From NCBI GenBank assembly GCA_964291315.2, contig OZ219753.1:1462768-1494767 (forward strand): 32,000 nucleotides of DNA. Reading direction: 5' to 3'. This document shows positions 1-32,000 of the stretch, piece after piece; the first letter of the stretch is position 1, and every line of letters starts with the position of its first letter. The position numbers and the translations under genes were made by a program. The notes beneath the pieces were generated by a model that was given only the letters and a program-made list of their open reading frames with translations, was not told the DNA's origin and searched no databases. Source of the stretch: Candidatus Poribacteria bacterium (GTDB lineage Bacteria; Poribacteria; WGA-4E; WGA-3G).

Positions 1-31
1 GTACTAATATTGCTAATAGAGAACTCTGTGT

Positions 32-448
32 CTATCTGCGCCTTGCCTTCATGTGTCCCCAGGTGACGCTCAAATGACTTGCATTTGGACTCACATCAAG
101 TCCGGTCGTTTTCATGTTATTCAGTACTTCTGCTGGCGTGAGAGCTCGGTCGTAGATGCGGAATTCGTCAATATACCCTTGGATTGTATCGCAATCGCAG
201 TCATCATAATAGAGACTTGCGCTTGTTGTGTTAGACGGCATATCGTCCAGTGAAATGATTCGATTCCAACTGTCGTCTAAGGCGTTGATAAGGACATAGA
301 TACGCTTACAGATCGCGCATGGCGCGTTCTCTCCGATCAGCTCTCCGGCGCTCACGCTCCTCGTCAGAGATTTGACCGTGTTGTTCAGAAACGACGGGCC
401 GGTATTCTGCGACCTCATGTCTCCGTTTGAATACTCGGAAGAAGTCAA
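32..448 (-). CDS. LamG / concanavalin-A-like lectin C-terminal fragment (possible frameshifted continuation of the upstream gene, or a gene remnant)
   Basis: The translation contains ...YYDDCDCDTIQGYIDEFRIYDRALTPAEVLNNM, the typical last strand and helix of LamG-type domains. The ORF-track start is a TTG (446-448). The frame is open only from 455. It overlaps the last 143 nt of the 306..1697 ORF. Confidence 0.35.
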   Translation of the reverse strand: MTSSEYSNGDMRSQNTGPSFLNNTVKSLTRSVSAGELIGENAPCAICKRIYVLINALDDSWNRIISLDDMPSNTTSASLYYDDCDCDTIQGYIDEFRIYDRALTPAEVLNNMKTTGLDVSPNASHLSVTWGHMKARRR

Positions 449-1697
449 AACGGGTTAAGGTCGGTGGAATGTTGCCTGGACACAGTGCATGTAGTCCGAC
501 ATGCACCGAACTGCCCATACCGACGTTAGTTTGTCCGCAGCTTTTCCACTGAATTCCGTCCCCGCTGGCGAAAGCAGAAAATTGGTTACCTCTCCGTTCT
601 ATGCGTAAGAAGAGCTCTCGGGCATTCCTGAGTCCGCTGCTCCGCCCACGTAGGTGGAGAACGCGGTTGACATGTCGTTCAAAGCGGACATCACCTCTGA
701 AAGCATGGGGACCGGAGGTTTTCTCCAAACGGAGAAATCGGTTTGGGTTCTTCCAAACCAGCAAACCGCCGTGTTCTCTGAGTTGCGGGGTGATGCGCAT
801 ACGAGTTTCTATTGCAAAATCTCCAGGTACTTCCATCAAGAGGCGCGGTGCGCTCATATCGCCGCTGTTACCGTCGCCACCGTGCCAGAGGTCTTGCCCG
901 GGCTCTGTCCGCATTTCAAGATAACCTTGGCGCTCCGTCCAGGAGCCGCCGCCCTTCGGATCGTCCCATCGCCATTCTGGACGCATCCGGTTACCAATGA
1001 ATTCGTCTTCGAACACCATCTCCGTGAATTCACCAGAGGATGCCCATCCTTCAATTTTAACAGCGGAGATAGAATCTCCGAAGTTCTGAGGTAGTAAATG
1101 TAGATTTGGCAATTCTTTTTTATACTCTGAGGGTTCCATACGGATTGCAAGGGGCGCACCTTCAAAGTCGGGATGTTCATAAAAGACGACTTCCGCGCCG
1201 TCTGATGGAAAATCAGGGCCTTTAAAAATACGGATCGACGAAATTCGGTCCTCAAACCAGCTCCTGCCTTGTGCGTCTCGTAGATTGGCGATATCGCGTA
1301 GGATCGTAATTTTCCTACCGCGGAAGTTGACATGCTCATAGCAGTCTACAATCAGCGGAATCGTCCCCCACTCGGGTCCTACAACTTCCAAGCTAGAGCC
1401 GAAGTTAATAGATGAAATTCGGTCGGCAAAATTGTAAGCGACATCGTGCAAATTCGGATAAAATCCGGGGCCGAGTGCCAATTTCTGACCCTGGAAGTTA
1501 CTATGCTGATAAAAAATAACCTTATAGTTCGGATTTGACGAGAAGCTTGGACCCTTATAGACACGCACAGAGGATATATTATCTTGAAACCCGATGTGGC
1601 CCGTGAACGGAACAGGTTCTATAACATATCCCATTCTACCCCGGAAATTTGTATGTTGGAACACCTCGACAACCAGGCGCGGTATAACAACTGGCAT
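306..1697 (-). CDS. beta/gamma-crystallin repeat protein with C-terminal concanavalin-A-like (DUF1349-like) beta-sandwich domain
   Basis: Four Greek-key signatures are present: VFQHTNFRGR..ISSVRV, FYQHSNFQGQ..ISSINF, CYEHVNFRGR..ISSIRI and FYEHPDFEGA..ISAVKI. They are followed by about 190 aa of WRWDDP..GYLEM..APRLL..GDFAIETR..GGLLVW..FLRLE..FDFFRVFK. There is no obvious signal peptide. The last ~39 aa are Arg/Glu-rich and low complexity. Confidence 0.75.
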   Translation of the reverse strand: MPVVIPRLVVEVFQHTNFRGRMGYVIEPVPFTGHIGFQDNISSVRVYKGPSFSSNPNYKVIFYQHSNFQGQKLALGPGFYPNLHDVAYNFADRISSINFGSSLEVVGPEWGTIPLIVDCYEHVNFRGRKITILRDIANLRDAQGRSWFEDRISSIRIFKGPDFPSDGAEVVFYEHPDFEGAPLAIRMEPSEYKKELPNLHLLPQNFGDSISAVKIEGWASSGEFTEMVFEDEFIGNRMRPEWRWDDPKGGGSWTERQGYLEMRTEPGQDLWHGGDGNSGDMSAPRLLMEVPGDFAIETRMRITPQLREHGGLLVWKNPNRFLRLEKTSGPHAFRGDVRFERHVNRVLHLRGRSSGLRNARELFLRIERRGNQFSAFASGDGIQWKSCGQTNVGMGSSVHVGLHALCPGNIPPTLTRFDFFRVFKRRHEVAEYRPVVSEQHGQISDEERERRRADRRERAMRDL

Positions 1698-1894
1698 TTT
1701 TGACTCCTTTTTTGATGTCTGTTAGTTATCGGGAAAAAAGAGTTTTCATTTCAGGGTGTCTGATTTCTGATACTAACAATTTATACTTACTTTCTGTCTT
1801 GTTATGTTTTTTATTCCCTCGGAAGAATGAACAATGCTTTTCACTAGGGATCTCTATCTGTCAGTTGTCGGATTTCAGAATTTAAGGAAGATTT

Positions 1895-1948
1895 AGTTAT
1901 CGGTTAAAGAGGCATCTGGTTAGCAAGAATGCCTGTTAACCGACAACT
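1895..1948 (-). other. extended imperfect palindrome (stem-loop) just downstream of the isomerase stop codon; possible transcript-end or stabiliser element
   Basis: AGTTATCGGTTAA (1895-1907) pairs with TTAACCGACAACT (1936-1948), 12/13, and the mismatch is a G-U wobble in the minus-strand RNA. An inner stem pairs GGCAT (1911-1915) with ATGCC (1929-1933) around a 13-nt loop. No U-tract follows on the minus strand, so it is not a canonical intrinsic terminator. Confidence 0.35.
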
Positions 1949-1960
1949 GATAACTGATAG

Positions 1961-2959
1961 CTATTCTTCGAATGCGGCATCAAATGCCACAGTCGACGGT
2001 TCAAAATCGTAGCCCTTGACAGCATTGCAAGATTCCCGGGCTCCGTGTTCCCTGTCCATACCACTGTCTTCCCACTCAATGGAGAGCGGGCCCTCGTACG
2101 CCATGTTGTTTAGGGCCCGAATAATATCTTCAAAATTGATGTTTCCGCGGCCAATAGATCGGAAGTCCCAATTCCTTCTAGCATCACCAAAGTTCAGGTG
2201 TCCACCAAACACCCCGGACAACCTCGGTGTATTTGCCCACCAGACATCCTTCATGTGCACATGGTAAATCCGATGACTCAACCGTTCAAGGAAGGCGACA
2301 TAGTCGACACCTTGGTATCCGAGATGGCTCGGGTCGTAGTTGAATCCGAACGTTTCTCTGCCGCTGACCGCCTCAACTGCACGTTCTGCAGTGACAATAT
2401 CAAAAGCGATTTCAGTGGGATGCACTTCGAGCCCAAATTTGACACCGACTTCATCAAAAACATCGAAAATCGGGCTCCAACGGTTAGCAAAATCTTCAAA
2501 CCCAGCATCAATTTGTGCAGGATCGTTCGGCGGGAAGGAGTACAACAGATGCCATATAGAACTCCCGGTGAAGCCGTTGACAACGTCTACACCGAGTTTC
2601 GCTGCTGCGCGCGCAGTGTTCTTCATTTCTTCGGCGGCACGTTCTTGAACGCCAATGGGATCACCATCCCCCCAAATTGCTTCTGACAAAATGCCCTGAT
2701 GGCGGCTGTCAATATTATCACAGACGGCTTGTCCAACAAGGTGATTACTGATTGCCCAGACTTTCAGTCCGTATTTCTCGAGGAGATCGTGTCTGCCCTG
2801 ACAGTAACTGTCGTCTGAGAGGGCTTTGTCGACTTCGAAATGATCGCCCCAGCAAGCGAGCTCTAAGCCATCATAGCCCCATCCACCCGCTTTTTCTGCT
2901 AATTCTTCTAATGTTAGATCTGTCCATTGGCCTGTAAAGAGTGTTACAGGTCTTGCCAT
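1961..2959 (-). CDS. sugar phosphate isomerase/epimerase (xylose-isomerase-like TIM barrel)
   Basis: 332-aa ORF of the family typically paired with Gfo/Idh/MocA oxidoreductases ([14 protein letters not shown]..., HPTEIAFD..., VHMKD...). An AAGGAGA RBS lies upstream of the ATG. Confidence 0.85.
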
Positions 2960-3071
2960 AATTGGTCTCCTTAATAGTAGTCTGTCGTAAATGTTAAAAA
3001 TAGAGAGAGGTTTCAGCGGATAACAGTTCCGCCCTTTGGCCCCCGGCCATTAGCAAATAGTAGCGATAAAA

Positions 3072-4061
3072 TTAACTGCGTGCCTGCAAACGCGCGATCT
3101 CCTCTTGGAGTCGGGCAATTTCTAATTCTGCTTTCTGGCGTGCAACGACTTGCTGTTCGGCGTGTGTTTCGGCCTGCTGCGCCCGTGCGGCTTGTTGTTC
3201 GGCGTGTGTTTCGGCTTGCTGCGCCCGTGCGGCTTGTTGTTCGGCGTGTGTTTCGGCTTGCTGCGCCCGTGCGGTTTGCTGTTCGGCGTGTGTTTCGGCC
3301 TGCTGCGCCCGTGCGGTTTGCTGTTCGGCGTGTGTTTCGGCCTGCTGCGCCCGTGTTTCGGCTTGCTCAGCACGCTCAGTTGCTGACTCGGCAGGAGTTT
3401 GCAGCCACTTACCTGCAACCGGGTCATAAATCCCTAAACCCACTTCATTACCAGTTGCGAAGTTATCGTCCCCTTCAAAATATTCACTTGCATCTGGGTC
3501 ATAAATTCCCACGCCTATAGCATCGACATGGAAATCTAAACCGAGGGCAGTAGAATGGACACTTCCGTCTGTCCCTGGCGAGATAGCCACATACCAGCCA
3601 TCAATCAAAGTAAATCCCATGAGAGACGATGGTAAGTATAGCCCCTCCACATCGTACAAGAAATAGTCTTGGATTCCCAATAAAGCATAGAGTTCCATCT
3701 TGCGACTCAAGTCGTTACGATAGGTGCTTTTGCTGGAGAACTCCATCGCGAAATCAGGCGCTTTTCCCTCCTTCCAGACGAGATACGTCCGCCGGGGTTT
3801 CTTACCTAAGCCGAAAGCAACTAGGGCATCTGGCGAGATCGACTTACGTGGATCGCCCTCGACATAATACATGAGGATATCCCCAGAAACATAAACTTCC
3901 GGCATATCTTTAAAATGTGCATCAAGGGCTGCTAAGGTCCGCGTGAGGATACGTCTGTGAAGGTCGCTAACCGCCATAGGTTTTCCATCCGAGTCGGGAT
4001 AAAGTTCCGCCTCCTCTGTAGGGGCATAAGGGATTTGGAGTCGGTGTCGATAGTTTTCCAT
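3072..4061 (-). CDS. Uma2-family (DUF820) putative restriction-type endonuclease with repeat-expanded coiled-coil C-terminus
   Basis: The N-terminal ~130 aa match the Uma2 pattern (SDGKPMAVSDLH..., PDALVAFG..., PDFAMEFSSKST = PD-(D/E)xK-like, LGIQDYFLYD). The C-terminus is AQQAETHAEQQxAR repeats followed by ELEIARLQEEIARLQ. An AAGGAGGG RBS is present. Confidence 0.8.
   Translation of the reverse strand: MENYRHRLQIPYAPTEEAELYPDSDGKPMAVSDLHRRILTRTLAALDAHFKDMPEVYVSGDILMYYVEGDPRKSISPDALVAFGLGKKPRRTYLVWKEGKAPDFAMEFSSKSTYRNDLSRKMELYALLGIQDYFLYDVEGLYLPSSLMGFTLIDGWYVAISPGTDGSVHSTALGLDFHVDAIGVGIYDPDASEYFEGDDNFATGNEVGLGIYDPVAGKWLQTPAESATERAEQAETRAQQAETHAEQQTARAQQAETHAEQQTARAQQAETHAEQQAARAQQAETHAEQQAARAQQAETHAEQQVVARQKAELEIARLQEEIARLQARS
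3138..3371 (-). repeat. in-frame tandem repeat, 42-bp unit x5 (plus a partial unit) inside the Uma2 CDS
   Basis: TTCGGCGTGTGTTTCGG recurs at 3156, 3198, 3240, 3282 and 3324, an exact 42-nt period. The unit encodes the 14-aa repeat AQQAETHAEQQ(T/A)AR. Confidence 0.95.
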
Positions 4062-4114
4062 GGAGATCCCTCCTTTTTTGTTTCATTCTATTTTCTGTGT
4101 AAACCGGTGTTCAA

Positions 4115-5287
4115 CTATTCAGGCGGTCTATAGCTGGCATCAATCCACCCACGTTGTTTACCGCTTTCAACAGCGGCATTGATGAAGTGGACACCGCGTG
4201 CCCCGTCTTGGACGGTCGGAAAATCTGTGTCAAATTCGCCTGGTGCCTCGCCTGCAATTTTTGCTGACATTGTCCGCGCAGCGTTAACATAGATATTCGC
4301 GAACGCCTCAATAAACGCCTCAGGGTGTCCGAAGGGTATCCGTGTATTGTGCTGAACGACCTCTGCCAAATAGTCGTTACCGCGCTTGTAGACCTGTTCG
4401 GGGCGGTCCGGAAATCGGACGTAGAGATAGTTTGGGTTCTCCTGCTGCCATTCTAAGGAGGCATCGGTGCCGTAGACGCGGATACGGAGGTTGTTTTCCT
4501 CACCTACTGAGATTTGCGAGGCATAAAGCACGCCGCGCACCCCATTTTCATAATGTACCAATAGGTTGCCATCATCTTCTAACAGACGTCCCTCTACAAA
4601 CGTGGTCATGTCGGCACATAGTTCTTCGATGTCGAGCCCAGTAATATAATGCGCCAAATTTTCTGCATGAGAACCAATATCTCCGATGCACGAAGAGGCA
4701 CCGGCTTGCTTGGGATCAGTGCGCCAGACGGCTTGTTTCGCGCCTTCGTCTTCCAAAAATGTGGCGAGCCATCCCTGTGGATATTCTACAACGATCTTCC
4801 GAAGTGTTCCGAGTTTCCCTTCTTTCACAAGTTGGCGCGCCTGCTTCACCATGGGGTAGCCGGTATAATTGTGCGTGAGGGCGAAGACGACATCATGCTC
4901 TTCGACGAGACGGCAGAGGATCTCGGCATCGGCAACAGTGGTCGTCATAGGTTTATCACAAACGATGTGAAAACCCGCCTCAATAAAGGTTTTAGCGACA
5001 TCGAAATGCACATGATTTGGGGTTACAATTGAGACAAAGTCAATACGTTCGTCTTCGGAAAGTTGTCTCTCTTTTTCTGCCATTTCCTTATAGGAGCCAT
5101 AAACCCTATTTGGATCTAAGAAGAGTTCAGCCCCTTGCTGGCGAGATTTTTCGGGAGAGGATGAGAATGCCCCGGCGACGAGGTCTATTTCCCCATCAAG
5201 CGCCGCGGCTTTTCGATGCACTGCACCGATGAACGCATCAGGACCCCCACCCACCATGCCATAACGGATTTTTCTACCAAGTGGCAT
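4115..5287 (-). CDS. Gfo/Idh/MocA family oxidoreductase
   Basis: N-terminal Rossmann motif IRYGMVGGGPDAFIG. A conserved (E/D)KP motif is present (IVCDKPMT). Length is typical at 390 aa. Confidence 0.9.
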   Translation of the reverse strand: MPLGRKIRYGMVGGGPDAFIGAVHRKAAALDGEIDLVAGAFSSSPEKSRQQGAELFLDPNRVYGSYKEMAEKERQLSEDERIDFVSIVTPNHVHFDVAKTFIEAGFHIVCDKPMTTTVADAEILCRLVEEHDVVFALTHNYTGYPMVKQARQLVKEGKLGTLRKIVVEYPQGWLATFLEDEGAKQAVWRTDPKQAGASSCIGDIGSHAENLAHYITGLDIEELCADMTTFVEGRLLEDDGNLLVHYENGVRGVLYASQISVGEENNLRIRVYGTDASLEWQQENPNYLYVRFPDRPEQVYKRGNDYLAEVVQHNTRIPFGHPEAFIEAFANIYVNAARTMSAKIAGEAPGEFDTDFPTVQDGARGVHFINAAVESGKQRGWIDASYRPPE

Positions 5288-5344
5288 CTTGTGTAATTTC
5301 TCCTTTGTTGTTTGAACAGATATTTTGATTCTATCTATATTATC

Positions 5345-7093
5345 TCATATCTTATCCTTTTTTTCAAGATCTTTTGAGGCATTGGTCTGCTTTCCACGCC
5401 CCGATTTCGCGTTGTGATGAGGCTGTGATTGGTCTGTAATAACCGTCTCCTCGCCGAGCATGTCGATGATTTTTACGGCTACGCGGGCATCACGGCGCGG
5501 AAGCGTTACCCTATATTGCCCCTCAACAAAATCGGACTTTCTCTCTGGCACATCACTCTCAACAATTGTGAAATGCTCGCCACTATAGTCTGCGTCAATC
5601 AGAACACAATCAATCTGTGCACGAAAGTCACCCAGCTGTTCGTCAAAGATAGTGCGGTCTAGCTCCATCCGTGCCAAGATGCTCGGGCTTAGGTAATCTG
5701 ACAACGTAATCTTGACGATGAGCCCCACTCTTTCAAAGCTAACCTCTGCTTCAGCAGGGGCATACGTCGTGATACCTTCGCGTTGAATATCACGAACAAT
5801 GAGCTTGTTAATCGGACGATGCCGGTTGGCTCTATCAAGTTCTGCTTGTATGCCGACTTCACTGCCGTTGCACAAGACTGTGATGTTGCGGGTCTCGTCT
5901 GGCGAGTTTCGGAGTTCGTCTTTGATGAGCTGGATATCCAAGCGTGTGAGCGGTTTTCCGAGATCAGCGATTTTGACCAGCGTGCCATCGAGGGTGCCGT
6001 CAAAGAAGGCGGCTTTCCTGTCGGTTTGCACGCCGTATTTAGCGATGAGGATCTGTCTGAGTTCGTGCTGGGTCTGAAAATCGTAGTTATTGATGCGGTA
6101 GTGTGCGATGCCGCGGGTTTGGTGGCTGCTGTTTTGTATTCGTTTGAGAGTTGTCTGTATGGCACCTTTATTGAGGTCAGCGGCGATCCAGCGTCTGCCG
6201 AGTTTGTCGGCTACAGCGGGGGTTGTGCCGCTGCCGACAAAGCAGTCGAGAACAATGGAGTCTTCATTCGTTGATGCGTTAAGAATACGGTCAAGCAGGG
6301 CCTCAGGCTTTTGCGTAGGGTAGTCTTCTCTTTCTTTAGACACATTAATGATGGGTTTTATGTCGTCCCACGTGTCTCTGATATATACGTCTGCAAAATA
6401 GCGACCTTTTTCATCTACCTGTTCATTAAAGAAGGGTTTCTCATAAAAGATACGTTCTTGTAAAGTATGGTGTACATATTTGCTTGACTTAGCATAAAAT
6501 AATAATACATCGTGTTTTCGAGGCCAGGAATTTTTTCCAACTCCGCCTGTACGATAAGACCATATTATTTCATTTTTAAAATTGTCTTCACCAAAAACTT
6601 CATCCAGCAGAAATCTCAAATGATGGGTTTTGCGCCAGTCACAATGTAGATAGAGACTCCCTTTTTCGCTGAGGAGTTCACGCATCAAGAGGAGTCTTTC
6701 ATACATAAATTGGAGGTAGTTGTCATTTGCCCAGATGTCGGTGTATTGTGTCTGCTCAATAACAGTGTGGCCTTCACCTTCTAAGTTCCTCTGATCACCG
6801 CGTAATTTTACTTTTCGCACATAATCTGCCCCGCTAGCAAATGGGGGATCGATATAAATAAGGTCTATCTTCCCACGGAAACCCTGCACAAGAAGTGTGG
6901 AGAGGATCTCCTTGTTATCTCCGTGAAAAATCAGGTTGGGGCCTTCCAAAAATTTATTGTAAGTCGGCTCTCTCTCTGGATTTTCAACGTTATAGGTTTC
7001 TATGAGTTGTGCGGGATAGGCGTTGACTGTGTCGATAGGGCGTTTGCCGACCCAGTGCAGCATCGCTCTCCCTTTAATAGGTGTGATTTTCAT
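5345..7093 (-). CDS. mod: site-specific DNA methyltransferase, beta-class N6/N4 (type III Mod-like), paralog 1
   Basis: Motif IV IYIDPPF precedes motif I LDCFVGSGTT. YPTQKPEALLDRIL is present. A long conserved C-terminal domain ends ...VAVKIIDMLGEE. A Lys-rich 28-aa tail is absent from paralog 2. Confidence 0.9.
   Translation of the reverse strand: MKITPIKGRAMLHWVGKRPIDTVNAYPAQLIETYNVENPEREPTYNKFLEGPNLIFHGDNKEILSTLLVQGFRGKIDLIYIDPPFASGADYVRKVKLRGDQRNLEGEGHTVIEQTQYTDIWANDNYLQFMYERLLLMRELLSEKGSLYLHCDWRKTHHLRFLLDEVFGEDNFKNEIIWSYRTGGVGKNSWPRKHDVLLFYAKSSKYVHHTLQERIFYEKPFFNEQVDEKGRYFADVYIRDTWDDIKPIINVSKEREDYPTQKPEALLDRILNASTNEDSIVLDCFVGSGTTPAVADKLGRRWIAADLNKGAIQTTLKRIQNSSHQTRGIAHYRINNYDFQTQHELRQILIAKYGVQTDRKAAFFDGTLDGTLVKIADLGKPLTRLDIQLIKDELRNSPDETRNITVLCNGSEVGIQAELDRANRHRPINKLIVRDIQREGITTYAPAEAEVSFERVGLIVKITLSDYLSPSILARMELDRTIFDEQLGDFRAQIDCVLIDADYSGEHFTIVESDVPERKSDFVEGQYRVTLPRRDARVAVKIIDMLGEETVITDQSQPHHNAKSGRGKQTNASKDLEKKDKI
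5390..7093 (-). repeat. copy A of a mosaic direct duplication (mod)
   Basis: 5390-6262 aligns with 7912-8784 and 6635-7093 aligns with 9178-9636, with only scattered substitutions. The central segment 6263-6634 shows no evident similarity to 8785-9177. Confidence 0.9.
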
Positions 7094-7151
7094 AAAGGTT
7101 CTCTATAATTTGTGTATTCACTTCGGAGGTTTCCAAATACCCACCGCTGTT

Positions 7152-7373
7152 TTAAGTGCTGACTTCAGCGAGTTGTTCTACCAATTCGCTCGGGTGAATT
7201 GATAGATACTCTCTGACCTCCAAATTCATCCTGTCAATTTCGGCAAGAAAACCACCGACGGACAGGCGATAATTTCGCGGATTGGTTTCGACCTCTCGGA
7301 GTTTTTCGATCTGCCTTTGAAAGTGTCTAATGCGTGCTAACGTTGCCTCAAGTTCTTGAGTGTTCCGAATCAT
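7152..7373 (-). CDS. 73-aa helical, charged hypothetical protein; partner of the upstream nucleotidyltransferase
   Basis: The ATG at 7371-7373 lies 26 nt inside the 3' end of the NTase ORF, a translational-coupling layout. The sequence MIRNTQELEATLARIRHFQRQIEKLREVE... has no HTH or enzymatic motif that I recognise. Confidence 0.45.
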   Translation of the reverse strand: MIRNTQELEATLARIRHFQRQIEKLREVETNPRNYRLSVGGFLAEIDRMNLEVREYLSIHPSELVEQLAEVST

Positions 7374-7812
7374 TATGAATCACCTCAACTATGCCGCGTC
7401 TTGTGTTGTCGCGTCTCATCTGCCAATACTCAACCGTTTCTTGTTCACTGCTGAACGCTGCCAGCTTGCGAATCCAGAAAACACTTGCCCCTAAAACATC
7501 TTGGGCATCTTGATGGTCGAAAATGAGGGCAGCTTCACCATGTACCTGATCTGCATCAAACGAATCCTCCATTAGTAGAAAGATATCTATATCACCAGGA
7601 GTAGGCTTAGCTGTCACGAAAGAGCCGAATACGATAAACCTTGCTACTTTTCCGGTACTGTTTACTAACATGTAAATACGTTCCAATCGTCGTCCAAGGA
7701 GGATTCTTTGCACACTTTTGGTACCAAAATGCTGCAAAATTTCAGTCAACGTCGCTTGATAAATCCCTATTGGGAGATCGCCTTTGTTGTCAAATTCAGG
7801 CCATTTTTTCAT
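7348..7812 (-). CDS. minimal nucleotidyltransferase-fold protein (Pol-beta superfamily, MNT/DUF6932-like)
   Basis: Signature hG[GS]-x9-D-x-D is present in FIVFGSFVTAKPTPGDIDIFLL, followed by the acidic stretch MEDSFDAD. The protein is 154 aa. It lies between the two mod paralogs. Confidence 0.7.
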   Translation of the reverse strand: MKKWPEFDNKGDLPIGIYQATLTEILQHFGTKSVQRILLGRRLERIYMLVNSTGKVARFIVFGSFVTAKPTPGDIDIFLLMEDSFDADQVHGEAALIFDHQDAQDVLGASVFWIRKLAAFSSEQETVEYWQMRRDNTRRGIVEVIHNDSEHSRT

Positions 7813-7868
7813 GTGGATTCGAGTTTAGTTTACCGTTACGTTAGTGTCCTAACAATATTTTCTTATAA

Positions 7869-7898
7869 ACTATACCACATCTACCCAGCAAAAACCAA
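7869..7898 (-). promoter_or_regulatory. candidate sigma70-type promoter with extended -10, upstream of the NTase module
   Basis: The minus strand reads TTGGTT (7893-7898), an 18-nt spacer ending in TGG, then TATAGT (7869-7874). This is about 56 nt upstream of the ATG at 7812. It is a pattern match only. Confidence 0.3.
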
Positions 7899-7911
7899 TT
7901 TCGATAACTGA

Positions 7912-9636
7912 CTTTCCACACCCCGGTTTCGCGTTGCGATGAAGCGGTCATTAGTCTGTAACAACCGTTTCCTCGCCGAGCATGTCGATGATTTTTACGG
8001 CTACGCGGGCATCAGGACGCGGAAGCGTTACCCTATATTGCCCCTCAACAAAATCAGACTTTCTCTCCGGCACATCACTCTCAACAATTGTGAAATGCTC
8101 GCCACTGTAGTCTGTGTCAATCAGAACGCAATCAATCTGTGCCCGAAAGTCGCCCAGCTGTTCGTCAAAGACAGTGCGGTCTAGCTCCATCCGTGCCAAG
8201 ATGCTCGGACTTAGATAATCTGAAAGCGTAATCTTGACGATGAGCCCCACTCTTTCAAAGCTAACCTCTGCTTCAGCGGGGGCATACGTCGTGATACCTT
8301 CGCGTTGAATATCACGAACAATGAGCTTGTTAATCGGACGATGCCGGTTGGCTCTATCAAGTTCTGCTTGTATGCCGACTTCACTGCCGTTGCACAAGAC
8401 TGTGATGTTGCGGGTCTCGTCTGGCGAGTTTCGGAGTTCATCTTTGATGAGCTGGATATCCAAGCGTGTGAGCGGTTTTCCGAGATCAGCGATTTTGACG
8501 AGCGTGCCATCCAGGGTGCCATCAAAGAAGGCGGCTTTGCGGTCGGTTTGCACGCCGTATTTAGCGATGAGGATCTGTTTAAGTTCGTGCTGGGTCTGAA
8601 AATTGTAGTTATTGATGCGGTAGTGTGCGATGCCGCGGGTTTGGTGGCTGCTGTTTTGTATGCGCTTGAGAGTTGTCTGTATGGCGCCTTTATTGAGGTC
8701 AGCGGCGATCCAGCGTCTGCCGAGTTTGTCGGCTACAGCGGGGGTTGTGCCGCTGCCGACAAAGCAGTCGAGAACAATGGAATCTTGGTTACTCGATGCT
8801 TTGAGGATACGGAAAAGAAGGTTTTCGTTTTTCTGAGTGTCAAATCCAGTTTTTTCTGAACTGAAACTCATAATTTGAATAGAGTCCATTCGGTCTATAT
8901 CACTGCAATTCCAGGTATCTTCTATCGGATATCCCGCACCCTTGGGTCTACTGCCATCTCGTCGAACATAATCATCTGCATAAGGGATATACTCCTTGTT
9001 GAAAATAAAGTTGTCCTTATTTTTTGTATAAAAGTAAATGGTATCATGGTTCCTAATCCAATTTTTGGCTTTTGTCTTATAACCTGAGATCCATCCGATA
9101 CGCCAGATGATTTCGCGTTGAAAATTATCTGAGCCAAACACCTCATCAAGAGCAAGACGGAGGTGGTGACTTTTATGCCAGTCACAATGCAGATAGAGAC
9201 TCCCTTTTTCGCTGAGGAGTTCACGCATCAAGAGGAGTCTTTCATACATAAATTGGAGGTAGTTGTCATTTGCCCAGATGTCGGTGTATTGTGTCTGCTC
9301 AATAACAGTGTGGCCTTCACCTTCTAAGTTCCTCTGTCCGCCGCGTAGTTTCACCCTTCGCACGTAATCCGCGCCACTGTCAAATGGAGGGTCGATATAA
9401 ATAAGGTCTATCTTCCCACGGAAACCCTGCACAAGAAGTGTGGAGAGGATCTCCTTGTTATCTCCGTGAAAAATCAGGTTGGGGCCTTCCAAAAATTTAT
9501 CGTAAGTCGGCTCTTTCTCTGGATTTTCAACGTTATAGGTTTCTATGAGTTGTGCGGGATAGGCGTTGACTGTGTCGATAGGGCGTTTGCCGACCCAGTG
9601 CAGCATCGCTCTCCCTTTAACAGGGTTAATTTTCAT
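7912..9636 (-). repeat. copy B of the mosaic direct duplication (mod)
   Basis: See copy A. Homology continues 39 nt past the mod2 stop codon, so 7912-7950 aligns with coding sequence of mod1. Confidence 0.9.
7951..9636 (-). CDS. mod: site-specific DNA methyltransferase, beta-class N6/N4 (type III Mod-like), paralog 2 with a different central cassette
   Basis: IYIDPPF and LDCFVGSGTT are conserved. The central ~130 aa differ from paralog 1 (IIWRIGWISGYKTKAKNW..., GFDTQKNENLLFRIL). An AAGGAG RBS is present. The stop TAA at 7951-7953 corresponds to CAA in paralog 1. Confidence 0.85.
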   Translation of the reverse strand: MKINPVKGRAMLHWVGKRPIDTVNAYPAQLIETYNVENPEKEPTYDKFLEGPNLIFHGDNKEILSTLLVQGFRGKIDLIYIDPPFDSGADYVRRVKLRGGQRNLEGEGHTVIEQTQYTDIWANDNYLQFMYERLLLMRELLSEKGSLYLHCDWHKSHHLRLALDEVFGSDNFQREIIWRIGWISGYKTKAKNWIRNHDTIYFYTKNKDNFIFNKEYIPYADDYVRRDGSRPKGAGYPIEDTWNCSDIDRMDSIQIMSFSSEKTGFDTQKNENLLFRILKASSNQDSIVLDCFVGSGTTPAVADKLGRRWIAADLNKGAIQTTLKRIQNSSHQTRGIAHYRINNYNFQTQHELKQILIAKYGVQTDRKAAFFDGTLDGTLVKIADLGKPLTRLDIQLIKDELRNSPDETRNITVLCNGSEVGIQAELDRANRHRPINKLIVRDIQREGITTYAPAEAEVSFERVGLIVKITLSDYLSPSILARMELDRTVFDEQLGDFRAQIDCVLIDTDYSGEHFTIVESDVPERKSDFVEGQYRVTLPRPDARVAVKIIDMLGEETVVTD

Positions 9637-9738
9637 GGCGAGTACTCCTTGAAACTACACCGACCCTGATAACCCGGACGCTTAATGCGATATAGTCTCT
9701 TAGAAATGAGACAGGAAATCTCGGTTAAGTGAGCATTC

Positions 9739-12402
9739 CTACGAGACTTTTACGTTCGTGTTATCATCACGAATCCATGCCAAGACTTTTTGGACGTCCG
9801 GGACATTCTCCTTCATGAATTCTGTATCCGTATAGATGATATGGTATTTGAAACGCTCATTAGATTGCAGCTGCCCTAAGCGTTCTACTGCCTTCTTTTT
9901 TGCTTCTACGCTTGGGTTCATGCGGTCCCTCTCAGACTTTATTTCCACGATATAGAATTCGCCGGTGCTTTTGACAATCACAAAATCCGGAAAATAGCGA
10001 TGATAATTACCGTCATCACCTTTGTATTCAAAGTGGAAATCGGTTTTTTTAGCGTCTGTCAAGCCCCCAGTAAATAGGAATATCTCTACATCTTCTATTG
10101 CGGTATTTAGTGATGCCAAGACAGTCTCAAAAAACTCTCGCTCGGGTTTGGTATCGAAGTTGTAAGGTGTATAGTGAAAACTAAGATTGCGTTGATCAAG
10201 CAAGACATCCGGATTGAACAGCAGCCTGTCGGTTCTCATCCGTTCGAGGTTTCTCTTTTGGATACGTAATCGGTGGATGTAGTCCCCGCGGTCATTTTTT
10301 TCAAAAAGAGGGCTCCCCTCGTCATCGTGCGTATGAATTAGCGCCAGCACTTCAGATACCTCCTCTTCAATCACGCTATAATTTTGTACCTGCCTTTCCA
10401 CTTGTTGGAACAGTGGATAGAGATGTGTGTTCGGAACTTCGGCTTCAGGATAGAGCCCTTTGAGTTTTTTGAGGGTCTGCATAAAAGGTAGGTGGTAGTT
10501 TGCGCTGATGCGTCTTGCCAACGCGTAGCAATCCGTTGTCCGGTGGACCGTCTCAACCGTGTCTGACTCGCCGATGCCAGCGAGAGGAGAGGTACCGCCC
10601 GTTCGCGTGAAACTCGGGGTCAGTAAGTTGCGAATAATCGGGGGCGGTTCTTGCACGTCGGTAGGAATGCTCAACTGGATCTCTGTGGAGGCATCTTCAT
10701 TCCGTACAACACGAGACACAAACCGAGAAATTTCTAGTTTCGGCAATGCCGTTTTACGAATACAGACCTCTATTTCTTCAGTTGCGGCGGTATGCCTGCT
10801 CAGGCTACCGAGGGTTGTACCGAAGTTTTCTTCTAATTCTTTATCTAGAATGGATCTGTTCTTTGTGTCCAAAAAGATTTTAGCAGGGAGCTTGTTGCCT
10901 TCCACCTGACGCAGACACCGCGTTGAGGCTTGTAGAACAAAGTTACTACTTGTTGTCTGTTCTTTTATCAAGGCACAGGCAAAGAGACTCGGACAATTCC
11001 AGCCCTCCACGCCTTTACCGATAAGCAATAGCACACGCTTTTGACTGTCAGGATTGTTAAGTAGGTTGAACTCGTCAATCTCCGATTGACTCGATTTTTG
11101 TGTATTGACAAGTATCTGCGCTGGGCTTTCCCCGATTTTTGCCAGAGCGTTTTCAATATGCAGTTGAGAAGTTTCTAAGTGTTCTTGAGTCTTGAAGTAG
11201 AACGCAATTTTTGCTTTTGCACCGTCGGAAAGTGTTACATCTCCGTAGTGCTCAAAAAATAGGTCTATCACGTTTTGAATAACTTCTTCCTCAGCACCAC
11301 TTCCAATATGGTAGTGAACTATCCCATGGTGAAGACTTTTAAGGATATTGTCCTTTATCCCCTCCGCAAGACTATACCATGCAACGACTTCGCGGAGCAT
11401 CTGCCGCTTATAGTATGGCGTGCCGGTGGTGTTGATAACAGCAATCACGCCTTTCTTCTCTTTGATGTAGTTAACCGTTTCACGTACCCGTTTGAGTTCC
11501 TTGTCCATCCTATTGCCGTAGGTATGGTGTGCCTCGTCCGAGAAAACCCCCAAATTCGGCAGGCTGGCGATTTTTTGGAGACGGAGGTTCGCCTCTAACG
11601 TTGCCTGTTTCTCTTTTTCGGCAAATTCCAATTCCGTTTGATTCGCGCGTCTCCTCACTTTCGACCGAAGAGCGATTTTCTCGGTGTTTGTGATAATAAC
11701 GTTGTAGGTGCTACCGGTTTGAACTTGGATTTCTTTCGCACCTGATTGCGGATAGGTGATTTTAAGGTTGGCGAGAAAGGCACGATGCAGACTAGCAGGC
11801 AGAACCTGATCAAACGGGATCTCGCTAATTTCGCGTAGACTCTCAATAATGGTTGTCCCTGGAGCAAAGACGAGGGCATTCCTCATAAATTCTCCATCCG
11901 GATAGCGCAGACCCATCGCGAATTCGGTCGCAATAATTGTGCCGATAAGCACTGTCTTGCCGGTGCCCATGGCGAGCGCAAAAATATAGCTTGGGTAAGG
12001 AAGCATTACTGCTTCGTGAACGGGATCAATCCGCTTTTGCCTGACGAATGCGGGGTCTTTTTTTATTTTTTCAATAACATCATCCACATTTTGGATCCAT
12101 TGGAGCTCGTTTGGATCCAGTGGAATGCCGAGCGCTTCAAAGAAATCCCGTTTATCCTCGCCGTAATAGTGTTTGTAGAGATCAACAATGTGTGGCGTTT
12201 TTCTCACGAGTCTCAGGAACCAATAGAGTTCCAGCGATTCGAATTGGGGGTGCCGGAGGTATTTGGGAGAAATTCGCTCTTGCGGCTCGCCCTCAAATTG
12301 ATAACGTAGTATCTCGCCGATGAGCGGGTAGTCTGGACAAGGGTATCCTTCGTCGCGCCAGCTTAGTCTGTTTTCGCGGAGTTTTTCAAAAAGGTATTGC
12401 AT
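9739..12402 (-). CDS. res: type III restriction enzyme Res-like subunit (SF2 DEAH helicase with C-terminal PD-(D/E)xK nuclease)
   Basis: Walker A is ALAMGTGKTV, motif II is VFSDEAHH and motif III is NTTGTPY. The C-terminal nuclease motif is YFPDFVIV...FYIVEIKS. Confidence 0.85.
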   Translation of the reverse strand: MQYLFEKLRENRLSWRDEGYPCPDYPLIGEILRYQFEGEPQERISPKYLRHPQFESLELYWFLRLVRKTPHIVDLYKHYYGEDKRDFFEALGIPLDPNELQWIQNVDDVIEKIKKDPAFVRQKRIDPVHEAVMLPYPSYIFALAMGTGKTVLIGTIIATEFAMGLRYPDGEFMRNALVFAPGTTIIESLREISEIPFDQVLPASLHRAFLANLKITYPQSGAKEIQVQTGSTYNVIITNTEKIALRSKVRRRANQTELEFAEKEKQATLEANLRLQKIASLPNLGVFSDEAHHTYGNRMDKELKRVRETVNYIKEKKGVIAVINTTGTPYYKRQMLREVVAWYSLAEGIKDNILKSLHHGIVHYHIGSGAEEEVIQNVIDLFFEHYGDVTLSDGAKAKIAFYFKTQEHLETSQLHIENALAKIGESPAQILVNTQKSSQSEIDEFNLLNNPDSQKRVLLLIGKGVEGWNCPSLFACALIKEQTTSSNFVLQASTRCLRQVEGNKLPAKIFLDTKNRSILDKELEENFGTTLGSLSRHTAATEEIEVCIRKTALPKLEISRFVSRVVRNEDASTEIQLSIPTDVQEPPPIIRNLLTPSFTRTGGTSPLAGIGESDTVETVHRTTDCYALARRISANYHLPFMQTLKKLKGLYPEAEVPNTHLYPLFQQVERQVQNYSVIEEEVSEVLALIHTHDDEGSPLFEKNDRGDYIHRLRIQKRNLERMRTDRLLFNPDVLLDQRNLSFHYTPYNFDTKPEREFFETVLASLNTAIEDVEIFLFTGGLTDAKKTDFHFEYKGDDGNYHRYFPDFVIVKSTGEFYIVEIKSERDRMNPSVEAKKKAVERLGQLQSNERFKYHIIYTDTEFMKENVPDVQKVLAWIRDDNTNVKVS

Positions 12403-12439
12403 TAAGCCTGTTTCCTAGTGGCGAATAATTGTTAAGAAC

Positions 12440-12763
12440 CTAAATCGAAAAGGGTTCGATAAGATTTCTGCGAAATTGTGCGAGATCTTCCGCGCCTCTA
12501 GTAGGCAGCATGTCCAAATCCCGACTATCTATAAGAATAATAGCACTCTTAAGCAAAAGATTCAATAGAAAAGCATCGGGGCACCGGAGCCATTCTGTTA
12601 TGGTTTTAACGATCTCTCGGAAATTGTTCAGAACAGTGAGGCGCGTGAAACCGAAAACTTGGGCGACACGGTCGGCGATGAATCGCACCGCTACAAGTAC
12701 CCTGAGATTTTCTGCGTCCAATGTCTTATTTTGTGGTATACTATTTGCAGAGACGAAAAGCAT
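12440..12763 (-). CDS. hypothetical small protein with a possible helix-turn-helix, upstream of res
   Basis: 107-aa ORF. The segment DRVAQVFGFTRLTVLNNFRE resembles an HTH. The antisense ORF (12510..12782, +) is Arg/Ser-rich and looks non-coding. No clear RBS is present and I recognise no family. Confidence 0.3.
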   Translation of the reverse strand: MLFVSANSIPQNKTLDAENLRVLVAVRFIADRVAQVFGFTRLTVLNNFREIVKTITEWLRCPDAFLLNLLLKSAIILIDSRDLDMLPTRGAEDLAQFRRNLIEPFSI

Positions 12764-12797
12764 TCGGCTGTTTGCGGTTTAATTTAGAGGAGGTTAT

Positions 12798-13772
12798 ATG
12801 AGCACACCCTCAGAAAGAAAGTGGGATGGATCAATTGTCCGGTATCCTGATCCGGCCATAGAAGTATTAGATCCTCGTTTTAAAAAATATACAATCGGTA
12901 ATTCCGTTGTCGAACGCTTGTGGACAGGATCGCGGTGGGCAGAGGGGCCTGCCTGGTTCGGCGATGGCGGCTATTTGCTCTGGAGCGACATTCCTAACAA
13001 TCGGATTCTAAAATGGGAGGAGTCGACAGGCGAGGTGAGCATCTATCGCGAACCCTCTAACTATAGCAATGGACATACCCGAGATCGACAGGGAAGACTT
13101 ATCAGTTGTGAACACGGGACCCGGCGCGTCACACGCACTGAATATGACGGAACAATTACTGTGGTGATGGACAGCTTTGAAGGTAAACGACTTAATGCCC
13201 CTAACGATGTGGCCGTTCATCCGGACGGACATATCTGGTTTACTGATCCAGGCTACGGCATTATGCTCAACTATGAAGGACAAGTTGCCGAATTTGAATT
13301 GCCCACCTGCGTTTATCGACTCAACCCAGATACCGGGAAGGCAACCATCGTCACCGACGAACTCGAAAAACCGAACGGTATCTGCTTTTCGCCTGACTAT
13401 GAGAAACTTTATCTCGTTGATACCGGCGCAACGCACAAAGACGGAACGCCGCGCCACCTCTTTGTCTACGACGTAATAGACGGTGAACGGTTAGGCAAAC
13501 AAGAGGTTTTTTGTGATACCGCCCCCGGTATTGCTGATGGAATTCGATGCGATGTTGACGGGAACTTGTGGGCAAGCGCGGGGTGGGCTGGCGACGGCTA
13601 CGATGGTGTACACGTCTTTGCACGCGATGGAATACGAATCGGGCAGATCCATCTTCCTGAAATTTGCGCGAATCTCTGCTTCGGCGGTGTGAAACGGAAT
13701 AGACTGTTTATGATGGGGAGTCAGTCTCTCTACTCGGTTTATGTAGAGGCACAAGGGGTTCCCTATTTTTAG
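12798..13772 (+). CDS. SMP-30/gluconolactonase/LRE family protein
   Basis: Typical beta-propeller motifs are present (AEGPAW..., LNAPNDVAVHPDGHIWFTDPGYG, PNGICFSPD, DGIRCDVDGNLW). A GGAGG RBS lies at 12788-12792. Confidence 0.85.
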   Translation: MSTPSERKWDGSIVRYPDPAIEVLDPRFKKYTIGNSVVERLWTGSRWAEGPAWFGDGGYLLWSDIPNNRILKWEESTGEVSIYREPSNYSNGHTRDRQGRLISCEHGTRRVTRTEYDGTITVVMDSFEGKRLNAPNDVAVHPDGHIWFTDPGYGIMLNYEGQVAEFELPTCVYRLNPDTGKATIVTDELEKPNGICFSPDYEKLYLVDTGATHKDGTPRHLFVYDVIDGERLGKQEVFCDTAPGIADGIRCDVDGNLWASAGWAGDGYDGVHVFARDGIRIGQIHLPEICANLCFGGVKRNRLFMMGSQSLYSVYVEAQGVPYF

Positions 13773-13783
13773 CTACATAAATA

Positions 13784-14596
13784 ATGGATACCTTAGAACA
13801 TATAAACTGCCCTATTTGTGAACAAGATAAGACGGAGCCGCTTTTTGATAAAGATTCTCTGTCCGTGGTTACGTGCCAGAAGTGTCAGCTACGATATGTC
13901 AACCCGCGGGTCAAACAACGAGTGCTTGAGAAGAGTTACATTGAGACCTACTATCCGCCCGATAAAATGGAACGTATCCATACAGACAGCATGGAATGGT
14001 TGCAGATGATGGAGCGGCTCATGGAATTGGAGAAACGATGTAAAAACAACGGAAAATTGTTGGATGTCGGCTGCGGCATCGGCACCTTCCTCCACCTCGC
14101 ACGCCGGCGCGGTTGGCAACCGTATGGCGTTGACCCGTCTAAGAGTGGTGTCACTTTCGCGCAAAAGATACATAAATTGGATGTGAAATGTGGAGAGGTT
14201 TTTGACGCGAATTTTCCAACCGCACATTTCGACGCAATTACGCTTTACCATGTGTTAGAACACATCTCGGACTTAAATCTGCTGCTTGACGAGTTACGCC
14301 GGGTTCTCAAGCCACAGACAGGCGTGCTTGTCATTGAAGTACCGAACGGTGGAAGTCTCCAAAGTTATCTCCAGAAAGCAGATTGGCCCTACGTTCATCC
14401 GCGTGACCATCTCTACTATTTCTCAGCACGTTCCTTGCCGCAGTTGCTGCAAAAACACCGTTTTCACCGCATTAGATTAGGCATACCAAAGCGCGTGAGC
14501 CCAACCCCGGGTCTCCGTTTTAAGATCCGGCAAGCGGCGACATCCGCCTTAGTCCGACTCCATTTAGGAACAGTGATTCGCGTCTATGCAAGTTAG
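13784..14596 (+). CDS. class I SAM-dependent methyltransferase with N-terminal zinc ribbon
   Basis: Two CxxC pairs are present (CPICEQ...CQKCQ). The SAM motif I is LLDVGCGIGTF. The downstream motif is LKPQTGVLVIEVPN. Confidence 0.85.
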   Translation: MDTLEHINCPICEQDKTEPLFDKDSLSVVTCQKCQLRYVNPRVKQRVLEKSYIETYYPPDKMERIHTDSMEWLQMMERLMELEKRCKNNGKLLDVGCGIGTFLHLARRRGWQPYGVDPSKSGVTFAQKIHKLDVKCGEVFDANFPTAHFDAITLYHVLEHISDLNLLLDELRRVLKPQTGVLVIEVPNGGSLQSYLQKADWPYVHPRDHLYYFSARSLPQLLQKHRFHRIRLGIPKRVSPTPGLRFKIRQAATSALVRLHLGTVIRVYAS

Positions 14597-14599
14597 TAG

Positions 14600-15073
14600 C
14601 TATCCCTTAGTCTCTGGTTCTTGGTAAGAGAACGTTTGGATGACATCGTTCATCAGAAGCCGGCGCGCAATCGTTTCAAGTAATTCAGCGTTCAGGTTAC
14701 CCGTGAGCCAATACTTATGTCCAGTATGCACCCGTGTGACCCCGATAATGCCCAAGTCTGTGATGCCTTTGACGGCACTATCGCCCACGGCATCGGTGAC
14801 ACCGGGCTTGAATCGCACTTCAAGCGTCCAATCCGTTGTAGAGCCGTTTTGAGGTGTGATAGTATAATCTTGTGTAATCGGATCAGCGAGGAGTTCAGCA
14901 CCAATTCGGTCGATCACTTGCGCATCCAGGGTGCCTTCAATCCAGTAAACTGTGGCTGTTTGCACAGAATCAACACTGCGAATACCGAGATCGGTTATAG
15001 CTTCAAGGATGCCTTGTCCGATGGCATCCGGAACTTCAGGTTTGTAGTAGACTTCAACTTTCCAATTATTCAT
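14600..15073 (-). CDS. tandem PurS-like domain protein
   Basis: Two ~75-aa halves each match the PurS pattern (WKVEVYYKPEVPDAIGQGILEAITDLG...LLADPITQDY and WTLEVRFKPGVTDAVGDSAVKGITDLG...LLMNDVIQTF). The start was moved to the ATG at 15073, because the longer ORF overlaps the divergent gene's upstream region. Confidence 0.55.
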   Translation of the reverse strand: MNNWKVEVYYKPEVPDAIGQGILEAITDLGIRSVDSVQTATVYWIEGTLDAQVIDRIGAELLADPITQDYTITPQNGSTTDWTLEVRFKPGVTDAVGDSAVKGITDLGIIGVTRVHTGHKYWLTGNLNAELLETIARRLLMNDVIQTFSYQEPETKG

Positions 15074-15192
15074 AGGACGTGTTTTACCGGTATTGCTTCC
15101 ATGCATCCGCGGGAAGCGAAATTTCCATATGCCGACTTCCATGCCACTCCGGTGGTTTAGAAACGCATGAACTGTTCGTAGGGAAACGTGAA

Positions 15193-16017
15193 ATGTCAAA
15201 AAAACAGATAAATGTTTTGGTTTTCGGGGCCCATCCCGACGATTGTGATATTAAAGCTGGCGGTGTCGCTGCACTGTATATGCAACAAGGGCATCGTGTT
15301 AAATTTGTTTCAGTTACAAACGGCGATGCTGGACACCACGAAATGGGCGGCGCTCCCTTAGCACAACGCCGACACGCGGAAGCACAAGCCGCAGCCGAAG
15401 TTGTCGGCATCGAATATGAGTTGTTGGACAATCACGACGGCGAACTAATGCCAACGTTAGAAAACCGTTATAAAATTATCCGCACGATTCGTGAATTCGG
15501 CCCGGATCTAATTATGACACATCGACCGAACGATTACCATCCGGATCACCGGTACACCTCAACGTTGGTGCAGGATGCAGCATATATGGTTACCGTTCCG
15601 AATGTCTGTGCACTTACACCGCATCTGGAGAAAAACCCTGTTATTGCCTATCTTAGCGACGGTTTCATGAAGCCATATCCATTCACACCGGATGTTGTTG
15701 TTGGTATTGATACTGTTATTGAGCAGAAAATTGATATGCTTCACTGCCATGTATCGCAGTTCTACGAGTGGCTTCCATACAATAGTGGAACGCTGAACAG
15801 TGTTCCTGCTGCTGATTCGGCACGCCGAGCATGGCTCGCCGAAGGACGTTTAAGGCGTTTTCGCGACCTAGCCGACCAATACCGAGATTTGCTAATAGCA
15901 CGTTATGGTGAAGAGTCAGGCTTGCAAATTGAATATGCTGAGGCGTTTGAAGGGTCTGAATACGGCTCACCACTGACTGCAGAAAATACCCTTGCCCTCT
16001 TTCCATTTTTCCAATAA
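15193..16017 (+). CDS. PIG-L/LmbE family deacetylase
   Basis: VLVFGAHPDDCDI is followed by HPDH, the zinc-site hallmarks of the family. The start was set at the ATG at 15193 (MSKKQINVLVFG). Confidence 0.85.
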   Translation: MSKKQINVLVFGAHPDDCDIKAGGVAALYMQQGHRVKFVSVTNGDAGHHEMGGAPLAQRRHAEAQAAAEVVGIEYELLDNHDGELMPTLENRYKIIRTIREFGPDLIMTHRPNDYHPDHRYTSTLVQDAAYMVTVPNVCALTPHLEKNPVIAYLSDGFMKPYPFTPDVVVGIDTVIEQKIDMLHCHVSQFYEWLPYNSGTLNSVPAADSARRAWLAEGRLRRFRDLADQYRDLLIARYGEESGLQIEYAEAFEGSEYGSPLTAENTLALFPFFQ

Positions 16018-16036
16018 GGAGTTTTGTTTTAGCCAC

Positions 16037-16297
16037 ATGCCAACAGAACAAGCCAGTGCAAGGACGCTTATGATTATCGTTAGCGTTATCGGTCTGATTT
16101 TTGCGATTGTAATGGTTATTCTCTTTTTCAATGCCGCACCCGCCCGTTCTAATATTGAGGTACATCGGACTTCGGCGGAAGACGCTGAATGTCTGAAGTG
16201 TCATCTCAGAGGCGATGAAACATCACCGACGATGCCGCATCTAAATCTTGGCAAATGCGATCTGTGCCACGGACTCTCGAAAGAGGAGCCGCGTTAG
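16037..16297 (+). CDS. small membrane-anchored di-haem c-type cytochrome (putative)
   Basis: One N-terminal TM helix is present (LMIIVSVIGLIFAIVMVILFF). There are two CXXCH motifs (CLKCH and CDLCH). The start was set at the ATG at 16037. Confidence 0.5.
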   Translation: MPTEQASARTLMIIVSVIGLIFAIVMVILFFNAAPARSNIEVHRTSAEDAECLKCHLRGDETSPTMPHLNLGKCDLCHGLSKEEPR

Positions 16298-16300
16298 ACA

Positions 16301-17236
16301 TTAGACGTGATGCCGATGTGCAGGCGCAGATTGCAGAACCGCTTTGATGCCTACCCAAGTGATACTGTTTTCTGTTTCCTGTACAACCTCAAGACATCGA
16401 AATTGATTCGCGTCCAAAATAGATTCAACTTTTGCAAGTTCTGTATCCAGTATCCCAGAGAAGATAACACATCCGGCGTGGTACAGCCGTGAAGCACAGG
16501 TTGGAATAATCGGGAGAATCACCTCGGTTAAAATATTTCCGATAATGAGGTCGTATTTCCGCTCCACGCCCTTGAGCCCATCGCAGCGAAATAAGTGGAC
16601 TCGCTGTGTAACACCGTTAGTTTCAAAATTCGCCGCTGCCACGGGAATAGCTGTTGGGTCGAGTTCAATCGCATCAACCTGTTTTGCTCCCAATTTCACA
16701 GCAGCAATGCTTAATATACCAGAGCCCGTTCCTATGTCGGCGACAGAGGCGTGTGTTTCAATCGAGCCCTCTAATAGCTCGAGAGACAGGCGAGTAGTCG
16801 GATGCTGGCCGGTTCCAAATGCCATGCCGGGGTCAAGTTGAATTACAGCGTCCGTTTTGTTTTGAGGTACATTGCCCCACGTTGGTGTGATGAGGATCCG
16901 TTTTCCGACCCGCCGCGGTAAAAAAGATGCTCTCCATGCTTCTTCCCAATTCTCGGATTTGATGGTAGTTAAATCGACAATGGCGGGGGATGCCTGGATC
17001 CCCCAACCCGGAAGTTCCGAAAGGAGATCGTGGATCCTTTCCATCCGTTTATCGGCCTGGTCATCTAACGGATAATAGGCGATGATTTTGACAGTAGAAG
17101 GGTCGCTCTCTTGGAGTTCAACGCCTGTCGCATTCAATTCAAAGAGACAACTGGCCACTGCCTCAGATGCCTCTGTGGAGGTAGTTACCGTGATTTTTTC
17201 CCAATTCATTTCACTGCTCGTAAACATCTCGTACAC
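16301..17236 (-). CDS. prmA: ribosomal protein L11 methyltransferase
   Basis: PrmA architecture with DIGTGSGILSIAAVKLGA and a typical N-terminal domain. The true start may be the internal MNWEK, 27 nt downstream. Confidence 0.9.
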   Translation of the reverse strand: MYEMFTSSEMNWEKITVTTSTEASEAVASCLFELNATGVELQESDPSTVKIIAYYPLDDQADKRMERIHDLLSELPGWGIQASPAIVDLTTIKSENWEEAWRASFLPRRVGKRILITPTWGNVPQNKTDAVIQLDPGMAFGTGQHPTTRLSLELLEGSIETHASVADIGTGSGILSIAAVKLGAKQVDAIELDPTAIPVAAANFETNGVTQRVHLFRCDGLKGVERKYDLIIGNILTEVILPIIPTCASRLYHAGCVIFSGILDTELAKVESILDANQFRCLEVVQETENSITWVGIKAVLQSAPAHRHHV

Positions 17237-17263
17237 TGTCCGAGAACGGATTATTTATGCGAC

Positions 17264-18379
17264 TTATTCGTCAGTATCGTGGCGGCCGAGCAACTTGTCA
17301 AAAAAACCACCATTTTTGCTGTGATGAGGTTCCCCACGCAGTTTTGCGAATTCTTCTAACTTTTCACGTTCAGCTGCATTTAGGTTCTTTGGTGTTTCGA
17401 TTTCTATGGAGACAATCAGATCCCCCCTATGGGTACGTCTGTAATGCGGAACGCCTTTGTTGGGAATCCGGAGTTGGGCACCGTACTGCGTGCCGGGGGG
17501 GATTTCTAACACTTCGGACCCATCAATCGCATCGACTTTGATCTTCCCTCCGAGTGCTGCTTGAATAAACGAAATTCTGGCGGATGTAAAGAGGTCGTCT
17601 TGATCGCGTTGGAAACGTTTATGCGGCGTAACATTAATCACGACAAACAGGTCCCCGGGGGGCGCACCGTTCGCCCCAGCTTCACCTTCGCTATGCAACT
17701 GGTACTTGAAACCGGTATCTACGCCTTTTTCAATATTGAGTTTGATATCGGTTGTATTTTGGACAAGACCTCTTCCGTTACAAGGTGGGCATGGATCTTG
17801 TACGACTTCTCCTTTGCCTTGACAATTAGGGCAGGTTCGAGATATTGAAAACAGGCCTTGGGATTGGCTGATCTGGCCTCTGCCATAGCATTGCGGGCAT
17901 GTTACAGGGCTTGTTCCCTCTTTAGCACCACTACCGGTGCACGACGGGCAAGATTCGATGCGCGGTACCTGAATTGTGACCTGCTTGCCGTGGATAACGT
18001 CCTCAAGTGAGACCTTAAGATCGTATTGTAAGTCTCGCCCGCGTTTAGGCGTTCGCCGGGTCGCCCCGAATCCACCGAGCAGGTCTCCAAAAATGTCTCC
18101 AAAAACTTCGTCAAAGTTCACCCCAAAGCCTCCGAGATCGCTGCCTCTGCCTTCCAATCCGGCGTGTCCAAATCTATCATAAAGTTGCCGTTTTTCAGGC
18201 GTACAGAGAACCTCGTAAGCTTCTGTCGCTTCTTTGAATTTGTTTTCGGCTTCCATATCTCCAGGATTTTTATCTGGATGAAATTTAATGGCGAGTTTGC
18301 GATAAGCCTTCTTTATCTCATCTTCATCAGCTTCACGTGTCACGTTCAGTATCTCATAATAATCGCGTTTTTGAGTCAT
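17264..18379 (-). CDS. dnaJ: molecular chaperone DnaJ
   Basis: J domain (DYYEILNV...HPDKNPGD), a G/F-rich linker, and four CxxCxGxG zinc-finger repeats. Confidence 0.97.
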
Positions 18380-18399
18380 CGGTCCTACCTTCCTATTGA

Positions 18400-19242
18400 C
18401 TACTCACCGGCATCAGCGTCACTGTTGTTTGTGCGTTCATCGACTTTTTCTGGGTCTGGCGGTCCCTGCGAAACGACTACTTGTGAGGCACGTAGAATGC
18501 GGGTGTGCAACATATACCCGCGTCGGAACTCTTCAATTACTTTACCCTCTGCGACGGCATCTGAGGGAACAGCCATCAGTGCCTCATGCCGATACGGATC
18601 AAACGATTTACCAGCAGCCTCAATCGGGGTGAGTCCGTGGTTTTTGAGCGAATCGAGCAGCTGCTTGTGAACCAATTGTACACCTTCCTTGAAGGTAGCA
18701 AGCTCCGATTGAGTATCGCTGCTTTCTACTTTTCCGTTGATACTTTGCATTGCGGCTTCGAGACTATCAAGCACCGGCACCATTCCTTCCAAAATTTCTT
18801 CGTTAGCGAATTTAAGCTTTCGCTGATAATCAGTTTCCATGCGTTTTTTGGTGTTTTCAGCCTCAGCAGCTGTCCGGAGCAGAAGGTCACGTTCAGCTTT
18901 ATATTCGTCGTGAACGTGTTGCACAGCGGTCTCCACCTCTTTTTCTAGCTCTATACGAAACAGTTCCTCCCGTTCAACTTCATATTGATTGTGCACATGT
19001 TCAACGATCTCCACCACTTCTTCCGTGACTTTTGAGTTGAGATTAGTGGACATTTCTTCAACAGGCTTGATGTGTGACTCTATCTCCTTTTTTACCTCCG
19101 ATTTGATCGTGTCAAGTGCTGTCTCTGCGATTTCACGTAGACGTATGATGAATGTTTTTTCTTCACACTCGTCAGAATCGTTGTCTGGAGTGGATTCTAT
19201 TTCTGCCTGTATTTGTACCTCTTTAGTGTCAGCCATAATCAA
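18400..19242 (-). CDS. grpE: nucleotide exchange factor GrpE with a long acidic N-terminal extension
   Basis: The C-terminal GrpE core is present ([21 protein letters not shown]...[23 protein letters not shown]). It is immediately upstream of dnaJ. Confidence 0.9.
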
Positions 19243-19306
19243 GTCCTTTTTATTTTAGTCTGTTTGTTTCTGTCGATTACAAATCCAATTTCTAGCGATA
19301 TTTCGC

Positions 19307-20035
19307 TTAACCGTGAACGGCATCAGCGAACGCTTTCATCAATTCAAAAGAGCCATTTTCTTCAAGAATGTTGCCTGTTACGACAAAATCGGTGCCTGCT
19401 GCCACCTTTTTCGCAGCAATTTCGGGGGTGCGGATGCCACCGCCAACAATTAACGGGATACTGATTTGCGCTTTCACTGTAGAGATCATCTCGTTTGGAA
19501 CCGGATGGGTTGCACCGCTGCCTGCCTCTAAGTACACCATCTGCATACCGAGATATTCTGCAGCTAAGGCGTGCGGGCCTGCTATGTCGGGTTTATTGCG
19601 CGGAATAGGTATTGTCCCACTCATAAATTCAACTGCAGTTCTGTTTCCGCCCTCGATTAACATGTAACCCGTGGAGATGGGTTCGAGTCCGTGGTGCTGT
19701 ATCCACGGGGCAGCTTTAACTTGTTCACCGATGAGATAGTTTGGGTTGCGTCCACTGATAAGACTCGTGTAGAGGATAGCATCCGCGTGGGGTGTCAAGT
19801 GCATCGAGTCACCAGGGAAGAGCACAACCGGAAGTCCTGTCTCTTGCTTGATGGCTTCTGCAATCGGATCTAAATCGTTCGTTAGAAAACTACCGCCCAA
19901 TAAAATCGCATCTGCCCCTGCTTCTTCAATCTCATGTGCAAGTTTCGCGCATTTTGCGACCTTGCACTGCTCCGGATCGAGCAAGACAAAATAGCCGGCC
20001 TTATGCCTTTTCAGAGCCTCGTTGAAGTGGTTCAT
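19307..20035 (-). CDS. geranylgeranylglyceryl/heptaprenylglyceryl phosphate synthase family protein (GGGPS/PcrB, group II-like)
   Basis: Motifs LLDPEQ, GADAILLGGS, LFPGD, ISGRNPNYLIGEQ, YLEAGSGA and GGGIRTPE are present. The start was placed at the ATG at 20035. The ORF-track start at 20053 is a TTG. Confidence 0.8.
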   Translation of the reverse strand: MNHFNEALKRHKAGYFVLLDPEQCKVAKCAKLAHEIEEAGADAILLGGSFLTNDLDPIAEAIKQETGLPVVLFPGDSMHLTPHADAILYTSLISGRNPNYLIGEQVKAAPWIQHHGLEPISTGYMLIEGGNRTAVEFMSGTIPIPRNKPDIAGPHALAAEYLGMQMVYLEAGSGATHPVPNEMISTVKAQISIPLIVGGGIRTPEIAAKKVAAGTDFVVTGNILEENGSFELMKAFADAVHG

Positions 20036-20145
20036 TACCCAATTTGATCTCAAATGCGGTCATCCCTTTTAACCGTGCTAAGTCCACACTCACATATTGC
20101 CCTTTCCGGAAGGATTTGCACGCTCTCTACTTCCCTCATAACAAA

Positions 20146-20174
20146 ATTTTACCATATTTACGCTGATTTGTCAA
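20146..20174 (-). promoter_or_regulatory. near-consensus sigma70-type promoter upstream of the GGGPS gene
   Basis: The minus strand reads TTGACA (20169-20174), a 17-nt spacer, then TAAAAT (20146-20151). This is about 110 nt upstream of the ATG at 20035. Confidence 0.5.
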
Positions 20175-20322
20175 ATTCTATTACCCCGGAGGAATACAAA
20201 ATAAGCTTCTTCTTATCGGGGTCCCCTCTTATCCGTTCGCGTCGATTTCTCTTCTTGTAGGATTTCCGGGCAGAGACCTCTTCTTTCTCTATCCAAGAAA
20301 CCGAAAACTGCATTGGCGTTTG

Positions 20323-21171
20323 TCATAGCAGTATCCCGATGTAGATTGCACCAAGACCCACAAATATGTCCCATTTCATCCAACGTTGAATGGATGCACA
20401 GCTTTCGCTTGAAGCATCACGCAGCAACCGAATTGCTAATCCAATAAGTACTAAATCAACACCGATAACTACCCCAAACAGATAGTGCCACGAGTACCAT
20501 CCGAATAGGTATGGAACAGGACTAAATACGATAACAAGTGCCATGAAACCGAGGGCTGCTCCCACAGCAAGCCGTGGATTAAGAATAGCAAGCGTTTTGA
20601 CACTGTTTTTCAAATCGCCCTCTATATCCTCAATATCTTTGATAATTTCCCTCGCCGCTGTGAATAGGAACGCAAAGATCGCCGGAACAAGTGTGCCGTG
20701 CACCGAATCTATCGCTACACCACTGCCAATGAAGGTTAAACCTGCCAAACTGCCGACGACTAAATTTCCCACAAAAGGAACACGTTTCAGCCAGAAAGCG
20801 TAACAGATAAGCGCAAGAGATACGAGAATGGCAATACTTGCAGCGTTGCTGTTAATAAGTGTTCCGAACCAAATACCGACTGCAATGAGAATTAGTGCGA
20901 AAATCAGGGCGTGTGACCTCTGAATTCGCCCGGAAGGCAGGGGTCTCCGCGGACGATTAATCCTGTCTATGTTGTAATCACAGTAATCGTTTATAGCGTT
21001 TCCTGCGGATAGAAGACATAGCGCTGAAACAGAAACTAGCAGGATCCGAACATCCAAAAGATCCTCCGTGCGCCCTTGACTCGCAAATACCCCGCCCAGC
21101 CATGCGGAGACAAAAGCGATGAGTCCGTTGAGCGGTCGTGCTAGTTCAAGATAAGCGATCCCTGTTTTCAC
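20323..21171 (-). CDS. UbiA-family prenyltransferase, digeranylgeranylglyceryl phosphate synthase-like
   Basis: A polytopic membrane protein with the motif NAINDYCDYNIDRINRPRRPLPSGRI (NxxxDxxxD...RP.PSG) and a second Asp-rich site DIEDIEGD. It uses a GTG start. Confidence 0.8.
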   Translation of the reverse strand: MKTGIAYLELARPLNGLIAFVSAWLGGVFASQGRTEDLLDVRILLVSVSALCLLSAGNAINDYCDYNIDRINRPRRPLPSGRIQRSHALIFALILIAVGIWFGTLINSNAASIAILVSLALICYAFWLKRVPFVGNLVVGSLAGLTFIGSGVAIDSVHGTLVPAIFAFLFTAAREIIKDIEDIEGDLKNSVKTLAILNPRLAVGAALGFMALVIVFSPVPYLFGWYSWHYLFGVVIGVDLVLIGLAIRLLRDASSESCASIQRWMKWDIFVGLGAIYIGILL

Positions 21172-21636
21172 TGTCTGAAGCCCATCAGTTGCTTGAGTCG
21201 TTCAGCCCGTTAAGGATAACAAAAGCCGAATCCTTTTTTATAGCATTCTATAAATAGGACGAGTGTTCCGAACCAGTAAAGGTGACGCGGTAACAGAATG
21301 GCCGAACGAAAAGTTAATATGAGAATACCGATTCGTGTTGTCCAAGTGGCGATGTTTTGTTTGGGTCGGATGTTCATAGCGGGGCAAGAGCTGCAATGAG
21401 ATCGGCCAATCTCCAATAGCATGACCACCTTTTAGGTCAGGAAATATTGTAGTGAGGTTGTAAATCAGTATTAATGCATGTATGGGGAAAGTGACACAGG
21501 CATAATTACAGTTAGTGCTTGTGAAGATATACTGCTATGATGGAATGGTAAAAGGAGGCACAGCCGAACCGAAAGAGACGGGTCCAAAATTGCTAAGGTA
21601 TTTACACTTCGTGGTGTTTTGTCTCCAGTGGTGTCC

Positions 21637-22713
21637 CTACGAGGCATCCTCCGATTCTTGAATTTTTGCTTCAAGTTCAGCGACCCGTTTTTGAAGTTTA
21701 GTGAGTGCTCGGATCAGTTCTGGCAACTTACGAGTAGCAGCGTGAATTCGCAATTCCTGTTTATGAGGGCGCGCGGGGAATCCGGAAAGATGGCTTCCAG
21801 CCGGCATATCCTTGGTGACCGCGGACTTGGCGTAAACTATACTGTCGTCACCGAGTGTTAAATGTCCTGCAGCACCTGCATGTCCGGCGATATTTACGCG
21901 GTCACCGAGTATAGTGCTCCCGGCGATACCGGCTTGGGCTGCAAGACAGCAGTCTTCTCCAATGACGACGTTGTGCGCGATCTGAACGAGGTTATCCAGT
22001 TTAGTACCTCGTTTGATAAGGGTTTCAGAAAGTGTTGCTCTATCGATGGTAGTATTCGCGCCGATCTCGACATCATCCTCAATCACGACGGTGCCGATCT
22101 GCGGGATCTTATGATGTCGGTTGCTAACCGGCGCGAATCCGAAACCGTCGCTGCCGATAACAGCACCACAGTGGATGATGACCCGATCACCGATAGTTAC
22201 CTCTTCACGGATACTAACGTGTGGATAGATAAGCCCATCAGCCCCTATTTTACTACCTTCACCGATGTAGGCGAACGGCTGAATGACGGTATTATCTCCG
22301 ATTTCAACGCTATCGGCTATATAGGCGAACGCTTGAATCGAGACATCCACGCCAAGTTTAACGTTCTTTCCGATAATAGCAGTTTCATGGATGCCCGGGA
22401 GCGCGCGATGGTCTTTGTCCCATGAGAACATTTCCAAAACTCTGACAAAGGCCCAATATGGATTTTCAACACGAATCGTCGGCTTTCCGTTGTTACCACT
22501 GACGCCCTGACCAATGATAATCGCACCGGCTTGTGTGGTTGCTATAGCAGCGAGATACTTCGGGTGAGCAACAAAAGTAATTTGAGTCGGAAGTGCTTCT
22601 TTAATTCCAGAGACTCCCGTAATTTCAATATCGCCGTCCCCAGAGAGGTCGCCATCTAGGTGTTCACAAATTTCCTTGAGTTTCATACCTTTTAGCCGTA
22701 ATCCTTTCTCCAT
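21637..22713 (-). CDS. lpxD: UDP-3-O-acylglucosamine N-acyltransferase
   Basis: The N-terminal LpxD domain is present (LKEICEHLDGDLSGDGDIEITGV...TFVAHPKY), followed by a long hexapeptide-repeat left-handed beta-helix. It is in the conserved bamA-skp-lpxD order. The start may be the ATG at 22686. Confidence 0.92.
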   Translation of the reverse strand: MEKGLRLKGMKLKEICEHLDGDLSGDGDIEITGVSGIKEALPTQITFVAHPKYLAAIATTQAGAIIIGQGVSGNNGKPTIRVENPYWAFVRVLEMFSWDKDHRALPGIHETAIIGKNVKLGVDVSIQAFAYIADSVEIGDNTVIQPFAYIGEGSKIGADGLIYPHVSIREEVTIGDRVIIHCGAVIGSDGFGFAPVSNRHHKIPQIGTVVIEDDVEIGANTTIDRATLSETLIKRGTKLDNLVQIAHNVVIGEDCCLAAQAGIAGSTILGDRVNIAGHAGAAGHLTLGDDSIVYAKSAVTKDMPAGSHLSGFPARPHKQELRIHAATRKLPELIRALTKLQKRVAELEAKIQESEDAS

Positions 22714-22760
22714 AGACTTGACTGATTTCAGCCATGTTACGGAGTTGAGGCGGTGGAGCG

Positions 22761-23321
22761 TTATTCAGCGCTTTCAGCAGTTTCTTCGTTCATCAAGCCG
22801 ATTAACCGCTGTGTCAAATCAAATTTTTCTTTCACATAGAGTGTAATAAGACGTTTTTCGAGAATGATGTCAAAATTTTCAGCTTCACCGACTTTGATGA
22901 TGAGTTCTTGGAGGCTACTGTAAATGGGCTCCATCAACTTTTGTTCTTCTTCAAGCAGGCCTTGTTGTCCTATTTCGACTGCCCGTTGGTATTCCTGCTG
23001 TTTGAGGCGAATCTCGTTATCTAAACCCGCTGTCTGCGCCTTTTCGACAAAGAGCTCGGTTTTTATCTTTTTTTCTTGCAAGGTTTGTATGTCGTTAGCA
23101 AGTTTGCCCAAGTTCGCCTTTAATTGTTCACTTGCCGCTTTGAGGATCCCTGTGGCATCTGTCGCTTGTTTAGAGCCCTCTAAAACTAATTGGGTGTTCA
23201 CTACGCCGATTTTAAAGGATTCTTGCCCGATGCTTCCCGAGCTCAAACAAAAAGCAGCGAGAAAAACTGCGAATAATAGAGTTAAACGTGCTTGGCAAGC
23301 ACGCAGCCGAATTGATTTCAT
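22761..23321 (-). CDS. skp: OmpH/Skp family periplasmic chaperone
   Basis: A signal peptide (MKSIRLRACQARLTLLFAVFLAAFCLSS) is followed by a coiled-coil-rich body. The gene lies between bamA and lpxD. The start was set at the ATG at 23321. Confidence 0.8.
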   Translation of the reverse strand: MKSIRLRACQARLTLLFAVFLAAFCLSSGSIGQESFKIGVVNTQLVLEGSKQATDATGILKAASEQLKANLGKLANDIQTLQEKKIKTELFVEKAQTAGLDNEIRLKQQEYQRAVEIGQQGLLEEEQKLMEPIYSSLQELIIKVGEAENFDIILEKRLITLYVKEKFDLTQRLIGLMNEETAESAE

Positions 23322-23410
23322 AATTAAGTCCTCTGTTTTGAAAATGATATTGATAACTTCGTCTCCTGAAATTGGCGAAGACACCTACAAAACAGGTGTC
23401 TATCGTCCGG

Positions 23411-25867
23411 TTAGAAGCCGGGGCCAACGGTGAAGTGGAACTTACCGGCTGGTTCGCCTGTAATCCGATCTAAACCGTAACCCCAGCCGAGGCGAACTAG
23501 CATGCCTAGCGCAGTGAGACGTGCTTCAACACCGAGTCCGCGTTTCATGTTGATCTGCCTGAAAATGTTGCTTGTGTTTTCATCCCAGACTTGTCCTATA
23601 TCGAAAAACAGGGCAGCAGTGAGTTGCTGAGAAATAGGAACGCGGTATTCAAGGTTAGCAAAGAATAGTTTATCGCCGCCATAGGGATTAACAACGCCAT
23701 CCTTATTTGGATCGGGGTAAATTTCCCAGTCTTCGTAACCCCGGATAGAGTCCACGCCGCCGAGGAAGAAACGTTCGTAAAATAGAAAATAGGAATCGCT
23801 GCTTTTACTCCGCATGAGACCAGCCCGTCCGTGCAGGGCGACAACATGATTCCACCAAGGGTTGTAGAACCAGCTCGTATCCGCGTAGTATTTCTGAAAT
23901 TGATTGTCCGCCCCTAAAATACCCCCTGAGTACTCGTAAGAGACTGTATTGAGCGATCCCCCAGCTGGATCGAATAGCGAAGTTCGGTAGTCCCGGGTGT
24001 CCCTTCCTAAAGTGAAGCGGATACTTCGCGTGGAGCGACTATATTGTTCAAACTCTTCGTTATTTAGTTTCTGGGTGCTTGTTTCAACGTATTCGTTACG
24101 GAAGCTCACTGAAGCGTCAATATCTTGTCCAATCGGATGTCCGAGCGTCAAAGAAGCACCTCGCCGGCTCCACATATAGCGATCGTAGTTGTAAGGACCA
24201 TAGAGACTGCTACTGCGAAGCGCGGAACCTACCGTTCCATAGTAGCGGCGGAAACGGCGGTTGTCATAAAGGCGGGCGTTCAAGCGAGTGGGGGTACCCA
24301 AAATCCATGGCGTCCCGAAACTCACCTCGGCGGTATGATGATCCCGTGTCCCTAATTCGCCCTTCAGATGGACACGATAGGCACGCCCGCGGAAGTTATT
24401 TTGCCCTACTTCTGCAACACCGAAGATGCCGCCTTCACTCCCGTAGCCACCACCAAGGGTTACCATTCCTGTCCGGGGGGATTCAGCGATGTTTACTCTT
24501 AATTCTTGTCGGTTCTCATCCTCAGTGGGGCTTGGCACAAAATCGACAGCGCGGATGAAGGAACCCATCTGGAATAAGCGTTGCCGCGCTTTACGCAGCG
24601 ATTTGACATCTAATAATTCATCGGATTTAATGCCCAACCAATCCAATTCGCGTCTGACAACGTACTCCTTCGTTTTTTCTAGACCTGTAATGACGACGTT
24701 ACCAATGATTGTGACATCACCCTCGTTGATTTTCAAGGTGATGTTAACCACCCCGTTTGATTCATCAAAGAAAGGTGTAGGCAGGATTTCTGAGAGGAGG
24801 TAACCCTTATCAAAATAAGCCTGCTGTAATTTTCCGATCGACTCGTCAAACGTGGCTCGATTAAAAATTTCACCTTCTGCAGGATCGAGCATGCCGCGTA
24901 TTTTCTTTTTCGAGAAGAGCGTTTTTGCACCTGCCTCCAATTCAAGTGTGTACGTTCCAACAATAAATTCGGGGCCTTCGTCAACACTAATATCAAGCAT
25001 CAACCCTGTTTTGTCTTCAGTAAATCGCTTTTCATAACCGAGGATTTTTACCTGCGCAAAGCCTAGGTCTTGGTAGTAATTGCGAAGGTTCAGCGGTAAG
25101 TCTTCTTCTTCAAATAGCATCTGATCGAACGGTTTACCAATCCGAGTTCTGAGTTTCTTTTGGAGCTTATTACCGGCGACCCGTTCATTTCCGACAAAGT
25201 TGATCTCCTGGATTCGGACTCTTGGGCCCTCGTTTATTTCAAACGTCACTTGAACGGTATTTTCATCAGGATCTAGGTCCCCCAGATGTGTTTGGATACC
25301 CACGAGGTAATACCCTTTTTCATGATAAAACTTCTGTAATGCGCGCTCGCTTCCCCATCGATGCCGATCGCTATAAATCTCGGAGGGACGCAGTGTCACT
25401 TCATCTTTGAGTTTGCCGACGCTCACGTTTTCATTTCCGATGATGTTGATTCCTGATATCTTTGGATTCTCAACGACTTTATAAACGATTTCGAGCCCGC
25501 CTGCTCCAGAAGGTCTAACATCTATGTCAACTTCAGAGAAGAAGCCTGTATCTTTGTAAAGACTCTTTAGGTCCTCAGTGAGCAGTTCTTCGGAGACTTC
25601 ATAACCGATCTGGGTCTGAATGAGGGTGCGGAGCATATCTTCAGAAGTCGTTTTCACGCCCTCAAACGAGATTTTCTGCACAAGAAGCATGGAATCGACA
25701 AGTGGCTTGGTTACGGCTGCTGGCGCGGCGGATTCTGTAGATTGTTTTACAGTGGCGGCAGATTCGGGACCAAGCACTGAGGTTCCCTGTTCTTCTGCAA
25801 CTACGGAGAGTGCTGCTATGCCGATGATTATATTTATCAGAACAAGAGTGTTTTTTAGCGCATCCAT
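23411..25867 (-). CDS. bamA: outer membrane protein assembly factor BamA
   Basis: Signal peptide, repeated POTRA-like modules (I.F.G....L), and a C-terminal Omp85 barrel ending ...GKFHFTVGPGF. Confidence 0.92.
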   Translation of the reverse strand: MDALKNTLVLINIIIGIAALSVVAEEQGTSVLGPESAATVKQSTESAAPAAVTKPLVDSMLLVQKISFEGVKTTSEDMLRTLIQTQIGYEVSEELLTEDLKSLYKDTGFFSEVDIDVRPSGAGGLEIVYKVVENPKISGINIIGNENVSVGKLKDEVTLRPSEIYSDRHRWGSERALQKFYHEKGYYLVGIQTHLGDLDPDENTVQVTFEINEGPRVRIQEINFVGNERVAGNKLQKKLRTRIGKPFDQMLFEEEDLPLNLRNYYQDLGFAQVKILGYEKRFTEDKTGLMLDISVDEGPEFIVGTYTLELEAGAKTLFSKKKIRGMLDPAEGEIFNRATFDESIGKLQQAYFDKGYLLSEILPTPFFDESNGVVNITLKINEGDVTIIGNVVITGLEKTKEYVVRRELDWLGIKSDELLDVKSLRKARQRLFQMGSFIRAVDFVPSPTEDENRQELRVNIAESPRTGMVTLGGGYGSEGGIFGVAEVGQNNFRGRAYRVHLKGELGTRDHHTAEVSFGTPWILGTPTRLNARLYDNRRFRRYYGTVGSALRSSSLYGPYNYDRYMWSRRGASLTLGHPIGQDIDASVSFRNEYVETSTQKLNNEEFEQYSRSTRSIRFTLGRDTRDYRTSLFDPAGGSLNTVSYEYSGGILGADNQFQKYYADTSWFYNPWWNHVVALHGRAGLMRSKSSDSYFLFYERFFLGGVDSIRGYEDWEIYPDPNKDGVVNPYGGDKLFFANLEYRVPISQQLTAALFFDIGQVWDENTSNIFRQINMKRGLGVEARLTALGMLVRLGWGYGLDRITGEPAGKFHFTVGPGF

Positions 25868-25963
25868 AAAATTAAATGTCCTCCTGTATTGCTGTGGTTT
25901 CTAGGGTACCTATAGAATTTTGAAGTTGAGTGGGTGTTGTAAAATTTCTTCAAAAGGCCGGCC

Positions 25964-26845
25964 TCATCCCTCAGTAGGGTAGATCAGAGTTCCGTAGTTA
26001 TTCGCGAATTGTCTGAAAGCATCTGTGAGTTTCCGCGTTATTTTTCCGGGATGTCCGTCTCCGATAGAACGTTGGTCTATTTTCACAACAGGTATCACCT
26101 CAGCAGCGGTGCCGGTCAGAAAGCATTCGTCAGCAATATAGAGATCGTGTCGTGTAAAGACCCGCTCTTCTACTTGCATCCCGGCTTCACGTGCAAGATC
26201 AATGACGCTGTTGCGGGTAACGCCCTCCAAAATGCCCATATGGACCGGCGGAGTGACCAATATTTCATTCTTTATCCAGAAGATATTATCCCCGCTACAT
26301 TCTACAACGTAGCCTTCAGCATTCAACATCAATACCTCTTCTGCTCCTGCTTGTTTCCCTTCAATTTTCGCCAAGATATTATTCAGATAATTCAAGGACT
26401 TAATACGCGGATTGATAGCTTCTGCATAATTTCGGCGCACCGAGGCCGTTACGATCTCCAAGCCTTCTTCATAGAACTTTGGCGGATATAGCGAGATTTT
26501 ATCTGCAATAATAATAATAGTCGGCTTTGGGCATTTATCTGGATCCAGACCCAGGTCTCCTACGCCGCGGGTCACTACTAGCCGAATGTAAGCTTCCCTC
26601 AGTTGGTTTAGACGGAGCGTCTCGAGTACCTTTTCCTTCATAGTTTCAATCGGAATAGGGATTTGTAGCATAATCGCCTTAGCAGAATCGTAAAGTCGCT
26701 CAAGATGTTCGTCAAGTTTAAACACTCTACCACTATAGGAACGGATACCTTCAAAAACGCCATCGCCGTAGAGCAAACCGTGGTCAAAGACCGAGACCTT
26801 CGCTTCTGTTTGTGATAGAAATTCTCCGTCGATATAAATCAACAT
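25964..26845 (-). CDS. ilvE: branched-chain amino acid aminotransferase (class IV fold)
   Basis: VSVFDHGLLYGDGVFEGIRSY, LDEHLERLYDSAK and AYIRLVVTRG are present. The start was set at the ATG at 26845 (MLIYIDGEF). Confidence 0.85.
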   Translation of the reverse strand: MLIYIDGEFLSQTEAKVSVFDHGLLYGDGVFEGIRSYSGRVFKLDEHLERLYDSAKAIMLQIPIPIETMKEKVLETLRLNQLREAYIRLVVTRGVGDLGLDPDKCPKPTIIIIADKISLYPPKFYEEGLEIVTASVRRNYAEAINPRIKSLNYLNNILAKIEGKQAGAEEVLMLNAEGYVVECSGDNIFWIKNEILVTPPVHMGILEGVTRNSVIDLAREAGMQVEERVFTRHDLYIADECFLTGTAAEVIPVVKIDQRSIGDGHPGKITRKLTDAFRQFANNYGTLIYPTEG

Positions 26846-26862
26846 ATACGCTTCCTTTTCGT

Positions 26863-26998
26863 AGTTGTCAGTTGTCGGTTGCCGATCCAGAAATTTCTCT
26901 GAACGATTCACCTTTTTTTAGGATTATAGACAGAACACGTACTCTGAAATCCTTGCTTAACTGACAATTAATAACTGAAAACCGTTCTTCTGACAACT
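26863..26998. repeat. AGTTRTC-type heptamer motifs in inverted arrangement in the lolD-ilvE intergenic region
   Basis: AGTTGTCAGTTGTCGG (26863-26878) faces CTGACAACT (26990-26998), CTGACAATT (26961-26969) and ATAACTG (26971-26977). The same motif family clusters at 1724-1955. Confidence 0.5.
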
Positions 26999-27017
26999 AA
27001 AACCTAATAGCTACTAA

Positions 27018-27719
27018 CTATAAAACGACCTTTCCATCAACGAGTTGGACAACCCTGTCCACTTGCTGGGCAAGCGCATGATTGTGCGTTACGATAACAA
27101 ATGCCTGCCCAGATTTGGCGTTCAAATCCCACAGAAGTTCGAGAACTGTCTCGCTGCTCTGCCGATCAAGGTTGCCTGTCGGTTCATCAGCGAGTACAAT
27201 GCTCGGTTGATTAATCAGGGCGCGCGCAATGGCGACACGTTGTCTTTCTCCACCCGATAATTGGCTTGGATAGTGCGATCGTCTTTCAGCAAGCCCGACG
27301 AATTCTAGCAACGCCTCGGCTTCTTTATAAACCGTTTTATGATTCGGTGTTGTGATTAGGGCACCCATCGCAACGTTTTCAACTGCTGTAAATTCTGGCA
27401 ATAGATGATGAAATTGAAACACAAAACCGATTTCTTTGTTCCGAAACCCGGCAAGCTCCTTATCAGGCAAGGCGAAAACATCGGTTTCTCGATATAAAAC
27501 ACTGCCCTCCGTTGGTCGGTCAAGTGTCCCAATGATGTGGAGTAAGGTGCTTTTGCCAACGCCAGATGCCCCTACAACTGCAAGTAACTCTGATTTGTAT
27601 ATATCAAGATCTATGCCTTGAAGAACTCTAAGTTCTACCTGACCATCGTAATACGACTTGTGTAAGTCTACAAGACTGATGAGGGTTTCCGCCGAATTCT
27701 TCAAATTTTCTTTTTTCAA
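27018..27719 (-). CDS. lolD: ABC transporter ATP-binding protein, LolD-like
   Basis: Walker A is GASGVGKST, the signature is LSGGERQR and Walker B is IVLADEPTG. The TTG start directly abuts the stop codon of the upstream permease gene. Confidence 0.85.
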   Translation of the reverse strand: MKKENLKNSAETLISLVDLHKSYYDGQVELRVLQGIDLDIYKSELLAVVGASGVGKSTLLHIIGTLDRPTEGSVLYRETDVFALPDKELAGFRNKEIGFVFQFHHLLPEFTAVENVAMGALITTPNHKTVYKEAEALLEFVGLAERRSHYPSQLSGGERQRVAIARALINQPSIVLADEPTGNLDRQSSETVLELLWDLNAKSGQAFVIVTHNHALAQQVDRVVQLVDGKVVL

Positions 27720-29180
27720 TTATTCATGTTGTAATGCTTCTATGGGCTTCAGATTTGCTGCTTGCCATGCAGGATAGAGCGTTGCAAGCCAGCAAATTAA
27801 GAGCGAAAGCACATTGATAAAGATAACAAAGAACCAATTCACCTTTACCGGCATTTGATTCATCTGGTAGATATGACTGAGACCGAGTTCTTCGAACGAA
27901 ATCGGCCTAACGGTGGAGTAGAGGGCAAAACCTATTCCGATCACCCATAAAACCCCCGCCGCGAGCTTCCACCCACTTCTACTCGGCAGAGCGCGCCACA
28001 CTGCGATAACTACTTGTAAAGCGATCGGCACACCAAGAACGAGGACGTACCAGTAAGAGGGGCGCCCTCCGCTAGAGCTCAGCAGCCAACAGAAAATCAG
28101 TCCCAAGGCGGTTCCCAGCATCGTGCCAAGTGTCCCAATTATGCCCCCTTGAATCATGAAAATTCTCATGATATTGCCACGAGAGGTCCCAAGCGTTCGC
28201 AGAGTACCGATGTCCTTCGTCTTTTCCATCACAGTCATAATCAGTGTGCTTGCGATATTGAAGGAAGCCACTAAAATGATTAGCGCCTCGATGATAACAG
28301 TTGCCATTTTTTCCAATCGAAGCGCTGAGAAAAGTGGGGCTTGTAATTCCATCCATGTTCTTGCGTCCGGCATACCTTCCAAGACTGTAAATCGAACACT
28401 ATCTTCAATCTTTCTAGCGACCTGGGGTGCTAATTCCGCATCACGCAATCGGACAAAGATCGTATTGATCAGGTCCGCTTTATTGTACAGCTTTTGGGCA
28501 TCGTTTATATGAATAAATCCAAAATTGTTATCATAAACTGCCATTTCTGACTCATAGAACCCGATCACAACAAAATTTGCTAAGTCCGGCACCAGCATTG
28601 ATTCGTTCACAGGGTGCTTCACAAGCTTAACCACAAGTCGGAGGACATCGCCTTTAATAATACCGAGGCGGGCTGCCAAACGCCCACCGAGAATAATACC
28701 GCCGGTGATTGTTTCGTCTCTGATGAACTGAGCTTTTTCAATAAACTCCGAATTTTGGAAATCAGTGGATCCGGACACCAACTTTGAGAAACCTGTAACT
28801 CTGTTTTCCTGAACTGGATCAATACCTTTAATGTAGATGACATCTTGGATCGTATCGCTATGTTCCGGAAAAACACCGATTTGTGACAAGATAACCGGGG
28901 CCGTGGCTACGACTTCGTCAATTGCCTGAATTTGCGTTATCCGTTTCTGATAATCGCCGAAGAAACTCTGATCGTGTAAACGAAAAACGACATGCGCCTC
29001 ATTTGCGAGAAATCGGTCTCTCAACCCGTGTTCAACGCCGTCTAATACAGCGATGACGAGAATCACCGTTGCGACACCGAGGGCAACACCTCCAATAGAT
29101 ATGATGCTGATGATTGAGATAAAGGACTGTTTTCGACGCGAGCGCAGATAGCGGGCAGCTACGAACCATTCAAATCTCAT
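27720..29180 (-). CDS. LolC/LolE-family (FtsX-type) lipoprotein-releasing ABC permease with an extra hydrophobic insertion
   Basis: MRFEWFVAARYLRSRRKQSFIS..., a large periplasmic domain, and an FtsX C-terminus ending ...LYPAWQAANLKPIEALQHE. A ~59-aa insertion lies between the last two canonical TM helices. Confidence 0.8.
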   Translation of the reverse strand: MRFEWFVAARYLRSRRKQSFISIISIISIGGVALGVATVILVIAVLDGVEHGLRDRFLANEAHVVFRLHDQSFFGDYQKRITQIQAIDEVVATAPVILSQIGVFPEHSDTIQDVIYIKGIDPVQENRVTGFSKLVSGSTDFQNSEFIEKAQFIRDETITGGIILGGRLAARLGIIKGDVLRLVVKLVKHPVNESMLVPDLANFVVIGFYESEMAVYDNNFGFIHINDAQKLYNKADLINTIFVRLRDAELAPQVARKIEDSVRFTVLEGMPDARTWMELQAPLFSALRLEKMATVIIEALIILVASFNIASTLIMTVMEKTKDIGTLRTLGTSRGNIMRIFMIQGGIIGTLGTMLGTALGLIFCWLLSSSGGRPSYWYVLVLGVPIALQVVIAVWRALPSRSGWKLAAGVLWVIGIGFALYSTVRPISFEELGLSHIYQMNQMPVKVNWFFVIFINVLSLLICWLATLYPAWQAANLKPIEALQHE

Positions 29181-29257
29181 GCTTTAAACTATTGCTCCTG
29201 ATCTGCGGGATCCTAGGGCCTTGCGCTTTCGCAATTTTTCAGAAATCGTTGATAACC

Positions 29258-29824
29258 TCACAATCTTTTCACAACTTCAGCCTCAAAGTCTGCTTTTAAG
29301 ATTCCATATCCTATTAAGTCCTCAAAGTTATCCCATTTTTTAAGGTGTTGTCGACGACACCCTTCATAGTGCATTCCAATCTTCTCAAGCACTCGCCCCG
29401 ATGCAGGATTTCGTTTGAAGTAGTCAGCATAAATTCGATTCAATTTCAGCGATTCAAAGCCATACGCAATGACTGCGCGGGCTGCTTCAGTGGCGTAACC
29501 ACAGTTCCAGTACGGTTTCCCTATCCAATAGCCGATTTCACCTCTTTCATTCTGTAGGTCGAGCCTGATCCCTATAGCGCCAATTAAATTTCTATCTGTA
29601 TTAATAAGTGTGATTGCAAAGTTTAGTGCTTCGTCTTTTTCATAATCGTTGTAACAGGAACGAATCCACTCCTCTGCCATACCGTCTTCGTATGGGTGTG
29701 GTATAGCACATACTGTTGATGCTACGTCGTATTCACCCACAAGGCGTTGCACGACGGCTGCATCTTCAAGTGTAAACGATCGGAGTAGCAATCTTTCTGT
29801 GAGAAGGGGCGGTGCAGTCCTCAT
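29258..29824 (-). CDS. GNAT family N-acetyltransferase (RimJ/RimL-like)
   Basis: TERLLLRSFTLEDA..., IGYWIGKPYWNCGYATEA and ENPASGRVLEKIGM are present. The start was set at the ATG at 29824. Confidence 0.8.
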   Translation of the reverse strand: MRTAPPLLTERLLLRSFTLEDAAVVQRLVGEYDVASTVCAIPHPYEDGMAEEWIRSCYNDYEKDEALNFAITLINTDRNLIGAIGIRLDLQNERGEIGYWIGKPYWNCGYATEAARAVIAYGFESLKLNRIYADYFKRNPASGRVLEKIGMHYEGCRRQHLKKWDNFEDLIGYGILKADFEAEVVKRL

Positions 29825-29953
29825 TTGTCTGTGAACTCCCAATTTAACAGACCGGCCGGGCGAATCAAAAATTCCGTTCATTCCCAGCACGATGCCAAAA
29901 TTGTCCTGTCTTTCTTCTACAAACGCCTCCGTATAGAGCCGGCGGTTGACATC

Positions 29954-31444
29954 TTAGCTCTCCGGACGCATTTGTGGAAACAGGATAACATCTCTAATAG
30001 CGTATTGGTTCGTTAGTAGCATAGTCAATCGGTCGATGCCGATACCGAGGCCTCCTGTTGGGGGCATCCCATATTCCAGGGCGCGTAGATAATCCTCGTC
30101 TACCATGAAGGCTTCACTATCCCCCGCCTCTAGATTATCCGCCTGTTCAAGAAAACGTTGACGTTGATCGATCGGATCGTTGAGTTCGCTAAAAGCGTTG
30201 CCAATCTCCATTCCACAGACAAAGATTTCAAAACGTTCAACAAAATCGGGGGCTTCAGGTCTCTTTTTTGCAAAGGGGGATATCTCGATAGGGTGATCTG
30301 TTATAAATGTTGGCTGAATCAGTTTTGATTCGACAAATGTATCAAAGAGTTCAGCAATAATCTTGCCCTTTGTTTCGTCGCCTGCCAATCCAACCCCGGC
30401 GTTGACTGCTTCTTTGTACAATTCATCTCCTGACAGTGGCATTGGGTCAATACCGCTGTGCTCTCGAACAGAATCCACCATACTCACGCGCCGCCAAGGC
30501 GGTGTGAAATCCAGATCCTGTTTTTGATAGTGAATTTTGGTGGTGCCGTGAATTGCTTTTACTGTTTCCGCGATCAGTGTTTCTGTTAGTTCCATTATCT
30601 GGTGATAGTCAGCATACGCTTGATAAAGTTCAAGCATCGTAAATTCAGGATTATGGTCCCGATCCATGCCTTCGTTTCGGAAATCGCGCGAAAATTCATA
30701 AACACGTTCAAACCCTCCGACGATCAGACGCTTAAGATACAACTCATTTGCGATCCGTAAGTAAAGCGATTGTTCTAGGGTATTATGATATGTTGTGAAC
30801 GGACGCGCATTTGCCCCACCGTAGATTGGTTGGAGCACAGGCGTTTCTACTTCGATAAAGTCTTGGGTATTGAGCATGTCCCGAAGGGCTTGGACGATTC
30901 GCGTTCTTTTTAGAAAAACGTCTTTTACCTCAGGATTCATGATGAGATCTGCATAACGTTGTCTGTAGCGTGTCTGTTTATCTTGTAGGCCGTGCCATTT
31001 TTCTGGGAGCGGCCGAATAGATTTAGAGAGAAGTTTTATGCAGTCAACAAGAATAGTGAGTTCACCAGTCCGCGTTCGAAAAACTGTTCCCTCAGCACCA
31101 ATAATGTCACCACTATCAAAGCGCCGGTAAATTTTGTATGATTCCGAACCAACTTTGTCGCGGCGAATGTAAATCTGGATCCTGCCTGCACCATCTTGAA
31201 CATGAGCGAAACTGCTTTTTCCGTGATCCCGTTTTGTCATAATCCTGCCTGCCACTCGGACTTTCTGTGTCTCATCCGGTGCCTCTTGGACATCCGCAAA
31301 ATCTCTCTGAATTGTGACAGTTGTGTGTGTGGGTTCGTACCTATGTGGATACGGGTCTACTCCGAATTCTCGAATCTCGTTGAGTTTCTCACGACGTTGC
31401 TGCATTAAGCCCTTTGTGTCTTCCACGATTTCCCTTCTTTTCAT
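29954..31444 (-). CDS. lysS: lysine--tRNA ligase (class II)
   Basis: Full-length LysS pattern: an OB anticodon-binding domain (VRVAGRIMTKRDHGKSSFAHVQD) and class II motifs (FRNEG..., GLGIGIDRLTMLL). Confidence 0.97.
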   Translation of the reverse strand: MKRREIVEDTKGLMQQRREKLNEIREFGVDPYPHRYEPTHTTVTIQRDFADVQEAPDETQKVRVAGRIMTKRDHGKSSFAHVQDGAGRIQIYIRRDKVGSESYKIYRRFDSGDIIGAEGTVFRTRTGELTILVDCIKLLSKSIRPLPEKWHGLQDKQTRYRQRYADLIMNPEVKDVFLKRTRIVQALRDMLNTQDFIEVETPVLQPIYGGANARPFTTYHNTLEQSLYLRIANELYLKRLIVGGFERVYEFSRDFRNEGMDRDHNPEFTMLELYQAYADYHQIMELTETLIAETVKAIHGTTKIHYQKQDLDFTPPWRRVSMVDSVREHSGIDPMPLSGDELYKEAVNAGVGLAGDETKGKIIAELFDTFVESKLIQPTFITDHPIEISPFAKKRPEAPDFVERFEIFVCGMEIGNAFSELNDPIDQRQRFLEQADNLEAGDSEAFMVDEDYLRALEYGMPPTGGLGIGIDRLTMLLTNQYAIRDVILFPQMRPES

Positions 31445-31482
31445 AGTTTATTAGACGCAGTTGCCCAAATAACGTTTTTAAT

Positions 31483-31511
31483 AATTATACCGAAGTTTTA
31501 TCCGTAAAGCA
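31483..31511 (-). promoter_or_regulatory. candidate sigma70-type promoter upstream of lysS
   Basis: The minus strand reads TTGCTT (31506-31511), a 17-nt spacer, then TATAAT (31483-31488). This is about 39 nt upstream of the lysS ATG. Confidence 0.4.
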
Positions 31512-31611
31512 ACCTAAAATAGTAGGAGTTTAGTTCTTCAGCAGGAAAACTCTGCCCCCGCGCCTTTCCATTTAAAGCCGCATAGAAAGCTTGATGAACC
31601 CCTTTCATATG

Positions 31612-32000
31612 TTATTTCGGTTGTGCTTTCATTTTCAAATAGGCTTCAATGAATGGATCTAACGCTCCATCTAATACCGCATTAACATTCCCGGTTTCGA
31701 CGTTTGTGCGCAGGTCTTTGACACGCTGATAAGGATGGAGTACGTAAGAGCGGATCTGACTCCCGAAGTCGATGTCGAGGCGTTCGCTTCGCTGTTTTGA
31801 AATTTCTGCTTCGAGTTCTGTCCGATATTTCTCATGGAGACGGGAACGGAGGAGTTTCATTGCGATTTCCCGATTCTTGTGCTGCGAACGTTCGTTCTGG
31901 CACTGCACAATAATTCCCGTGGGCTTGTGTGTAATCCGAACGGCTGAATCTGTGACATTGACATGTTGACCCCCGGCACCACTTGCCCGATAAAAGTCTA
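31612..32000 (-). CDS. prfB: peptide chain release factor 2, C-terminal part (5' end outside the window)
   Basis: The frame is open to the window edge and reads ...[39 protein letters not shown]...[17 protein letters not shown] (GGQ motif plus RF2-type tail). This is the classic prfB-lysS order. Confidence 0.93.

Follow-up and report, generated by a model that had tools for sequence, protein, structure and literature searches.

The 32-kb window (the whole stretch of DNA that was analyzed) contains two genes for DNA methyltransferases, nearly identical at both ends and different in the middle, and a single gene for a restriction subunit. The locus raises the question of whether the two Mods supply different specificities to one Res, and of how the pair arose and is maintained.

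Organization of the operon

The locus is organized as a Type III-like restriction-modification operon in which res precedes mod. Its five genes lie on one strand with intergenic gaps of at most 138 nt, in the following order.

9739..12402, minus strand: res, 887 aa, SF2 helicase-like ATPase with a C-terminal PD-(D/E)xK nuclease motif (Pfam ResIII E=3e-5)
7951..9636, minus strand: mod2, 561 aa, beta-class N6/N4 DNA methyltransferase in the res-proximal (canonical) position (Pfam N6_N4_Mtase E=2e-42; PADLOC MTase_III E=6e-64)
7348..7812, minus strand: DUF6932 nucleotidyltransferase-fold gene (Pfam DUF6932 E=1.5e-25; PADLOC PDC-M63A E=8.5e-8)
7152..7373, minus strand: partner ORF, 73 aa, overlapping the DUF6932 gene by 26 nt and ending 58 nt upstream of mod1
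5345..7093, minus strand: mod1, 582 aa, second mod allele, intact (Pfam N6_N4_Mtase E=5e-44; PADLOC MTase_III E=2e-59)

No terminator signal above shuffled background was found in the res-mod2-cargo-mod1 operon, and no second res was found in the 32-kb window. The DUF6932 gene is cargo inserted, together with its partner (7152-7812), between mod2 and mod1. The same gene pair lies between res and mod at locus L045, and homologues of the partner ORF (82-86% identity) occupy this position in L045 and L015.

Both Mods are full-length beta-class methyltransferases with complete catalytic motifs, DPPF preceding FVGSGTT in each, and both scored best in PADLOC against MTase_III. The best PDB sequence match of Mod2 was the EcoP15I Mod, and the AF2 model of Mod1 (pLDDT 62.5) most closely matched the folds of the EcoP15I, H. 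pylori and Mbo45V Mods. EcoP15I is a Mod2Res1 complex (PDB 4ZCF) in which the NTD and MTase domain form the Mod dimer and the CTD contacts Res (PMC4490356). It is the best match for the window Mods in both sequence and fold, with the same beta-class motif order, although identity is only ~16-25%, the C-terminal domain is longer in the window Mods and the gene order is reversed.

The Res motifs GxGKT (146-150), DEAH (289-292) and P805-D806...E820-x-K822 were invariant across 64 homologues, which are annotated in their source records as 'restriction endonuclease subunit R' or 'DEAD/DEAH box helicase'. The overall architecture resembles that of EcoP15I Res, helicase first and PD-ExK nuclease last. 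Searches found no PDB sequence match for Res and no detectable sequence similarity to EcoP15I Res, profile search included, and the Res model matched only generic SF2 helicases; a Type III mechanism is therefore assumed from architecture.

Near-identical flanks surround a divergent cassette

Sliding-window alignment, a repeat search and self-BLASTN agreed on two homologous segments, 5390-6299 with 7912-8821 (94.7% nt identity over 910 nt) and 6552-7093 with 9096-9636 (90.6% over 542 nt), bearing out the near-identical flanks reported in the initial annotation. Between them the alignment score fell to background (25-40 of 60, with many gaps). Homology begins at the start codon (ATG, 7093/9636), the preceding 67 nt being unrelated, and stops sharply at 5390/7912; the earlier claim that it runs 39 nt beyond the mod2 stop was confirmed by base-by-base reading. 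This 39-nt stretch is not conserved in other genomes and so marks a within-lineage duplication unit. Outside the cassette the proteins are 95-98% identical, with 8 differences in the 148 N-terminal residues and 6 in the 274 C-terminal residues. The parts of the two genes are as follows.

9193..9636, minus strand: mod2 N-flank, codons 1-148, NTD-like region and MTase motifs IV-VI; aligns to mod1 6650-7093
8785..9192, minus strand: mod2 cassette, codons 149-284, motifs VII-VIII, TRD slot and motif X; allele type 'RIGWISGYKTKAKNW...DTQKNE'
7954..8784, minus strand: mod2 C-flank, codons 285-561, motifs I-III and C-terminal domain of ~240 aa; aligns to mod1 5432-6262
7912..7950, minus strand: mod2 3' untranslated 39 nt, homologous to the first part of the mod1 read-through tail; the repeat unit ends at 7912
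6793..6848, minus strand: divergent N-flank patch, codons 82-101, 55 nt with 17 substitutions; pairs with 9336-9391
6263..6649, minus strand: mod1 cassette, codons 149-277; allele type 'SYRTGGVGKNSW...YPTQKPE'
5348..5431, minus strand: mod1 read-through tail, Q555-I582, 28 aa, Lys-rich, predicted disordered (pLDDT 25-29); stop at 5345-5347

The central segments had been described as unrelated. Over ~130 codons they are indeed unalignable as DNA, but the proteins are 32% identical and each was matched by Pfam N6_N4_Mtase in one unbroken stretch; the two cassettes are distant homologues. Synonymous sites were saturated in codons 149-178 and 259-277, which places the cassette at ~6263-6649 in mod1 and ~8785-9192 in mod2, a little beyond the limits first given (6263-6634 and 8785-9177). 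Third-position GC was lower in the cassette than in the flanks of both mod1 (0.33 vs 0.55) and mod2 (0.39 vs 0.56), as in 64 of 71 genes compared (p=5e-12).

Residues 207-257 of Mod1 aligned to the 254-413 gap of EcoP15I, inside which lies the EcoP15I target recognition domain (TRD, residues 263-384; PMC4490356). The cassette occupies the TRD slot, which measures ~50 aa in the mod1 and mod2 alleles vs 122 aa in EcoP15I. Comparison of 190 family members showed this segment to be hypervariable, with 56 discrete cassette types; column conservation was 80-98% in the flanks and only 34-61% across Mod1 residues 181-250. The earlier placing of target recognition in the central segment is supported, this segment being hypervariable, allele-defining and located at the TRD of the EcoP15I Mod (PMC4490356).

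The flanks are mosaic

Synonymous divergence between the mods was uneven. In the N-flank dS was 0 in codons 9-81 and 102-148, where 8.7 synonymous differences were expected at the C-flank rate (P=1.7e-4), and the patch between these tracts had a pS of 0.79 vs 0 on either side; this patch is a mosaic footprint of gene conversion. The C-flank had a dS of 0.126 and a dN of 0.011 (22 synonymous and 7 non-synonymous differences), giving a dN/dS of ~0.09, although apparent purifying selection on the flanks is inflated by gene conversion. Such heterogeneity (0, 0.13 and one saturated patch) indicates ongoing gene conversion. An origin by one duplication with one cassette replacement is at odds with the uneven divergence, and repeated conversion is needed.

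Cassette types and mod arrays recur in other genomes

The mod2 cassette type was found in 22 family members, on backbones down to 28% identical, and the mod1 type in 15. Within a cassette type, median identity was higher in the cassette (85-95%) than in the flanks (73-84%, minimum 28%). Between-genome dS was saturated for cassettes and flanks alike, so that no recent cassette transfer is demonstrated, and dN was lower for the cassette (0.05-0.07 vs 0.10-0.18), a stronger constraint that explains part of its higher conservation.

Both window cassette types occur elsewhere as the sole mod beside a res. The window also holds only one res. Two Mods of probably different specificity serving one Res, broadly as originally suggested, is therefore the best reading. 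The same loci bear on an obligate Mod1-Mod2 heterodimer, in which the TRD of one and the catalytic pocket of the other would yield a single composite specificity. In EcoP15I one Mod protomer recognizes the site and the other methylates (PMC4490356), and the conserved flanks include the dimer-forming regions. Each cassette type, however, is the only mod in many loci and so functions as a homodimer, both copies have complete catalytic motifs, and one array (L010) has three mods; an obligate heterodimer is very improbable.

Arrays of one res followed by two or three mods were found at L006, L010, L030 and L070 (Poribacteria, Limisphaerales and Gammaproteobacteria). Flank identity within the locus was 94-99% in L010, L030 and L070 and 83% in L006, and cassette identity within the four arrays was 23-37%; the best flanks of any other genome were only 70-93% identical. 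That the tandem is an assembly artefact, two strain variants of one mod locus having been joined, was considered because the source is a metagenome-derived 3.26-Mb contig and strain-level allele diversity of mod is high. However, the copies lie 0.8 kb apart, with unique sequence and two intact genes in between, the upstream regions and 3' ends differ, the 4-5% flank differences are patterned and non-random, and the architecture recurs in four independent assemblies from three phyla. An artefact is scarcely credible.

The mod1 coding end and the function of mod1

The consecutive mod2 stops TAA TGA aligned, base by base, with CAA TCA in mod1. Of 120 family members, 101 terminate at precisely the mod2 position and the extension occurs in mod1 only; the Lys-rich tail is thus a derived stop-loss gained by mod1, the reverse of the earlier claim that mod2 had lost it. 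Mod1 also lacks the AAGGAG ribosome-binding site present upstream of mod2 and has no clear Shine-Dalgarno sequence, and could be poorly expressed or impaired.

These features raise the prospect that only mod2, with its family-typical C-terminus, works with Res, and that mod1 is either decaying after duplication or acts alone as an orphan or regulatory methyltransferase. The cargo genes part mod1 from res, the first mod of the L006 array is decayed and an orphan copy exists in L011. However, the mod1 frame is uninterrupted over 582 codons with all catalytic motifs, the C-flank differences are mostly synonymous, the mod1 cassette type is the sole mod beside res in L161 and L162, and 'cargo then mod' is the normal layout in this family. 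Loss of mod1 from the restriction system is thus considered unlikely. Mod1 may be the original gene.

Discussion

The most likely explanation, held with somewhat better than even confidence, is constitutive dual-specificity restriction by two Mods of probably different specificity and one shared Res; we infer the different specificities, the co-expression and the shared use of Res. The mods share the N-terminal region, the ends of the methyltransferase core and the C-terminal domain, and differ in the cassette. Mod1 and Mod2 would be made together, each methylating its own short asymmetric motif, and either could load the single Res, so that the cell would restrict DNA lacking either mark. Mixed Mod1-Mod2 dimers could form, with unpredictable behavior. 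The array would have originated when a mod unit that begins at the start codon and extends 39 nt beyond the stop was duplicated. Repeated gene conversion would then keep the flanks nearly identical, and so Res-compatible, halting at the cassette edges because homology is lost there, and the cassettes would be drawn from a pool shared across the family, with at least 56 allele types.

The initial annotation had instead favored recombinational specificity switching. On that reading the 0.44-kb and 0.87-kb repeats would drive RecA-mediated cassette exchange or deletion, leaving a population with a mixed mod repertoire that functionally resembles phase variation. The long direct repeats are 95-100% identical and clearly acted on by gene conversion; array size varies from one to three mods among genomes, and the decayed L006 copy and partial mod fragments in L016 and L063 are expected from unequal crossing-over. 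Because the repeats are direct, however, recombination yields deletion or expansion rather than reversible exchange: a crossover irreversibly removes one cassette and the cargo genes, and conversion across the cassette would remove diversity instead of switching it back and forth. No inverted repeats and, in the window, no recombinase or integrase gene were found; no tandem or simple sequence repeat was found in 5000-12800, in agreement with the earlier observation that the mods lack a repeat tract. Both mods are also intact and under purifying selection. Switching is accordingly unsupported and judged improbable. Under dual-specificity restriction, recombination between the direct repeats could delete or expand the array, with no reversible switch involved.

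A hypervariable central mod region framed by highly conserved flanks, alongside a conserved res, also characterizes the modA/modB-type allelic series of Haemophilus and Neisseria, whose discrete alleles have been suggested to determine the sequence recognized (Bayliss et al. 2006, PMC1557822). Those are phase-variable alternatives at one locus across strains, whereas the window has two alleles in one operon. In Helicobacter pylori Type III mods, TRDs move between genes, with recombination apparently within stretches that code for conserved MTase motifs (Furuta and Kobayashi 2012, PMC3467074). TRD-region similarity is likewise incongruent with the rest of the gene in both, and the same TRD occurs in non-orthologous methyltransferases (here in L161, and the mod2-type cassette in the 28%-identical backbones). 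The H. pylori mods, however, occupy different loci and are each paired with a res of their own, and in the present family saturated dS leaves recent transfer undemonstrated. Type I hsdS shufflons such as SpnD39III (cited in PMC10123105) also combine several specificity modules per restriction-modification core with recombination between repeated segments, but rely on inverted repeats, in most cases with a dedicated recombinase, and express one hsdS at a time; the window has direct repeats, no recombinase and two complete mods.

The layout itself is already known from Mycoplasma. In M. bovis PG45 (M1/M2/M3.Mbo45ORF167P) and M. agalactiae 5632 (MAGa1570/1580), tandem mods with one downstream res were interpreted as duplication followed by acquisition of different TRDs (PMC5909438; PMC9465063). 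As in the window, a single res is accompanied by adjacent paralogues, two or three in number, that are conserved toward their 5' and 3' ends and vary in a central TRD. The Mycoplasma mods, however, precede res, carry GA(n) tracts and are phase-variable, and the M. agalactiae paralogues are ~65% identical overall, in contrast to the 95-98% flanks with conversion footprints seen here. The Mod/Res lineage and hosts also differ, the present gene family belonging to uncultured sponge-associated bacteria. If the proposed explanation is true, these symbionts would obtain two specificities while maintaining a single nuclease gene.

Organization of the res-mod locus

The restriction subunit gene res and the two methyltransferase gene copies were found in one operon, transcribed in the order res, mod2, DUF6932 gene, 73-aa ORF and mod1.

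Genes of the res-mod operon
9739-12402, minus strand, res-like gene, 887 aa
7951-9636, minus strand, mod2, 561 aa
7348-7812, minus strand, DUF6932 gene
7152-7373, minus strand, 73-aa ORF
5345-7093, minus strand, mod1, 582 aa

The two mod genes were compared by global alignment in a 60-nt sliding window, by a repeat search and by self-BLASTN. In the sliding window, 52-60 of 60 positions were identical in the N-side block (7084-6664, save a dip to 47-53 near 6874-6814) and in the C-side block (6272-5462), with the centre gap-rich and at 25-40 of 60. The repeat search and self-BLASTN were concordant, pairing 5390-6299 with 7912-8821 at 94.7% and 6552-7093 with 9096-9636 at 90.6%. The near-identical flanks and divergent centre described in the initial annotation were thus recovered by all three methods. 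At base level, homology began at the ATG, the preceding 67 nt being dissimilar, and broke off at 5390/7912, 39 nt beyond the mod2 stop, precisely where the duplication had been proposed to end. These 39 nt were rejected as a conserved family element, as they are not conserved in other genomes.

A second res or a further mod was sought across the 32-kb window and none was found; the region from 14.5 to 32 kb carries housekeeping genes (PrmA, DnaJ, GrpE, LpxD, BamA and LysS). A promoter and terminator scan of the locus gave the same counts as shuffled sequence. Directly upstream of res is a 107-aa ORF (12440-12763, minus strand) for which Pfam, PADLOC and NCBIfam gave no family match; near it, at 12913-12886, is a promoter-like site, in a scan whose promoter counts equalled those of shuffled sequence. 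Beyond mod1, a Uma2-family gene (3072-4061, minus strand) contains a 42-nt unit repeated six times in tandem (3104-3397) and encoding the 14-aa repeat AETHAEQQxARAQQ in a C-terminal coiled-coil-like tail.

Classification of the Mod and Res proteins

In beta-class N6A/N4C amino-methyltransferases, motif IV, (D/N/S)PP(Y/F), precedes motif X and the motif I FxGxG, and the target recognition domain (TRD) lies between motifs VIII and X. Both Mods have this order, with DPPF at aa 82-85 preceding FVGSGTT (aa 285-291 in mod1, 292-298 in mod2) and the variable segment between them. Each gave one unbroken Pfam N6_N4_Mtase match (PF01555, E about 1e-42 to 1e-44); in motif order, PF01555 match and position of the variable segment, mod1 and mod2 both agree with beta-class Type III Mods. 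The best PADLOC match of both was the Type III methyltransferase model MTase_III, and the best PDB sequence match was EcoP15I Mod. In that alignment, which starts within the EcoP15I N-terminal domain, mod1 11-206 corresponds to EcoP15I 57-253 and mod1 258 to EcoP15I 414.

The AF2 model of mod1 was of moderate confidence (pLDDT 62.5), and its best folds in Foldseek were EcoP15I Mod, H. pylori Mod and Mbo45V Mod, at TM scores of only 0.32-0.38. The top matches were 4zcf and 6k0w (481-611 columns), with 7dsu at ranks 15 and 21 (about 350-365 columns); the EcoP15I and H. pylori alignments covered most of the mod1 chain, and those to Mbo45V about 350-365 columns. By PADLOC, EcoP15I alignment and Foldseek, the likeness to Type III Mods extends beyond the catalytic core into the N-terminal dimerisation region and the C-terminal domain. 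In EcoP15I Mod, the N-terminal domain (14-60) forms the dimer, the methyltransferase domain comprises 62-262 and 390-516, the TRD spans 263-384, and the C-terminal domain (539-644) contacts Res (PMC4490356). Because the alignment gap coincides with the EcoP15I TRD, the core of the cassette, the divergent central segment, falls exactly on the TRD slot. Dimerisation and Res docking in EcoP15I involve the parts to which the conserved flanks correspond.

Type III Res subunits combine an N-terminal SF2 helicase-like ATPase with a C-terminal PD-(D/E)xK endonuclease. In Type III systems, hemimethylation marks a short asymmetric site, and cleavage uses ATP and requires two unmethylated sites in inverse orientation. 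In the window Res, GxGKT (146-150), DEAH (289-292) and the C-terminal PD (805-806) and ExK (820-822) were present, and they were invariant among 64 homologues. Its Pfam ResIII match was marginal (24.4 bits against a cutoff of 22.5), PADLOC REase models gave no match, and none was found to PDB sequences with either a single sequence or a 20-sequence profile. The AF2 model of Res (pLDDT 67.5, moderate confidence) matched only generic SF2 helicase folds, and EcoP15I Res was absent from its top 50 fold matches. The name Type III-like was adopted because the Mods carry the class features and Res, which lacks a sequence match to solved structures, can be assigned to the class only tentatively.

Type III mod and res genes adjoin in one operon, mod classically coming first. 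In the window they are adjacent and co-oriented in the opposite order, res to mod. The 79 related loci came from species-representative genomes, for the most part sponge-associated MAGs, and 45 of them shared this res-first order. More distant relatives (<45% identity) have mod before res. L163 and L164, whose Res proteins are closest (84% identity), are single-mod loci with other cargo.

Cargo in the res-mod interval

Most res-first loci hold 0.5-5.8 kb of unrelated genes between res and mod (L004-L009, L012, L015, L018-L022, L026-L032, L039, L044-L052, L063, L069, L075-L077 and L161-L164; 7152-7812 in the window). The cargo includes TIR-TPR, FRG-TPR, DUF3644, AAA ATPases, DUF1016-like nucleases, a 1879-aa ORF and the DUF6932 and 73-aa pair, and such an interval resembles an insertion slot, within the operon, for genes of defence type. 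At 7152-7812, the DUF6932 gene, of nucleotidyltransferase fold, overlaps the 73-aa ORF (PADLOC PDC-M63A, E=8.5e-8), and homologues at 78-86% identity are found at the corresponding position, upstream of mod, in L045. In gene content, the pair resembles a two-gene toxin-antitoxin-like or defence-candidate module.

Gene conversion between mod1 and mod2

Codons 149-178 and 259-277 were alignable as protein and saturated at synonymous sites, and the cassette was therefore drawn at about 6263-6649 in mod1 and 8785-9192 in mod2. N-flank codons 9-81 and 102-148 had zero synonymous differences between the copies; codons 82-101 (6793-6848), which lie between these identical tracts, had a pS of 0.79. 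C-flank divergence was 0.126 at synonymous (dS) and 0.011 at non-synonymous sites (dN). The synonymous rate of the C-flank predicts 8.7 differences for the identical N-flank tracts, where 0 were observed (P(0)=1.7e-4). The N- and C-flanks are not of one age. This heterogeneity in flank dS ruled out a single duplication with a single cassette replacement as a sufficient history. One duplication and one replacement cannot yield the mosaic, which can be accounted for by repeated gene conversion, with tracts ending where homology fails.

The 3′ ends of the two genes also differ. Among 120 family members, 101 end four residues past a conserved GEET, exactly as mod2 does, and only mod1 runs on, by 28 residues that were predicted to be disordered in the AF2 model. 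The TAA TGA of mod2 aligns with CAA TCA in mod1, and other genomes stop at the same point, typically followed by TG. Because 101 members end as mod2 and other genomes keep the stop, the tail represents a derived stop-loss in mod1, reversing the direction of the earlier proposal that mod2 had lost a Lys-rich tail.

mod arrays in other genomes

Several mods behind one res were found in 4 of the 45 res-first loci.

Related loci with multiple mods
L006, Poribacteria, one decayed and two intact mods behind one res
L010, Poribacteria, three intact mods behind one res
L030, Limisphaerales, two mods behind one res
L070, Gammaproteobacteria, two mods behind one res

Within these loci, flank identity was 94-99% in L010, L030 and L070 and 83% in L006, and cassette identity was 23-37% in all four; the best flank match in another genome was 70-93%. 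The L010 genome (L010, OY282383.1 2466856-2488538) has an orphan fourth mod 1.3 Mb off (L011, same record, 1150492-1172198), with no res within 10 kb; the flanks of all four mods are 94-98% identical and their four cassettes differ. The repeat ran uninterrupted across gene junctions in L010 and L070, both of them true head-to-tail duplications. In L070 (9798-14204) the repeat unit begins in the res 3′ end, about 180 nt before the res stop, indicating that a res fragment was duplicated between the mods.

The window array is set apart by the DUF6932 pair between its mod copies. Since L045 has this pair between res and a single mod, the array may have begun with the res-distal mod1 and gained mod2 later. 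At three dispersed sites in OZ244048.1 (L033, L034 and L035), every mod copy stops at residue 118 with the C-flank persisting downstream, and no res lies within 10 kb of these mods; the stops could stem from one shared disruption, from an artefact of sequencing or from recoding.

Cassette types across the mod family

A protein search with mod1 returned a very large family with members of about 560 aa, common as res-first mods in sponge-symbiont genomes; one metagenome contig scan with mod1 reached 49% identity at best. Per-column conservation in 120 members was 80-98% in the flanks and only 34-61% at mod1 residues 181-250. Cassette variation was discrete, with 56 types (allele classes of the central segment) among 190 genes, and within one type cassette identity exceeded flank identity. 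The same type was at least 70% identical across genomes in backbones down to 28% identical, the latter value being reached by the mod2 type. Each window type also occurs as the only mod beside res (mod1 type, L161 and L162; mod2 type, e.g. L002). Similarity in the TRD region was thus incongruent with the rest of the gene, both within loci and across genomes.

Cassette GC3 was below flank GC3 in 64 of 71 genes (p=5e-12), and in the window was 0.33 (mod1) and 0.39 (mod2) against 0.55 and 0.56 in the flanks. Between genomes, dS was saturated in cassettes and flanks alike, with cassette dN lower, and a claim of recent cassette transfer was dropped on account of this saturation. The support for cassette mobility comes from incongruence and composition, and not from a recent donor. 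In L161, a 520-aa non-orthologous N6_N4 methyltransferase (12913-14475, minus strand) has a central segment clearly of the mod1 cassette type and different N- and C-terminal parts; it lies 1.2 kb from mod, beside two transposase genes. A TRD could here be shared between non-orthologous methyltransferases.

Proposed dual specificity and the question of switching

The initial annotation had proposed recombinational specificity switching between the mods. The two genes are on the same strand and the repeats between them are direct; no inverted pair of at least 30 nt was found in 3000-13000. Pfam scans revealed no recombinase or integrase domain in the seven ORFs of the locus and its flanks (3072-4061 and 5345-12763), nor in the ten largest at 15079-31444. 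Tandem Repeats Finder (minimum score 30) returned 0 rows for tandem or simple sequence repeats in 5000-12800, in agreement with the absence of a repeat tract from the mod genes reported at the outset. A crossover between direct repeats would, moreover, irreversibly delete one cassette. Switching is consequently a weak explanation. The range of 1-3 mod copies and the presence of decayed copies suggest that unequal crossing-over probably changes array size over evolutionary time, which is turnover and not phase variation.

Constitutive dual specificity is the best-supported model, since both mods keep intact motifs, purifying selection acts on their flanks, each cassette type stands as sole mod elsewhere, and the parts that bind the partner Mod and Res in EcoP15I are strictly conserved. 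Under constitutive dual specificity, each of two Mod homodimers would modify a motif of its own and recruit the one Res; mixed Mod1-Mod2 dimers may also form. A wider scheme would make res-first Mod arrays an expandable form of multi-specificity restriction, with every paralogue, orphan copies included, kept Res-compatible by concerted evolution, >50 cassette types pooled across phyla, mixed dimers that might add hybrid recognition or methylation, and a res-mod interval doubling as a slot for cargo (TIR-TPR, FRG-TPR, ATPase, DUF6932); as a whole, this scheme is considered unlikely.

Relation to known systems

In M. bovis PG45, three co-localised mod alleles have conserved ends and a variable central TRD, read as duplication followed by TRD acquisition (PMC5909438), and in M. 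agalactiae 5632 a pair of tandem mods precedes a single res (PMC9465063). In Haemophilus and Neisseria, mod alleles form series defined by their hypervariable central TRDs (PMC1557822), and in H. pylori TRDs move through recombination at conserved motifs (PMC3467074). Like Mycoplasma-type arrays, the window places mod paralogues side by side, conserved at their 5′ and 3′ ends and different in the central TRD, next to one res, but its mods lack a simple sequence repeat tract for ON/OFF phase variation. Unlike shufflon and hsdS switches, the locus lacks inverted repeats of at least 30 nt and, in the scanned ORFs, a recombinase. It differs from the published mod arrays and series in lineage, res-first order and divergent Res, in having no phase-variation tract, in its clear conversion footprints and in its recurrence across phyla of uncultured bacteria. 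No new principle is involved, as tandem mod alleles, TRD allelic series and TRD movement have already been published.

Arrays of this pattern turn up in mostly sponge-associated, uncultured bacteria belonging to several phyla, and sponge-associated communities are known to be rich in defence genes. Should both Mods work with the one Res, the restriction repertoire would be doubled by a 1.7-kb gene in place of an entire system. How such an array is kept up is also apparent from the locus, gene conversion holding the dimerisation and Res-docking parts identical and the recognition cassette remaining distinct. With >50 cassettes on one scaffold, the family could serve as a natural series relating cassette sequence to recognition motif, and to examine the function of mixed Mod dimers.

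Follow-up and report, generated by a model that had tools for sequence, protein, structure and literature searches.

Two overlapping genes between a pair of mod paralogs form a widespread toxin-antitoxin (TA)-like module that is not specific to restriction-modification (R-M). They were found in a 32,000-nt stretch of the Candidatus Poribacteria contig OZ219753.1, which is referred to here as the window. The upstream gene encodes a minimal nucleotidyltransferase (NTase) of the Pfam family DUF6932, and the downstream gene encodes a helical hairpin. On balance, we favour a toxin-first module, with the NTase as the toxin and the hairpin as a neutraliser that no longer carries its former DNA-binding domain. 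The initial annotation had proposed a translationally coupled TA-like module, which our analysis upheld and found to be conserved; its further proposals, that the NTase fits no known family and that the pair serves R-M, were not upheld.

Organization of the gene pair and its surroundings

Translation confirmed both of the ORFs that had been predicted (Table 1). Each has more than 1,170 homologues, and the NTase matches DUF6932 over its full length; the ORFs are thus more than chance. As initially described, the two genes overlap in a coupled layout, and the overlap is kept in most homologous loci. The palindrome CATTGCAATG occurs in the NTase leader of many loci and is degenerate in the window. 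A dedicated extended -10 promoter had also been suggested for the pair. Its letters are present but amount to a resemblance: a consensus scan of positions 6900-8200 reported no sigma-70 site, and the stretch was poorly conserved in an alignment of 11 loci.

Table 1. Positions of the gene pair, its sequence signals and the neighbouring genes in the window
Feature	Position	Strand	Description
NTase ORF, 154 aa	7348..7812	-	Minimal nucleotidyltransferase, Pfam DUF6932; proposed toxic or effector component
Partner ORF, 73 aa	7152..7373	-	Helical hairpin; candidate neutraliser, related by homology to the N-terminus of Xre-type partners
ORF overlap, 26 nt	7348..7373	-	Predicted translational coupling
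Catalytic signature G63-S64-x9-D74-x-D76	7585..7626	-	Invariant in homologues
GAGG, Shine-Dalgarno-like	7383..7386	-	9 nt ahead of the partner's ATG
NTase leader, approximately 55 nt before the ATG	7813..7868	-	Conserved across loci (alignment of 11 loci)
Promoter candidate of the initial annotation	7869..7898	-	TGgTATAGT (7869-7877) and weak TTGGTT (7893-7898)
mod2, 582 aa	5345..7093	-	Paralog of mod1 with a different central region; context
mod1, 561 aa	7951..9636	-	Type III-like N6/N4 methyltransferase; context only
res, 887 aa	9739..12402	-	Helicase with a C-terminal nuclease-like region; context only

Comparison of the mod genes revealed two duplicated blocks (5390-6299 and 7912-8821, with 94.7% identity; 6552-7093 and 9096-9636, with 90.6% identity), the limits of which define a unique junction of 818 bp (7094-7911). 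The earlier placement of the pair within a non-duplicated junction between mod paralogs was therefore correct. However, the mod copies are not near-identical, as had been claimed: the proteins share only 82% identity, and a central stretch of approximately 250 bp (6300-6551 versus 8822-9095) is unrelated. The start of mod2 lies 58 nt past the stop codon of the partner, and no terminator was predicted between them on that strand. The same gene order, with a gap of 27 nt, was found at the locus most closely related to the window (L001). Given the short gap and the lack of a predicted terminator, mod2 may be co-transcribed with the pair.

The upstream gene encodes a DUF6932 nucleotidyltransferase

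The NTase proved to be a full-length member of DUF6932 (PF22014; 90.8 bits, with the cut-off at 27; E = 1.5e-25), with residues 5-144 aligned to positions 1-141 of the 142 in the model. It also matched phrog_9194 (7e-7) and, weakly, the PADLOC family PDC-M63A (8.5e-8, over 120 residues). All three are catalogue entries without an assigned function, and PDC-M63AB, a PADLOC candidate system, gave no protection when assayed in E. coli NILS69. No PADLOC family was assigned to the window's partner or to most of the 86 members of the partner family; PDC-M63B was not among the PADLOC families returned for that family, and the A plus B combination of PDC-M63 was not found. Our literature search returned no paper mentioning DUF6932 or PF22014. 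The scores of the NTase were below the Pfam cut-offs for NTP_transf_2 (PF01909, 19.2 bits versus 21) and Polbeta (PF18765, 20.6 versus 26.9), and no Pfam match to DUF1814 was returned. Sequence and profile searches of PDB chains with both proteins yielded no match. A phage origin of the pair was considered and rejected: a tblastn search of 50,697 phage records gave no match, no relative was found in IMG/VR, and the BFVD fold matches were marginal.

The hG[GS]-x9-D-x-D signature reported initially lies within the motif FIVFGSFVTAKPTPGDIDIFLL (residues 59-80), and its residues G63, S64, D74 and D76 were invariant in 60 close homologues and in relatives at 27-29% identity. When an alignment with distant members was searched for a third carboxylate, no invariant acidic column was found beyond these positions. 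In an AlphaFold2 (AF2) model (pLDDT 83), a helix is followed by strands at residues 56-62 and 75-81, so the protein carries hG[GS]...DxD on an alpha/beta core, as members of the Pol-beta superfamily do. The best PDB folds retrieved by Foldseek were MntA-type minimal NTases (7aer_A, 6m6u and 8xeo), although the match was marginal (probability 0.96 but E of approximately 7e-3 and TM of 0.32-0.48); aminoglycoside NTases and CCA-adding enzymes were also among the fold matches. From its sequence, the 154-aa protein is probably an active minimal nucleotidyltransferase.

MenT and AbiEii provide precedents for a nucleotidyltransferase acting as the toxin of a TA system; they are about twice the size of the window's NTase and belong to another family (DUF1814). 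An Xre-type protein is the antitoxin to an NTase toxin in the Xre-MNT pair of Streptococcus suis, in which a KNTase-like enzyme is toxic only on export to the periplasm (PMC8406773). The Xre gene comes first in that system, whereas the NTase comes first in the window.

The partner corresponds to the N-terminal domain of Xre-type proteins

The AF2 model of the 73-aa partner (pLDDT 92) consists of helices at residues 5-28, 32-59 and 61-72. Its family comprises at least 478 clusters at 50% identity, and conservation was strongest in the hairpin turn and helix 2 (conserved residues R14, R26, E29, N31, P32, N34, Y35, G41, E45, D47, R48 and M49). The partner had no match in Pfam, NCBIfam, PADLOC, PHROG or PDB; a structural comparison with PDB gave nothing more specific than generic helical hairpins (best E = 0.6), and no HTH, RHH or AbrB match, and hence no DNA-binding domain, was found. 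Type II antitoxins usually have such a domain. Pfam, PDB and the pattern of residue conservation bore out the earlier statement that the partner is neither a canonical HEPN domain nor an HTH protein. Matches to Unstab_antitox and ParE_toxin were rejected as features of the family, each being confined to a single chimeric protein: P0301 joins the hairpin to the C-terminus of an addiction-module antidote, and P0341 joins it to ParE.

A relationship emerged from distant DUF6932 loci on cyanobacterial plasmids, where the NTase genes are followed by genes for Xre-HTH proteins of 171-172 aa; these pairs also occur as tandem copies. Residues 1-59 of the partner profile aligned with the N-terminal 63 residues of these HTH_3 proteins (HMMER, 27.5 bits; hhalign, 95.0% and 95.7%, E = 9e-9). 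The longer homologous partners thus carry HTH_3, whereas the window's partner does not, and judging from these alignments the 73-aa protein is a truncated version of a recognizable Xre-type partner. The assignment of the pair to no known family therefore needs to be divided: the NTase is a plain, PDC-M63A-like member of DUF6932, and the partner, which indeed has no library match, is nonetheless homologous to the hairpin of Xre-type partners.

In higBA loci, the toxin gene comes first and the Xre gene second, and the cyanobacterial pairs, with the NTase first and Xre second, have the same layout. A plasmid of Agrobacterium carries a DUF6932 gene with homologues of PD-lambda-2 B (E = 6.7e-75) and C (E = 4.7e-37) downstream of it. 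Experiments have shown PD-lambda-2 to be a TA-like system of abortive infection, and the first of its genes is HigB-like (PMC9519451). The DUF6932 gene of Agrobacterium thus sits in the slot of a toxin-like gene. However, in canonical PD-lambda-2 the Xre-peptidase B was toxic and the HigB-like A rescued (PMC9519451), so the analogy of position does not decide which partner is the harmful one. The cyanobacterial and Agrobacterium loci share the NTase family (141-150 bits), the gene order and the overlap with the window; unlike them, the window's partner ends after the hairpin, with no HTH_3, M78 peptidase or third (Beta-protein) gene. The N-terminus of the Agrobacterium partner aligned weakly with the 73-aa partner (hhalign, 8%). 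Neither protein of the window matched the PD-Lambda-2 models, and no Beta-protein or Xre-M78 homologue was found in the window, the B and C homologues being confined to the Agrobacterium relative; the first gene of canonical PD-lambda-2 is HigB-like rather than an NTase.

The pair is conserved, and the NTase is the part that decays

The conserved partner of approximately 70 aa that had been anticipated for the NTase homologues was present directly 3' of the NTase in all 12 genome loci and in each of the 74 metagenome loci with room downstream. Among the 59 metagenome loci with an intact NTase, 53 had overlaps of 26, 14 or 8 nt, and the partner started with ATG in 57. The divergence of the two proteins co-varied (rho = 0.60, p = 0.004). 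The pair is thus conserved across distant taxa in varying contexts, as in type II-like TA systems. It is multi-copy and patchy across phyla, with varying neighbours; transposases flank it at one locus (L120), and ParE-like and HI1420-antidote-like genes adjoin some copies.

Decay of the pair was one-sided. In 69 evaluable metagenome loci, a set that was collected via the NTase and is hence biased against seeing its loss, both genes were intact in 54, the NTase alone was broken in 14, both were broken in 1, and no locus had a broken partner beside an intact NTase (size-weighted binomial p = 0.017; p = 0.0045 when genome loci L003, L010, L011 and L012 were added). Further NTase deletions were found in L026, L028 and L029, where the partner protein is identical. 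Some of the frameshifts may be sequencing errors of metagenome or long-read assemblies, but these would strike the partner as well. The pattern points to the NTase rather than the partner as the dispensable component.

Alternative explanations

A functional tie to R-M, whether by stabilising the island or by modifying Mod or Res, had been proposed initially and is very improbable, as are controller-like regulation of mod2 and modification of incoming DNA. The pair does lie between res and mod in the window and in L001, L002, L026 and L029, and mod follows it closely in the window and L001. However, these loci are orthologous and confined to one Poribacteria lineage, so the association counts as a single event. 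The expected enrichment of R-M genes near NTase homologues did not appear: of 80 metagenome loci, only 1 had a res homologue and none had mod, and most Poribacteria copies and all of the distant relatives examined were without R-M neighbours, the other Poribacteria copies lying beside housekeeping genes, transposases or TIR-TPR genes. In L025-L032 and L039, an orthologue of res (60-69% identity) precedes the pair, but in L025-L032 mod is replaced by a gene for an LRR protein. The res-mod gap also holds ParE-like and HigA-like genes and thus behaves as an insertion hotspot, and the partner lacks an HTH. The R-M link of the pair is positional. A non-toxic enzyme that modifies small molecules or nucleic acids, of the resistance or repair type, and is merely tuned by the hairpin as a regulator or chaperone is also improbable, if slightly less so. 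Many minimal NTases are not toxins, the fold matches included aminoglycoside NTases and CCA-adding enzymes, and frequent loss of the NTase would likewise be expected of a dispensable accessory enzyme; the antitoxin-like partner, with which the NTase gene is strictly paired and overlaps, the plasmid location, the tandem duplication, the PD-lambda-2-like context and the other TA genes nearby argue against it. Least probable of all is a type VII-like system with reversed roles, in which the helical protein would be the toxin and the NTase an antitoxin that nucleotidylylates Y35 or Y56. As in the HEPN/MNT pairs (Shewanella SO_3165/SO_3166, MntA-HepT), a minimal Pol-beta NTase is encoded first and a small helical protein by the overlapping second gene, the MntA antitoxins are the best, if marginal, structural matches of the NTase, and Y35 and Y56 are present in 86% and 73% of the partner family representatives, respectively. 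However, the NTase falls below the MNT-type Pfam cut-offs given above, and neither Pfam nor the PDB sequence and Foldseek searches matched the 73-aa hairpin to HEPN. The only candidate for the HEPN Rx4-6H motif in the partner was R54-x5-H60, with Y56 inside; the idea of a mini-HEPN was rejected because R54, Y56 and H60 were poorly conserved (75%, 73% and 48% of 150 family representatives) and the true conservation lies elsewhere. The partner is instead homologous to the N-terminus of Xre-type regulators, and the NTase is often broken beside an intact, identical partner, a state that cells would not survive with a toxic partner held in check by the NTase.

A recurrent neighbour in Poribacteria suggests that the pair may not always act alone. 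Immediately before the pair, L004/L022, L005, L006, L011, L014, L119, L121 and L122 carry a gene for a TIR_2+TPR protein (575-844 aa), with gaps of 18-644 nt and TIR domains diverged to 44-93% identity; an FRG-TPR gene lies 18 nt upstream in L001, and L025-L032 and L039 contain remnants of FRG. These proteins have the C-terminal TPR part in common, with either TIR or FRG as the exchangeable N-terminal domain. The pair of the window could accordingly be the remnant of a three-gene system of effector-TPR protein, NTase and hairpin, for example a sensor or effector plus regulator, that was orphaned or rewired when mod1 replaced the first gene; we regard this as unlikely. Somewhat more doubtful is its extension, according to which the NTase and hairpin are the last two genes of a hitherto undescribed three-gene immune system in Poribacteria whose first gene encodes a TPR sensor with a swappable TIR or FRG head; the pair would arm, license or restrain the effector and, in the window, would have been re-used at a Type III-like R-M locus, driving a second mod allele whose recognition domain differs. 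Against the three-gene origin, the window contains no TIR, FRG or TPR gene, even TPR-only upstream matches occurred in just 4 of the 79 other metagenome loci (L041, L042, L053 and L112), no such gene was found at the cyanobacterial or Agrobacterium relatives, and the divergence of TIR and NTase did not co-vary significantly (rho = 0.37, p = 0.10). Because Poribacteria are very rich in TPR proteins, the adjacency may be inherited synteny.

Proposed mechanism and significance

The obligate pairing, the antitoxin-like partner, the link to PD-lambda-2, the decay, the enzyme signature and the TA-like ecology together make the NTase somewhat the better candidate for the toxin. According to this toxin-first model, the upstream 154-aa DUF6932 enzyme would be the harmful or effector component, and, by analogy with MenT and AbiEii, it would act on RNA, for instance tRNA, or alternatively on a protein. 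The two-helix hairpin, made in a fixed ratio via translational coupling, would bind the enzyme and neutralise it. It would represent the N-terminal, partner-specific domain of hairpin plus Xre-HTH proteins, some of which have an added M78 peptidase. The window's version has probably lost the DNA-binding domain, and autoregulation, if any, must then work differently. The module appears to be mobile and multi-copy in Poribacteria, and its position between res/mod1 and mod2 would be a lineage-specific insertion spot that also gathers other TA genes, where mod2 may be read through from the promoter of the pair.

In the annotation of the window, the pair should not be counted as R-M machinery. If the toxin-first model is true, DUF6932 would be a new family of small NTase toxins with more than a thousand homologues. 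The antidote would be an Xre-type antitoxin reduced to its toxin-binding hairpin, a case in which nature has separated neutralisation from DNA binding. The pair would also provide the first functional handle on the PADLOC candidate PDC-M63, on PD-lambda-2-like systems in which an NTase replaces HigB and on the very extensive set of defence and TA systems found in sponge symbionts.

Organization and conservation of the gene pair

The two overlapping minus-strand ORFs proposed in the initial annotation, together with the nucleotidyltransferase (NTase) signature, were present as described, and the overlap was 26 nt. A conserved partner of about 70 aa beside NTase homologues was borne out by the neighbourhood survey: the partner directly followed the NTase in 12/12 genome loci and was present in all 74 metagenome loci with downstream sequence, among 80 found via the NTase. 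Where the NTase was intact (59 loci), the partner began with ATG in 57 and overlapped the NTase by 26, 14 or 8 nt in 53. The pairwise divergences of the two proteins co-varied (rho 0.60, p 0.004). The NTase and its partner are thus an obligate unit, which ranges over Poribacteria, Syntrophobacteraceae, Planctomycetota, Acidobacteriota and many soil and sediment metagenomes.

A dedicated extended -10 promoter had also been proposed; the stretch holds a mere TGnTATAGT-like string, is unconserved between loci, and gave no site in a consensus promoter scan. The loci share a conserved leader of approximately 55 nt adjoining the NTase ATG. Many copies of this leader include a perfect palindrome, CATTGCAATG, which may serve as an operator or promoter element; the window has the degenerate version TGTTAGGACAC.

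Features of the window and of homologous loci (L numbers)
Feature	Position	Strand	Basis or detail
NTase ORF, 154 aa	window 7348-7812	-	ORF call and translation
Partner ORF, 73 aa	window 7152-7373	-	ORF call and translation
GAGG motif	9 nt 5' of partner ATG	-	read from sequence
hG[GS]-x9-DxD signature	window 7585-7626	-	G63/S64/D74/D76 of NTase
Conserved leader	window 7813-7868; L014 5935-6000 and equivalents		
mod repeat blocks	window 5390-6299/7912-8821		910 bp, 94.7%; blastn, mod halves against each other
	window 6552-7093/9096-9636		542 bp, 90.6%; same blastn
Unrelated mod segments	window 6300-6551, 8822-9095		about 250 bp
Uma2-domain gene	window 3072-4061		329 aa
ParE-like toxin and antidote-like genes	L025 3642-4523 (also L026-L032)		res-pair gap
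HigA-like antidote gene	L003 4483-4884		res-pair gap; read from sequence
Partner-family variant	L121 6440-6895		
Tandem DUF6932 pairs	L036-L038 3576-5556		Coleofasciculus
Defence genes with DUF6932	L035 1-6186		Agrobacterium tumefaciens pAt1D1460
TIR_2+TPR genes	L119 4084-5982; L122 3912-5849; L014 3629-5356; L121 3462-5975; L011 1322-3856		
FRG+TPR gene	L001 1826-3052		
MITE-like insert in NTase, 130 nt	L082 2459-2587		inverted ends GATTCTGCTGAAAAACC, flanked by AAGATTC
Tandem duplication in NTase, 22 nt	L028 about 4712-4733		
Transposase-bearing insertions in NTase	L011 about 4083-5000; L012 about 2129-5000		

Protein families and origin of the partner

The view that the pair fits no known family fails for the NTase, whose family is catalogued yet uncharacterised; the partner family is uncatalogued. 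The NTase belongs to Pfam DUF6932 over its full length (90.8 bits, cut-off 27) and has weak matches to phrog_9194 and the PADLOC candidate PDC-M63A; the related candidate PDC-M63AB did not confer defence in the single host E. coli NILS69. Its homologues number more than 1,170, the closest from Candidatus Poribacteria. G63, S64, D74 and D76 are invariant among relatives down to 27% identity, and the alignment pins down no third carboxylate. The AF2 model (pLDDT 83) bears a marginal likeness to MntA-type minimal NTases (E about 7e-3).

Searches of Pfam, NCBIfam, PADLOC, PHROGs and PDB gave no match to the partner. Its close homologues nevertheless number over 1,170, and the family forms 478 clusters at 50% identity, small proteins throughout. 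The structure model, predicted with confidence (pLDDT 92), shows a hairpin of two helices and a short third one, for which Foldseek returned generic hairpins only. Across 150 representatives R14, R26, E29, N31, P32, N34, Y35, G41, E45, D47, R48 and M49 are conserved. A miniature HEPN domain, suspected from R54-x5-H60, was rejected, H60 occurring in 48% of these representatives. Among family members P0243, P0244, P0274, P0270, P0301 and P0341, and in L121, C-terminal variants of 97-102 and 151 aa without a Pfam match were also seen, as were three single chimeras, in which the hairpin is joined to an Unstab_antitox C-terminus (P0301), to ParE (P0341), or in frame to the C-terminal half of the NTase (P0270).

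On plasmids, distant DUF6932 genes (25-42% identity) are followed in Calothrix and Aulosira, with a 4-nt overlap, by a 171-172-aa protein with HTH_3 at residues 87-139, and in Agrobacterium by a 420-aa Xre and Peptidase_M78 protein. The profile of the 73-aa family matched the Aulosira partner over its first 70 residues (27.5 bits); hhalign gave 95.0% against that single sequence and 95.7% against 41 aligned cyanobacterial partners (E 9e-9, residues 1-59 on 1-63). The Agrobacterium N-terminus aligned weakly. On these matches to HTH-carrying cyanobacterial partners, the 73-aa protein is an Xre-type partner reduced, by loss of the HTH, to its N-terminal hairpin domain. Three Coleofasciculus strains carry two tandem DUF6932 and hairpin-HTH pairs; the NTase genes were called at 141/101/82 aa and 148/148/113 aa, whereas the three share an identical first HTH partner, which suggests NTase decay here again.

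Restriction-modification neighbourhood

The pair is flanked in the window by two Type III-like mod paralogs and res (887 aa), and blastn confirmed that it lies in a unique junction between the mod repeats at exactly 7094-7911. The mods, initially described as near-identical, are not so: the proteins are 82% identical and the central segment, presumably the target-recognition domain, is unrelated. The paralogs (5345-9636) are in direct orientation, and mod1 ends 21 codons before the stop of mod2; if the repeats recombined, the pair could be deleted or specificities exchanged. The partner-mod2 gap is 58 nt with no terminator predicted on that strand, and mod2 may be read through from the pair. 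On the far side of an oxidoreductase gene, approximately 1.3 kb past mod2, lies a gene whose product has weak matches to PADLOC PDC-S03 and, at its N-terminus, a Uma2 domain (putative restriction endonuclease-like).

In the closest relatives of the window, the pair lies between orthologous res and mod (res, HNH, FRG-TPR, NTase, partner, mod in L001; NTase, partner, mod in L002; NTase remnants, partner, a 188-aa gene, mod in L026 and L029). An LRR protein replaces mod in L025-L032, where the res-pair gap holds a ParE-like toxin gene with a 72-aa gene upstream and a 108-aa HI1420-antidote-like gene; the same gap in L003 holds a HigA-like antidote gene. The res-mod interval behaves as a TA-gene hotspot. 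Elsewhere in Poribacteria the pair has housekeeping genes or transposases for neighbours, and of 80 metagenome loci one had a res homologue and none had mod; the suggested tie to restriction-modification is therefore one of position.

One-sided decay, neighbouring systems and proposed function

Among 69 non-duplicate metagenome loci, anchored on the NTase and evaluable for both genes, both were intact in 54, both disrupted in one, and the NTase alone disrupted in 14; a disrupted partner beside an intact NTase was never seen (gene-length-weighted binomial probability, 0.017; 0.0045 with L003, L010, L011 and L012 added). L026, L028 and L029, left out of this count since they were found via the partner, have an NTase damaged by deletions or by a 22-nt duplication, beside partners identical to those of intact loci. 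This pattern fits tolerated loss of the NTase and a partner that is not a toxin dependent on it, and argues against a HEPN/MNT-like model with reversed roles, in which the partner is toxic and the NTase is its antitoxin. Four independent disruptions (L082, L028, L011 and L012) fall at NTase codons 59-68 (KVARFIVFGS); insertions may favour this site.

A further eight types of Poribacteria locus encode, directly upstream of the pair, a TIR_2+TPR protein (length, 575-844 aa; gap, 18-644 nt). The L001 FRG-TPR protein and the TIR-TPR proteins have homologous C-terminal TPR parts, TIR and FRG heads being interchanged on a related tail, and FRG remnants occur in L025-L032 and L039; neither TIR-TPR nor FRG-TPR is present in the window. 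This arrangement may reflect synteny by descent or a genuine system of three genes; however, TIR and NTase divergence did not co-vary significantly, which speaks against the latter.

PD-lambda-2 is an experimentally demonstrated TA-like abortive-infection system in which the A gene is HigB-like and B is toxic by itself and rescued by A (PMC9519451). The Agrobacterium Xre-M78 protein is a homologue of PD-lambda-2 B (6.7e-75) and the following gene of C (4.7e-37), whereas the first slot holds DUF6932 instead of A; DUF6932 thus stands in the slot of a toxin-like gene, an analogy to be drawn with caution, since in PD-lambda-2 B was the toxic component and A the rescuer. With an adjoining helicase and DRT6-like reverse transcriptase, this locus looks like a small defence island with an NTase variant of PD-lambda-2; an sce7726-family gene lies on the opposite strand. 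In our judgement, held with moderate confidence, the pair is most likely a toxin-first TA-like module, in which the DUF6932 NTase, encoded first, would be the toxin and the hairpin partner would neutralise it.
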